The notes beneath the pieces were generated by a model. That model worked only from the letters and a program-made list of their open reading frames with translations, searched no databases and was not told where the DNA came from. DNA of 64,000 nt from the human T2T-CHM13v2.0 reference genome, Homo sapiens. Below, in pieces: positions 1 to 64,000 of this stretch. How positions within the stretch are numbered: position 1 is the stretch's first letter; every line of letters starts with the position of its first letter. The stretch is taken from contig CP068257.2 of NCBI GenBank assembly GCA_009914755.4, forward strand, positions 6,560,001-6,624,000. The letters are read 5' to 3'. Position numbers and translations under genes: made by a program.

Positions 1-135
1 TGTTCTTTTACTTTTTGTAGAGATGGGGTCTTGTTATGTTGCCCAGGCTGGTCTCAAATTTCTGGGCTCACATGATCCTCCCACCTCAACTTCACAAAAT
101 GCTGGGATTATGGGCATGAACCACTGCATCTCACC
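1..135 (-). mobile_element. Alu SINE, 5'-truncated by window edge
   Basis: Reverse complement reads as an Alu left arm (…ggctgggcacagtggctcatgcctgtaatcccagca…-like); only a partial copy is present. Confidence 0.7.
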
Positions 136-206
136 AATTTACTTTCTTTTACTGGTTCATTTTAAAGGCTAAATCTCAGAAACAGACAGTGAAAGAGATG
201 TACATG

Positions 207-537
207 CTGGGCACAGTGGCTCATGCCTGTAATTTCAGCACTTTGGGAGACTGAGGCGGGAGCATCGCTTAAGTGCTCAGGAGATTAAGACCAGCCTGGG
301 TAACAAGGTGAAAATGCATCTCTACAAAAAGATTTTTCTAAAAATTAGCCAGGCACAGTTATCTATAGTTCTAGCTACTCAGTGCCTATAATTCTAGCTA
401 CTCAGGAGGCTGAGGTGAGAGGATGAGAGGATGGGGCTTGAGATAGGGAGGCATAGTTCGCAGTGAGCCACGATTGTGCCATGGCACTCTAGGCTGGGAG
501 ACAGAGCCAGACTCTGTCTCAAAAAAAAAAAAAAAAA
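207..537 (+). mobile_element. Alu SINE, full length with poly-A tail
   Basis: gctgggcacagtggctcatgcctgtaat…ccagcctgggtaacaaggtgaaa… dimeric structure, A16 tail at 520-537. Confidence 0.9.
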
Positions 538-1042
538 CCACACAGGGCAAGGTATGTCGAGAGGGGTACAGAACTTCCATGTCCTCTATTGTGCATGTTA
601 CCTTCCTGGTATCTCCCTTGTGTTCAGCAACCCAGACATTCTCCAACTCCAGTTGTTGAGGGCGCTTATGAACGCTTCATTATGCAGGCATGATTGATGA
701 AGTCATTGACCATTGGTAATTAAGTCAGTCTTCGGCCACTATTTCTTCCTGGAGCCCAGGGGGTGAGGCTGACAGTTCCAAGCCTCTAATCACATGGTTT
801 GTTCTTCTGACAACAACCACCCCTTTTTCTGAAGCTGTCTAGGAGCTTTCAGTCACCCAGTCATCTCAGTAACATCACCAAATGCATTCTTACTATGGTG
901 ATCCCAAAGGTCTTAGAGGCTCTTGTGTTAGAAACCTGGGACTAAGACCAAATATTGAAACAGAAGATGCCCCATCACTTTCATCACCAAGGCCTTTATA
1001 AGAGCTTGAGAATCTCTGTGCCAGGATGAGGGGCAGAAACCA

Positions 1043-1497
<455 letters not shown>

Positions 1498-1865
1498 GTG
1501 TCCAGCAAACACAAGAGGTCTTTATAAGTGAAAGAGGGAGGTAAGAGAGTCCGAATTGAAGGAGATTTGATGATGGAAGCACAGGTCACAGAGGGAGATT
1601 CGAATATGCTTTGCTTCTGGCTTTGAAGATGCAGTTAGGAGCCATGAGCCAAAGAATAGCAGTGGCTTTAGCAACTGGGAAAGGCAAGGGAACATATTCT
1701 CTCCAGAACCTCCAGAAGGGATGCAGTCCTGCTGGCAACTTGATTTTAGCCTTAATAGACCTATTTTGGACTTCTGGCCCCCAGACCTCTTAGTTAGTAG
1801 ATTTGTGGTGTATTAAGCCACTCAATGTAGGGTAGTTTGTAACAGCAGCAAAAAGAAATGAACAT

Positions 1866-2165
1866 GAAGCCAGAATTGGTGGCCCACACCTATAATTCCA
1901 GCTATTTAGGAGGCTGAGGCAGGATGGTTGCTTTGGCCCAGGAGTTCACGATAAGTCTGGGCAACAAAATGATACCCTGTCTACATGGAAAAAAAAAATT
2001 AGCGGGTGTGGTGGCATGCACTTGTAGTCTTAGGTACTAGAGGCCCTGAGACAGGACAATTTCTTGACCTAGGAGCTCCAGGTCTCAGTGCGTTGTGATC
2101 GTGCCATGGCACCCCAGTCTGAGTGACACAGCGAGATTATATCTTAGAAAAAAAAATAAAAAAGA
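1866..2165 (+). mobile_element. Alu SINE
   Basis: gccagaattggtggcccacacctataattccagctatttaggaggctgaggcagg… to A-rich tail at ~2145-2165. Confidence 0.9.
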
Positions 2166-2775
2166 AATGAGTGAGCATGGCAGGAATAGGGACAGATAGC
2201 AATATTAAATAGAGTGGTCAGGGTTGGCCTCCTAAGTGAAAATTGAGCAAAGACTTGAAGGAGGGGAAGGAGCTGACCAAGGTACTGAGGGAAGAGCATT
2301 ATAGGCAGAAACAACAGAATAAAGATGCTAAGAGGGAACTCCATGGTGTGTCTGAAGCTCAGGAAAGAGGTCTGTGGAGTAGAGAGAGGGAGAGAAGTAG
2401 GGAAGGAGGCCAGGGAGTTGTTGGACTCAGATCAGTACAGATTGTGTAAGCCCTGGGAGGCTACTGCTGGGGCTTTGGTTTTTATTCTGTCTGAGATGGG
2501 AGATGAGGAAGGGTTCTGAGCAGAGAGGTGACGCGAACTGTCTACTGATTTAAAAGCATCCCATGGCAGCTGAGTTGAGAAAGATTGTGGGAAGATTTGG
2601 GTAGAAGCAGGGAGGCCATGCTGTGGCAACCTCCAGGTGGGAGATGATAGTGGTTCTGACCAGGGCCCTGGCAATGGTGAGAGATGGTTGATTCTTGTTG
2701 AAATACTAAGTAATTAAAAAAAAAACACTACTGTTTTTCCCAATTATATGAAGTATGGGATGCTAGATTACAGAA

Positions 2776-3216
2776 ATCTTAAGTCGGGCCAGGTGAAGTG
2801 GCTTATGCCCGTAGCTTCAGCACTTTGGGAGGCAGAGATGGGAGAATGGTTTGAGTCCAGGAGTTTGAGACCACCCTGGGCAACACAGCAAGACCTCCTG
2901 TCTATGCAAATAAAAATTAATAAAATATAATTATCCCGGCATAGTGGTATTTTCCTGTAGAACCTGTTACTTAGGTTGTTGAGGTGGGCAGATCTCTTGA
3001 GGGCGGGAGTTTGAGGCCAGCTTGGGCAACATAGCAAGGCTCCTCTTTCTACAAAAAAAAAAAATTAGTTGGGTGTTTTGGTGCTCATCTGTAGCCGTAG
3101 CTATGGTGAGGGTGAGGCAGGAGGATCCCCGGAGCCCAGGAGGTCACGGCTGCAGTTAGCTATGAGTGCACCCCTGCATTGCAGCCAGAGTGACAGAGTG
3201 AGACCCGTTCTCAGAA
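2776..3216 (+). mobile_element. Alu-derived sequence: free left monomer followed by a full Alu
   Basis: gggccaggtgaagtggcttatgcccgtagcttcagcactttgggaggc… (2776-2900), A-rich linker, second Alu to gagtgagacccgttctcaga (3216). Confidence 0.8.
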
Positions 3217-3675
3217 TACAGATACAAGTAAAGAAATCTCAGCTCAGAGCAGTCTGTTTGTCACTATGCAGCCTTTTCAACCCCATAGCTGAGCGATTGG
3301 GTTTGTGTTGCTGGAGGTGAGGAGACCCGTGCCCAGGTGTTGTTGCCTGTCTAATCAGTTTATTTTAAAATATATTAATGAAATTTATTTCATCATACTT
3401 TATGGCCTCATACCTGAGTGGTTTTTTGAATTCTCCTTTGAATAGCTTGTAACTATTCAAACCTCTTATTGGTTCTATAATTAATTCTTTTTCTAATTAG
3501 CTTTTTAAAAATCAGAATTGATATTAGACTAATCAGTTATTAGTGAGGAGATGAAATTGAGTTGTTTGTACACTTTATCTAAGATAATGTTATATTGGCT
3601 AACTCAAATCAGTAGTTCAGCAAATGCAGAATCAGAGCTTCTTCAGCGCGGAACTCTCTTGTGGTTCTTGAAGAT

Positions 3676-3991
3676 GCCATTTCTTTTTCTTTTTTTTTTT
3701 TTTTTGAGACAGCATCTTCCTCTGTCACCAGGCTCGAGTGCAGTGGCACAATCTCAATTCACAGCAACTTCTGCCTCCCAGTTCAGGGTTCAAGCATTTC
3801 TTTTGCCTCAGCCTCTGAAGTAGCTGGGACAACAGGGATGTGTCACCATGCCCAGCTAAGCTTTGTATTTTCTGTAGATACGGGGTTTCAGCATGTTGGA
3901 CAGGCTGGTCTTGAACTCCTGACCTTGTGATCCACTGGCCTTGGACTCCTAAAGTGCTGGGATTACAGGTGTGAGCCACCGTGCCTGGCCT
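3676..3991 (-). mobile_element. Alu SINE
   Basis: Poly-T 3676-3700 then antisense Alu (gagacagcatcttcctctgtcaccaggctcgagtgcagtggc … gtgagccaccgtgcctggcc). Confidence 0.9.
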
Positions 3992-4285
3992 CTTTTTTCA
4001 GTCTTTAATAAACTGCTGCCATCATTTCAGACCACTTGCTATTTTAGGCACTTAGAAATTTTTCACTGGAATTCATGTAAAGAAAGACCATGGGTGTTTG
4101 TACTGGATTTAGTATTCATCCTTCGACTGCATGACTCACCCCTAGTGCCATAATTTTACTAATGAATTTTTCAGATACTACTCAGCTGGCCACTGAACCT
4201 AACCAGCAACCCACCCTCAACCATTTAGTGGTCTTTTGTTCTTCTCTGTTCCTCCTGAATGTTGATTACTCTCAGAAGGTGATAA

Positions 4286-4920
<635 letters not shown>

Positions 4921-4994
4921 CATTTTTAAAATAATAACGTTATTGAAATATGATTAACGTATCATGCAATTCATTTATCAAAGTACGCAATTCA

Positions 4995-5300
4995 GGCCAG
5001 GTGCAGTGGCTAATTCCTATAACGCTAAGACTTTGGGCAGCTGAGGCAGGTGGATCGCTTGTGTTCAGGAGTTTGCGACTAGCCTGGGCAACATGGCAAA
5101 ACAGCATCTCTAGCAAAAATACAAAAATTAGCTGGGTGTGGTGGCTCATGCCTGTAGTCCCAACTACTTGGGGACATGAGACTGGAAGATCACTTGAGCC
5201 CAGAAGCCATAGGTTGCAGTGAGACCAGATGGCACCACTGTACTACAGCATGGGTGACAAAAGGAGACCCTGTCTTTAAATAACTAAAGAAAAAAAGAAA
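4995..5300 (+). mobile_element. Alu SINE
   Basis: ggccaggtgcagtggctaattcctataacgctaagactttgggcagctgaggcagg… A-rich tail ~5280-5300. Confidence 0.9.
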
Positions 5301-5469
5301 GTATACAATTGAGTGGTTTTTAGAATATTCAAGGAGCTGTGCATCCATCACCACAGTCTTTCTTAGAAGTGATTACCCACTTGTGAGTTACCCACTTATG
5401 AATGAGAAACCCTCACCTCTTAGCCGCTACCTCCTACGTACCCCATGTTCATAGGCAACCACTGATTTA

Positions 5470-6085
5470 TTTTCTGTCATTGTAGTTTTGCCTAATCTGG
5501 ACCTTTTATAGAAATAGAATTGTACAATGTGTGATCTTTTGTAATTTGCTTTTTTTTTTCTCTTAGCAGAATGTTTTCAAATTTCTTTCATGTTATAGTG
5601 TGTATCAGGATTTCTTTCCTTTTGTAGCTGAGTAATAGTTTATGTTTATCCATTCATTAGTTGATGGACATTTGTGTTGTTTTTGCGTATTCACCATCAT
5701 GAGTCAGGCTGCTATGAACACTCGTACATAAGTTTTAGTGTGAACATATATTTTTATTTCTCTTGGATTTACACTCAGGAGTGAAATTGTTGCATTATGT
5801 GATTACTATACGTTTAGTCTTTGAGAAACTGCCACGTTGTTTTTCAAAGCGGTTACACTGGTCAGGCACAGTGGCTCACACCTTTAATCTCAGGTATTTG
5901 AGACGCTGAGTTTGGAGGATTTTCTTAGCTCGGGAGTTCAGGACAACCCTGGGCAACATAGGGAAACAATGTCTTGATTTTTTAAAAAAATCAAATGCCA
6001 AGAAAACACCCAAATTGATTACACCATTTTATGTTCCCACCAGTAATGTATGTGAGTTCCAATTATTCCAATTGTCACCAACTTT
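5470..6085 (-). mobile_element. Ancient L1 (L1M-type) 3'-region fragment, interrupted by an Alu monomer
   Basis: Antisense L1 3'-end-like text (…atagaattgtacaatgtgtgatcttttgtaatttgc… ccattcattagttgatggacatttgtgttg… ctgccacgttgtttttcaaagcggttacactg / ccattttatgttcccaccagtaatgtatgtgagttccaat) recalled from old LINE-1 3' regions. Confidence 0.5.
5861..5995 (+). mobile_element. Free Alu-monomer-like element (FLAM-like) inserted in the old L1
   Basis: ggtcaggcacagtggctcacacctttaatctcaggtatttgagacgctgag… single left-arm-like monomer with A-rich end. Confidence 0.6.
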
Positions 6086-6086
6086 T

Positions 6087-6415
6087 TTTTTTGAGACAAA
6101 ATCTTGCTCTGTTGCCCAGGCTGGAGTGCAGTGACATGAACATGGCCAGTGCAGCTGTGACATTCCAGGCACAAGTGATCCTCTCACCTCAGCCTCCTAA
6201 GTAGCTGGGACTTACAGGTGCATGCTATCATGTGCAGCTGATTTTTACAATTTTTGGTAGAAATGGGGTGTTGTCATGTAGCCCAGGTTTGTGTCAAACT
6301 CCTGAGCTCAAGTGATCTGCCTGCTTCAGCTTCCGGAAGTGCTGAGATTACAGGTGTGTGCCACCATGCCCGACTGGTGTAACCACTTTGGAAAGCAGCC
6401 ACTGAGCCCGGCCTT
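6087..6415 (-). mobile_element. Alu SINE (plus short Alu-end fragment at 6398-6415)
   Basis: Poly-T then gagacaaaatcttgctctgttgcccaggctggagtgcagtgac … gtgtgtgccaccatgcccgac. Confidence 0.85.
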
Positions 6416-7003
6416 CACCAGTATACCAATATTTGTTAATATCGTTTTATTTTTTACTATTTTTCCATTTTTAAAAACTTATTCTTTTACCTGTATTATT
6501 GATTATAATAAACAACGAATAATTTTGCTGTAGAGTTGAGTCCCCCCAAAAAGTATTTATTGTTTAACTGAAGTAGTTTTTTTTTAACCTGGATATATAT
6601 TTTTTCATTTTCACTTTATTTTTAGTGTTCATTTTTAAAAATTATTTATATGTATTTTTATTTTAATAGGTGTTTGAGAAACAGGTGGTGTTTGGTTCCA
6701 TGAATAAGTTCTTCAGTGTTGATTTCTGAAATGTAGTACCCCTCATTACTTATTAAATTATATATTAAGTCATTATAAAATAATTAATAAACCAAGGACT
6801 TTAGTAAAATGGGAATTTTATTTTAACTTGCAACCTGGGACGTAACTGTCAAAAAAATTAGAGAAATTACCACATTAAGGTTTTAAAATCTTGACCTGAA
6901 AAATGAAAACCTTGGTGCACCTAAGAACCACCAGCCCACTGGTCAAAGTGAACAAAACTAAATGAAAAAATAAAACCAAGAAAACCAAACTCAGGATTAT
7001 TAG

Positions 7004-7378
<375 letters not shown>

Positions 7379-8701
7379 TAATTTTATGTATATTCCAAGT
7401 CAGAATACATCCTATTTTTGAATATTTGATGACTTTAGGATACTATATTAACTCTTAATTGAATTAATACAAGTTTAGGTGTAAAGATGAAGTTTATGTT
7501 GACAAAAATTATTAATGTTTTACATATATGAAAGTAACAATATCATATATTTTTCATACTTGTACAATACTTTGAAATCTATTATTAGCTAATATTTTAT
7601 ATTCATTTTGGGTTTTCACATTATTGTTAGATCCAGAGAAAAGTAATATTGTGTGAATACTCAAATCATAAACATTTTGCTGGATGCATTCATAGATACT
7701 TTATTTAAAAAGTACACTAATTGAAGTTTTACACCATTTTATGATTCATCAAACACAGCAACTGAATACTGGCTTATAGCAACATTACAGATGATGTTAG
7801 TCTAAGATAAAACTCATAACACATTTTAAAAAGGGTAAAAGGAAGGAAAGGAAAAAGGATACAAGGCTGTAGAAAGATTTTAAAAACAAACGTCGTATGT
7901 CTGAACCTTTGCCTGGAGTTTCATATTTTGTGAAAAGCAGTTTGTAAGTAGAGGACTCGTAAGTGCACCTAGTACACTGCAATGGCACAGACACGGCAGA
8001 TAGTCAATAAAATGATCTTTAACTTCTGATCTAGGTTATTTTTGTTGTTGTTCATGTATTAACCTAGTGAAACTCAGCCAATAGCTGTAGTGGCATTGAC
8101 CTGTACAACTTCCAAAATCCCATCCAACCTTAGTGTCCTCTGAAGTTCTCCATAACTTATTGTCTGTTCCAACCAACATTTAGCATAAGCTACAGCTTAT
8201 ATTGTTAATAATTCTTCTATGTTTATGTGCTGATTTGCAAATAAATGGGCCTATATAGTCTTTATCTAGTGTTGGATTGGGATCAAAAGTTTCATGAAAT
8301 CATTGTTTTTAGTATACGTACAGATGGATAATCGTATAAATAAGTACAGATGTGTATAAATGTGTGAGTATACATACATATATTTTCTAGCTCCTCTAAC
8401 AAAAGGGCCTAGAAACAACATCATCCCAGTAACAATGAGAACACCATTCTCCAATTAAAGGAACCAAGGCTCCTTGGGGACATATTTGATATCAGGATTG
8501 GGCAGGGAAAATACAAGATTAGTTTGAAATATTTTGTCATGTTAGGAAGTAAGGAAATGCTCACAAAATGGGGAAAATGTGAAAGGGAAACAGATCCACT
8601 TTGAATAAACTTCCATAGCCAAATTTGAGAAAATTGGGGCAATAAAATAGATAACAATAATAATATATTACAATCTACAGGAGAAAATTTTCAATTAATC
8701 C

Positions 8702-8992
8702 AGGCCAGGTGCAGTTGCTCATGCCTGTATTCCCAGCCCTTTGGGAGGCAGAGACGGGCAGATCACTTGAGGTCAGGAGTTCAAGACCAGCCTGACCAAT
8801 GTGGTGAATCCCTGCCTCTACTAAAAATACAAAAATTAGCCGGGCATGGTGGCACATGCCTGTAGTCCCAGCTACTCCTGAGGCTGATGCAGGAGAATGG
8901 CTTGAATCCCGGAAGGTGGAAGTGCAGTGAGCGGAAATCGCACCATTGCACACCAGCCTGGATGACAAAACAAGACTCCAACTCAAAAAAAA
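8702..8992 (+). mobile_element. Alu SINE
   Basis: ggccaggtgcagttgctcatgcctgtattcccagccctttgggaggcagagacgggc … A-tail ~8983-8992. Confidence 0.9.
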
Positions 8993-9699
8993 TTCCATAT
9001 TGACATAAATAATAAACCAAAGATTGAGAGTGGGTAGTATTTTATTACAGTAAGATTTCATTAAATGTAGGAGACATAAAATATAAGAATCATCACTTTG
9101 CAAATATCATAGTAATAATTGTTGCAAGAAAGAACCTTGGAGGAATGCTAAGATTAGTGGTGAATATATGTTGGGAAAGAACATATTTGCATAATATGAA
9201 AGTATCTTCCCACAAGATAATTATAGAATAGTAACTTCAAAGTGGAGATGTCAACTTAGCCAAGTGATCAAAGTTAACATTACTAATAATAAGATAAATG
9301 AACTTCATGTAATTTCTTATATGATGCACTGAGTAGGACAAAACATCAATTCTATGGTATTCTTAGACAAAATGTATAACTTTAGTCCTAACCGTGAGAA
9401 AACATCAGACTAACTGAAATTGAGGAGGGACATTCTACAAAATAACTGCCAGTATTCATCAAAAGTATTTTAGAAAGACTGAGGAATTCTCCAGAGACAA
9501 GGAGGCATGTTATCTAAGTGCAATGGAGAACATGCATTGTATCATGAACCAGAGATGGACAACAGTAGGATATGTACAATAACACCCCAACATTTGAACA
9601 TTAAACAAAATACTTCAGAAAAACCCATTGGCCAAGAAAAGTTTCACACACACACAAATAGTTTAAACTGAAAGAAAATTTTTTAAAAACTTAATAAAA

Positions 9700-10260
9700 T
9701 GTGGGATGCAGATAAATCGTTCCTTAAAGGTACATTTATAGATGTAATATATTGAAAATAAAAGGCTTCAATCAATGACCTTTAGGCTCTTTTTTAAGAG
9801 GCTAAAAAATAAGCAAAGTATATCCAAATTAAGAAGAAGGAAGATGATAAAGATAAAAATGTAAACCAACAACATAGCAAATAACAAAAGGTGGAGCTAA
9901 TTAATATACCCACAAATTGGTTCTTTGAAAAAAATTTTTTTAATAAACAATGGCTAGCAAGATTTATCTCGAAAAAAATTAGAGAAGCTACATAATGTAG
10001 ATAATGGGAATTAAATAGAGGATGTAACTACAGAACCTACAGACATCAATATAATTATGAAAACTTTAGGCCAATACATTTGACAATTAAAATAACATGG
10101 GAAATTATTTGTAAAACTAATTCTTAAAACTAATGCAAAATGAAATAGAAAAAGTAATAGCTTCTCTATGTATTGAAGAATTTTTTTAATTTAAAAAGAT
10201 TTCTATAATTACAGGCTACATGCTTTCTCAGGTGAATTCTATCAAACATTTAAGAAAGTA
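9700..10260 (+). mobile_element. Degenerate ancient LINE-1 ORF2 N-terminal-region fragment
   Basis: Translation gives weak L1 ORF2-like strings (…N-KRLQSMTFRLLFKRLKNKQSISKLRRRKMIKIKM…, cf. L1 ORF2 …LNAYIRKEERSKINNLSFHLRKLEKEEQ…). Identification from memory of the family, not alignment. Confidence 0.35.
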
Positions 10261-10261
10261 C

Positions 10262-10603
10262 AGAGAGTCCTCAACTTACAGTGGTTTGACTTGTGCTCTT
10301 CTTACTTGATAATGGTGCTTTCATCTGTGTACGTTAATGATGAGCATCAATATGACCAGTTTTTCACTATCAGTATAGTTTTCAATAAATTTCATGAGAT
10401 ACTCAATATTTTAAAATGGGCCTTGTGGTAGATGATTTTGCCCAATTGTAGGATAATGTAAGTGTTCTGAGCAAGTTTAAGGTAGGCGAGGCTAAGTCAT
10501 GATATTCAGTAGGTTAAATATATTAAATGCGTTTTAGACTTACAATATTTTCAATTTAGGATGAGTTCATTAAGACATAAAACAATTGTAAGTTGAGGAG
10601 TAT
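10262..10603. mobile_element. Short non-autonomous DNA-transposon-like element (MITE-like) with ~22-bp terminal inverted repeats
   Basis: Left end cagagagtcctcaacttacagtggtttgacttgtg and right end acaattgtaagttgaggagtatctata are reverse complements of each other (tcctcaacttaca / tgtaagttgagga); ~340 bp between them. Confidence 0.5.
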
Positions 10604-10650
10604 CTATAACATCAATCTTGAACGGACTCTTTTTAAGAAATAGAATTTAA

Positions 10651-10962
<312 letters not shown>

Positions 10963-13439
10963 GGGACATTTCCTATCTTATTTTATGAACCCAGTATTGC
11001 CGATTCCAAATCGAGACAAAGGCATTATACAACTTTGATGTTTATCCCTCATAAACATAGACTCAAAAGTCCTTAAAACATAATAACCAATTGAATGTAG
11101 CAGTACATAGAATGGATAATAAACTGTGAACAAATTAAATTTCTAGCAAGATTGCAAAGTTAATTTATTATTTGAAAGATCAGTTTAATCAATTTTATTC
11201 ACCTGGATGGTTACATCTGGCAAAACTCAGCAAACTGTGCACTTTAAAATAGTATTTATTTTATGTAAATTATGTTTCAATACAATTGATTTTTTAAGAA
11301 AAAAAAACGTTTCCCAGAGTGATCAAAGTGGAGGGCAGGGAACAGTAAACATCAGTGCTTATGTTATAGCTACTAGAAGCCTCCCAATTCCAACGACATG
11401 CTTTCAAGCAGGTCTGATCCTTCCCCTGGAGGATACCTCTGACCCAGGTGTGCTACAAATGTATTGCCCCTAGTTGCTTCTGTCACCTTAGTGATGGAAG
11501 TGACAAGAGGGTACTGGAGAAAGAAAAGGTGTACAAGGTTCCAAATGTACATTCTATTTCCAAAGGACATTTGTGAAGCCAGTGGAAAGCGAACAAACAA
11601 GCTGCTAAATAAGTCACAAGTGTGTTCTCGTACAGTTTTGCGATTAACTAAATAGGACATTCAACAGATAAAATTTGTTTTACATAGTTACTCCTCTAAC
11701 AGGATGAAGTTGTGGATTGTGAGATAGGGCTGATATAACCTGTTTTCTCTCTGCCTCTTTTTTTTCCCCCAAGTTTTGTGTGCAATACATTAGGAAAAAT
11801 ATAATTGGGCTACAAAGCTACAAAAATGGCTTCCTGGAAGTTCCATGCTTGTTTCCATGTGGTGCCTATGTTAGGCACTGTGTTCTCATTTGCACTTTCC
11901 TACTTGATTAGTTAATGTATGAAGGACAAGCCTGATCTCTACTGTGAATTTTTACCAAGGTATTCTAGTAGAAAAATGAGTATGTAATGGTGCTGTGGAA
12001 TGCTAAAGTGTGTAAAACATTAAGAATCTAAAAATATGCTCATTTCCAAGTTTTGTCCCAGAGCAACTGTGCACTCTGATTATATCGCTACTGCTATTTA
12101 AAGTTATCCATTTGCATGTCTAAAAAATAGATTCATACTGATTGTCCCATTTTGATCTCAAAAAACTCCTGAATATGAGAGTCGTGATCAAGGGACGCTT
12201 CATGAAATGTTCCAAAGTTAAAGTGTGCAATGAAACCAGATTTATCATAGCCTTATTTAAAATAATTATTTCTAAAATTGTTATTGTTTAATTATAAACG
12301 GTATCCTTTCAGGATACTTGGAAGATCCATAGCAGTGTTTTTATTTTCACAGAACAAGCATAAATTATTTATGAAATAATAACTCAGATACAGAGATTAC
12401 TTCCTATTGGCCTTACATATGAATATAAATAAATACATATTATGAACATGAGCATACTTATTTTATAATTATGTAAACGCGTGTGTAATGTTATATATAA
12501 GTTCAATAAAGTCATGCTTATACATGGTTTCAATTCATGCTTCTAAAAACCACTCAATGTAGTCATTATCATATGTTAATAAATAATCTCTGAAAATGTG
12601 CTTCTAGTAGTTGCACAATATCCCATCATAAAGATTGTCATGCTGTTTTTAAGTCATACTTTTGGGTATATAAGTTATATCTGATATTTTTCTGCTACAT
12701 ATATACTATTATAAATCTATTAGTAGCTGATTTTTTGTCAACACATATGATTGTTTCCTCACAATAGTACAAGAGTTGGTTGTAACTTTATTTCCTTCCA
12801 ACATTTATTTTAGGTTCAGCGGGTACATGTGCAGGTTTATTATACGGGTAAAATGTGTGTCAATGGGATTTGGTATACAGATTACGTAGTCATCCAGGTA
12901 GCGAACGTAGTATCTAATAGGGAGTTTTTTGATCCTCACTCTCCCCCGACCCTCCACCCACAGTAGACCTTGTGTCTATTTTTCCCTTCTCTGTGTCCAT
13001 GTGGACTCAATGTTTAGCCCCCACTTATAAGTGAGAACATGCAGTGTTTGTGTGGTTTTCTGTTCCTGCATTAATTCACTTAGAATAATGGTATCCAGCT
13101 CCAATCATGTTGCTGCAAAAGACATTATTTCATCCTATGTTATAGGTGTGTAGTATTCCATGGTGTATGTACGCTGCATTTTTTTAATCCAGTCTTCTGT
13201 TAACAGGCATCTAAGTTGATTCCGTGTCTTTGCTATTGTGAATAGTGTTATAATGAAAATATGCGTACATATGTCTATGACAGAATGATTTATATTCCTT
13301 TGGGTATATACCCAATAATGGGATTGCTGGGTTGAATGGTAGTTCTGTTTTAAGTTATTTCAGAAATCTCCAAACTGCTTTCCACAATGGCTGAACAAAT
13401 TTACATTCCTGACGAAACTGGAGACTTCCCTGACTCCCC

Positions 13440-14165
13440 TTGGCAGGATGTGCAACAGGGGTGTGGCTTGTCTGGCCACGGTGTGTGCTGTCAAACCCCT
13501 TACTGGTCTGGGAAGCATGCAGACAGGCAGGTGCAATAGGCAGGGCAAGTGGCCATGGTACTGTCTACGGGTGGGTTCCTGCGACTCCCACAGCCCAAGT
13601 GGGCATGTGTTACAGTGCACTCTTTTAGCTTTGCCATCCACAGACGGCTTAAGTGTTAACCTGTTCAGTGCCCTCTTGGTACCCAGTTCCTTGTCCAGCA
13701 TCCAGAAAGAATTAAGTTGCACACAGACTTGAGGATGGTGAATGTGGGGGTTTTATTGAGTGGTGGAGGTGGCACTCAATGGGATGGATGGGAAGCTGGA
13801 AAGGGGATGGAATGGGAAGATGATCTTCCCCAGGAGCTTTGCCATCCAGAGGCTGATCTCTCCAACCACTGCCAGCCAAACTCCTCTTGGCATTCAGATG
13901 CTCCTTCTCTTCTTTCTGCCACATCATTCTGCAATTCTGCTCTTCTGTTCATCTCCTCATCTGCTTGTCTGCTTCTGGAGCCTGGGGTCTGGGGCATATA
14001 TGGGTACAGGACAGGGGGTGCATGGTGAGCTGAAAGACAACTTTTGGGTGCAAAAGCAGGAATGCCTGTTCCCATTTAGGGCCATGGGTTTCCAGGCTTG
14101 TGGGCAGGGCTTTGCCAGGGAACCACTCTCTTCTACCCAGTATTTCCCTGTCTCCTTTCTATATC
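13440..14165. other. ~730-bp insertion inside the L1 (LTR-like or otherwise unclassified), containing a ~115-bp segment that recurs at 14362-14475
   Basis: L1 colinearity breaks between …tttacattcc and caccaccagcagtg…; segment atccacagacggcttaagtgttaacctgttcagtgccctcttggtacccagttccttgtccagcatccagaaaga…gacttgaggatggtgaatgtgggggtt (13632-13750) is repeated almost verbatim at 14362-14475. Confidence 0.4.
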
Positions 14166-14361
14166 ACCACCAGCAGTGTATAAGCATTCCCTTTTTTCCA
14201 CAAACTCGGCACCGTCTGTTATGTTTTGATTTTTTAATTATAGCCATTCTGACCGGTGTGATATGGTATCTCATGGTTCTGATTTTCTGATGATTAGTGA
14301 TGTTGAGTATTTTTTCATATGGTTGTTTGCCATACATACGTTGTCTTTTGAAAAAAGAATC

Positions 14362-14475
14362 CACAGACGGCTTAAGTGTTAACCCGTTCAGTGCCCTCTT
14401 GGTACCCAAGTCCTTGTCCAGCATCCAGAAAGAAGTTGCACATGGACTTGAGGATGGTGAATGTGGGGGTTCATG
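14362..14475. repeat. Second copy of the ~115-bp element inserted into the L1
   Basis: cacagacggcttaagtgttaacccgttcagtgccctcttggtacccaagtccttgtccagcatccagaaagaagttgcacatggacttgaggatggtgaatgtgggggtt, flanked on both sides by continuous L1 sequence. Confidence 0.5.
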
Positions 14476-14824
14476 TTCTTTGCCTATTTGTAGTGGGTTT
14501 GTTTTTTGTTTATTGATTCTTTATACATGCTAAGTATTAGACCTTTTTCAGATATGTAATTTGAAAATATTTTCTTCTGTTCTGTAGGGTGTTCTCTGTT
14601 GATAGTTTCTTTTGCTGTGCTGAAGCTCTTTAGTTTCATTAGGTTCCACTTGTCAATTCTTCTTTTTGCAATTGCTTTTGGAATCTTCATCATGAAATAT
14701 TTGCCTGCGCCTATGTCCAGAATGATATTTCCTAAGTTTTCTTCTAGGGTTTATATAGTTTTGGGTCTTACATAAGTCCTTCATCCATCTTGAGTTGATT
14801 TTTGTATATGGTGAAAGGAAGGGA

Positions 14825-17800
14825 GTGTACATGCCCCTGTGATATTGTTCCTAATATCCAGGTTGGGAGAGGATATTATACTGAATATTGCAGGAAGTGT
14901 CGACCACCCTGAATGTTGCTTTTAATATCCGGGGAGAGAGGGTGATATTACTCCCAATATCATCCTCTCCCCCCACACCCTGCATAGTACAAGCAATATC
15001 AAAGGGGGTCTGTGCAACACGTGCAATATTGGGAGTAATATCCTCCCCCAACATGGATATTAGAAACAGTATCACAAGGGGTTGTACACCACCTGTGATA
15101 TTGGGGAGTACTATCATTTTCTTTCCCCATGGATATGTAGAACAATATCACAAAGGTGGTGTACAACCCCTGCTATATTGGGAGTAATACTGTACTTTCC
15201 CCACCTAGATATTAGGAACAATATCACAGGGGGTTATACACCACTGCAACATTGGGAGTAATATCATCCTTTCCCTCCCTGGATATTAGGAACAATAACT
15301 CATGGGTGTCTACACCCTGTTCCATATTGGGATTAATATTTTCTCCCTTGCTGGACATAAGGAACAATATAACGAGGGGTATACACTCCTTATGATATTG
15401 CCAGTAATATTATAGACTCCCCCCAGGGATATTAGAAAGAGTATCAGAGAGGGGTGTACATCCCCTGCGATATTGGGAATAATATTCTTTCTTTCCCTGG
15501 ATATTAGGAATAATATCACAAAGGGGTTGTATACCCCCTGTGATATTTTAATTAATATCATCTTCCCCACTGAATATTAGGAACAAATTCCCAGGGGGTT
15601 GTACACCACCTGCAATATGGACAGCTATATCATTGTCTCTCCCCCGAATATAAGGAACAATATCACAAGGGGGTTGTACAACCCCTGTGATATTGGGAGT
15701 AACTTTATACCCTTTCCACATGGATATTAGGAACAATATCACAGGGTGGTTGTACACCCACTGCGATATTGGGAGTAATATCATCCTCTACCCCCTGGGT
15801 ATTGTGAACAATATCATGGGGAGGGGGTGTATGCCCTCTGTGATATTGGGAGTAATATCATCCTGTCCCCTCTGGATATTAGGAATGATATCACAGCGGG
15901 GCTGTACCTTTTCTGCACTATTGGGAGTGGTATCACCCTCTCCCCCTATGGATATTAGGAACAATATCACAAAGGGGGTGTAGACATCCTGCGATATTGA
16001 GAGTAATATTGTCCACTCTTCCCCGAGATATTAGGAACAATATCACAGGCGGAGTGTACACCCCCTGCTATTTTACCTGTAATATTATTCTCTCCCAACC
16101 TGGATATTAGGAATAATATAACAGGAGGGGTTTACACCACCTGTGATATTGGGAGTAATATCATTCTCTCCCCCCATGGATATTGAGAACAATATCACAG
16201 GGGCGGTTTACACCTCCTGCGACATTTAGAGTAATATCATCCTTTTCCCCCATGGATATTAGGAACGATATCGCATGGGAAGTGTACACCCCCACCATAT
16301 TGGGAGTAATATTTTCTCCCTTGCTGGACATTAGGAACAATATCACGGGAATGCACACACCCTGCGATATTGCCAGTAATATCGTAGTCTCCTCCCAGGA
16401 TATTAGGAACAATATCACAAGGGGGGTGTACATGCCCTGTGATATTGGAAGTAATATCATCGACTCCCCCCACGGATATTAGTAACAATATCAGAAGGGG
16501 TGTACACCCCTTGCGATATTTATAGTACTATCATCCTATACCCCCTGGATATTAGGAACAATACCACGGGGGGTGTATACCCACTGTGATATTGGGAGTA
16601 ATTTCATCCTCTACCCCTTGGATGTTAGGAGCAGTATCACAAGGGGGGTGTGCACCCTCTGTGATATTAAAAATAATACCATTCTCTCCTTCTCTGGATA
16701 CTAGGAATAATATCACAGTGCTGGTGTGCACCCTTTACACTATTTGGAGCAATATCACCCTCTCCCCAACTTGATATTAGAGACAATATCATGGGGGGTG
16801 GCGTGTAACACCCTGCACTGTTGGGAGTACTATCATCTAGTCTTCCCCTGGATATAAGAAACAGTATCACAGAAGGGGTCTACACCTCCTGAGATTTTGG
16901 GAGTAATATCATCCTCTCCAAATCTGGATATTAAGAACAGTATAATGGGGTGTGGGGAGTAATATGGTGGGAGTAATACAATCCTCCTCCCCACTTGCTA
17001 TTAGGAACAATATCGCAAAACGTGTGTACACCCACTGTGACATTTGGAGTAATATCAACATTTCCCCACCTGGTATCACGGGGAGAGTGTACACTCCTTA
17101 CGATATTGGAAGTATCATTGTCTCTCACTCTCGATATTAGGAAAAATAGCACAGGGTGTGTATACACTTCCTGTGATTTTGGGAAGAACATCATACCCTT
17201 CTGTCTTTGATATTAGGAACAATATCACAGAGGGGGTGTACAACTTCTGTGATATTATAATATTCTTACTTCCCATGGGTATTAGGAATGATATCCCGGG
17301 GGGCTTGTTGTACACCCCCTGTGATACGGACAGTAATATCATTGTCCTTCCCCCTACATATTAGAAACAATATCACAAGGGTGGTATACACCCCCTGGAT
17401 ATTAGAAACTATCACAGGGGGGCTGTACAACCTCTTTGATACTGTGAGTAATACCATTGTCTCCCCTCCTGGGTATTAATAACAATATCATAGGGTGGGT
17501 GTACACTCCCTGCAATATTGGGAATAATATCATCCTCTCTTCCCAGGGATATTAGGAACGTTATCACAGGTGGGGTTTACACCCCCTGCAATTTTGTCAG
17601 TAATATTACTTCTGGATGTTATTGAATATATCACAGTGGGGGTGTACACCCCTGTGATATGGGGAGTAATAGCATCCTCTTTCCCACTGGATACTACAAA
17701 CAATATCGCAGATTGTGTACAACCTCCTGTGATATTGTTCACAATATTTAGGGAAGGAGAGGATGATATTACTCCACATATCGCAGGGAGTGTTACATCC

Positions 17801-18665
17801 CCTGTAATATTGTTCATAATATTTAGAAGATGACAGGATGATATTACTCCAAATATAGTAGGAAGTATACACTCCCCTGTGATACTGTTCATAATTTTTA
17901 GGGGATTAGAGGATGATATTACTTCCAATATCACAGGGAGTGTACACTGGTGATATTGTTTATAATTTTCAGTGGATTAGAAGATATTATCCCGAATATC
18001 ACAGGGGTTGTACACCCCAAGTGATATTGTTAATATCCAGTGGGAAAGAGGATGATATTACTCCCCATATCACGGGGGATGTAAACCCGTTTGTGGTATT
18101 GTCACTTACATCCGGGGGGGAGAGGATGATATTACTCTGCATATCATAGAGGGTGCACACGGCTGTAATGTTGTCCATAATAACATCCAGAGGGGAAGAG
18201 AATATTATTCCCATGTTTCAGAAGGTGTACACACCCCTGTGATAGTCTCTGTAACATTTAGGGAAGAAGGGGATGATACTACTCCAGATATTGCAGGGGG
18301 TGTACATCCCCCTGTGATACTGTTCGTAAAGTTTAGGGGGAAGAGGATGATATTACTCCCCATATCGAAGGGATTGTACATCTCCCTATATATTGTCCAT
18401 AACATGCAGGGCAGGAGAGGATATTACTACTCCCCATATCACAAGGGGGTGGACACCCCCCTCTAAATATGTCTAACATCCAGGCGGGGACAGGAGGATA
18501 TTTTTCCCCATAACCCAGAGAAAGTAAACCTCCTGTGATATTGTCCATAACATCCAGTGGGGAGAGGATGATATCACTCCCCATATTGCAGGGGGTGCAC
18601 ACTCCACTCTGATATTGGCCATAATATCCGGGGGGGTGAAGTATGAAGTCACTACACATATCGCA
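14825..18665. repeat. Tandem satellite array, ~75-bp unit (~50 copies), unit = 60-bp quasi-palindrome + C-rich tail; contains two orientation switches
   Basis: Period measured from recurring ggatattaggaacaatatcac at 15051, 15127, 15207, 15281, 15352, 15427, 15497, 15571, 15647, 15721, 15797, 15873, 15948, 16025… (~75 bp). Unit GGATATTAGGAACAATATCACAGGGGGTGTACACCCCCTGTGATATTGGGAGTAATATCATCCTCTCCCC. Forward orientation ~14962-17723; reverse-complement orientation 14825-14962 and 17723-18665. Confidence 0.9.
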
Positions 18666-18667
18666 GG

Positions 18668-19548
18668 GATTATTAGTATCAGATTGTTTGAAGGGTTCAC
18701 AGTAAGGATAGTAGTAGGGCGAGTTCTAACTCAAATAGGGGAAATGTGATGGCTACTAGAAAGAATTTTATGGAGAAGGGAATGTGGGCAGAGGATAGAG
18801 GGTCAAATCTGCATTCATAAGGGCTAGATTTTTCTATATATATTTATTTTATACATATATATATTTTTCTCTCTCTCTACATATATATATATTAAGTTGT
18901 GGGAGCCAAAATGTAATAATTATTAGTAAAAGGGCTAATAGGGTGTTGATTACTAGGGTTAATGTTAGGTGAATTACTGTTTTTCGGATGCTATCAAAAC
19001 TTTGGAAATCATGGTACTATTTATACTAAAAGAGTAAGTTCCTCATCAATAAATAGAAACATACAAGAATAGTCATACTATATCTACAAAGTGTCGATAT
19101 CAGGCAGCGGCTTCAAAGGCAAAGTGATGACTAGATGTAAAGTGGTATTTTAATTGGCGGAGAAGGCAGACTGAGGAATGTTGATCCAATAATGATGTGA
19201 ATTCTGTGAAAGCCTGTAGCTATAAAAAAATGTTGAGCCATAAATACCATCAGAAATAGCAAAGAGAGCTTTGAAGTATTCTGAGACTTGTAGGAGGGTG
19301 AAGTAAATATCTAATATAATTGTAACAAGTAGTGCTTGGATTGTATGTTTTTGATTATTTTTTTGTTAGGCTGTGATGGGCTCAAGTAATTGAAACTCCT
19401 GATGCAAGTAATACAGATGGATTCAGGAGAGGTACTTCCAGGGGGTCAAGGGGAGAAATACCTGTTGGGGGTCAATGCCCTCCTAATTCTGGAGTAGGGG
19501 CTAGGCTAGAATGGTAGAATGCTCAAAAGAATCCAGCGAAGAGGAATA
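18668..19548 (-). pseudogene. MT-CO3/MT-TG/MT-ND3 (NUMT): NUMT: nuclear copy of mitochondrial DNA spanning MT-CO3 3' part, tRNA-Gly and the 5' ~300 bp of MT-ND3; old (diverged), with an internal (TA)n expansion
   Basis: Reverse complement of 19040-19548 matches COX3 (…ttcgctggattcttttgagcattctaccattctagcctagcccctactccagaattaggagggcattgacccccaacaggtatttc… cf. human …cccctaccccccaattaggagggcactggcccccaacaggcatcacc…; …gctgcctgatatcgacactttgtagatatagtatgactattcttgtatgtttctatttattgatgaggaacttactcttttagtataaatagtacc cf. human …gccgcctgatactggcattttgtagatgtggtttgactatttctgtatgtctccatctattgatgagggtcttactcttttagtataaatagtacc). tRNA-Gly-derived ~18975-19040. ND3-derived 18668-18975 (…taatcaacaccctattagcccttttactaataattattacattttggctcccacaa… cf. 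human ND3 …taatcaacaccctcctagccttactactaataattattacattttgactaccacaac…). Matching is from memory of the human mtDNA sequence. Confidence 0.8.
18826..18895. repeat. (TA)n/(TATATA)-rich microsatellite inside the NUMT ND3 segment
   Basis: ctatatatatttattttatacatatatatatttttctctctctctacatatatatatatt; absent from the corresponding mtDNA position. Confidence 0.8.
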
Positions 19549-19712
19549 TTTCTGAGCCACCATGCCCGGGTAATTTAAAAAATTTTTTTTTCTAGAGATG
19601 GGGGTCTCACTATGTTGCTCTGGCTGATCTCAAATTCCTGGCCTCAAGTGATCTTTCTGCCACAGCTTTTTAAAGTGATGGGATTACAGTCATGAGCCAC
19701 CATGCCTAGTAT
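19548..19712 (-). mobile_element. Alu fragment (right-arm half)
   Basis: gagccaccatgcccgggtaatttaaaaaattttttttt ctagagatgggggtctcactatgttgctctggctgatctcaaattcctggcctcaagtgatc… gtcatgagccaccatgcctag. Confidence 0.7.
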
Positions 19713-20057
19713 AGAGTGTAATATTAATTTCAAAGTCTTATTCCTAGAGCCATGTATTGACTTTGGCCTAAATAACTCAATATGATATCTCGGAAACTTT
19801 TTTTTACATATTGTGGGGAATGATAATGAGGGAAGGGTATTAGACACTTTTTACTAGGAGATAACTTTGTGCCATTTAAGGAGGAACAAAAATAAATTAT
19901 CAGAAAAATAAAAGTAAGATGAAGTACAAAAGTTCTGTGGCAAAGATGATGATAGTAAAGAATATATTTTTATGACTCATGGTAGCTTTAACATTGTTCT
20001 TAAAATTCTGAGTAATTTAAGGGTTCACATTTGAAGAATCTGATGCATTACTGATAA

Positions 20058-20582
<525 letters not shown>

Positions 20583-21045
20583 TAGAAAAAAATGGCATCT
20601 GTTTTTTCTTTTAAATATTTAAATTTCCATTATTATTATGAGAAAATCAATCTTTCAGAGTAATGATTCTCATTATGGAGTCATTTGATGATTAAGACCA
20701 GTTGGCATAGGAAAAAATTGTGATTTAGAAATTATGTGATACTTTTGAATTGGTGTTAAGCTACATTGTTCATTGATCACTTTTTCAAATTATGAATGGA
20801 TTCTATTACTTTTTATATGACCAGATTACATTAATACTAACATAATTATGATTTCAAATTTTTATAAATCAGACTTAATTCTGAATTCAGTTATTAGTTT
20901 TGATATTGCTGAAATATTTTAAGCTTCAGCTTCTTTTTTAACATATTCAGAAATGCTCTTTGAATCACTGACTCAAAATGAAAGGCAACAAACATATAAT
21001 AATTATGTTATTGTTTTAAAAGTGTATTATTTTCCTTTGTTTTAG

Positions 21046-21258
<213 letters not shown>

Positions 21259-22529
21259 TAAGTCAAAACATACACTCAGAGAATGAATTAAGCTCATTAA
21301 TTTGTTTCAAAAGCATAATTATTAGTGAGATGGCTTCAGGATATTAGTAGGAAGTGAATGTTAATTTGACAATGTAATTTTGAAAAACAATGTTAGTAAA
21401 TAATCTTACCTTTTAATGTTAGTCAAAGATAGTTTTTGTCTCTCCTCTCATTTTTTTTGTTTGTTTTTGTATGGCTTTTTCCCCTGAAAAGTCTCATGTA
21501 ATTAAACTGATCTGTTAGTTTTTTTCACTATGTATTTTTGAAGCTTTATAATTAATGAAGTGATCCTGTTATAAAATTACTTGTCAGAATTTCCCTAAAT
21601 AGAAATATTAATGAGTTTAATTTCTTTTTCAGTGTATCACAACCTAAATGAAAAGTGGTACTGCTACTTTGGGCACAATCGTTTTTGATTGTGATCTTTA
21701 GTATTACCATCAGAGGGTGCCTCAAGAAAGACTATTTGTGTAACATATTCAAGATGTTACAGAAAGGCATCCTTGTGAAATAAGGAATAATTATCACAGG
21801 AATTTAAAGAAGGGTAATTCACAAAGCGGTTAAAAAATAACACCTTGTTCAGCCTGAAGGAGTGTGTGGAAGGCAGAAAGAACATGCCCCACCTCCTGGG
21901 CCTTGGTCACAGTGTTGGGGGCTAATTGCCTTCAGAGATGCTTTAGTTCTTTTTGATCACCAACCAGACAATCTAGTTCTCCCCTAGGAGTTGTTGCTCT
22001 GAATTATTCTTCAGTGCCAAATGTTTAATTGGTTCTAGATAATGGGTGAAATGTACAAGGGTGAAATCTAAAACTGGTTTACTAAACACAAGTACTCCTA
22101 GATTTTTTTAATTCATTTTAGTTTTCTTAACCTACATTAAGGAGTACAACATGATGTTTTGATATAATTATTTCTAGTGAAGTGGTTCTTATAATCAAGC
22201 AAATCAACATATTCATTTTCCCACATTATTGCCCTTTAAATACAAGTATTTCTAATGGAATCTTCAGAATCTTACAAGTAGAGCCATTTTAGAAGGCAGC
22301 AAATTTTGCCTGATGAGCCATACACCACTGATAGCCATTTCTCTTCCCTGTCTACTTTGTTTGAACTGCTTGTTCAGTGTAAATCACCTTAGAAACAAAG
22401 GTGCTTCTTTAGAATGATTTTAAAATTATAATTCCTTACAACAGGTATGCTCTTACACATCTTCGGTGTGAAAACACTATTTAGTGGGTAATTTGGTTTA
22501 CTCTCAGGGCAACACTTTAAATGTAATGA

Positions 22530-22844
<315 letters not shown>

Positions 22845-23138
22845 TAGGGTTTCATTTCTCTAGCGTAATTCTTGTTTATAATTTGGTGAAATACTGAGTT
22901 GTTCTGTTGACTTTTGCATGTGAAGTAAAGATCATAATTAGCTGTGTTAACACAGAAAGGAAATGGGAATTTTACATTTTTTAATTCCCTGGAGCCCTCA
23001 TTTTCAAGAGATATACATTTGCTAACTTTATTCAATAAATGTGACTAAACTGACACATTTAAAATGTTTTTAAATCTGCATTTAAGTTAGGTTTTAGAAA
23101 TTACATGTTATTGCCTGATAACTGATGATATACTTTGA

Positions 23139-23490
<352 letters not shown>

Positions 23491-23518
23491 ATGTCACTTT
23501 TAAAGTTTCTTTGCACTG

Positions 23519-23822
23519 GCCAGGTGCTGTGGCTCATGCCTGTAATCCCAGCACTTTGGGAGGCTGAGGCAGATGTATCACGAGGTCAGGAGTTCAAGAT
23601 CAGCCTGGCCAAGATGGTGAAACTCCATCTCTACTAAAAGTACAAAAAAAATTAGTCTGCTGTGGTGGTGGGCACCTGTAATCCCAGCTACTAGGAAGGC
23701 TGAGGCAGAGAATTTCTTGAACCTGGGAGATGGAGGTTGCAGGAGCTGAGATTGCACCACTGCACTCCAGCCTGGGTGACAGGGCAAGATTCCGTCTTGA
23801 AAATAAAAAATTTAAAAAAAAG
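23519..23822 (+). mobile_element. Alu SINE
   Basis: ggccaggtgctgtggctcatgcctgtaatcccagcactttgggaggctgaggcag…, A-rich tail. Confidence 0.9.
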
Positions 23823-23998
23823 TTTATTTGCACCATCTCAATTCTTCCCACCCATAATCACAACTGAATGATTGGCATCCAAACACTTTACCACATATGG
23901 ATGTTTATTATTTAGTAGAATCCAAAATAATTGCATTTTATTAATTAAACAAAACACTAAAATATTCAGTTCCATTTTTATGTTAAAAGCTTTGTGCT

Positions 23999-24300
23999 TG
24001 GCCAGGCACGGTGGCTCACACTTGTAATCCCAAAATTTGGGGAGGCCGAGGCAGGTGAATCACTTGAGGTCAGGAGTTTGAGAACAGCCTGGCCAACATG
24101 ATGAAACCTGTCTCCAGTAAACATACAAAAGTTAGCAAGGGGTGTTGGCAGGCATGTGTAATCTCAGATACTCAGGAGGCTGAGGCAGGAGAATCACTTG
24201 AACCCAGGAGACAGAGGTTGCAGTAAGCCAAGGTCATACCACTGCACTATAGCCTGGGTGATGGAGACTCCATCTCAAAAAAAATAAAAATAAAAAAATA
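23999..24300 (+). mobile_element. Alu SINE
   Basis: ggccaggcacggtggctcacacttgtaatcccaaaatttggggaggccgaggcagg… ending in aaaaaaaataaaaataaaaaaataaaaat. Confidence 0.9.
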
Positions 24301-25440
24301 AAAATGTTTGTGCTTTTCTTACATAAGAGTACATCTTCTGACTGTAAAAATCCTGGAAGAAAACCTAGGAAATTCTCCTCTAGACATCATATTTGTCAAT
24401 TAATTTATGGCTAAGTCCTCAAAAGCAATTGCAAGAATAACAAAAATTGACAAGTGTGATCCAATTTAGCTAAATAGCTTCTGCACAGCATGAGAAATTA
24501 TCACGGGATTAAACAGACAGACTAAAGAATGGAAGAAAATATTCACAAACTATGGATATAGCAAACGCCTATTATCCTATTATCCAGAATCCATAAGAGA
24601 CCTAAACAAATCAACAAGCAAAAAATAAATAACACCATGAAAAATGGGCAAAGGACATGAACAGATAGTTCTCAAAATAACAATTGTAGTGGCCAACAAA
24701 CATTAACAAATGCTTGCCGTTGCTAATTATCATAAAAATGACAAACAAAACATCAGTGAGATACCATTTCACACCAGTCACAATGACTTTTGTTAAAAAA
24801 AATAATAAATAAAAAAATAAAAAAAGATGTTGGGGAGGCTGTGGAGAAAAGTGAACACACACTGTTTGTGGCAAAGTTAATTAATTCAGCTATTCTGGAG
24901 AGCAGTTTGGAAATTAAGAAGTAAGAAAGACTGTTGGATACAGCAACCCCATTACTACACTAGAGGTATACCAGAAGGATAATAAATCATTGTAACAAAA
25001 AGATGCATACACATGTATGTTCACTGCAGCACTATTCACAATAACAAAGACGTGGAGTAAATCCAGGTGCATCCAAGGTACGTTGAAAATCCAAGATAGA
25101 TTGGAAAATTCCATATATACCATGGAATACTATGCAGCCATAAAAAGAACAAAATCACATCGTTTGCAGCAACAAGGATACAGCTGGAATCCACTCTCCT
25201 AAGCAAACCAACACAGAAATAGAAACCAAATATCTCATGTTTTCACTCACGTGGGAGCTACACATTGGGTGCACATTGTCATAAACACGGGAATAATAGA
25301 CACTGGAAAATAAGAACGGGGAGGGACAGAGTGGGCCAGGGTTGAAAAACTACTTCTTGGGTCCTATGCTCACTACCTGTGTGATGAGTTCAATTGTGCT
25401 GCAAACCTCGGCACCCCTAAATATGCCTTTGAAAGAAACC
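24300..25440 (+). mobile_element. Old L1 (L1M/L1P-like) ORF2 C-terminal / 3'-end fragment, sense orientation
   Basis: Sense-strand L1 ORF2-end-like text: …aaatgggcaaaggacatgaacagatagttctcaaaa… cagtgagataccatttcacaccagtcacaatgac… atgttggggaggctgtggagaaaagtgaacacacactg… ccatggaatactatgcagccataaaaagaacaaaatcacatcgtttgcagcaaca… tctcatgttttcactcacgtgggagctac. Confidence 0.6.
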
Positions 25441-25586
25441 TACAGAGGTACCACGTTAATTTAGAATACAAACTAGAAAAAAAAGAGAAAAGTTTACTAT
25501 AAATAGAGAACAGAAATTTCTTTTTAAGATAAAATTTATTGAAGTAAAAAATGGGTTAAACTTTCATAAAGGGCAGAGTTTTCTAA

Positions 25587-25961
<375 letters not shown>

Positions 25962-26230
25962 TAAAATCATGTATATGCAATAGATCAATATTAACTGCAT
26001 TTTTGTCAGATTACTCTAAACAACATTACACATATACATCCTCTGTTATCTAATCTTAAAATAAGTAGAAATTTTACTTTATTTATGTGATTATTTTTCT
26101 ATTTAAGCAAACTTCAAGTTACGTCTAGTCACTAAAAATACTAAAGGCCACATTTTGTAAGTGATGTCTTATTTTTATGATAATGTTTCTTGTTTAACTT
26201 AAACATTATTATTATTTTTACTTATTTTAG

Positions 26231-26276
26231 ATGGAGCCGGACTGTGTAGAACAAATAATTAGAGAAACAAAGAGAA
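26231..26276 (+). pseudogene. Candidate short ANKRD26-family exon
   Basis: cttattttag|atggagccggactgtgtagaacaaataattagagaaacaaagagaa|gtacgt; MEPDCVEQIIRETKR vs ANKRD26 MQQELEKNITRELKE. Short, so moderate support only. Confidence 0.45.
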
Positions 26277-27443
26277 GTACGTTGCCAAAATTTATTAATG
26301 AAATTTAGGTTTATTTTAGAAATAAAGTGTAAAAAGCAAATGGCATTCCTTTTCATTCTTGGGTTAGTAGATACTACATCAATATTTTTTTTCTTACACA
26401 CATCTAATGAAAGATGTGAAAACAGAAACTTTCACAGAGAAGACTGTACTTATACACCATAAATTCATCATGTTCCAAAGCTTAAACAGTTCCCAAGAAG
26501 TCTGTGCATCTCTTTTTCACTGGCTCTACACTTTCTTAAGTTTTGCCATCCTCATGGAACTGTCAGCCAGCACACTGAAACGATTCTCAGAAAACAAAAG
26601 CATCATCAAGTTCTCAGGGTTTCGGTAGAGATTGAAGGCCAACAGACCTAAGACTCATTCAGAAATACTTAGCTGAGCAATAACCCTTCATAAGCAGTCA
26701 CTTGACAGGTGACATTTTAAATCTCCTGTCAATTACTATGTCATTGGCTTACACTTGCTCTCAGGAAAAGTTCCAAATTTTTCACCATGAAATAAAAACA
26801 CCCATATCAAAGTAATTCTCGTCAAGTTACTCAGCCTTGTCTCTCGCCACTTACTGCACTCTGTCCTTTGCTCTAGCACCAAACTGGATGGAGTGGAACT
26901 CTGCAGGGCTCTTCCTCACCTCTGGCTCTTTGCCTTCCCCTCTTCCCTCTATCTGGGAAGCTTTTTCTTGTCCTTCAGGTATCAACCTATGTTATCTCCT
27001 CCACCAGAAAGCCCATGATATTGACATAAAAGTGGGTAGATGTCCCTTCTATGTGTTCCAGTAGTGCCCTGCTGTATACCTGTCATGATATCTTTGACTC
27101 TATATGGACATTGCCTGCCTGTCTGTTTTTTTAGGTTATAGCATATGACTGTTGGGAGGTGGACCATGCCATCTTCATCTTGTAATTCCAGTGCTGGTTC
27201 TAGTACCTTAGCATGTGGCTGTTGATTACATGAATGAAGAATGAAAAACTCTGATATTTAAACACAATTAGAATTAATGCCATGTGTAAATTATTAAATA
27301 GTAATTTTGTATTGTAAATGCACATACATATTTCTCATTCTTATTAACTCTGATAAAGTTATCAACTCTTTAGTTTTTAAACGCACACTTAGTCAACTGA
27401 AGTGTTTTAAGTAAAGAACATAATTCTTTATTTTTCTTTCCAG

Positions 27444-27496
27444 CTGCTGCTGTGTTGGACACTTGCTCCCATCTACTTTCTTCTCTAGAATCCACG
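27444..27496 (+). pseudogene. Candidate ANKRD26-family exon
   Basis: tttttctttccag|ctgctgctgtgttggac…tccacgg|gtaagcc; with carried base gives TAAVLDTCSHLLSSLEST vs ANKRD26 AAAELESGSIASPLGSTDES. Confidence 0.4.
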
Positions 27497-27943
27497 GGTA
27501 AGCCACATCTAACGAAGAGAATATTTAACCATAATGTCTTAAAGAAAAATTGTATGATTTAAAAGATTATAAAACTTTATTACTGGGCTATTTACACATT
27601 TTAGTTGTTTCTCATAAAATGTATAACATTACAATATTTACTGAAGTAGGATATTTTTGTATGATATATATGATGATAATTTATAGGGTATTTTAAATGA
27701 TGTTTTTTAGCATCCTTAAGTTTTAAGTGGATCTTGCAAATGAAAACCAGTATTATTGAGCTTGACATACTCAAATTGCCCAAATGTCAGCTGTTTAAAC
27801 AACCAAGTCATCATTGATACTTTAGTAAAGGTTAGTAAAGGTCATCGAAGGCTTATTTGCATTTTACAGTTTTTATTACTTAGGAGAGTTAAGGAGTACC
27901 TGCCAGGTTTGTCCATGCTAATGTTATGATTTTCTTTTTGTAG

Positions 27944-27984
27944 TTCAACCGTATTTTGTATGGAGATACTTTGAGGCTCTGTAA
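27944..27984 (+). pseudogene. Possible terminal exon fragment of the ANKRD26-family pseudogene (ends at TAA 27982-27984)
   Basis: ttctttttgtag|ttcaaccgtattttgtatggagatactttgaggctctgtaa; (V)QPYFVWRYFEAL* weakly resembles ANKRD26 C-terminus …QDLVWKASREYVQVLKKNYMI*. Confidence 0.25.
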
Positions 27985-28884
27985 ATATCTTGTTACTCCT
28001 CAGAACCCACTAGATTTAGCATTTCATGGATGACTTGTGTTTGAACAATTATTACTTTGATGGTTGCCAGATGATTATTTTCTTATTGTCTTCTTTGTTC
28101 TACATGGAGAAATAAAACCAATAAATAAGGGAGAAGGAAAGCTCTTGATTCTGATGCTTCAATTCCCCAAGATTAGGCCAGTAGTAGACATTCCAAGCTG
28201 ACTTTATGTCTCTTTGATTTGTCTCCATTACTCTGTCAGCACTTTTTTAATTTCTGGCAGAAGATGTTCTAAGCTCATCTTGTATTTTCTCTGCCCCAGA
28301 TCTGGAATGAGTAATTTTTTTTAGAAGCAGAGGTGGAGCCAATGAGGAAGCACAGGTGAGCCCTCCCCAGTGTGTACTCACTGGTCCCCAACAGAAGAAC
28401 CGCTGCCACATCCACTGAGGTACCAGGAAACTAGCAAATGGCCTTCTGGCTGTCTGGAGAGAGTCCTCATGTGGTCCCTGGCTGAGCCTCAGAGGTTCTG
28501 GATTAGTCTTCCTGTAGCCTCTGTGTTGTGTCTTTAGATCGGGGCTATATGGGAAGGGCCCTGGGAGACCCAACAGCACAGTGTGTCTCATCTGCCAAAC
28601 GTCCCTCCCTTCCTCACACTCTGACACTCAGGAATAGGGTAGATGGTGTGTCCAGGCAGTGTCAGGCCACCTCACTTTCTCCTTTGAGACGGGCCCAGAG
28701 GGCCTTTGGGGTGAGTGTGGAGCTGGGAACCTGGAGCCTGAGGCCAACTGTCTCTCCCTGTGTCTTGGAGGAAAGGCCATGTCTCAAAAAAACCCCCAGG
28801 GCCTGACCTCTGGGTACACATGCAGGGAGGGAGGGTCTATGAGCTGAGGGGGACATTGTAATGAGACTTTGAGCCCCGTTGCTC

Positions 28885-29500
28885 ATGGGCCTGGTCAGCG
28901 GACCATGGTCAGAGATGACCTGGTCATCAGGACCTAGTCATGTGGGACCTGATCAGCAGGGGCCTGGTTAGTGGCGGCCTCCTCAGTAAAGTCCTCATCA
29001 GTGGGGACCTGGTGACCTAATCATTGGAAGCCTGGTCAGTGGGGGGACCTAGTCAGTGGTGGCCTTATTAGTGGGGCCTGATCAGTTGGAACATAAACAA
29101 TGAAAAACTGGTTGGTGAGGCATATACAGTATACCAGAGGCCTGGTCAGTGTGGGGCCTTAGTGGCTTGGAGCCTGGTCAATGAGGGTCTGGTCAGAGGG
29201 GGCTCGGTCAGCTAGGGACTCATCCATGGAGAATTGTTCAGTGGGGGGTTGGGTCAGCAGCAACCTGGTAAATTGTGGTCTTGTCAGTGGGAACCCAGTC
29301 TGGTCAGTGGGGACCAGGTCAGTGGAAAATTGGTCAGTGGGGTCTGGTCCATGAGGCCTATTAAGTGTGGGCCTGGTTAGGAAGACATGGTCAGTGGGGA
29401 CTTGATCAGTGGGACCTGGTCAATGGAGGAGTGGTCATTAGGGGCCTCATCACTCATCACTGGGAACCTGGTCAGGGATGATTGGTCAGTACGTGGCCTG
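28885..29500. repeat. Minisatellite M1: degenerate tandem ~15-bp unit (G)GNCCTGGTCAGTGG
   Basis: Read directly: …gggcctggtcagcggaccatggtcagagatgacctggtcatcaggacctagtcatgtgggacctgatcagcaggggcctggttagtgg… continuing to …gggaacctggtcagggatgattggtcagtacg. Confidence 0.85.
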
Positions 29501-29867
29501 CTGGCCACTATGTGACCTTAGGCAGGGGGCTTTTCTCTGTCACCTCCTTGCCTCCATCTGCAGGGAAGGTGAGTCAGGGCACCCTAGAGGGTGGCTGGAA
29601 AGAGAAGGTGAGAAGATGTGTTGAATCCAATACTGCTTGACAAACCTACAACTTTACAAATGACCTGTGTTCCACCTAGAGAGGGTGCCAGCCCTCTCAG
29701 CAGTATGCAGTGCCTCTCCTCTCTCTTCATCCCCAGGACCACCATGGGTGGGGAGGGCAGAGATTGGGGAGCACCTATAGAGGCTCTAATGTTCTAAGGT
29801 GAAAGTGATGAGGACCTGGGTGCACCCATGAGTGGAGAAGCTAGGCCTGTCCAGAGAAGCAAGACAA

Positions 29868-29920
29868 ACACACACATACACGCGCACACACACACAGGCA
29901 CACATGCGTACACAAACACA
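29868..29920. repeat. Imperfect (CA)n-rich microsatellite
   Basis: acacacacatacacgcgcacacacacacaggcacacatgcgtacacaaacac. Confidence 0.8.
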
Positions 29921-30879
29921 TTGTATATACACGTCAGTTCAAGGGATAGAGGACACTGACTCTGAGCCCTGTTGACCCAAGCAGGCTCCCGTTGTGGTGG
30001 GTTGTCAACCCACAATATCACTCTTCCTGAGTCCCCATCGCCTCTGTGTTGTGGAGAAGTTAGAGACACACAGCAGTGTCTGTGAGTAGCTCTGCATGAA
30101 GGACCATTTTCTAGATGACAGACACATCTCAACACAGCTCACTGATCAGACTCAGGTGAGTGGGACCTGCTCTCCTCTCTTCCTCCTGGCTTGGGGACAG
30201 TCACTATCAGGTGGGTGGTTTTGGCCTCTGGGCAGCTACTGAGGGTAATCTCTGAACACTCACCGGGTGCCTGTTTTGTGCTGACAGTCGTCTCATTCAT
30301 CCTCACAGCAATTCCATTCTGCATTTTTCTCATCACCCCCCTGACCACCCAAGACAACCCCATCAGGGCCCTGTCACCAGGCCCAGTCCAGTTCCATGAT
30401 AACCAAGACACAGGTCCAGAGACAACCGTCCTGCATCGTGCCTGCATCTGATCCCCCTTGGTGGGTAGTGACCAGCACAACATGGAAGAAGCCAGGGCAG
30501 CATGCAGCTCTGCAGCCCCAGATGGCTCCTGGGCCTTGGGAAGTCATTCTTAAAAGGGAAGCTGGTCACTTTGAGGTCCCTGAAAGGAAGGGTAAACGTA
30601 CATCCCAAAAGCCCTGGCAGCCGGCAGCCAGCAGCCAGCAGCATGGCATACATCTTCTCACCCAACCTGTGTGACAGAGGCCCCCTCCTGGAACACAAGC
30701 CCCATACCTAAAGCATCCTGTCCCAGTCGGACCTCATCCTGAGCCCTGGGAGGGGAGGGGCACCATGGGTTCCCTGCAGCAGCCAGGATTACCACCCAGG
30801 GGACTCGGCCTTCTGTGGCCCTGGCCAGACTTAGAATTTGGCCCAAGACAAGCTTACTCGGAGCAACTTCTCAGTACCT

Positions 30880-31240
30880 GGGGCCTGTGCATGCCAGGTA
30901 AGGACAAGCTGGCTCAAAGAGCAACCAGCTACCTCTGCAAGGGTGTGCCAGGAGCAGGTGGAGCAGTCACCAACCTCACCCACTCAAGGAAACAGGGATG
31001 GCCAGGTTCCCACAGTCTGAATGACCACCACCTGACAGCTGATGGAGTGGAGGCCTGAGGAAAAGCAGATGGCACTGGGGTTCTACCTCCAGGGCAGAGT
31101 AACTGATTTACCCTGGCTGGCAGGGAGTGACGTTGGTGGCTGGTCTATTGGCTCCTGGCACACACTTGCAGAGGTGGCTGGTTGCTCTTTGAGCCAGCTT
31201 GGCTTTGCCTGGGATGCATAGGACTCAGTGCAACAAATGT
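30880..31240. repeat. Inverted repeat: ~75-bp arms (30880-30960 and 31160-31240) around a ~190-bp spacer
   Basis: ggcctgtgcatgccaggtaaggacaagctggctcaaagagcaaccagctacctctgcaagggtgtgccaggagc … gctcctggcacacacttgcagaggtggctggttgctctttgagccagcttggctttgcctgggatgcatagg are reverse complements. Confidence 0.85.
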
Positions 31241-31384
31241 GCTGCAAATGGAGCCACATAGAGGAAAGGAGCAGCAGGCTCAGGAGCGGGGTGTGTGCCA
31301 CCTTTGGGGCTCCAGTCCATGCATAGGGGCTTCTACAGCACTGTGGGCTTCTCAGGTGCCAAGAGGCAGAACACAGGCCATCTG

Positions 31385-31545
31385 GAGGATGACTCTGGTA
31401 AGAGCTTCCTTGGGTATGTGGATGATGTCCAGAATGTTGGCCTGGTGTCCCTGAGACAGCACTAACAGGTCCATGACTGGGTCCAGGTCCTGCCTGGGCT
31501 GATTGGCAAAGAGCTCATTGACAGTGTGGAATGCATCTATGGTGA
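31385..31545 (-). repeat. Inverted local duplication of 31880-32040 (part of the terminal-ORF-bearing segment)
   Basis: ctctggtaagagcttccttgggtatgtggatgatgtccagaatgttggcctggtgtccctgagacagcactaacaggtccatgactgggtccaggtcctgcctgggctgattggcaaagagctcattgacagtgtggaa is the reverse complement (≈90%) of …ttccacattgtcagtgagctctttgccaatcagtccaggcaggaccccgacccagccatgggcctgttagtgctgtctcagggacacaagaccaacatcttggacatcatccagatacacaaggaagctcttaccaaagtcatggag. Confidence 0.85.
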
Positions 31546-31867
31546 AGTGGATCTATGTTCAAGTGCAGAAAGGGCCCAATCTGGTAGATGAACCACACAA
31601 CCAGCGTCTGGGTGCAGGCACAGTGCCACATTTTTTGTCACTTCCTGATGTACCCCACCAGCACTGAAGAGACAGCCTGGAGACAGGGCAAGAGGAAGGC
31701 TGAGAAGGATGAGATGGTGAGTGCCAGATTCTTCCTGGCCCTGAGCCCTCCCTCAGAGTGACACTCAACCTTTAGGAGTGGGAGAGCAAGATTGACGGCT
31801 TCAAGTGCTTCACCAAGAAGATGGACAACAGGGCTCTCAGTTCAACTTCACAGCCAATGAGTGGTGA

Positions 31868-32128
31868 CAGGCTTTAAGAAAGAGCATCTTCCACATTGTC
31901 AGTGAGCTCTTTGCCAATCAGTCCAGGCAGGACCCCGACCCAGCCATGGGCCTGTTAGTGCTGTCTCAGGGACACAAGACCAACATCTTGGACATCATCC
32001 AGATACACAAGGAAGCTCTTACCAAAGTCATGGAGAGCAGGCAACATGTGGCAGAAGGGAATACAGAGGTGCAGAGGCTGATGATGTCAGAATCACAGGA
32101 ACAGGATTTCTTTGGCTACTTTGGCTGA
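31868..32128 (+). other. Conserved terminal open frame, copy 1 (86 codons then TGA); candidate last exon of an unidentified gene or pseudogene family
   Basis: [86 protein letters not shown]; the same frame is open in copy 2 (60239-60502) with ~75% amino-acid identity. Confidence 0.4.
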
Positions 32129-32589
32129 AATTCACCACTTCCATCCAATTCCAGTGAGAGACATGGACTCACAGATGCAGCATTTCTTGCAACAAGAGAT
32201 ACTACTTTTTCAAAAAGTCACTGAGGAATTGATAGTGTTGAATGACTCAATACTCAATCGTGGACTGTTTCCAGTTCAAGGATACTTTCTACAGCAGAAT
32301 AATAACACTAGCAAAGAGCTAGTACAAGGATGGTTTTGTGCTCAACTGAAATCCAGCTGAATACAGAATTGTATAGGAAACAGTTAATATGGTGATAGAA
32401 TAGAAACAGTAGCAAATGTGAACTAAATCATGCTATGAATGCCTAAACTACTGCTGTAACTTTTGGAAAAATGATAATACCACTTTATTGCTTTTTGAAG
32501 AATGAATATCTTAGTGTATATGCTCTAGACCTCAAACCCTATAAAGATTCTCAAAGAAGTTGGCTGGATAAAGCCTACTGTGGATGTCT

Positions 32590-33585
32590 TTATATTCAAA
32601 GATTGATGATGCAATTTGAATATGTGTCTCCTCCGAATCTCATGTTGAATTATATTTCCTAATGTGGAAGGTGGATCCTGGCATAACGTAATTGAATTAT
32701 GAAGGCAAATTTCTCATGAATGGTTCAGCACCATCCCCTTGTACCGTCCTCACAATAATGAGTGACTTCTCATGAGGTCTGGTCACTGAAAACTCTATGT
32801 CACCTCCCTACTCTCCGTGTTTTCCCCTTGCCATGTGAGACAACTAATTCTTTCTTTGCCTTCCATGATTATTGAAAGATATCTGAGGCCTCCTAGAAGC
32901 AGAAGCACTGTGCTTAGAACCATGAGACAATTAAACCTATTTTTCAAAATAAATCATACAGAAAATGGCAAATGAGGACTGGAACACTGCTATAAAGATA
33001 CCTGGAAATGTGGAAGCAGCTTTGGAACCCGGTAATGGACGGAGGTTGGAAGAGTTTGGAAGGCTCAAAAGAAGACAGATAGATGAGAAAACTTTTGGAC
33101 CATCTTAGATTCTGGCTCAATTGTTGTGACAAAAATCCTGACAGAAACATGGACAATGAAGACCAGACTGAGGAGGTCTCAGAGAGAAATAAGCTTTCTG
33201 GAAAATGTCTTTATTTTGGATATGGAAAGCTTACACAATGCCTGTACCATCATTGTACCTTAGAAGCAGTGAACTTGCTTTTTTCAGAGACTCATAGGCA
33301 AAAGAGACTGCAGCCTTGACCCAGATGAGATTTGGACTTTGTAACTTTGAGTTAATCCTGAAATGAGTTAAGACTTTGGGAGACTGCTGGCAAGGCATGA
33401 TTGTATTTTGATGTGAGAAGGACATGAGATTCATGGGGTCAGGGACAGAATAATACGGTTTTTCTCTATGTCCCAACCAAAATTCATATGGAATTATATT
33501 TTGTAATGTTAGAGGCGGGGCCTAGGTGGAAAAAGATTTAGTCATAAAATGGTGCAGGTAGATACTTCACGAATGATAAAGGACC
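32590..33585 (+). mobile_element. THE1/MST-type (ERVL-MaLR) element with a large internal deletion (LTR + ~600 bp of internal sequence)
   Basis: LTR-like 32590-32975 (…atctcatgttgaattatatttcctaatgtggaaggtggatcctgg… ccatgagacaattaaacctatttttcaaaataaatcatacag), then internal-region start cactgctataaagatacctggaaatgtggaagcagctttggaacccggtaatggacggaggttggaagagtttggaagg… recalled as THE1/MST-int 5' end. A paralogous copy is at 60990-62050. Confidence 0.6.
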
Positions 33586-36500
33586 ATCACCTTGATGCTA
33601 TCCTCCTGATAGTGAGTGACTTCTCATGAGATCTGGTTGTTTAACAGGCTGTGGAACCTCTTTCCTCACTCTGTCTTCCTCCTACTCCTGCTTTAGGAGA
33701 CATCTCATTGTCCCTTGGCTTTCTGATATAACGAGGAGTCTTCCTGATTCCTCCCAGAAACAGAAGACACAATGATTCCTTCACAGCTTGCAGAAACATG
33801 AGTCAATTACATGTCTTTTATTTACAATAATACAGAAAATTAGAACTGCAGAGAGGAGCTGTGAAGTGTCTTCAAGGCCTTTTTCCCTTTGTCTTGGCTA
33901 TTAGCACAGGGCTTCTTTATATGCAAATTTCTGAAATCTTCTTGAATGTTTCCCCTTAAATGGGATTTTTGTTATTGCTACCTAGCCAACCTGCTATACA
34001 GATAGCTAAAAAAGTAGAAGCAGGCTCAATAGTGGGTAGCAAACAAAGATTGGAAGGGCTTGGAGGGATTAGAGTACTAGAGGGAGTGGGAGGGAGTGAT
34101 TTAATCATGGATGGGTGGGGGTGTATGTGGAAGGGAAAAAGGGGTGGGTAGGGTGGGAGGGAGTAGACTGGCTGTATGGTGGTGGGAAGGTGGTGGGTAG
34201 TAGGAAGGGGGAGTAGCCTGCTGCAGAGGCAGAGCCTCATGGAAAATGCCTACTGGGGAAGTGCACCTGTGGCTTTGCAGGTCTGAGCCCCCATGGCTGC
34301 TCTCATAGATTGGACTAGTGTTGAGTGCCTGTAGCTTTTCCACACGGAGGGTGCAAGCTGTTGGTGGGTCTATGTATCTGGGGTCTGGAGGGTGGTAGCA
34401 TGGGGGCTCCAAGTCCATATTTTCCTTCTGCACTGCCCTAGTAGAGGTTTCCCAAGAACTCTTCGTCTGCAGGAGGCTACTGCATGGAAACAGTAGGAGG
34501 TGGGTGTGGGAGGCAGATCCTTCACCAATGGTTAGGCAACGTCTTCTTGATGCTGTCCTCATGATAGTGTGTTCTCATGAGATCTGGTTATATAACGGGG
34601 TGGCAACTCTTTCCTCTCGCAGTCTTGCTTCTACTCCTGCCATTTGAAATATCTCATTGCCCCTTGGCCTTCTGGTATGATTGGGAGGCTTCCTGATCTG
34701 ATCCTCCCAGAAGCAGAAGCCACTAAGCTTCCTTTACAGCCTGCTGTATAGTGAGCCAATTAAACCTCTTTTCTTTATGATCATACAGAAAATCAGTGCT
34801 ATGAAGTGGAGCCATGAAATGCCTTCAAGGCCCTTTCCCCTTTGTCTTGGCAACCAGCACTCAGCTTCTTTTCATGCAAATATCTGAAGCCTTCGTGAAT
34901 TTTCCCCCGAAAATGGACTTTTCTGTTTTACCACATTGCCAGGCTCTGATAAAGATAGCTGACAATGTAGAACCAGGTTCAGAAGTGAGTAAAAGACAGA
35001 GGTCAGAAGAATTGGGAAAGCTTAGAAGACAGCAAGATGAGGAAAATATTGGACCACTATAGAGAATTGTTAAATACTTGTGATTAGAAGGCTGACAAAA
35101 GTTTAAACACTGAAGTCCAGACTTAAAAGGTCTCAGATGAAAATGAGGAATTTCCTATTAATAGAAGCCAAGATTACATTTGATTGGCCTTAGCAAAGAA
35201 GCTGGCTGCACGGGGACCCTGCCCTGGAGATCTGTGAAACTAGGAACTTAGGGGTGATGATTTAGGATGTATTTGGTGAAATGAACATCTAGGCAGCATA
35301 ACACAAGAGGTGACCTGTCCGCATTGAACAGCCTGTGTTCTTAAGGGTGACCTAAGAAATGACTTCAAGTTGGAACTTCAAGTGGAGATCTAAAGTTTGG
35401 AAAATTTGGAGCCTGGCCAAGTGGTCAAAAAGAAAAGCCGATTTTGAGGGGGAAATTTCAAGAAGGCTTAGGGTATTTGCATAAAAAGGAACCCAGTGCA
35501 AATAGCCAAGACAGTTTGAAACCGGCCTTGAAGGTATTTTAGAGAAGTCTGCAGCAGCCCTTGCTGTCACAGGCCCCTTGGCCTAGGAGAGAAGAATGGT
35601 TTCCTACGCCAGTCCCATGGCCCTGCTGCTGTGTTCAACCGCAGGACACTGCTGCCTGCATCTGTGCAGCTCCAGCACCAGCCATGGCTGAAAGACATAC
35701 AGGTACAGCTCGGGTCATTGCTTCAGAGGTGGCTCAAAGTCTTGAAGGTTTCCATATAGTGTTAAGCCAGTAGGTGCACAGAGAAAGAGACTAGAGGCTT
35801 GGGAGCTCCCGTCTAGACTCCAGAAGATGTACAGAAAATCCTGGATGTTCAGGAAGAAGCTTTTCCAAGAGGCAGAGCCTTATGGGGAACCTCTACTAGG
35901 GGAGCAAAGAAGGGACATATAAGGTTGAAGCCCCCACACAGGGAGGCATCACTCTCTAAACCCCAGATTCATAGACCCACAAACAGCTTGCACCCCTGGT
36001 GTGGAAAAGCTATGGGCACTCAACAACAGCCCTGTCCATGAGAGACAGCCACTGAGGCTGAACGCTGTAAAACCACAGGGGCAGATCTGCCCAAGGCCTT
36101 GGGAGCTCAGCCCTCACAGCCCTGTGCCATGGATATGGGACAAGGATTCAAAAATGATGATTTTGGAGCTGTAGCATTGAGTGACTGGCCTGCTGGGTTT
36201 TGGACATTTATGTATCCTATGAGTCCCTTCTGGGTTTTGTGCTTCTTTCTAGGAATTATTTTTTTCTGTTGGCTGGGAATGCTTACCCATTGCCTGTACA
36301 ATCCTTGTACCTTGGAAGTAGTAAATTTTCTTTATAATTCAGTGACTTATGGGCATAAGGGACTGTAAACTTGTCTCAGATAAGACTCTGGGCTTTGGGC
36401 CTTTGAGTAAATGCTGGAATGAGTTAAGATTTGAGAGACTCTAGGGAAGGCATCATTGCATTTTGCAATGTGAGAAAGACATGAACTTTGGGGGACCAGG

Positions 36501-39500
36501 GACAGAATAATATGTTTTGGCTCTCTCTCTCTACCAAAGCTCATGTGGAATATTAATGGGAAATGTTAAAAGTGGGGGCTGGTGGAAGGTGATTTCATCA
36601 TGGTGAAGAGTGGAGGTTGGATGGTTGGGGGGCGGGGAGGGTTGGAGGGATTGGGGGGCGAGGAGGGTTGGAGGGGATTGGGGGTTGGGAGGGTTGGAGG
36701 GGATTGTGGTGGGGTTGGGGATGAAAGGCAGGGGTGGGGGTTGATCCTTCACAAATGGTTAAACACCATCTCCTTAATGCTGTCCTTCTGATAGTGAGTT
36801 CTCTTCATGATTTTGGAGCTGTGAGATTGAATGAACACTGACCTACTGTATTTTGGATGTCCACTGGGCCTGTGGTCCCATTAGTGTTATTTTTCTTGGA
36901 AATTTCTTTCCTTTGGATTGAGAAAGCTTACCCAGTACCTGTACCATCATTGTACCTTGAAAGAAACAAACACCCTTTTAACTTCAGGGAATCATAGGCA
37001 GAAGAAACTGTAGCGTTGTCTCAGATGAGACTTTGAACTTTTTACATTTGAGTTAATGCAGGAAGGAGTTAAGGCTTTTGGAAACTTTTGAAAAGGTATG
37101 AATGTATTTTATTCTGTGAGAAGGATATGAGATTTGGGGGGTCAAGGTCAGCATAATATGATTTGGCTGTGTGCCCCTGGAAAAACTCATGTGGAATTGT
37201 AATGCCAAATGTTGGAAGCAGGACCAGGTGGGAGATTATTTAATCATGGATGGGAGGGGTAGGGGTGGAAAAAAATGGGGTGGGTAGGGTGGGGAAGAGT
37301 AGGCTGGCTGTAGGGTGGTGGGAGGGTGGTGGGTAGTAGGAAGGGGGAGTAGACTGCTGCAGAGGCAGAGGCTCATGGAAACCTCTACCAGGGCAGTGTG
37401 CCTGTGGCTTTGCAGGCTTTAGCTCCCATGGCTTCTCTCATGGGCTGGGCTGGTGTTGAGTGCCTATCACTTTTCCATACTGAGGGTGTGAACTGTTGGT
37501 AGGTCTATGAATCTGGGGTCTAGAGGATGGTGGCCTCCTGCATAGTCACTCAAAGCCCTTATTTTCCTTCCGCACTGCCATAGTACAGGATTCCCAAGAG
37601 CCTCTGCCTCTGCAGCAGGCTTCTGTCTGGAACACTAGGAGGTGGAGCTGTGTTGGGGGGCGGATCCTTCACCAATGGTTAAGCACCATCTTCTTGATGC
37701 TGACCTAGTGATAGTGAGTCCTCATGAGATCTGGTTATATAACGGTGTGGCACTTCTTTCCTCTCTCAGCCTTGCTCTTACTCCTGCCGTATGAAACATT
37801 TCATTGCTGTTTTCCTACTGGTATGATTGGGAGGCTTCCTGAGTCCTCCCAGAAGCAGAAGCCACTATGCTTTCTTTACAGCCTGCAGAACCATGAGCCA
37901 ATTAAACCCCTTTTCATTATGATCATACAGAAAATAAAGTACTGTGAAGTGGAGCTATGAAATATCTGCAATGACATTTCCCCATCGTCTTGGCTATTAG
38001 CACTGGACTTCTTTTTAATGCAAATATCTGAAGCCTTTTGAAGTTTCCCCCTGAAAATGGACTTCTTTTTCTTCTACATTGCCAGGCTGCAATAAAGATA
38101 GCTGAAAATGTAAAGCAGGTTCAGAAGTGGGTAACAGCCAGAGGTTGGAGAGTTTGGAGAGCTTGAAAGAAGACAGGAAGATGAAAGAAATTTTGGACCA
38201 TAGTAGGCACTTGTTGAATAGTTGTGATTAAAAGGCTGGCAGAAGGATGGACAGTGAAGGCCAGGCTTACAAGGTCTCAGATGAAAATGAGGAAATTACT
38301 GGGAACAGGAGCCAAGGTTACTTTTGTTTTGCTATAGCAAAGAACATGGCTGCAGGGCGACCTTGCCCTCGAGATCTGTGAAACTTTGAACTTGAGGGTG
38401 ATGATTTAGTACATATCTGGTGGAATGAACTTCTAGGCAGCATAGCACAAGGGGGATCCTGTCTGCATCAAACAGCCTGTGCTGTTGTGTGACCGAGGTT
38501 ATGTGTGACCGAGGAAATGACCTCAAGTTGGAACTTATATTTAAAAATGACAAGCAGAGCTCAAAAGTTTGGAACATTTGCAGCCTGGCCAAGTGGTCAA
38601 AAAGAAAAGCTGATTTTCAGGGGGAAAATTCATGAAGGCTCCAGAAATTTGCATAAAATGGAGGCCAGTGCTAATAGCCAAGACAATGGGGGAAAAAGCC
38701 TTGGAGGCATTTCAGAGATGTTTACAGCAGCATTTACTGTCACAGACCCTGGGGCCTCGGAGAGAATGGTTTCCGGGGCCAGCCCCATGGCCCTGCTGCT
38801 GTGTGCAGCCTCAGGACACTGCTGCCTGCATCCCAGCAGCCCAGCTCCTGCTCCGACCTTGGCTGAAAGATACACAGCTACAGATTGCATCACTGCTTCA
38901 GAGGGTACAAGCTATAAGGCTTCATGGCTTCCACATAGTGTTAAGCCAGCGAGTCCATAGAGCACTAGCCCAGAGGCTTCGGAGCCCTCATATAGATTTT
39001 GGAAGATGTACGAAAATGCTTGGGTGTCCAGACAGAAGGCTGCCAAAAAGCAGAGCCTCTTGGGAAACCTCTACTAGGGCAGTGCAGAAGGAAAATATGG
39101 GGTTGGAGCCCCCACACCGGAGGCCACCATCATGCAGACCCCAGACTCATAGACCCACCAAGAGTTTTGTACCCTCTGTGGGTGAAAACTACAGGCACTC
39201 AACACCAGCACAGCCCATGAGGGCAGCTGTGGGGACTGAAAACTGCAAAGCCACAGGTGCAGACCTGCCCAAGGCCTTGGGAGCCCAGCCCTCATGCCCT
39301 TGTGCCCTGGATGTGGGGCAAGGATTAAAAAAGGATGACTTTGGAGCTGTAGGTTTTAATAACTGGCCTGCTGGGTTTTGGATTTTCATGGGATCTGTAA
39401 GTCCCATTTGTGTTTCATTGCTTCTCTGGCAAAAATCTTCCTTTAGGATGGGAATTCTTACTCAATGCCTGGACAATCATACCTTGGAAGTAGTTAACTT

Positions 39501-42500
39501 GCTTTGTATTTCAGAGGCTCAGGAGCAGAACGGACAGCATCTTTGTCTCAGATGAGACTTTGGGCTTCAGACATTTAAGTAAATGCTGGAATGAGTTAAG
39601 ACGTTGGGGGTTTTAGCCAAGACGATGGGGAAAAGTCATTAAAGGCGTTTCATAGCTTCACTTCACAGTACTAATTTTCTGTATGATCATAACAAAAAGG
39701 GGTTTAATTGGCTCATCGTTCTGCAGGCTGTAAAAAAAAAGCATAGTGGCTTGGGGAATGGTAAGTAAGGCATCACTGTATTTTGCAAAGTGAGAAGGAC
39801 ATGAGATTTGGGGAGGCAGGGACAGAAGAATAAGATTCGGCTGTGTGTCCCTATGGAAACTCATGTGGAATTGTAATCAGAAATGTTAAAATTGGGGCCA
39901 GGTGGAAGGTGATTTAATCATGGAGGGCACTGGGTGTTGGAAGGTGGAGATTGGGGAGGATGGGTGGATTATGCTGGGGGTGAGGGGTGAAAAGTGGGGG
40001 TGGGGGGATGATCCCTCACAAGTAGTTAAACACCATCTCCTTAATCCTTTCCTCATGATGGTGAGTTCTCGTGACGGTTTTGGAGCTGTGTGATTGAATG
40101 GATACTGACCTCCTGGGTTTTGGACTTGCGTTGGCCCTGTGATCACATTTGTGTTATTTTCCTGGCAAACTTCTACCCTTTGGATTGAGAAAACTTACCC
40201 AATGCCTGTACCATCATTGTACCTTGAAAGAAAAGAACTCACTTTTAAATTCAGGGACTTATAGGCAAAAGGGACTGTAGCCTTTTCTCAGGTGAGACGT
40301 GGAACTTTTTACATTCGAGTTAATGCTGAAATGACTTAAGACTTTTGGCAACTTTTGAAAAGGCATGATTGTATTTTACTCTGTGAGAAGGATATGATAT
40401 TTGGGGGATCAGGGTCAGAATAGTATGATTTAGCTGCGTGTCCCTACCTAAACTCACATGTAATTGTAATCCTGAATGTTGCAGGTGGGGCCTGGTGGGA
40501 AGTGACTTATTCATGGATGGGAGAGGGGTGGAGTTGGAAGTAAAAACAGGTGGGTAAGGTGGGGAGACGTAGGCTGGCTGTAGGGTGGTGTGTAGCAGGA
40601 GGGGAGTAGCCTGCCACAGAGGCAGAGGCTCATGGAAAACCTCTACTAAGGCAGTGCACCTGTGGCTTTGCAGGGTTTAGCACCTGCAGCTGCCCTCATG
40701 GGCTGGGCTGCTGTTGAGTGCCTGAAGCTTTTCCATACTGGGGGTGTGAGCTGTTGGTAGGTCCATGACTCTTGGGCTGTAGGATGGTGGCGTGGGGGCT
40801 CCAAGCCCATATTTTCCTTTTGCACTGCCCTAGTAGAGGTTTTCCAGGCGGATCTGTCTCTGTCTCAGGCTTTTGCTTGGAAACAGTGGGTAGTGGATAT
40901 GGGGTGGTGGGCGGATCCTTCACCAACAGTTAAGCACCATCTTGATGCTGACCTTCTGATAGTGAGCTCTCATGAGATCTAGTTGTATAACTGGATATTG
41001 CACTTCTTTCCTCTCTCTGTCTTGCTTCTACTCCTGCCATATGAAACATTTCATTGCTGCTTGGCCTTCTGGTATAATTGGGAGGCTTCCTGAGTCCCCC
41101 TACAAGCAGAAACCACTATGCTTTCTTTACAGCGTGAAGAACTGTGAGTCAATTAGACCTCTTTTCTTTATGTAGATACAGAAAATTAATGCTGTGAAGT
41201 GAAGTTATGAAATGACTTCTAGGTGTTTCCCCCATTCTCTTGGCTATTAGCGCTGAGCTTCTTTCAATGCAAATATTGGAGGCCATCTTGATGTTTCCCC
41301 TGATAATGGACTTTCCTTCTTTTACCACATTACCAGGCTGCAGCAAAGATAGCTGACAGTGTAGACGCAGGTTCCAAATTGGGTAGTGGCCAGAGGTTAG
41401 AGAGTTTGGAGAGCTTGGAAGAAGACAGGAAGATGAGGGAAATTTTGCACCATTGCAGAGACTTATTAAATAGTTGTGAGTAAAAGGCTGACAGAAGGAT
41501 GGACAGTGAAGACCAGCCTTGTAAGGTCTCAGATGAAAATGAGGAACTTACTGGGAAAAGGAGCCAAGGTTTTTTTGTTTTGACTTAGCAAAATAATTGG
41601 CTACACAGTGACCCTTCCCGGGAGATCTGTGAAACTGAACTCGAGGGTGATAATTTAGGGTGTATTTGGTGGAATGAACTTCTAAGCAGCAAAGTTCAAG
41701 AGTTGTACTGCCTACATCGAACAGCCTGTGCTCCTATGTGTGATGAAAGAAATGACCATAAGTTGGAACTTATATTTAAATGAGAAACATAGCTTCAACA
41801 TTTGGAAAATTTGTAATCTGGACAAGTGGTCAAAAAGAAAAGCTGATTTTCAGGGGGAAAATCAAGAAGGTTTAGGATATTTGCATAAAAAGGAGCCCAA
41901 TGCTAATAATTCAAGACAATGGGAAAAAGGCCTTGAAGGCATTTCAGAGACCTTTGTAGCAGTCCTTGCTGTCACTGGCCCTGGGGTTTAGGAGAAAAGA
42001 ATAGTTTCCTGGCTCAGCCCCATGGCTCCACTGCTGAGTGCAGCCTCAGGACACTACTGCCTGCATCCCTGCAGCTCCTTTTACAGCTTCAGCCATGGAT
42101 GAAAGATGTACAGGTACAGCTTGCAACACTGCTTCAGAGGATGCAAGCTCCAAGCCTTGGTGGCTTCTACATAGTGTTAAGCCAGCAGGTGCATAAAGCA
42201 CAGGACTAGAAGCTTCAGAGCCTTCGTCTGGACTCCAGAGAATATATCAGAAAGCCTGAGTGTCTAGCCAGAAGCTTTTCCAAGAGGCAGAGCCTCATGG
42301 TAAACCTCTACTCAGGTAGTAAACAAGGAAAGTATAGGGTTGGAGACCCCATAGAGGGAGGCACCATTTTCCAGACCTCGGTTTCATAGACCCACCAGCT
42401 GCTTGCACCCTTAGTGTTGAAAAGCTACAGGTATTCAACGCCAGCCTAGCCAATGAAGTCAGCTGTAGGGGGAAGAGTCTGCAATGCCACATGTGCAGAG

Positions 42501-45500
42501 CTGCCCAAGGCCTTGGGATCCCAGCCATCGCACCACCCTGTGCTCTGGATGTGGACATAGATTCCAAAAAGATGATTTGGAGCTGTATGATGGAATGACT
42601 GGCCTGCTGTGTTTTTGACTTGCAGGTGGTTTTTAAGTCTCATCTGTGTTTTGTGCTTCTTTCTGGCAAGTTTCTTCTTTTTGGCTTGGAATGCTTACCC
42701 AATGCCTGTACAATCATTGTACCTTGGAAGTGGTTAACTTGCTTTGTATTTCAGAGGCTCAGGGCAGAAGGTATGGCAGCCTTGTCTCAGAAGAGACTTT
42801 GGGCTTTAGACATTTGAGTAAACGCTGGGATGAGTTAAGATTTGGGGGACTCTAGGGAAGGCATCATTGCGTTTTGCAATGTGAGAAAGACATGAACTTT
42901 GGGGGACCAGGGACAGAATAATATGTTTTGGCTCTGTGTCTCTACCAAAACTCATATGGAATTTTAATGGGAAATGTTAAAGGTGGGGGCTGGTGGAAGG
43001 TGATTTAATCATGATGGAGAGTGGAGGTGGGATGGTTGGGGGGGTGGGGAGGGTGGGGGTGATTAGGGGGTGGGGAGGGTTGGGGTGATTGTGGTGGGGT
43101 TGGGGGTGAAAGGCAGGGGCGGGGGGTGCATCCTTCACAAATGGACATTTGAGTAAATGCTGGAATGAGTTCAGACACTGGGGGACTGTAGAGGATGCAT
43201 CATTGTATTTTGCAGTATGAGAAGGATGTGAGATTGGGGAGCCAAAGGGAGAATAAAATGATTTGGCTCTATGTCCCTACCAAAACTCATGTTGAATTGT
43301 AATGGGGAATGTTAAACGTGGGGCTTGGTAGAAGATGATTTAATCATGGTAGAGAATGGGGGTTGGAAGGGGGATGTAGGAGAACGGAGGTTCATGGTGT
43401 GAGTGAAGGTGAAACATGGTGACGGGTGACAGATCCTTCACAAATGGTTAAATACTATCTCCTTAATGCAGTCTGTGTGATAGTGAGTTCTCATGATAAA
43501 TGAATGCTGTCCTGCTGGGTTTTGGAGTCGGATTGGGCCTGTGTCCCATTTGTGTTATTTTTCTGGGAAAATCTTCCCTTTGGTTTGAGAAAGCTTACCC
43601 AGTGCCTGTGCCATCGTTTTAACTTGAAAGAAAAGAATTGCATTTTACATTCAGGGACTTATAGGCAGAAGGGATTGGTCTTGTTCTGGATGAGACTTGA
43701 ACTTACTACATTTGAGTTACTGCTGGAATGAGTTAAGACTTTTTGAAACTTTTGAAAAGGCATGTTTGTATTTTTCTGTGTGAGAAAGACTTGAGATGTG
43801 GGGGTGTCAGGGTCAGGATAATATGGTTCGGCTGTGTTTCTCTACAAAAACTCATGGGGAACAGCATTCCTGACTGTTGTAGGTGGGACCTGGTGGGAGG
43901 TGATTTAATCACAAACAGGAGGTTGGTAGGGGTGAAAGGGAAAATAAATGGGTAGGGTGGGGAGGAGTAGGCTGGCAGTAGGGTGGTGAGAGGGTGGTGG
44001 GCAGTAGGAAGGGGGAGTAGCCTGCTGCAGAGGCAGATCCTCATGGAAAACCTCTACCAGGGCTGTGCACCTGTGGTTTGCAGGGTGTAGCCGCCGTGGC
44101 TGCCCTCATAGGCTGGGCTGGTGTTGAGTGCCTGTAGCTTTTCCATACTGAGATTGCAAGCTGTTGGTGGGTCTATGAATCTGGGGTCTGAGGATGGTAA
44201 CCTCATGCGTGGGGCCTCCAAGCCCATCTATTTTTTCTGCTCTGCCCTAGTAGAGGTTTTCCTAGTGGCTCTGCCTCTGCCTCAGGCTTCTGCCTGGAAA
44301 CAGTGAGGGGTGTGGGTGGTAGGGGGCAGATCTTTCACCAATGGTTAAGCAATATCTTGATACTGACCTTGTGATAGTGAGTTCTCAGGAAATCTGGTTG
44401 TATAACAGGGTTATACAACGTGTGGCACCTTTTTCCTCTCTCTGTTTTTTTTTCTACTTCTGCCATATAAAACATCCCATTGCTGCTTGGTCTTCTGGTA
44501 TGATTGGGAGGCTTCCTGAATCTTCCCAGAAGCAGAAGCCTCTATGATTTATTTAGAGCTTGCAGAAACATCAGCCAGTTTAACCTCTTTTCTTTCTGAT
44601 TATACAAAAAAATAATGCTATAAAGTGGAACTATGAAATGCCTTCAAGACCTTTTTCCTAGTCTCTTGGCAATCAGCACTCAGCTTCTTTTCAGGCAAAT
44701 ATTTGAAGCCTGCATTAATTTTTTCCTGAAATGGACTTTTCTTCTTTTACCACATTGCCAGGCTATGACAAACGTAGCTGAAAATGTAGAAGCAGGTTGA
44801 GAAGTGTGTAATGGCCAGAGGTTGGAGAGTTTGGAGGTCTTGGAAGAAGACAGGAAGATGAGGAAAACTTTGGTCCAGTGTAGAGACTTGTTAAATAGTT
44901 ATAATTAAAAAAGTGACAGAAGGATGGACAGTGATCACCAGGCTTAGAAGGTCTCACATGAAAATGAGGAGCTTGCTGGGAACAGGAACCAAGGTCACTT
45001 TTGTTTTTTCCTTAGCAAAGAACATTGCTGCATGATGCCCCTAATGTGGAGACCTGTGAAAATTTGAACATCAAGGTGATAATTAAGAGTGTATTTGGTG
45101 GAATGAAATTTTAGGCAGCAAAGCTTAAGAGGTGTCCTGTCTGTGTCGAACAGCCTGTGGTCCTATATGTGACCAAATAAATGACCTCAAGGTGAAACTT
45201 ATATTTAAATGAGAAGGAGAGCTTAAAAGTTTGGAAAATTTGCAGACTGGCCTAGTGGTCAAAAAGAAAAGCTGATTATCAGTGGGAAAGTTCAAAAAGG
45301 CTTCAGAAATGTGCATAAAAAGGAATTCAGTGCTAATAGCCAATACAATGTTAAAAAGGCCTTGAAGGCATTTCAGAGACTTTTGCAGCAGCCCTTGCTA
45401 TCACAGGCCCTGAGGCCTGGGATAAAAGAATGGTTTCCTTCTCCAGCCCAATGGCCCCGCTGCTATGTCCATCCTCAGGACACTGCTGACTGCATTCCTG

Positions 45501-47520
45501 AAGCTCCAGCTCCAGCCATGGCTGAAAGATGCACAGGTACAGCTTGGGTCACTGCTTCAGAGGGTGCAAGCTGCAAGCCTTGGTGGCTTCCACATAGTGT
45601 TAAGCCAGCAGGTGCACAGAGCACAAAACTAGAGGCTGGGGATCCTTTGTCTGGACTCCAGAGTATGTATGGAAAAACCTGGGTGTCCAGGTCGAAACTT
45701 TTCCAAGAGGCAGAGCCTCCTTTACTAGGTCAGTAGAGAAGGAACATATAAGGTTGGAACCCCATACAGGGAGGCACCATTCTGCCAACTCCAGATTCAT
45801 AGACTCACTAGCAGCTTGCACCCTGATTGTGGAAAAGCTATAGGTACTCAACACCAGCCCAGCCCATGAGGGCAACTGTGGAGGTTAGACCCCGCAAAAG
45901 TCACAGGTGCAGACCTGCCCAAGACCTTGGGAGCCCAGGCCTCATACCCTTGTGCTCTGGATGTGGGATCTGGATTCAAAAAAAATGATTTGGAGGTGTA
46001 GGATTCAATGACTGGCCTGTTGGGTTTTTGACTTGTATGGGGTCTGTAAGTCCCAAATATATTTTGTGCTTCTTTCTGGCAAATTTGTTCCTTTTGGCTG
46101 GGAATACTTATCCAATGCATGTAAAATCATTGTACTTTGGAAGTACTTGCTTGGTATTTCAGAGGCTCAGGGGTAGAACATATGGCAGCCTTGTCTCAGA
46201 AGAGACTTTGGGCTTTGGACACTTCAGTAAATGCTGGAATGAGTTAAGAGATTGGGAAACTGTAGAGAAGGCATCATTGTACTTTGCAGTGTGAGAACAA
46301 CATGAAATATGGGGACCAGGGTCAGAATAATATGATTTGGCTCTGCATCCCTAACAAACTCATGTGGAATTGTAATGGGGAATGTTGAAGGTGGGGCCTG
46401 GTGGGAGGTGATTTAATCATTGAGAAGCATGGGGGTTGGAGGTAAGGGTGTGGAGAGAATGGGGGAGATTATTTTGTGGGTGGGAGTGAAAGATGAGGGT
46501 GGGGGTCAGATCCTTCACAAATGGTTAAGCACACTCTCCTTAATGCTGTTCACATGACAGTGAGTTCTCTTGATGATTTTGGAGCTGTGAGATTGAGTGA
46601 ATACTGTCCTGCTGGGTTTTGGACTTGCATTTGTGTTATTTTTCTGGGCAACTTCTTCCCTTTGGATTGAGAAACCTTACCCAATACCTGTTCTACCTTG
46701 AAGGAAAAGAAATCCCTTTTAAATTCAGGGACTCATTGGCAGAAGGGACTGTAACCTTGTCTCAGATGAGATTTTGAAATTTTTACATTCGGAATGAGTT
46801 AAGACTTTTGGAAACTTTTGAAAAGGCATGATTGTGTTTTGCTCTGTGAGAAGGACATGAGGTTCTGGGGAATCAGGGTCAGAATAATATGAGTTGGCTG
46901 TGTGTCCCTATAAAACTCACGTGTCATCCTTAATGTTGGAGGTGGGCCAGGTGGGAGGTGACTTAATCTTGGATGGGAGGGGGTTGGGGTGGAAGGAAAA
47001 GGAGGGATAGTGTGGGGAGGAGTAGGTTGTCAGTAGGGTGGTGGGAAGGTGAGAGTAACCTGCTGCAGAGGCAGAGGCTCATGGGAAACCTCTACTAGGA
47101 GAGTGCACCTGTGGCTTTGCAGGGTGTAGCCCCCATGGCTGATCTCATGGGCTGGGTTGGTGTTGAGTGCCTGTAGCTTTTCCATACTGAGTGTGTGAGC
47201 TGTTGGTGGGCTTATTAATCTGGAGTCTGGAGGATCGTGGCCTCTTGTGTGGGGGCTCAAAGCCTATATTTTCCTTCTCTGCTGCCATAGTGGAAGTTTC
47301 ATAAGAGGTTCTGCCTCTGCAGGAGGCTTCTGCCTGGAAGCAGTGGACAGTGGTGTGGTTGGAGAATCCTTCACCATTGGTTAGTCTTCTTGATGCTGAT
47401 CTCCTGATAGTGAGTTCTCATGTGATCTGGTTGTCTAACAGGATGTCACACCTCTTTCCCCTCTCTGTCTTGCTCCTACTCCTGCCATATGAAACATCTC
47501 ATTGCCTCTTGGTCTTCTGA
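33585..47520 (+). repeat. Tandem macrosatellite: 4 complete + 2 partial copies of a ~3.0-3.4-kb composite unit derived from a rearranged THE1/MST-type MaLR element
   Basis: Landmark gatccttcaccaatggttaagcaccatcttcttgatgctgacct recurs at 34527, 37665, 40913, 44325, 47365 (periods 3138, 3248, 3412, 3040). A second landmark gatccttcacaaatggttaaacaccatctccttaatgctgtcc lies ~900 bp upstream of each (33585, 36748, 40010, 43425, 46505). Units share THE1-like LTR start (atatgatttggctgtgtgcccc…ctcatgtggaattgtaat) and ~1.7-kb internal region. Confidence 0.85.
38632..39555 (+). other. 307-codon ORF inside the MaLR internal region of unit 2 (retroelement-derived; not a host gene)
   Basis: ORF track entry 38632..39555; homologous positions in other units are interrupted (e.g. 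35561..35773, 36099..36368, 45311..45736), consistent with a decaying element ORF. Confidence 0.5.
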
Positions 47521-47544
47521 TATGGTTAGGAGGGGCCTGATCAG

Positions 47545-48335
47545 TGTGGGCCTGCTCAGTGGACCTAGTCAGTTGCGACTTGTCAGTGAGGCCTATTTAG
47601 TGGGGGGTGGTCAGCAGGGGTCTGCTTAGAGCGGGTCTCATTAGAGGGATCTAGTAGTGCATGTCTTGGTGAGTGGGTTGATAGTGGTAGACAAATGTTT
47701 GGTGTCTGGTCAGTGCCAATCTGGGCTGTGGGACTTGTTCAGTGGAGACCTTGGGACCGAGTCAGCAGAGACGCTTGTCAGTGGGGCCCTGGTCAGGGCA
47801 GGCTGGTCCGTGGAACTTAATCAGTGGGGGCCTGGTCAGAGAGGACTTGATCATTGGTGGCTTTTGTAGCACTGGTCTACGGGGTGACCTGGTCAGCGGG
47901 GATCTGAGCAGTGTGTGCCTGTTCAGTGGGGCGTAGTCATTAGGGTCCCAGTCAGGGGCATCTTGTCACCTCAGTCCTGGTTAGCAGGGGCCTGGTCACT
48001 GGCTGCCTATTCCCTGCAGGCCTGGTCAGTGGGGCTTCGTCTGTGGGACCAGACAATGAGGTCATGATCGGTGGAACCTGATCAGTGAGGCCTTGTCAGT
48101 AAGGACCTCGTCAGTGAGGCCTTGCCAGTGAGGCCTTGCCAGTGAGGCCTTGTCAGTAAGGTCTTCGTCAGTGGAGTCCTGGTCATTGTGGGCCTGGCAG
48201 CGGGAATCTAGTTAGTGAGGCCTGGTGATGGGGCTCTAATCAGTGAGGGTGTGGTCAGGGAGGAAGTGATATGCTGGATCTGGTCACCAGGGACCTGGTC
48301 AGTGGGGGCTGCTGAGTACTGCTGGGAGATGTCAG
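47545..48335. repeat. Minisatellite M2 (same ~15-bp CCTGGTCAGTGG-type unit as M1 and M3), arising inside a MaLR LTR
   Basis: …ctgatatggttaggaggggcctgatcagtgtgggcctgctcagtggacctagtcagttgcgacttgtcagtgaggcctatttagtgg… through …ggcctggtgatggggctctaatcagtgagggtgtggtcaggg. Confidence 0.85.
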
Positions 48336-48539
48336 GGGAAATGCATGTTATTGAGGAGCCTGTGGACAGCTGGGGTGGCCCAGTGGTGTTCAATGGCCCA
48401 GTCAAAAGTGGACAAAGCAGGTGTTTGGATGGACCTGGGAGATCTTGCTCAGAGATTCTGACAGGACAAAGGTAAAGGAAAGGCCAGAGTGGTCGGAGAG
48501 ATAGTCACAGTCTATGGTCTGCACAGGATGGACGAGGCC

Positions 48540-48830
48540 AGGGAACAGGCAGGGTGGGCAGCTTGGTTTCAGGGAGAGGCAGGTGCATGCTGGGAGGTCA
48601 GACCCTATGAGGGTTGTGGGGGCGTCAGGTGGTGTGGGCTCCAGGTGCACCCTCAGCGCACTGGGCAGGTCTTGGCCCAGGCTCCCTGGACCTTGGCCGG
48701 GTGATGTGGTCACTTGCTGGGAGACTGTTGTCAGGTGCTGGCCACCCACCCTGGGTAGCACTGTCCCATCTCAGGACTGGACTTCCTCAGATACTGTAGA
48801 GGGCACAGCCTCCAGCCCAGGAGGGGCAGC
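48540..48830 (+). repeat. Left arm of a ~300-bp-arm inverted repeat (right arm 49215-49500, spacer ~370 bp)
   Basis: cagggaacaggcagggtgggcagcttggtttcagggagaggcaggtgcatgctgggaggtcagaccctatgagggttgtgggggcgtcagg… is the reverse complement (~90%) of …cctgatgcccccacagccctcacaggtcctgacctcccagcatgcacctgcctctccctgaattccagctgtccaccctgcctgttccc. Confidence 0.85.
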
Positions 48831-49214
48831 CCCTTGGTGCAGCCTGAGCTCTCCATGGGTCTGGAGCATCCCCTGCCAGCCCTGCACTCCCTCTTCTCCC
48901 AGGTCCCACTTTTCCAGGGTCAGCCAGTGGGGAGACCCCTTCCTCACTTCCCTATGTGTCTCCTGGGCTGAAACTTGCAGTGCACTGGGACAGGGATGAG
49001 GCTTCCCTAAGGCCCATTTAGGGAGAGAACTGGCTCCCAGCCTGGCACAGGTCCTCAGCTCTGCCTTGGTTGCCTTAGAATGAGATGTATCAGTACCTTT
49101 ACCTGAAGGTAAAGGTAGGAGACTGTCCCTGCTGTTGGGAGGCTGGTCTAGGGATGGAGGACTTCACAGGTCCTCCCAGTCTGTCAGGCCTGGGCAGCAC
49201 TGTCCTGTTTTAGG

Positions 49215-49500
49215 ACTCAGAAAGTCCAGTTCTGGGATGGGACGGTGCTGCCCAGGGAGGGTGGCCAGGGTCTGACAACAGTCCCCCAGGGAGTGACCAC
49301 ATCACCCAGCCGGGGTCCAGGGAGCCTGGCCTGAGACCTGCCTGGTGCACTGAGGGTGCACCTGGAGCCCACTCCACCTGATGCCCCCACAGCCCTCACA
49401 GGTCCTGACCTCCCAGCATGCACCTGCCTCTCCCTGAATTCCAGCTGTCCACCCTGCCTGTTCCCTCACTTCCTCCATCCTGTCCAGCAGGATGGGATGG
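49215..49500 (-). repeat. Right arm of the inverted repeat
   Basis: See the left-arm entry; the mirrored ORFs 48514..48999(+) and 49217..49423(-) share peptide AGRS[DG]P[MV]R[VA]VGASGGVGSRCTLSA. Confidence 0.85.
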
Positions 49501-50429
49501 GCAGGGGGACAGCCTGTGTGCACATTTCATGGCAAGCAGGAGTGACACACCATCCCTGGGAGGCGCCTTGGTTCCTCCAAAACCCGGCCCCAGAACTCTG
49601 TCCTTGGGGTGGTTTTACCAAACCCCAAACCCAGAACTGTGGTTGTGTCTCAGGGGTCAGCACCCGCTAGTTCTACAATGTCGCCAAGGACTTTGATTGT
49701 ACAATGTTCTTCTTTTCAATAGTCATTCCAAATATTGTGAGATGCATTGTTTCAGGAAGCCCCTTGCCCTCCTAAAAGCCACCCTACTTCTCTCTAAGGA
49801 GAATGGCCCAGTCCTCTCCCGAGTTCACACATGGTAGGCGATAGCATTGCTTTTGTGTAAATTATGTAATGCAAAATTTTTTTAAATATTTGCCTTAATA
49901 CTTTCAAATTTTGTTTTATTTTGAATGACTAGCCTTCATGGCCCCACTTTTTTGTACCCCAACTTGGAATGTATGAAGGGTTTTGGTCTCCCTGAGAGTG
50001 GCTCAAGGCAGCCAGGGCTTACCTGTACTCTGACTTGAGAAAAGTTGGATGAAAGTGTTCACCTTAAAAAAAATTGAATGACGAAGCATTAACAAAAACA
50101 GTATTTCAGTACAGTGGACAGCTTAGCATTTTGACAATTGGGAATAAAATGCTCATTTCTGAACTGTACAATGTAAGACACAAAAACAAAACACTGGAAA
50201 TGGAAATTCAATTATGTCATTATAGACTGGCTACTGCTCTACATGACTGTGACCAAAGTCAGATAGTTGAAAGAGATTTCTTTCCAGAGAACAAGACATG
50301 AACAGGTTTATTTACAGAAAACAATGAATTCTCACATATCTAACCTAAAATATAGCAGATTCTTTCCGAACAAGTCTAATGTAGACAGTAAAATTAACAG
50401 GCTAAAAATTAAGCTCCATCAAACAAGAT

Positions 50430-53400
50430 GAACTCTGAGAGAATAGATGGGGCAGGCCGCCATCTTTCCTGTTCAGGCAACTTAGTCATTCCAGCCTGAG
50501 GGCTTTGGAGAGTATAAACCGACAAGGGGCAGAAGAGATCCCACAGCACAGCTAGCTGCTTTACCAAATCATGGTCAGAATGCTTCTGTAAGCAGGCCCC
50601 CGACCCTGTTGCACATCACTGTACAGGACCTCCCAAATGGGGCCTCCAGCTACCGCCACCAGCATTCCTTGGCCAATAGAAATTTGAAGTGTTCACGGGA
50701 CAGAGCTCCCAGAGAGAGGGGCAGGCCACCACCTTTGCTGTTTGGGTGACTAGCCGTTCTGGTTTGCGGGATTTGGAAAGCCCAAGGTGACAAGGGGTGG
50801 AAGAGGAACCTCAGCGCAGTACGGCCACACTACAAAAACGTGGCCAGACTCTTGTTTAAGTCAGTCCCTGACCACATTTCTAATCAGCAGGTGAAGCCTT
50901 TCAACCAGGGTCTCCAGCTGCCTTCACTGCTGTTCTCTGGCCGACAGAGGTTTCAGGCCTCCCTGAGTCAGAGCTCCCAGGGGGAGGACCAGACTGTTGT
51001 ATTTGCTGTTGGGGCAACTCAGCCATTTCAGCATTAGGGCTTCAGAGTGTCTGAGGCAACCAGGAGTGGAAGTGAACACCCGGCATAGCACAGCTGCTCT
51101 AGAAAAACGTGCCCAGACTTTTTTTTAAGTCAGTGCCTGTTTTTGTTCCTCCTGACTAGATAAGACTTCTCAACTTGTCTCCAGTCACATCTTATAGGTG
51201 TGTTCATACTGGCAACAAGTTCGTACCTCAGTGGCACAGAGCTCCCAGAGGAAGGGGCAGGCTATCATCTTCCCTGGAAAATACAAGGCAATTAGGGACT
51301 GGAGGGGACCCCCAGCATACCACAGCAGCCTGACAGAAAAGTGGCCAGACAGTCTACTTGATGGGCAGGTCCTACTGACCTGGGTCTCCAGCCAGTTCAC
51401 CATCAGAGCTATCCAGCCAGTAGCAACTCAGCAATTCCCTGGACAGAGCTTCCAGGAGCAAACGAAATTCTCCCTGCCATTGCCTCTGCAGTGAAACTGC
51501 CCTTTCTACCCTCAGAATATCAAGGGAGCAAAGACCCTAAGTGCCATATTGACACCTCCAATAAGCTGCGGTTGACCCAATGAACAAGCCAGTCCATCTC
51601 CCACGGGTACCACACACCCCCCACTGCTCATCACCAGAGAGGGAACACTGGCTTGGCCTCACAAAACAGACCCTCCATCCTGGGCTGATTACGCTAAGTG
51701 ATTGCTAACTCACATCTCTATGGGATGGAGCACCCAGGAGACAAGCAGAGTGGTGGAGCAGCAAGTCAGGTGATGTGGAGCCCAGAGGGCAGGGACAGCT
51801 ATCTCTCTAGGCTCCACGTGCCCTTGTGAGATACTTTATCCCAGCACTTTAGGAATGCTAAGTTCAGATCAGCCCCATCTCATGTTCAAGATTGCCCAGC
51901 AGAGATCAGGTCCCAGAGTTCCCCTCTTCAAAAAGGGGACTTGCTTAAAACAGAAGCCTGGCCATGTTTGTGTAAAGCAGCTATGCTGTGCCGGGGGTTC
52001 ACTTTTGAGAGAGTTGTCCTCTGAGACCTGATCTCTGCTGGGCAGTCTTGCACATGAGATGGGGCTGGTCTGATATCAGCACTCCTTAGTCTGCTTGCCT
52101 CTCCCAGGACCCCAGCCTGGCCACACCTGCAAACAGGGCACTCTCGGATGCCCACAGCATAGCTTCCGTGCTAGTGGACTGTACCTGATCAGTGGAGAGC
52201 TGCAGCAAGGTGGCCCCAACAGCCACGCACCAGCCTGCACATTACCTCTCCATACTGCAGCCCTTTATATGGAAACTTCCTACATCACTTTGCTGTGTGT
52301 GTTTCCACATGTGGGTTTTGCTGTACTTGCCCTGACAGCACAGGGGAGTGCAGGACACACCCCAACCCACACCAACTGCCATTGAAGACAGAGCCTTGGT
52401 GGGCACAGAACCAAGAACCCCACCCCTGCCAGCACCTAACCCTTGAGCTAATGCTGTGCAGAGAAAAAGGGACCTTCTTATACCCTGAGTGACCACGGTT
52501 GCTTTGAGGGGCACAGAGAAGGCACCATGGCCTGCACTGGCCAGCAGCCCACCCTGAACCAACACTACCTCCAGTGCAACACACACACAGCAGGGGACCC
52601 CTGACCCACACCCCAGCTGTCTTGCCTCCACCACTGGGTGAACGCCCGCAGGGAGGCAGGGAATTTTGCATCCACTAGCATTCTGCCACAGTTGACACAC
52701 TTTGGTCCCCTCAGTGCAGTGGACTCCAAACCTCCAAGAGCCAGAGAACAAAGTTGGGGCCCAAGACAAGTTCCCCAGAGTTAAAGCACACAGTCCAGGA
52801 ATTGGGAGCTGCACATTGGCCCCCCTAAAATCCTCCAAAAACAAAGCCAGTTGGTTGAATCCACCTTATCCCACAATGAAACCCTCAAGATCATCAAATA
52901 CAATAAAAGAAAAATACCCTGTCCGAAGGTCAGCAACCTCAAAGATGGAAAGTGGATAAGCCCATAAAGATGAGAAAGAATCTGTGCGAGAACACTGAAA
53001 ACTCAAAAAGTCAGCATGCCTTCTTTCCTCCAAATGACTGTATCAACTCTCCAGCAAGTGTTCAGAACTGGGCTGAGGCTGAGATGTCTGGAATGATACA
53101 AGCAGGGTTCAGGATATGCGTAGGAACAAAGTTCACTGAGTGAAAGAAGTATGTTGTCATGCAATACAAGTGAGCTAAAAATCATTGTAAAACATTGTAG
53201 GAGCTAACAGACAAAATAGCAAGTATAAAGAAGACATAACCGACCTAATAGAGCTGAAAAGCACACTACAAGAATTTTCATAATGTAGTCACATAGTGAT
53301 TATGTGTGATTGCATTATGAAAATTATTGTAGTGTGTGTGGGCACCCGAGATTTCCCTGTAAGCAGGTGTGGCCAGGCTGGGGTCCTGGGAGAGGCAAGC

Positions 53401-54560
53401 AGACTAAGGAGGGCTGAGGTCACACCAGCTCCATCTCATGTGCAAGACCACCCAGCAGAATAGACCAAGCAGAGGAAAGAATCCCAGAGCTTGAAAACTG
53501 GCTTTCTGAAATAAAACAGGCAGACAAGAATGGGGGAAAAAAGAAGGAAAATGAATGAACAAAACATCCAAGAAATATGAGATTATATAAACAACCAAAT
53601 CTATGACTGATTAGTGTACGTGAAAGAGATGAGGAGAATGGAACCAACTTGGAAAACATACTTCAGAATATCATTCATGAGAATATCCCCAACCTATCCA
53701 GACAGGCCAACATTCCAACTCAGGAAATCCAGAGAACCTCAGTAAGATAAGCCACGAGAAGATCATCCCCAAGACATATAATCATCAGATTCTCCAAGGT
53801 CAAAATGAAAGAAACAATGTTAAAGGCAGCCAGGGAGAAAGGCAACGTCACCTGCAAAAGGAATTCCATCAGACTTAGCAGACTTCTCAGCTGAAACCCT
53901 ACAAGCCAGAAAAGATATTCAACTTCTTAAAGAAAAGAAATTTCACGTAGTATGGCAGAGACAGATATACCATATAATAACATGGTGTTATTATAAATGG
54001 TTAAAAGAAAAAGAAATTTCAACCCAGAATTTCATGTCCAGCAAAATTAAGCATCATAAGTGAAGGAGAAACAAGATCCTTTTCAGACAAGCAAATGCTG
54101 AGAGAATTCATTATCACCAGATCTACCTTACAAGAGCTCCTGAATTAAGCACTAAATATGGAAAGAAAAGACCATCACCAGCCACTACAAAAATGCACCG
54201 AAGTACACAGACTAGTAATGCTAAAAACCAACCACATACACAAGTCTGCAAAATAACTAGCTGACAGCATGACGACAGGATCTAATCCACACATACCATT
54301 ACTAACCTTAAATGGAAATGGGCTAAATGCTCCGATTGAAAGACACAGGGGGGCAAGCTGGATAAAGAACCAAGACCCATTTGAGTATGCCGTCTCCAAG
54401 AAACCCATCTCACATTCAGTATCATACATAGGCTCAAAATGAAGGAATGGTGAAAAATCTTTCAAGCCAATGGAAAACAGAAGAAATCAGGTGTTACACT
54501 CCCAGTTTCGACAAAACGTATATACCAATAAAGATAAAAAAAGACAGAGAAGGACATTAC
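50430..54560 (+). mobile_element. Older LINE-1 5' portion: 5'UTR with ~330-bp tandem subrepeats (x3, 50440-51500), degenerate ORF1 (~52960-54170) and the first ~95 codons of ORF2 (54268-54552)
   Basis: ORF2 start atgacgacaggatctaatccacacataccattactaaccttaaatggaaatgggctaaatgctccgattgaaagacacaggggggcaagctggataaagaaccaagacccat… (MTTGSNPHIPLLTLNGNGLNAPIERHRGASWIKNQDP, cf. L1 ORF2 MTGSNSHITILTLNVNGLNAPIKRHRLASWIKSQDP). ORF1-like …aggaaatccagagaacctcagtaagataagccacgagaagatcatccccaagacatataatcatcagattctccaaggtcaaaatgaaagaaacaatgttaaaggcagccagggagaaaggc…. Confidence 0.75.
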
Positions 54561-55211
54561 AAAGGTGGTCCTGACCTTTGATAAATCTCGTTATTGATTG
54601 ATACCAACCTGGGCTATCTTTATTGCCCAAACCAACAGGATAATTTGCTGAGGTTGTGGAGCTTCTCCCCTGCAAAGAGTCCCTGATCTCCCAAAATCTG
54701 GTTGAGATCTAAGTTTGATTTTTCTGTACAACTCCTTTTCTGAAGTTTTACTCATTTCCAACAAGGAAGGCAAGTTTTCCTGCTTCTGTGGTGATGGAGA
54801 GCAGGCACCTCCTTTCCTGAGTTTCAGCTTGCCTCTGACAGGGAAGGTGAGTGTAAGTTGTTTCCAGCTTCTAAGATGGCAGAGAACGATCCCCAGCCTG
54901 AGCCTTGTTTCCAGGTAAGTAGGTGAATTAGAGTTTTGTCTTAAAATTTTTCCTTAATGACTAAAATTTAAGATTACTCACCAGCTGCTTTTAATTTCTG
55001 CTTTTAGTTTCTCCTTACCATTAGAACACTCAGTAATCATATGAATTGTGCATTTGTTGTTTTGCTTAACTCTTTTTGTTTGTTTATGCTTGGGGCTTTA
55101 TTGTTGTTGTTTCACTTTTCTCCCGTCTCTTCCTGACTTGGTCAAATCCAAAGGAATTTTCCAAATTGTGGGCAGCAAGGCCTCTGAATTGGCTAAAACT
55201 CCTATGGCTGC

Positions 55212-55250
55212 AAACAAACAAACAAACAAATAAACAACAACAAAAAACAT
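55212..55250. repeat. (CAAA)n-type microsatellite
   Basis: aaacaaacaaacaaacaaataaacaacaacaaaaaac. Confidence 0.85.
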
Positions 55251-55556
55251 TCCAGTTAGCAGAAATTATTTTTTAAAACTTTTTTTTTTACATAAGTGGT
55301 CTCATCTACATAACAAGGCCACCCTTTTGCTAGCCAAGGCTAAACTGAAGGAGTAGTGGTGGTGACCCAATGTGAAGATTCTGCCCTGTTCACTACAGAA
55401 ACCTGAGTTTGGTTCCTAAGTCTAGTTCTTTCTGTTTGATATTTGTGTTACTTTTAAAGCGTCAGCAGTTTGTCCCAGCTATGATGTGGTAATAAAAGAT
55501 TCAAAAGGATTTTCTTTACAAGTTCTATGATTAAAAGCTTAATTAAAAGCAAATTT

Positions 55557-56690
55557 CTTTTTTTTTAGTTATACTTTAAGTTCTGGGGTACTTGTGCAGA
55601 ACATGCAGGTTTGTTACATAGGTATACACATGCCATGGTGGCTTGCTGCATCCATCAACCCATGATCTACATTAGTTATTTCTCCTAATGCCATCCCTCT
55701 CCTAGCCCCCCACCCTGACAGACCCTGGTGTGTGATGTTCCCCTTCCTGTGTCCATGTGTTCCCATTGTTCAACTCCCAGTTATGAGTGAGAACATGTGG
55801 TGTTTGGTTTTCTGTTCTTCTGTTAGTTAGCTGAAAATGATGGTTTCCAGCTTCATTCATGTCCCAGCAAATGACGTGAATTCATCCCTTTTTATGGCTG
55901 CATGGTATTTCGTGGTGTATATATGCCACATTTTCTTTATCCAGTCTATCATTGGTGGGCATTTGGGTTGGTTTCAAGTCGTTGCTGTTGTGAACAGTGC
56001 CGCAATAAACAGACAGGTGCATGTGTCTTTATATTAGAATGATTTATAATTTTGGGGGTATATACCCAGTAATGGGATTGCTGGGTCAAATGATATTTCT
56101 GATTGTACATCCTTGAGGAATTGTCACACTGTCTTCCACAACGGTTGAAGTAATTTATATTCCCACCAACTGTGTAAAAGCTTTCCTATTTCTCCACATC
56201 CTCTCTAGCATCTGTTCTTTCCTGATTTTTTAACGATGACCATTCTAAGTGGTGTGAGATTGTATCTCATTGTGGTTTTGATTTCCATTTCTCTAATGAC
56301 CAGTGATGACGCGCTTTGCTTCACATGTTCGTTGGCTGTATAAATGTCTTCTTTGGTAAGTGTCTGTTCGTACCCTTTGCTCCCTTTTTGATGTTTTTTT
56401 TTTTTTTCTTGTAAATTTGTTCTTTGTAGATTCTGCATATTAGCCCTTTGTCAGATGGATAGATTGCAACAATGTTCTCCCATTCTGTGGTTTGCCTGTT
56501 CACTCTGATAATAGTTTCTTTTGCGCTGTAGATACTCTTAAGTTTAGTTAGATCCCATTTGTAAATTTTGGTTTTTGTAGCCATTGCTTTTGGTGTTCTA
56601 GTGATGAAGACTCTGCCCATGGCTATGTCCTGAATGGTATTGCCTAACACAAGGACATTTCTGTGCCTGAGTGCTATACCACCCAAAGTA
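55557..56690 (-). mobile_element. LINE-1 3' end (antisense reading, poly-T at 55557-55569)
   Basis: tttttttttagttatactttaagttctggggtacttgtgcagaacatgcaggtttgttacataggtatacacatgccatggtgg… gggtatatacccagtaatgggattgctgggtcaaatgatatttctg… ccattctaagtggtgtgagattgtatctcattgtggttttgatttccatttctc… typical antisense L1 3' sequence. Confidence 0.85.
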
Positions 56691-57215
56691 ATTTATAGAC
56701 TCATTGCTGTCCCCATCAAGCTACCATTACTTTCTTCACAGAATTAGAAAAACTACTTTAAATTTCATATGGAACCAAAAAAGTGCCCACATAGCCAAGA
56801 AAATCCTAAGCAAAAACAGCAAAGCTAGAGGCATCACAGTACCTGACTTCAAATTATTCTACAAGGCTACAGTAACCAAAACAGCATGGGGCTGGTACCA
56901 AATCAGATCTATAGACCAATGGAACAGAACAGAGGCCTCAGAAATGACACCACACATCTAAAAGCATCTGATCTTTGACAAACCTGACAAAAACAAGCAA
57001 TGGGAAAGGATACCCTATTTAATAAATAGTGTTGGGAAAACTGGCTAGCCAAATGCAGAAAACTGAAACTGGGCCACACTCATACACCTTAAACAAAAAT
57101 TAAGTAAGATGGATGAAAGAGTTAGAAGTAAGACCTAAAACCATAAAAAATCTAGAAGAATACCTAGGCCACCAACCTCAGGGGAAATGACCTGTAGTGA
57201 AATGCATGGTACAAA
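56690..57215 (+). mobile_element. LINE-1 ORF2 mid-region fragment in sense orientation, juxtaposed to the antisense 3' piece (inverted 5' segment of the same minus-strand insertion; twin-priming-like)
   Basis: …cattactttcttcacagaattagaaaaactactttaaatttcatatggaaccaaaaaagtgcccacatagccaagaaaatcctaagcaaaaacagcaaagctagaggcatcacagtacctgacttcaaattattctacaaggctacagtaaccaaaacagcatggggctggtaccaaatcagatctatagaccaatggaacagaacagaggcctcagaaat… reads as sense L1 ORF2 (…[38 protein letters not shown]…). Confidence 0.8.
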
Positions 57216-60200
57216 CATGCATTCCCTGCTTCCTTGAGTGGGCAACGTTGATGGCTAGTCCAACCACTTCAGGCACACCCTTGCAAACACGGCTGGTTGC
57301 TTTTTGAGCCAGCTTGGCCTTGCCCGGCATACACAAGCCTCAATGCAACAACTGTGCTAAAAATGGAGCCACACAGAGGAAATGAGCAGCAAGCTCAGAA
57401 GCAGGGTGTGCACTGCCTTTGGGGCTCCAGTCCATGCCTCAGGGCTTGTATGGGACTGCAGGATTCTTGGTTGCCAAGAGGTAGACCATAGACCAGCCGA
57501 GGAGGACTTTATGTTCAAGGGCAGAAAGCAGCCAGGTTTACCACCCAGGGGACTCGGCCTTCTGTGGCCCCGGTCAGACTTAGAATTTGGCTCAAAGCAG
57601 GACCAGCTCACTCGGAGTAGTGTGTCAGTAGCTGGGGCCTGTACATGCTAGGCAAGGCTAAGCTGGCTCAAAGAGCAACCAGCTACCACTGCAAGGGTGC
57701 TTCTGGAGGAGGTGGAGCAGCCAGCAACCTCAGCTACACAAGGAAGCAGGGATGGCCAGGTTCTCACAGCATGAGTGGCCACCGCCTGATGGCTGATCAA
57801 GCAGAGGCCTGAGGAAAAGCAGATGGCAGTTGGGCCCTACCTCTAGGGTAGAAGAACTGATGTACTCTGACCGGTAGTGAGTGAGGTTGGTGGTGGGTCC
57901 ACCGGCTCCTGGCACACCCTTGCAGAGGAGGCTGTTTGCTCTTTAAGGCAGCTTGGCCTTGCCTGGCATGCACAGGCCCCAGGTACTGACACGCTGCTCC
58001 CAGTGAACTTGTTCTGCCTTGGACGAAATTCTAAGTGGCTTGGAGTTTGCCCAGCATGCACAAGCCTCAGTGTAATAACTGTGCAACAAACGGAGCCACA
58101 TAGACGAAACAAGCAGCAGGCTCAGAAGCAGGGTGTGCCCTGCCTTTGGGGCTCCAGTCAATGCCTCAGGGTTCCTATGGCACTGCGGATTTCTTGGTTG
58201 CCTAGCTGCAGACCACAGGCTGTCTTGAAGAGGACTTTATGTTCAAGTGCAGAAAGTAGTCAGGATTACCATCCAGGGGACTCTGCCTTCTGTGGTCCTC
58301 TCCAGACTTAGAATTTGGCCCAAGGCAGGACAAGCTGACTCGGAGAAGAGTGTCAGTACCTGGGGCCTATGCATGCCAGGCAAGGCCAAGCTGGCTCAGA
58401 GCAACCAACCACCTCTGCAAGGCTGTGCCTGTAGCAGGCAGACAAGCCAGCAACCTCACCCACTCAAGGAAGCCCGGATGGCGAGGTTCCAACAGCATGA
58501 GTAGCTGCCACCTGATGCCTGATGGAGCAGAGGCCTGAGGAAAAGCAGGTGGCATATTTAACTCTTTCATCAATCTTAAGTTAATTTTTGTATAAAGCAG
58601 ATGGCACTAGTCCATGCCTCATGGCTCATTATGGCACTGCGGGCCACAGAAGGGCAAGTACCCAGGGTGGTAATCTTGCCTGCTTTCTGCACTTGAACAT
58701 AAAGTGCTCCTCAAGATGGCCTGTGGTCTGCCTCTTGGCCCCACCTTTAGGGTAGAAGAACTGATGTACCACGTCTGGCAGTGAGTGAGATTGGCGGCTG
58801 GTCCATCTGCTCCTGGCACATCCTTGCAGAGGTGGCTGCTTGCTCTTTGAGCCAGCTTGGCCTTGCCTGGCATGCACAAGCCTCACTGCAACAAGTGTGC
58901 TACAAATGGAGCCATATAGAGGAAATGATCAGCAGGCTCAGGAATGGGGCGTGCACTGCCTTTGTGGCTCCAGTCCATGCCTCAGGGCTCGTATGGCACT
59001 GTAAGCTTCTTGGTCGCCAAGAGGCAGAACACAGGCTGTCTTGAGGAGGACTTTATGTTCAAGTGCAGAAAGCAGCCAAGATTAGCACCCAGGGGACTGG
59101 GCCTTCTGTGGCCCTGGTCAGACTTAGAATTTGACCCAAGGCAGGACAAGCTGACTCGGAGCAGAGTGTCAGTACCTGGGGCCTATGCATGCCAGGCAAA
59201 GCCAAGCTGGCTCAGAGCAACTAGCCACATCTGCAAGGCTGTGCCTGTAGTAGGCGGACAAGCCAGCAACCTCAGCTACTCAAGGAAGGAGGGATGGCCA
59301 GGTTCCCACAGCCTGAGTGGTTGCCGCCTGATGACTGACAGAGCAGAGGCCTGAGGAAAAGCATATGGCACTGGGGCCCTACCTCTAGGGTAGAATAACT
59401 GATGTAACCTGACCAGCAGTGAGTGAGGTTGGTGGCCGGTCCACCGGCTCCTGGCACAAACTTGCAGAGGTGGCTGATTGCTTTTTGAGCCAGCTTGGCC
59501 TTGCCCAGCATGCACAAGTCTGTGCAACAACTGTGACACAAATGGAGCCACACAGAGAAAATGAGCAGCAGGCTCAGGAGCAGGGTGTGTGCTTCCTCGG
59601 TGTCTCCAGTCCATGCCTGAGGATTCATATGGCACTGCGGGCTTCTTGGTTGCAAAGAGGTAGACCACAGGCCATCTTCAGGAGGTCTTTATGTGGAAGT
59701 GCAGAAAGCAGCCAGGATTACCACCCGTGGGACTCGGCCTGACAGAATTTGGTCCAAAGCAGGACAGGCTCACTCAGAGCAACATGTCGGTACCTGGAGC
59801 CTGTGCATGCTAGGCAAGGCCAAGCTGGCTCAAAGAGCACCCAGAGCATCCATTCTGGTGGATGAGCCAACCACATGGCCAGCTTCTGGGTGTGGGCACA
59901 GTGCCACATCTTCCATCACTTTCTGATATATCCCACCACCACTGAAGAGACAGCCTGGAGAGAGTGCAAGAGGAAGGCTGAGAAGGATGAGATAGTGAGT
60001 GCTGGCTTCTTTCTGACCCTCAGCACACCCCCAGGTGGTGACCATCAACCTTTAGGGGTGGGAGAGCAAGACTGATGGCTTCAAATGGTTCCCCAAGAAG
60101 ATGGACACAGGCCACTCAGTTCAACCTCACAGCCAATGAGTTGACAAGCAAGCAGATGACAGTGACAGGCTTTTAGAAAGAGCATCAGAAGGTGGCCAGT

Positions 60201-60800
60201 TTTTCTTCAGCCTCAGCCAGGCCTTGGAACTTGACTAGGCCATCCACTTCACCAGAGATGCCTTCAAGAACATCAGTAAGCTCCTTGCCAGTCAGTCCAG
60301 GAAGGACCTGGACCCAGCCATGGACCTGTTAGTGCTGTCTCAGGGACACAAGACAAACATCCTGGACATCATCCACATACACAAGGAAGCTCTTACCAAA
60401 GTCACGGAGAACAGACAACATGTGGCAGAAGGGAAGACAGAGGTGCAGAGGCTGATGGCGTCATTATCACAGGAACAGGATTTCTTTGGCCACTTTGGCT
60501 GAAATTCACCACTTCCATCCAATTCACTCAAGTGAGAGACTTGAAATCACAGATGGAGCATTTCTTGCAACAAGAGATACTATTTTTTCAAAAAGTCACC
60601 TAAAATTTGATAGTGTTGAATGACTAGCTATTCGAGTGTGGACTTTTTCCTGTTCACGGGTACTTTCTACAGCAGAATGATAACAGTATCAAACAGCTGG
60701 TGCCAGCTATCGGTGGTAGTACAAGGATGACTTTGTGCTCAACTGAAACCCAGCTGAATATAGAATTGTGTAGGAAAGTGTTAATATGGTGATAGAATAG
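57215..60800 (+). other. Duplicated module, copy 2 (paralog of 30760-32360), expanded by ~4 tandem copies of a 640-900-bp palindrome-containing sub-unit (57290-59850)
   Basis: Forward landmark ggc[ct]aagctggctca at 57655, 58385, 59207, 59820; reverse landmark gccagcttggccttgcc at 57307, 57945, 58850, 59487; each R…F pair mirrors the single F(30905)/R(31190) pair of copy 1. Confidence 0.8.
60239..60502 (+). other. Conserved terminal open frame, copy 2 (87 codons then TGA)
   Basis: [87 protein letters not shown]; same frame and same stop position as copy 1. Confidence 0.4.
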
Positions 60801-60989
60801 AAACAGTAACAAATGAACTAAATCATACTATGAATGCCTACACTACCATTATAACTTTTTGAAGAATGATAATACCACTTACTTTATTGCCTTTTGAAGT
60901 AGGAATATTTTAGTGGATATCCTATAGACCTGAAACCCTATAAAGAATCCCAAAGAAGCTGGCTGGATAAAGCCTGCTATGGATGTCTT

Positions 60990-62050
60990 TATACTCAAAG
61001 ACTGATGAGGCAATTCGAATATGTATCCCCACCAAATCTCATGTTGAGTTATGCTTCCTAATGTTGGAGGTGGATCCTGGTATAAGGTGACTGAATCATG
61101 AAGGCAAATTTCTCATGAGTGGTTCAGCACCATCCCCTTGGTACTGTCCTCACAATCATGAGTGACTTCTCGTGAGATCTGGCCACTGAAAACTCTATAT
61201 CACTCTGTACTCTCCGTGATTTCCTCTTGCCATGTGAGACAATTCACTCTTTCATTACCTTGCACAATGATTGAAAGATTTCTGAGCCCCCCCAGAAGCA
61301 GAAGCACTAAGCTTCCTGTCCACTCTGCAGAACCATGAGCCAATTAAACCTCTTTTTCAAAATAAATCTTACCAAAAATGGCAAATGAGGACTGGAGCAT
61401 TGCTATAAAGATACCTGAAAATGTGGAAGCAACTTCGGAACTGGGTAATGGGTAGAGGTTGGAAGAGTTTGGAGGGCTCCAAAGAAGACAGACAGATGAG
61501 AACATTTTTGGATCATCTTAGAGACTGGTTAAATGGCTGTGACAAGAATGCTGACAAAAACATGGACAGTGAAGGCCAGGCTGAGGGGGCCTCAGATAAA
61601 AATAAGAAGCTTTCTGGAAAATGTCTCTCTTTTGGATATGGAAAGCTTACACAATGCCTGTACCATCATTGTACCTTAGACGCAGTGAACTTGCTTTTTA
61701 TTTCAGAGACTTGTAGGCAAAAGAGAATGTAGCCTTGACCCAGATGAGACTTTGCGCTTTGTAACTTTGAGTTAATGCTGAAATGAGTTAAGACTTTGGG
61801 AGACTGCTGGCAAGGCATGACTGTATCTTGCAATGTGAGAAGGACATGAGATTTGTGGGGTCAGGGACAGAATAATACGGTTTTTCTCTATGCCCCTTCC
61901 AAAACTCCTGTGAAAGTACACTCCCTAATGTTAGAGTCGGGGCCTAGGTGGAAAAAGCTTTAATCATAAAGGTGTGGGAGTGGATCCTTCACAAATGGCA
62001 AAGCACCAAGCCCTTAATGCCATCCTCCTGATAGTGAGTGAGTTCTCATG
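60990..62050 (+). mobile_element. THE1/MST-type MaLR element with internal deletion (paralog of 32590-33585)
   Basis: …ggcaaatgaggactggagcattgctataaagatacctgaaaatgtggaagcaacttcggaactgggtaatgggtagaggttggaagagtttggagggctccaaagaagacag… (THE1/MST-int 5' end, recalled), followed by LTR-like …ggatccttcacaaatggcaaagcaccaagcccttaatgccatcctcctgatagtgagtgagttctcatgagatctag…. Confidence 0.6.
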
Positions 62051-62159
62051 AGATCTAGTAGTTTAAAAGGCTGTGGAACCTCTTTCCTCTCTCTGTCTTG
62101 TTCCAACTTCTGCCATATGAAACATGTCATTGCCCCTTGGATTTCCGGTGTGGTTAGGA

Positions 62160-63060
62160 GGGGCCTGATCAGTGTGGGCCTGGTCAGTGGACCTAGGTCA
62201 GTGAGGACTATTTAGTGGGATCGTGGTCAACAGGGGTCTGCTTAGAGAGGGTCTCATTAGTGGGGTCTAGTAGTGGGGGTTTTGGTGAGTGGGGACCTAT
62301 TGGCTGCCAGTTGTTTGGTGTCTGGTCAGTGCAAACCTGGGCTGTGGGGCTTGATCAGTGGAGACCTGGTCAGCTGGGGCTTAGTGCTGACCTGGTCAGC
62401 ATGGGCTGGGGCACTGGTGACCAGGTCAAGGGGTGCTATTCAGTGGAGGACTGGGCACATGAGACTTAGTCAGCAGACCCTGGTGGGCGTGTCCTCATCA
62501 GTGAGGCCCTTGTCAGTGGGGCCCTGGTCAGGGCAGCCTTGTCGGTGGGACCTAATCTGTATTGTCCTGGTCAGAGAGGACTTGGTCAGTGGTGACTTTT
62601 GTAGCACCGGTCTACAGGGTGACCTGGTCAGCGGGGATCTCAGCATTTGGTGCCGGTTCAGTGAGGTCTACTCACTAGGGTCCCAGTCAGGGGCATCTGG
62701 TGACATAAGGCCTCGTTATTAGGGGCCTGATCAGTGGCAACCTGTTCCCTGGAGGCCTGGTCAGTGGGGCCTCATCTTTGGGGCCAGGGAATGAGGTCAT
62801 GATCAGTGGAACCTGATCAGTGAGGCCTTGTCAATAATGACCTAGTCAGTGAGGACTTGTCAGTAAGGACATAGTCCGTGAGGCCTTGTCAGTGAGTCCT
62901 TGTCAGTAAGGTCCTGGTCAGTGGAGTCCTTGTCATTGTGTGCCCGGCAGTGGGGGCCTTGTTAGTGGGGCCTGGTCATGAGGGTCTAATCAGTGAGGGT
63001 GTCATCAGGGAGGACCTGATGTGTGGGGTCTGGTCAGCAGGGACCTGGTCAATGTGGGCT
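62160..63060. repeat. Minisatellite M3 (CCTGGTCAGTGG-type ~15-bp unit), again starting inside a MaLR LTR at the same point as M2
   Basis: …ccggtgtggttaggaggggcctgatcagtgtgggcctggtcagtggacctaggtcagtgaggactatttagtgggatcgtggtcaacaggggtctgcttagagagggtctcattagtgg… to …gggacctggtcaatgtgggctgctgagcactgc. Confidence 0.85.
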
Positions 63061-63224
63061 GCTGAGCACTGCTTGGATAAGCCAGGTGCAATGTGCATTA
63101 TTGAAGGCCCTGTGGACAGCTGGGATAGCCCAGTGATGCCCAAGGGCCTAGTCAGAAGTGGACAAAGCACTTATTTGGATGGACCTGGGAGATCCTGCTC
63201 AGAGATTCTGACAGGACAAAGGTA

Positions 63225-63400
63225 AAGGAAGGGCCAGAGTGGCTGGAGAGATGGTCACAGTCTATGGGCTGCACAGGATGGAGGAGGCCAGGGAACAGGC
63301 AGGGTGGGCAGTTGGGGTTCAGGGAGAGGCAGGTGCATGCTGGGAGGTCAGACCCTGTGAGGGCTTTGGGGGCGTCAGGTTGGGTAGGCTCCAGGCACTC
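63225..63400 (+). repeat. Third copy of the segment that forms the 48.5-kb inverted-repeat arm (paralog of 48470-48650)
   Basis: ggtaaaggaagggccagagtggctggagagatggtcacagtctatgggctgcacaggatggaggaggccagggaacaggcagggtgggcagttggggttcagggagaggcaggtgcatgctgggaggtcagaccctgtgagggctttgggggcgtcaggttgggtaggctccagg vs 48470-48650 nearly identical. Confidence 0.85.
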
Positions 63401-64000
63401 TTGCTCACATAGGATTCCAGAACACTGCTACAAGGCTCTGAGTGTTTGTCCCTCACATAGGATTCCAGAACACTGCTGCCATTGTCTGAATGTTTGTCCC
63501 CGACATAGGATTCCAGAAGCCTGCTGCTGGGGTCTGAATGTTTGTCCCCCATCTAGGATTCCAGAACACTGCTGCGAGGGTCTGAATGTATGTCCCTCAC
63601 ATATGATTCTAGAATATTGATGCTAGGGTCTGTATGTTTGCCCCTAACATATGATTTCAAAACACTGCTCCTGGATTCTGAATGTTTGTCCTTCACATAG
63701 GAATACAGAACACTGCTGCTGGAGTCTGAATGTTTGTCACTCACATAGAATTCCAGAACACTGCTGCGAGGATCTGAATGTTTGACCCTCACATGGGATT
63801 CCAGAACACTGCTGCGAGGGTCTAAATGTCTGTCTCTCACATAGGTTCCCAGCACAATGTTACGAGGTTCTGAATGTTTGTCCCTAACATAGGATTTCAG
63901 AGCACTCCTGCTGTGCTCTGAATGCTTCTCCCTCACATAGGATTCCAGAACACTGCTATGAGGGTCTGAATGTTTATACCTCTTATAGGATTCCAGAACA
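63400..64000. repeat. 48-bp tandem satellite (12+ copies), continuing past the window end
   Basis: Unit cacataggattccagaacactgctgcgagggtctgaatgtttgtccct repeated head-to-tail (63400, 63448, 63496 …); variants ggattccagaagcctgctgctggggtctgaatgtttgtcccc etc. Confidence 0.9.

What the first reader, a model, noticed from the sequence alone, without database searches (positions are those of the whole stretch)
18668..19548. Ancient NUMT (COX3-tRNAGly-ND3) fused directly to the satellite array, with an internal (TA)n expansion
About 880 bp collinear with mtDNA ~9.5-10.35 kb in reverse orientation, roughly 80-85% similar to modern human mtDNA by eye, implying an old transfer. The ND3-derived part carries a TA-rich microsatellite (18826-18895) absent from mtDNA. 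The ND3 end of the NUMT merges into satellite-like text (…atccctgcgatatgtgtag…), so the satellite either inserted into or expanded against the NUMT. NUMTs plus satellites are typical of pericentromeric DNA.
Basis: partly seen in the sequence, partly recalled or inferred. Interest (0 to 1): 0.5.

Follow-up and report, generated by a model that had tools for sequence, protein, structure and literature searches.

The report
Old truncated mitochondrial insert beside satellite
This is a genuine but dead piece of mitochondrial DNA, copied into the nuclear genome roughly 40 million years ago next to a satellite array and later cut short in this copy; it is an ordinary genomic fossil.

Summary
Window 18668-19556 (minus strand) is a NUMT. 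It covers COX3 from codon 89, tRNA-Gly and ND3 codons 1-88, about human mtDNA 9470-10322. It is 76-80% identical to ape and baboon-group mtDNA and carries frameshifts and stops. About 47 extra TA/GA-rich bases sit in ND3. The ND3 end joins a 75/76-bp satellite array (14822-18667) without a spacer.

Dating is limited because no New World monkey or strepsirrhine mtDNA could be fetched. Likelihood placement and decay at mt-invariant sites put the transfer at or before the ape/Old World monkey split, about 40-45 Myr ago (plausible range 30-55).

One new point: the COX3 "end" is not an original insertion junction. A 31-mer across the satellite|ND3 junction found 20 human-associated metagenome contigs. 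The long ones run 96-99% identical to the window over 8-15 kb. In 13 of them the NUMT continues past 19556 into COX3; the longer ones then add tRNA-cluster-COX1 and 12S-tRNA-16S pieces. The window copy, and contig L016, is cut at 19556/19557 and joined to an antisense Alu fragment.

Whether the satellite or the NUMT came first is unresolved, though the array's roughly 30% monomer divergence argues against a later in-situ expansion. The finding is ordinary and of low interest.

The parts
18668..19556 (-). NUMT, 889 bp: mtDNA about 9470-10322 in human numbering. A non-functional fossil.
   Evidence: blastn to Pan mtDNA E = 9e-174, and the only mt-derived piece in the window. Alignment to 9 mt genomes.
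19036..19556 (-). COX3-derived part, codon 89 to the incomplete stop. It carries +1, +1 and -2 frameshifts and an AGA stop (mitochondrial code).
18975..19035 (-). tRNA-Gly-derived part, 61 nt instead of 68, with about 7 nt deleted in the anticodon arm. It is no longer recognised as a tRNA.
   Evidence: Alignment. ARAGORN and Rfam find nothing.
18668..18974 (-). ND3-derived part, codons 1-88. It is interrupted by the TA-rich tract, a 4-nt deletion and an AGA stop.
18842..18890 (.). Compound (TA)n/(GA)n low-complexity tract with no mtDNA counterpart (net +47 nt). It is present, with small length differences, in every related copy in which the tract could be read.
14822..18667 (.). Degenerate 75/76-bp satellite array of about 50 monomers, in three orientation blocks: 14822-14965 (+), 14965-17700 (-) and 17700-18667 (+). 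The last block also shows a 221-nt periodicity. The array ends inside a monomer at the NUMT.
   Evidence: TRF, reading of the sequence, autocorrelation and orientation map.
19553..19556 (.). TGAG at the secondary breakpoint. The long-form NUMT reads ...TTTCTGAG|ATAATAAATAGG; the window reads ...TTTCTGAG|CCACCATGCCCGG. TGAG belongs to the NUMT and fits the Alu consensus, so a 4-bp microhomology is inferred.
   Evidence: The Alu consensus is from my own knowledge.
19557..19709 (-). Antisense Alu fragment: left monomer, A-rich linker and the first bases of the right monomer. It looks AluJ-like by eye. Its 3' half and poly-A are missing.
   Evidence: Reading. A weak mir-1285 (Alu-derived) Rfam match at 19599-19659. 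The subfamily call is from memory.
14400..14821 (+). L1 3'-region fragment that ends abruptly where the satellite begins.
   Evidence: Reading only (recognised from memory). A Pfam check failed because of stop codons.

Best explanation
Window 18668-19556 is a dead nuclear copy of mitochondrial DNA (COX3 3' two-thirds, tRNA-Gly, ND3 5' three-quarters).

Inferred history:

1. In a stem-catarrhine or late stem-anthropoid ancestor, roughly 40-45 Myr ago, several mtDNA fragments were ligated into a chromosomal break by end joining, at or beside a block of 75/76-bp satellite. This produced a composite NUMT. Its order is ND3-tRNAGly-COX3 (reversed), then tRNA cluster-COX1, then 12S-tRNAVal-16S.

2. 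The insert then decayed neutrally. It changed at 5-6% of mt-invariant sites and gained frameshifts. Replication slippage on a TA-rich seed in ND3 grew a compound microsatellite of about 47 nt.

3. The block from L1 through satellite to NUMT (at least 15 kb) was copied by segmental duplication. Copies now differ by about 0-2%, with some at 4%.

4. In the lineage of the window copy a rearrangement cut the NUMT at COX3 codon 89. It joined the cut end to the middle of an antisense Alu across an inferred TGAG microhomology.

Shown here: the NUMT identity and boundaries; the extra TA tract; the shared satellite junction; the longer form in related copies; and the Alu junction in an independent contig.

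Inferred: the end-joining mechanism, the date, the order of events and the microhomology.
For: Identity and collinearity with mtDNA. COX3 and ND3 by Pfam and PDB. Pseudogene lesions.

Age:
- The NUMT branch was modelled as nuclear (equal rates across sites). The best placement is outside crown catarrhines, lnL -4820.5. Sister to apes gives -4831.1 and sister to the Old World monkey -4828.0. RELL support is 0.85, 0.005 and 0.15 respectively.
- The attachment lies 0.083 substitutions/site below the crown node. Crown-to-tip lengths are 0.16-0.25 over about 29 Myr (date from the literature, my knowledge). That puts the transfer about 12 Myr earlier.
- The NUMT differs at 20 of 388 sites (5.2%) that are invariant in 9 mt genomes, and at 26 of 434 (6.0%) in a second count. 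This is about what the human lineage has accumulated since roughly 40-45 Myr.
- COX3 residues mix ancestral states (PELGG, CLLRQ, QLK) with anthropoid or catarrhine states (GGHWPP, ENN).

Composite long form: the junction 31-mer hits 20 metagenome contigs. The long ones are collinear with the window over 8-15 kb at 98.6-99.1%, some reaching left to about 4.4 kb. Thirteen contigs end their match exactly at 19556. Beyond that point all 13 read the next COX3 bases. After about 105 nt of COX3, the contigs long enough to show it carry a piece matching Pongo COX1 (76.5% over 762 nt, E = 1e-166). Further on lies a bacterial-type SSU rRNA hit (101 bits) flanked by a tRNA.

The window-type NUMT|Alu junction is reproduced in contig L016 from a human skin metagenome. 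The TA tract is present in all 15 contigs where its flanks could be located; 5 could not be read.
Against: - No platyrrhine, tarsier, strepsirrhine or gibbon mtDNA could be fetched, so the date rests on 4 catarrhines and 4 distant outgroups.
- With a plain GTR+gamma model the three placements around the catarrhine crown differ by about 1 lnL unit or less.
- RY-coded informative sites split 10 (outside the crown) against 9 (with apes).
- The ML nuclear branch (0.09, kappa about 11) is longer and more transition-rich than expected, so the model is imperfect.
- The related copies come from short-read metagenome assemblies. Some structural differences among them, such as breakpoints 1575 and 2089 nt beyond 19556, may be assembly chimeras.
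- None of the 20 contigs is identical to the window (maximum 99.0%). The exact locus, its chromosome and even the host species are therefore not established.
- The window and L016 share the Alu junction but almost no private substitutions.
Confidence: 0.85

Rival explanations
1. The piece is a stand-alone 0.88-kb NUMT, and both of its present ends (satellite on one side, Alu on the other) are the original insertion junctions.
For: Within the window this is the only mt-derived segment. Both ends are clean joins with 0-4 bp of possible overlap.
Against: Thirteen independent contigs that share the satellite junction, seven of them also more than 8 kb of left flank, continue collinearly into COX3 past 19556. 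The longer ones then run into further mt pieces. Collinear mt sequence cannot be added secondarily, so the long form is ancestral.
Confidence: 0.05
2. The satellite arrived after the NUMT. It either inserted into a longer NUMT or expanded up against it, removing the distal part of ND3.
For: ND3 stops at codon 88 inside the gene, and the array stops inside a monomer. The array has orientation switches that show it has been rearranged.
Against: Neighbouring monomers match only 66-72%, far more diverged than the NUMT's own 5-9% nuclear-era change. No ND3, tRNA-Arg or ND4L continuation lies beyond the array. The mt fragments of the long form all end at arbitrary points, so an end inside ND3 needs no special cause. 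An old, already diverged array could still have been joined on later by rearrangement; this is not excluded.
Confidence: 0.3
3. The transfer is much younger (hominoid-specific, under 25 Myr), and the low identity only reflects fast mtDNA evolution.
For: Transversion distances put the NUMT nearer to apes (48) than to Theropithecus (65). Nine RY sites group it with apes. A plain GTR+gamma model cannot reject this (difference of 1.1 lnL units).
Against: With a nuclear-type terminal branch, sister-to-apes is worse by 10.6 lnL units and has RELL support 0.005. Change at 5-6% of mt-invariant sites is too much for 20 Myr of nuclear evolution. The NUMT keeps ancestral residues that all sampled catarrhines, and platyrrhines, have lost.
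Confidence: 0.1
4. It is an artefact: mtDNA contamination or a mis-assembly joining mtDNA to satellite.
For: None beyond the general difficulty of assembling satellite-rich regions.
Against: Identity to any mtDNA sampled is only 76-80%, and the piece has frameshifts and a 47-nt insertion. The satellite junction recurs in 20 independent assemblies and the Alu junction in one.
Confidence: 0.01

Closest known systems
Ancient primate NUMTs as catalogued for human and great-ape genomes (for example the T2T great-ape NUMT survey, PMC13629686)
   Same: It is a DNA-level copy of contiguous mt genes, inserted without target-site duplication or poly-A. It is non-functional, decays at the nuclear rate, and is carried along by later segmental duplication.
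   Different: Nothing essential differs. It directly abuts a satellite array, whereas that survey reports satellites depleted around NUMTs. I could not look up its catalogue entry because no human genome database was available.
Complex (multi-fragment, rearranged) NUMT insertions
   Same: Related copies carry three non-adjacent mt segments in mixed orientation, joined head to tail: ND3-COX3 reversed, tRNA cluster-COX1, and 12S-tRNA-16S.
   Different: The window copy keeps only the first fragment, because it is truncated at 19556.
Human gamma satellite (GSAT/GSATII family; 220-nt unit, pericentromeric and acrocentric junction regions; PMC8997349)
   Same: The array shows a 221-nt periodicity in its NUMT-proximal block (about 3 x 74 nt) and moderate GC. 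It shares the window with a 48-bp CER-like array.
L006, another old NUMT (ATP6-COX3-tRNAGly-ND3) on ENA contig ERZ926484 k127_285134
   Same: It covers the same mt region and has similar decay. It is the window NUMT's nearest sequence (16.8% difference, 23 transversions) and shares its ancestral COX3 residues.
   Different: It has different flanks, extent and indels, and no TA expansion. Likelihood favours separate insertions over one insertion plus duplication by 5.4 lnL units.

Membership tests
NUMT | Significant nucleotide homology to mitochondrial DNA | tested here: met
   E = 9e-174 to Pan mtDNA; six mt genomes hit the same interval.
NUMT | Collinear with the mt genome across gene boundaries (DNA-level transfer, not a processed transcript) | tested here: met
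   COX3 3' end, tRNA-Gly and ND3 5' part lie in mt order on one strand.
NUMT | Embedded in nuclear sequence | tested here: met
   Flanked by a satellite array and an Alu fragment. The same flanks recur over 8-15 kb in independent contigs.
NUMT | Loss of function under the mitochondrial code | tested here: met
   Three frameshifts and an AGA stop in COX3. About 7 nt lost from tRNA-Gly. A +47-nt insertion, a -4-nt deletion and an AGA stop in ND3. No tRNA is detected.
NUMT | Age from presence or absence at orthologous sites in other primates | not testable with these tools
   No primate nuclear genome collection was available. Two exact-ORF look-ups across the junction found nothing.
Complex multi-fragment NUMT | Two or more non-contiguous mt segments joined at one locus | tested here: not met
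   The window holds a single segment. The feature is met in related long-form copies, from which the window copy is derived by truncation.
Segmental duplication (duplicon) | At least 1 kb present in more than one copy at 90% identity or more | tested here: met
   Contigs are 96-99% identical to the window over 8-15 kb. None is identical, there are two different right-hand structures, and the contigs are 98-100% identical among themselves. Copy number and locations are unknown.
Gamma satellite (GSAT/GSATII) | Tandem unit of about 220 nt | tested here: inconclusive
   Autocorrelation at 221 nt is 0.42 against 0.43 at 75 nt in 17700-18667, but weaker (0.34 at 222) in 14965-17600. TRF reports periods of 75/76 and 148/152.
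Gamma satellite (GSAT/GSATII) | Match to the family consensus | not testable with these tools
   No Dfam or Repbase library was available. A full-text search for core motifs found nothing relevant.

The most novel reading that the evidence does not exclude
The mtDNA fragments were captured as filler at a break inside or at the edge of an already existing satellite block. On that reading the NUMT dates that satellite block, and the core of a now multi-copy pericentromeric or acrocentric duplicon, to at least about 40 Myr. The shared satellite|ND3 junction and the two alternative right-hand ends would then be clean cladistic markers for tracing how the duplicon spread among chromosomes.
Probability: 0.25. 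Interest if true: 0.3.

Novelty: already known. Interest (0 to 1): 0.12.

Why it matters
It matters little. Old NUMTs are abundant and exhaustively catalogued in human and ape genomes. At 76-80% identity this one cannot confound mtDNA analyses.

Its modest value is as a dated fossil. It gives a minimum age for its junction with the satellite. Its two structural forms (long composite, and Alu-truncated) mark branches in the history of a duplicated pericentromeric-type block.

The practical lesson for the scan is that an apparent NUMT end next to a repeat may be a later rearrangement breakpoint, not an insertion junction. Paralogous copies can show this.

Tried and rejected
- ARAGORN and Rfam on 18000-20000 found no tRNA. 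The tRNA-Gly is too decayed, so it is shown by alignment only.
- Human mtDNA could not be fetched. The human COX3 cluster has no contigs on record. A catarrhine COX3/tRNA-Gly pattern found nothing in viral, metagenome or genome contigs. I used Pan as proxy, plus a recalled rCRS segment checked only by translation.
- Platyrrhine DNA could not be fetched. Ateles COX3 has no contig on record. The third protein search was wasted, because the 'Sapajus apella' ND3 entry turned out to be dog-like.
- Plain GTR+gamma likelihood did not resolve the placement and gave an implausibly long NUMT branch of 0.26. I replaced it with a model that has an equal-rates nuclear terminal branch.
- A parsimony reconstruction of the crown-catarrhine ancestor made the NUMT look 18% diverged. 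I judged this biased at fast sites and used only its invariant-site figure.
- One insertion plus duplication for the window NUMT and L006 is disfavoured by 5.4 lnL units and by excess difference at mt-variable sites.
- Exact-ORF look-ups across the junction found nothing. The Alu-junction 33-mer was absent from bacterial and archaeal genome contigs.
- Naming the satellite from the literature or from motif searches failed.
- The idea that a hairpin in the satellite's palindromic core explains the breakpoint has weak support: consensus unit z = -2.2, the actual junction sequence z = +0.7. I dropped it.
- A Pfam check of the L1 flank failed because of stop codons.

Full report
**What is there.** The window reads as primate nuclear DNA (Alu and L1 fragments). 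Translating the minus strand of 18600-19620 with the vertebrate mitochondrial code gives recognisable COX3 and ND3 peptides, spread over shifting frames.
- The stitched COX3 translation matches Pfam COX3 (E = 2e-84, profile positions 86-257 of 258) and human COX3 in PDB 5z62_C (E = 8e-94, residues 88-259).
- The ND3 translation matches PF00507 and human ND3 9cwt_j (E = 2e-34, residues 9-82).
- At DNA level the whole window has exactly one mt-derived segment, 18668-19556 on the minus strand. Its best match is Pan troglodytes mtDNA positions 8888-9740 (E = 9e-174; Pongo).
- In the Pan record this covers COX3 nt 264-784, tRNA-Gly and ND3 nt 1-264. With the standard rCRS gene starts (my knowledge) that is human mt about 9470-10322.
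- Sub-parts in window coordinates: COX3 19036-19556, tRNA-Gly 18975-19035, ND3 18668-18974.

**It is a pseudogene.**
- COX3 carries +1, +1 and -2 indels and an AGA stop.
- tRNA-Gly has lost about 7 nt of its anticodon arm and is not detected by ARAGORN or Rfam.
- ND3 has an AGA stop, a 4-nt deletion and a net 47-nt insertion.

The inserted bases (about 18842-18890) form a compound (TA)n/(GA)n tract with an internal repeat of about 17 nt (TRF). Nine mt genomes, and an independent NUMT of the same region (L006), have only 6 nt there. L006 reads AATATTTATATAAAAAAA at the site. The ancestral mt sequence was therefore probably already TA-rich, a natural seed for slippage.

**Similarity and age.** Over 839 gap-free columns the NUMT is 79.6% identical to Pan, 78.3% to Gorilla, 76.4% to Pongo, 76.9% to Theropithecus and 70-73% to Manis, dog, mouse and a hystricognath rodent. 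It is 78.3% identical to a human rCRS segment that I recalled from memory. That segment translates exactly to human COX3 residues 89-260 and to the first 99 residues of human ND3 as I know them, and agrees with the stretches printed in the PDB alignments.

The placement analyses gave the following.
- A plain GTR+gamma model cannot separate three placements: outside crown catarrhines, sister to apes, or sister to the Old World monkey. They differ by about 1 lnL unit or less. It does reject a position inside the African apes plus Pongo, and a position off the catarrhine stem. It also inflates the NUMT branch to 0.26. This happens because nuclear-era changes fall evenly on sites that mtDNA keeps constant.
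- Modelling the NUMT terminal branch as nuclear (equal rates, strand-symmetric HKY) improves the fit and separates the placements. Outside crown catarrhines gives -4820.5, sister to the Old World monkey -4828.0, and sister to apes -4831.1. RELL support is 0.85, 0.15 and 0.005.
- The attachment lies 0.083 substitutions/site below the crown node, whose descendants have 0.16-0.25. With a crown age of about 29 Myr (literature value, my knowledge) the transfer falls at about 40-45 Myr.

Two rougher indicators agree with that date.
- The NUMT differs at 5.2% (20 of 388) or 6.0% (26 of 434) of sites invariant across the mt genomes sampled.
- Its COX3 residues mix ancestral states lost in all sampled anthropoids (PELGG, CLLRQ, QLK) with anthropoid or catarrhine states (GGHWPP, ENN).

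There are caveats. RY-coded informative sites split 10 to 9. No platyrrhine, tarsier, strepsirrhine or gibbon mtDNA could be obtained. I therefore give 30-55 Myr as the plausible range and cannot say on which side of the platyrrhine split the transfer falls.

**Left junction.**
- TRF finds a degenerate 75/76-bp array from about 14994 to 18668, with 66-72% matches between neighbouring units. Reading and an orientation map extend it to 14822.
- The array has three blocks: + to about 14965, - to about 17700, and + to 18667.
- The NUMT-proximal block also has a 221-nt periodicity. That recalls the 220-nt gamma satellite (PMC8997349). I could not test this against a consensus.
- The array ends inside a monomer (…ATATCGCAGGG) and ND3 begins at once. 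At most 1-3 C/G bases are ambiguous.
- Upstream of the array lies a truncated L1 3' fragment (by eye).
- No ND3-distal or ND4L sequence lies beyond the array.

**Right junction: the new result.** A 31-mer spanning the satellite|ND3 junction found 20 contigs in the metagenome collection; at least one is explicitly a human skin metagenome.
- All but two short or divergent contigs align to the window at 96-99% (most 98-99%). Eight align over 8-15 kb at 98.6-99.1%, some reaching left to about 4.4 kb.
- In 13 contigs the match stops exactly at 19556. Twelve of them run on for 200-2,550 nt; L011 ends only 22 nt beyond.
- At that point they read …TTTCTGAG|ATAATAAATAGGACTGTCCC…, which is the next part of COX3. 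The window reads …TTTCTGAG|CCACCATGCCCGG….
- In these long-form copies COX3 runs on for about 105 nt. A second mt piece in the opposite orientation follows directly, covering the tRNA cluster and COX1. It is 76.5% identical to Pongo COX1 over 762 nt, E = 1e-166.
- After a filler of about 60 nt comes a third piece. Rfam calls it small-subunit rRNA (101 bits) followed by a tRNA, and it runs on into 16S-like sequence to the contig end. The rCRS positions I assign to pieces 2 and 3 (about 5620-7040 and about 960 to at least 2000) rest on memory.

Collinear mt sequence cannot be added after the fact, so the long composite NUMT (at least 3.4 kb) is ancestral and the window copy is truncated. The window-type junction is itself real: contig L016 reproduces it base for base. 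The sequence to the right of the junction is an antisense Alu, comprising the left monomer, the linker and the start of the right monomer. TGAG fits both the NUMT and the Alu consensus, so I infer a 4-bp microhomology join.

**Duplication.**
- The contigs are 98-100% identical among themselves. None is identical to the window; the maximum is 99.0%.
- Across the 1-kb NUMT the window has 13 private differences from the contig consensus, L016 has 11, and they share only 3.
- The TA tract is present in all 15 contigs where its flanks could be located, with differences of 1-2 nt or of motif; five contigs could not be read.

The satellite junction, the array with its orientation switches, and the TA tract therefore all predate a fairly recent spread of this block. 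The window is one distinct copy, or an ortholog in a close relative of human; I cannot tell which. Further breakpoints among long-form contigs, at 1575 and 2089 nt beyond 19556, may be real paralog differences or short-read assembly chimeras.

**Which came first, satellite or NUMT?** This is not settled.
- Monomer divergence of about 30% is several times the NUMT's own nuclear-era change. That argues against an in-situ expansion after the transfer.
- All fragments of the composite end at arbitrary mt positions, so an end inside ND3 needs no special cause.
- An old array could nevertheless have been joined on later.

I put insertion next to an existing array at about 0.6. The far end of the composite NUMT, or an ortholog lacking one element, would decide the question.

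**Comparison with what is known, and verdict.** This is a standard ancient NUMT, in related copies a standard complex multi-fragment NUMT, lying in duplicated satellite-rich DNA. The same window holds a 48-bp CER-like array at its right end and a diverged tandem repeat of about 3.3 kb. The only mildly atypical feature is direct contact with a satellite, since a T2T ape survey reports satellites depleted around NUMTs (PMC13629686). Nothing here is mechanistically new.

Its inference about the satellite is unsupported, and it missed that the COX3 end is a secondary breakpoint. Interest is low.

Noticed in passing
L006 (ENA ERZ926484 contig k127_285134), whole 1450 bp: Another old NUMT (ATP6 3' end-COX3-tRNAGly-ND3). 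It shares 6 changes with the window NUMT at sites invariant in 9 mt genomes. Three are not CpG-type, including Gly to Ala in the conserved HHFGFE motif. Likelihood still favours separate insertions. The shared changes are unexplained: chance, a shared source haplotype or gene conversion.
   Followed up: partly
window 33600-47600: A tandem macro-repeat of about 3.2-3.4 kb with at least 4 diverged copies (60-86% identity), G-rich on the + strand. ORFs of 130 aa or more there look non-coding.
   Followed up: no
window 63309-64000: A 48-bp tandem array running off the window end (77-80% between copies). From memory it resembles the CER satellite of acrocentric and pericentromeric regions. Not tested.
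   Followed up: no
window 47409-48185 and 62037-62983: A duplicated segment (87% over 160 nt), each copy followed by 14/29-nt minisatellites of unit TCAGTGAGGCCTTG.
   Followed up: no
window 48519-48790 / 49216-49487: An inverted repeat with 272-nt arms, 86% complementary, 425 nt apart.
   Followed up: no
window 14965 and about 17600-17700: The satellite array switches orientation twice. The monomer has a near-palindromic core (CAATATCACAGGGGG-TGTACA-CCCCCTGCGATATTG), which might favour such inversions. Folding gave only weak support.
   Followed up: partly
P0213 (UniRef G9HQ50, labelled Sapajus apella ND3): This database entry is 89% identical to Canis ND3, and its nearest 50 relatives are canids and felids. 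It is probably a mislabelled or contaminated record.
   Followed up: no
L010-L029 compared with window 4446-19556: No human-associated contig is identical to the window (maximum 99.0%). The window has about 13 private differences per kb. The window is therefore an unsampled paralog, or comes from another haplotype or a closely related species.
   Followed up: partly
L020 (Ga0115855_100250), L013, L012, L028: Structural variants of the block. L020 shows an inverted arrangement of window 12255-14678 next to the array. L013 leaves the long form 1575 nt beyond 19556, and L012 and L028 leave it at 2089 nt. These are either real paralog breakpoints or assembly chimeras.
   Followed up: no

What the first reader, a model, noticed from the sequence alone, without database searches (positions are those of the whole stretch)
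33585..47520. Macrosatellite built from a rearranged THE1/MST-type MaLR element: ≥4 tandem ~3.2-kb units
Units are phased by recurring landmarks (34527, 37665, 40913, 44325, 47365). Each unit contains:
- a ~1.7-kb THE1/MST-like internal region;
- an LTR-like segment interrupted by a G-rich 21-bp subrepeat, (gggagggttggaggggattgg)n-like, e.g. 36600-36740, 39930-40015, 43010-43135, 46430-46500;
- a duplicated internal 3'-end fragment;
- a ~190-bp internal fragment inserted in inverted orientation, e.g. 37370-37560 is the reverse complement of 39105-39260.
This is not a simple LTR-int-LTR-int concatemer: the rearranged composite itself is the amplified unit, so amplification post-dates the rearrangement. 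Units are ~85-90% similar to each other by eye, so the array is not very young or is evolving fast. Deleted mini-versions of the same element sit at both ends of the duplicated modules (32590-33585, 60990-62050).
Basis: partly seen in the sequence, partly recalled or inferred. Interest (0 to 1): 0.65.

Follow-up and report, generated by a model that had tools for sequence, protein, structure and literature searches.

The report
Known MaLR "LTR array" megasatellite copy
This is a real tandem array of four and a bit ~3.2-kb units built from scrambled pieces of an ancient retrotransposon (THE1/MST, MaLR class) in a primate genome, but it belongs to the "LTR array" megasatellite family already described in human pericentromeric duplications in 2008, and it shows no sign of coding or other function.

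Summary
Window 33.6-47.5 kb carries four full tandem units (3136, 3257, 3411 and 3038 bp), a truncated leader and a partial fifth unit. Each unit is the same rearranged MaLR composite: two partial LTRs, two G-rich blocks, a 1.7-kb internal region, a second internal 3'-end piece and an inverted ~230-bp internal fragment. Three details are off. Units are 79-81% identical, not 85-90%. The G-rich subrepeat has a 26-bp period and is tandem at only some sites. One inverted insert (39614-39752) is private to unit 2.

The structure is not new. Warburton et al. 2008 (PMC2588610) described "LTR arrays": ~3.5-kb monomers made only of MSTA/THE1 LTR and MSTA-int fragments in both orientations, in 25 arrays within pericentromeric segmental duplications, including 4-unit ~14.7-kb arrays. 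Both of their FISH primers hit once per unit here, some exactly. 59 contaminant contigs from metagenomes carry the same family. Most group with one specific monomer at a mean of about 92-97% identity, against ~82% for the next monomer, so the array spread as a block after its monomers had diverged. I found no coding constraint. A paralogue of the flanks 28 kb downstream lacks the array, most likely through LTR-LTR recombination. Verdict: already known, low interest.

The parts
32607..33545 (+). Mini MaLR element in flank module A: a complete, unexpanded 5' LTR (~32607-32966), an internally deleted int (32987-33380) and the 5' part of the next LTR (33392-33545).
   Evidence: 91.5% identical over its 3' part to the paralogous mini-element at 61609-61967.
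33558..34088 (+). Truncated leader unit (U0): LTR mid-to-3' part plus the first ~220 bp of int, then a jump into the LTR-a G-rich tail of unit 1.
   Evidence: 37663-38159 matches 33561-34065 at 76%, and 37227 onward matches 34089 onward.
34209..37344 (+). Unit U1 (3136 bp), phased on the published primer-2B site.
37345..40601 (+). Unit U2 (3257 bp). In order: G-rich tail and primer site, (+) int fragment 37348-37398, inverted int fragment 37401-37631, LTR mid-3' 37656-37935, int 37935-39608, private inverted insert 39614-39752, LTR-b 5' part 39767-39927, G-rich 39927-40005, LTR-mid fragment 40009-40074, second int 3' end 40079-40348, LTR-a 5' part 40360-40520, G-rich 40521-40601.
40602..44012 (+). 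Unit U3 (3411 bp). It carries an extra ~290-bp partial int-3'/LTR-5' duplication at ~43142-43430.
44013..47050 (+). Unit U4 (3038 bp).
47051..47533 (+). Partial fifth unit (U5p), cut inside the LTR-mid block where flank B begins. It is a distinct monomer type.
   Evidence: Four external contigs carry the same type at 89-96%.
37401..37631 (-). Inverted internal fragment (reverse complement of int 39027-39257). Homologous copies lie at 34266-34457, 40659-40881, 44070-44298 and 47108-47338. It is part of the composite that was amplified.
   Evidence: inverted copies 80-84% identical to each other.
39614..39752 (-). 140-bp inverted copy of the LTR 3' end plus int 5' start (37859-37996, 89%). Present only in monomer type U2, so it arose after amplification but before dispersal.
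   Evidence: absent from the other units. (7 external U2-type contigs span it at 95.5-98.6%).
36611..36706 (+). G-rich block with 26-bp tandem subrepeats (63% G), expanded at the 'CATGGGGG' site of LTR-b. Equivalent blocks lie at 39930-40015, 43010-43135 and 46430-46500. A second series in LTR-a lies at 34110-34208, 37250-37344, 40521-40601, 43912-44012 and 46994-47050.
   Evidence: 7 of the window's 11 + strand G4 motifs lie in these blocks.
30778..32606 (+). Left flank module A, duplicated at 57247-61005.
   Evidence: A/A' K2P 0.124.
47534..48645 (+). Right flank module B, duplicated at 62146-63395. External contigs share it out to ~51.3 kb.
   Evidence: L062 95%, L075 94%, L011 97%. B/B' K2P 0.151.
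61006..62145 (+). Array-less paralogue: mini-element' (61006-61967) followed by a single hybrid LTR-mid segment (61976-62145) that reads like the array's left edge and then like its right edge. It then runs straight into B'.
   Evidence: three-way alignment: the left-to-right switch falls near 62089.

Best explanation
This is one copy of the primate 'LTR array' megasatellite family of Warburton et al. 2008. It is a non-coding tandem array whose ~3.2-kb monomer is a scrambled composite of MaLR (MSTA/THE1-type) LTR and internal sequences.

The most likely history has four steps.
(1) MaLR LTR-int-LTR(-int) DNA at one locus was rearranged. The changes were a deletion running from mid-LTR to near the end of a neighbouring internal region, a foldback-type inverted duplication of ~230 bp of internal sequence into an LTR, and expansion of the LTR's G-run into G-rich blocks.
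(2) The resulting composite was amplified in tandem to at least 5 monomers, by unequal exchange or replication slippage.
(3) The monomers then diverged without homogenisation to ~20% and lost their CpGs. Monomer-specific markers arose, such as the 140-bp inverted insert of U2.
(4) The whole block with its flanks was copied to other loci by segmental duplication. In one nearby paralogue (57-63.4 kb) the array was most likely deleted by recombination between its first and last LTR segments.

Today it is inert repeat DNA that acts only as a recombination substrate. Shown here: the anatomy, family membership, the relative order of events and the lack of coding constraint. Inferred: the molecular mechanisms of rearrangement and amplification, absolute ages, and the direction of the array-less paralogue (deletion rather than ancestral state).
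For: FAMILY. The published description matches: ~3.5-kb monomers made entirely of MSTA and THE1 LTR fragments and MSTA-int in both orientations, 25 arrays, and 4-unit arrays of 14.4-14.8 kb. Here the contiguous MaLR block 32607-47533 is 14.9 kb. Published primer 2B hits the + strand at 34209, 37345, 40602, 44013 and 47051 with 0-2 mismatches. Primer 1A hits the - strand at 35690, 38865, 42101 and 45524 with 0-3 mismatches. That splits each unit into ~1.5 and ~1.7 kb, close to the two ~1.7-kb products the paper describes. Chance expectation is 0.00-0.01.

MaLR IDENTITY. LTR blocks align to recalled THE1B and MSTA consensus sequences at z = 9-27.

ORDER OF EVENTS.
- Sub-blocks cluster by type across units.
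- Units are equally distant from each other, K2P 0.22-0.24.
- Flank paralogues are younger, K2P 0.12-0.15.
- 48 of 56 external 1-kb segments from metagenome contigs assign to one monomer type (U1 3, U2 15, U3 14, U4 12, U5p 4). Mean identity per type is 92.5-96.7%, against ~82-84% to the next-best of the four full monomers.
- L014 is colinear with U2-U3-U4 at ~95% over 8.7 kb.
- The U2 private insert is shared by 7 external U2-type contigs.

NON-CODING.
- No Pfam hits.
- Equal divergence at codon positions, 0.212/0.218/0.206, and 4-9 stops in the other units.
- The 307-codon frame of U2 is broken at codon 43 in all 4 external U2-type copies.
- CpG o/e is 0.07-0.17.

SEGMENTAL-DUPLICATION CONTEXT.
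- Flanks are duplicated inside the window and in external contigs.
- A mir-3118 copy lies in the flank. That family was expanded by segmental duplication (PMC3059204).
- An ANKRD18/26-like exon upstream has many paralogues at 73-99%.

COLLAPSE. The array-less paralogue switches from left-edge-like to right-edge-like within the shared LTR segment. Its mini-element carries the same internal deletion as the mini-element beside the array, so neither could have seeded full-length units.
Against: - I could not run RepeatMasker/Dfam, so the THE1 versus MSTA labels rest on the paper and on consensus sequences recalled from memory.
- I could not map the window to a chromosome. No external contig exceeds 98.5% identity to any unit, and the best contig for the upstream exon region is 92% identical. 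The window may be an unsampled paralogue or a non-human primate.
- Monomers here are 3.0-3.4 kb, against the '~3.5 kb' quoted.
- The crossover in the array-less paralogue rests on about 16 informative sites in 100 bp of ~14%-diverged sequence, which is suggestive only.
- One 200-column window of U1 vs U3 reaches 94% identity, and the direct int segment of U2 (39027-39257) is closer to the inverted copies than to the other direct copies. Some local gene conversion probably occurred, which blurs the simple 'no homogenisation' picture.
Confidence: 0.9

Rival explanations
1. An independent MaLR-derived macrosatellite that only resembles the published LTR arrays, having formed by a convergent rearrangement at a different locus.
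For: Monomer length is 3.0-3.4 kb rather than ~3.5 kb. No external contig is more than 98.5% identical. The chromosomal position is unknown.
Against: Both published family-specific primers match once per unit, some exactly, in the right orientation and with spacing close to that described. 59 external contigs share the same junctions and monomer types, with per-type mean identity of about 92-97%. The block size equals that of the published 4-unit arrays.
Confidence: 0.03
2. A gene-bearing macrosatellite of the D4Z4/DUX4 or TAF11-like kind, in which each unit encodes a protein from the MaLR internal ORF. The candidate is the 307-codon frame at 38632-39555.
For: One unit (U2) has a 307-codon open frame and U4 has a 141-codon one. 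Warburton et al. call the internal parts 'internal open reading frames'.
Against: No Pfam match. The other units have 4-9 stops and frameshifts, and divergence is equal at all codon positions. All four external U2-type copies are frameshifted with a stop at codon 43, and variable sites split 26/25/24 by codon position. The DNA is CpG-depleted and has no CpG island.
Confidence: 0.03
3. Not a tandem duplication at all, but a cluster of independent, nested THE1/MST insertions that happen to lie side by side.
For: MaLR elements are abundant and do cluster. Units are only ~80% identical, similar to unrelated copies of one subfamily.
Against: All units share the same non-canonical junctions in the same order: a truncated LTR-b joined to an internal 3' end, and the inverted fragment at the same LTR position. 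They are colinear over 2.4-3.4 kb. Independent insertions would not reproduce these breakpoints.
Confidence: 0.01
4. The array-less paralogue (A'-mini'-B') is the ancestral state, and the array was built or inserted later between A and B.
For: An 'empty site' with a single LTR is what a pre-amplification locus might look like. The crossover evidence is thin.
Against: The units diverged earlier (K2P 0.22-0.24) than A/A' and B/B' (0.12-0.15). The mini-element next to the array lacks ~1.1 kb of internal sequence that every unit has, so it cannot be their source. The array's last unit is cut at the same LTR position where B' joins in the paralogue.
Confidence: 0.1

Closest known systems
MaLR 'LTR arrays' megasatellite family (Warburton et al. 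2008, BMC Genomics 9:533, PMC2588610)
   Same: The monomer is composed only of MaLR LTR and internal fragments in both orientations. The period is about 3.2-3.5 kb. Both published conserved primer sites occur once per monomer. The block size matches the 4-unit, ~14.7-kb arrays. It is embedded in duplicated flanks. The monomers are diverged and of distinct types, like those that build the 6-monomer higher-order repeats on chromosomes 13, 18 and 21.
   Different: This copy is short (4 full units) and shows no higher-order periodicity within the window. No unit contains an extra insertion of the size of a full LTR6A. The exact chromosomal copy and the species could not be identified.
Ordinary THE1/MST (ERVL-MaLR) proviral elements and LTR-int-LTR-int concatemers
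   Same: The building blocks are the same: an LTR of ~380 bp starting TG..ATATGRTTTGG and ending ..ATACA, a G-rich polypurine-like tract before the LTR, and a ~1.7-kb non-coding internal region. The mini-element at 32607-33930 is still a plain LTR-int(deleted)-LTR.
   Different: The repeating unit is not LTR+int (~2.1 kb). It is a 3.2-kb rearranged composite with two partial LTRs, an inverted internal fragment and expanded G-rich blocks.
D4Z4 (3.3 kb) and TAF11-like/MSR5p (3.4 kb) macrosatellites
   Same: Similar unit length, with tandem organisation in duplicated subtelomeric or pericentromeric DNA.
   Different: Those units are GC-rich or CpG-island-like, or carry a conserved ORF (DUX4, TAF11L), and are highly homogenised (more than 95% identity). 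Here GC is 46%, CpG o/e is ~0.1, units are ~80% identical and there is no conserved ORF.

Membership tests
MaLR 'LTR array' megasatellite (Warburton 2008) | The monomer consists entirely of MaLR (MSTA/THE1) LTR fragments and MSTA-int fragments, in both orientations. | tested here: met
   Unit dissection: two partial LTRs, a full and a partial internal region, and an inverted internal fragment, with no non-MaLR segment left over apart from G-rich expansions inside the LTRs. LTR blocks align to recalled THE1B and MSTA consensus at z = 9-27. The subfamily labels rest on memory and on the paper, not on RepeatMasker.
MaLR 'LTR array' megasatellite (Warburton 2008) | Tandem monomers of ~3.5 kb. | tested here: met
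   Offsets are 3074-3427 bp and units are 3038-3411 bp, slightly shorter than quoted. The whole MaLR block is 14.9 kb for '4 units', matching the 14.4-14.8-kb 4-unit arrays of Table 3.
MaLR 'LTR array' megasatellite (Warburton 2008) | Carries the family's conserved sequences, namely the published FISH/PCR primer sites that split the monomer into two ~1.7-kb products. | tested here: met
   Primer 2B: 5 sites on the + strand with 0-2 mismatches. Primer 1A: 4 sites on the - strand with 0-3 mismatches. There is one of each per unit, 1.5 and 1.7 kb apart, and 0.00-0.01 matches are expected by chance.
MaLR 'LTR array' megasatellite (Warburton 2008) | Multi-locus family embedded in (pericentromeric) segmental duplications. 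| tested here: inconclusive
   Multi-locus family and duplicated flanks are met: 59 external contigs carry the same monomer types and flanks, the flanks are duplicated in the window, and a mir-3118 copy and an ANKRD18/26-like paralogue lie nearby. Pericentromeric location could not be tested, because no primate genome assembly is available in these tools.
MaLR 'LTR array' megasatellite (Warburton 2008), large-array subtype on chr13/18/21 | Higher-order repeat of 6 monomers marked by a full-length LTR6A insertion. | tested here: not met
   Only ~5 monomers are present, all ~20% apart, with no higher-order periodicity in the window. No unit carries an additional foreign insertion. So this is a small-array member and not the 13/18/21 HOR subtype. 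This feature does not define the family as a whole.
D4Z4-type / TAF11-like gene-bearing macrosatellites | A conserved ORF (double homeobox, TAF11-like) in each unit, with a GC-rich, CpG-island character. | tested here: not met
   No Pfam domains in the unit ORFs tested. ORFs are not conserved between units or paralogues. GC is 45-47% and CpG o/e is 0.07-0.17.

The most novel reading that the evidence does not exclude
This short array may preserve the ancestral ordered set of about 5 diverged monomers (U1-U5) from which the 6-monomer higher-order repeats of chromosomes 13, 18 and 21 were later built. It may also be a copy, or a non-human primate orthologue, that is not in the 2008 catalogue. 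The conservation of monomer types and order across loci (about 92-97% within a type, ~82% between types) has not, to my knowledge, been reported for the small arrays. A further, weaker possibility is that the strand-biased G-rich, G4-prone blocks give the arrays a structural or chromatin role.
Probability: 0.15. Interest if true: 0.3.

Novelty: already known. Interest (0 to 1): 0.15.

Why it matters
It matters little beyond correct annotation. The useful points are practical.

- This block should be labelled as a MaLR 'LTR array' copy within a segmental duplication, not flagged as new.
- Its monomers are old and type-specific, so they can serve as markers for tracing the duplication history of pericentromeric and acrocentric duplicons.
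- The neighbouring array-less paralogue illustrates how such arrays can be lost by LTR-LTR recombination.

I found no evidence of coding, RNA or regulatory function.

Tried and rejected
- DUX4 binding. MaLR LTRs are known DUX4 targets, but the canonical motif TAAYBBAATCA is absent from the array. The homologous site has decayed to TGATTTAATCA (7 copies). Idea dropped.
- Coding potential of the internal ORFs. No Pfam hits, no codon-position bias and no conservation. Rejected.
- Structured RNA. Rfam at gathering threshold finds nothing in the array. The only hit in the window is mir-3118, in the flank.
- Literature searches. 'THE1 + macrosatellite', 'composite element/T2T-CHM13/THE1' and a raw LTR sequence string gave nothing useful. 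'MaLR + megasatellite' and 'LTR arrays/MSTA' returned only Warburton 2008 as relevant.
- Naming the locus through the upstream ANKRD-like exon. The only named hit is ANKRD18B from Pongo at 77%. The near-identical clusters carry no names. The contig behind the 99% protein hit is only 92% identical at DNA level. So the chromosome and species could not be fixed.
- The genome-contig scan with the primer pattern returned 6 bacterial contigs with no similarity to the window. These are chance matches.
- Plain BLASTN of recalled THE1B and MSTA consensus sequences against the window gave only 28-47-bp hits. Unit consensus sequences and Smith-Waterman alignment were needed.
Full report
OBSERVATION. The window is primate DNA: at least 15 Alu copies lie in its first 26 kb. 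Self-comparison shows long colinear + strand matches at offsets of 3138, 3267, 3427 and 3074 bp between 34089 and 47533. A ~3.2-kb tandem periodicity is therefore real. Phased on a conserved 21-mer, the array has four full units: U1 34209-37344, U2 37345-40601, U3 40602-44012 and U4 44013-47050 (3136, 3257, 3411 and 3038 bp). A truncated leader (33558-34088) precedes them and a partial fifth unit (47051-47533) follows.

ANATOMY. In unit-2 coordinates the unit reads as follows:
- 36740-36803: a 64-bp LTR-mid fragment.
- 36807-37081: a second copy of the internal 3' end.
- 37093-37253: an LTR 5' part.
- 37253-37345: a G-rich block.
- 37348-37398: a short direct internal fragment.
- 37401-37631: a 231-bp inverted internal fragment, the reverse complement of 39027-39257 (79%).
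- 37656-37935: the LTR mid-to-3' part.
- 37935-39608: a 1.67-kb internal region.
- 39767-39927: another LTR 5' part.
- 39927-40005: a second G-rich block.

So each unit holds two partial LTRs ('a' and 'b'), one full and one partial internal region, and an inverted piece. It is not an LTR+int concatemer.

The inverted fragment is present in all five units. A further 140-bp inverted insert at 39614-39752 (89% to 37859-37996) is present only in U2. The G-rich blocks are 51-63% G. Only the blocks at 36.6 kb, 43.0 kb and 43.95 kb show a tandem substructure, with a 26-bp period. The mini-elements (32607-33545 and 61006-61967) begin with complete LTRs that have no G-rich expansion, so that expansion is a derived feature of the array composite.

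DIVERGENCE. All six unit pairs are 79.4-81.1% identical (K2P 0.22-0.24), essentially a star. CpG observed/expected is 0.07-0.17. This is what long-term germline methylation and great age would produce.

WHAT IT IS. Consensus sequences of the LTR blocks align to THE1B and MSTA consensus sequences that I recalled from memory, at 72-83% identity and z = 9-27 over shuffles. The LTR start sits directly after a G-rich polypurine-like tract. This supports a MaLR origin, but the references are recalled, not retrieved.

The decisive evidence is the literature. Warburton et al. 2008 (PMC2588610) describe one 'unique megasatellite family' made entirely of MaLR elements. Its ~3.5-kb monomers contain fragments of MSTA and THE1 LTRs and MSTA-int in both orientations. 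They form 25 'LTR arrays' on 9 chromosomes within interrelated segmental duplications, and these include 4-unit arrays of 14.4-14.8 kb at 1q12 and 4p11. The paper prints its FISH-probe primers, which I searched for in the window:
- Primer 2B (GGGAGTAGCCTGCTGCAGAGG) matches the + strand at 34209, 37345, 40602, 44013 and 47051 with 0, 1, 2, 0 and 2 mismatches.
- Primer 1A (CTGTACCTGTGCATCTTTC) matches the - strand at 35690, 38865, 42101 and 45524 with 3, 2, 1 and 0 mismatches.
- 0.00-0.01 matches are expected by chance.
- The sites split each unit into ~1.5- and ~1.7-kb halves, close to the two ~1.7-kb products the paper describes.

The contiguous MaLR block here (32607-47533) is 14.9 kb. This is a member of that family.

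ORDER OF EVENTS. Paralogous sub-blocks cluster by type across units:
- Internal-3'/LTR-5' copies of type a are 83% alike and those of type b are 82% alike, but a versus b is 73%.
- Inverted fragments are 82% alike, but 75% to the direct copies.

The a and b copies were already roughly 12% apart at that time. That fits either an older LTR-int-LTR-int stage or two related MaLR copies.

The flank modules are duplicated inside the window: A 30778-33557 with A' 57247-61975, and B 47534-48645 with B' 62146-63395. Their K2P of 0.124 and 0.151 makes them younger than the unit amplification.

DISPERSAL. I scanned metagenome contigs, which contain human contaminant DNA, with the primer-site pattern:
- The scan returned 78 contigs, and 59 of them match the window.
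- Several carry two or three sites 3.1-3.4 kb apart.
- 48 of 56 homologous 1-kb segments assign to one monomer type: U1 3, U2 15, U3 14, U4 12 and U5p 4. Mean identity per type is 92.5-96.7%, against ~82-84% to the next-best of the four full monomers.
- Long contigs keep the monomer order. L014 is colinear with U2-U3-U4 at ~95% over 8.7 kb, and L053, L025 and L028 behave likewise.
- The U2-private inverted insert is present in 7 external U2-type contigs.
- External contigs share flank B.

Hence the monomer types predate the spread of the array, and the array travelled as a block with its flanks. This is the same logic as the 6-monomer higher-order repeats that Warburton et al. report for chromosomes 13, 18 and 21. 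Eight external segments fall outside the five types. They may be further monomer types or rearranged copies.

THE ARRAY-LESS PARALOGUE. In A'-B' the mini-element is followed by a single LTR-mid segment (61976-62145). It resembles the array's left edge up to about 62089 and its right edge afterwards, and then runs into B'. Three points favour loss of the array over ancestral absence:
- The units are older than the A/A' split.
- Both mini-elements share the same ~1.1-kb internal deletion and so cannot be the source of full-length units.
- The junction with B lies at the same LTR position in both copies.

Loss by recombination between the first and last LTR segments is therefore the most parsimonious reading. 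The crossover itself rests on few sites, and I give the opposite polarity about 10%.

FUNCTION. I found no evidence for any.
- The longest frame (307 codons, 38632-39555, in U2) has no Pfam match.
- The other units carry 4-9 stops and frameshifts in that frame.
- Divergence is the same at all three codon positions, 0.212/0.218/0.206.
- All four external U2-type copies are frameshifted with a stop at codon 43, and variable sites split 26/25/24 by codon position.
- Rfam finds nothing in the array.
- The canonical DUX4 motif of MaLR LTRs is absent.

Seven of the window's eleven + strand G-quadruplex motifs fall in the G-rich blocks. That is a property worth noting but not evidence of a role.

CONTEXT AND LIMITS.
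- An exon at 20154-20441 belongs to the ANKRD26-like family. Its closest named hit is ANKRD18B from Pongo at 77%, and many unnamed paralogues reach 73-99%.
- A mir-3118 copy lies at 53262-53336. That primate-specific family was expanded by segmental duplication (PMC3059204).

Both fit the duplicon setting described for LTR arrays. I could not place the window on a chromosome or fix the species. No external unit exceeds 98.5% identity, and the contig behind the 99% exon hit is 92% identical at DNA level. RepeatMasker/Dfam and primate assemblies are not available in these tools.

VERDICT. The structure is a copy of an already published megasatellite family, so interest is low.

Noticed in passing
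window 53262-53336 (-): Full-length match to the mir-3118 microRNA precursor family (Rfam RF04140, 90.7 bits against a gathering score of 89). It lies in the flank between the array and its array-less paralogue. The family is primate-specific, repeat-derived and expanded by segmental duplication (PMC3059204).
   Followed up: partly
window 14994-17596 (+) and 17703-18668 (inverted): A ~3.6-kb minisatellite with a 76-bp period (152-bp dimer), ~70% matches and about 29 copies. It is followed directly by about 13 copies of the same repeat in inverted orientation, which makes a large imperfect palindrome. I did not identify the family.
   Followed up: no
window 20154-20441 (+): A coiled-coil exon of an ANKRD26-like gene or pseudogene. 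The closest named protein is ANKRD18B from Pongo (77%), and there is a weak CCDC144C Pfam match. Dozens of paralogous copies at 73-99% occur in human-contaminated metagenome contigs. The contig encoding the 99% hit is only 92% identical in the surrounding DNA, so the exon is better conserved than its introns.
   Followed up: partly
window 57247-59844: A ~0.6-kb segment that is single-copy in flank A (30778-31383) is repeated in tandem about 3.5 times in the paralogue A', with a period of ~730-816 bp and 79-86% identity.
   Followed up: no
window 63404-64000 (runs off the end): A 48-bp minisatellite with at least 12 copies and 79% matches. Shorter 14/15/29-bp 'TCAGTGAGGCCTTG' minisatellites occur in both B modules (48082-48185 and 62817-62983).
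   Followed up: no
window 39027-39257 (unit 2): The direct internal segment of U2 is closer to the inverted copies of all units (77-84%) than to the direct copies of U1, U3 and U4 (73-74%). This suggests a gene-conversion tract between inverted and direct copies in this monomer type. Similarly, one 200-column window of U1 vs U3 reaches 94% identity.
   Followed up: partly
loci L039, L041, L002, L078 (metagenome contigs): Some external contigs of the same family join monomer types in a different order (L078: a U1-type monomer followed by one only ~88-90% like any window monomer; L002: a U4/U5-type segment running into U2-type). Others join them in opposite orientation (L041 has two primer sites on opposite strands; L039 joins U2/U3 on the minus strand to U4 on the plus strand). 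These are either real rearranged arrays at other loci or metagenome assembly chimeras.
   Followed up: no
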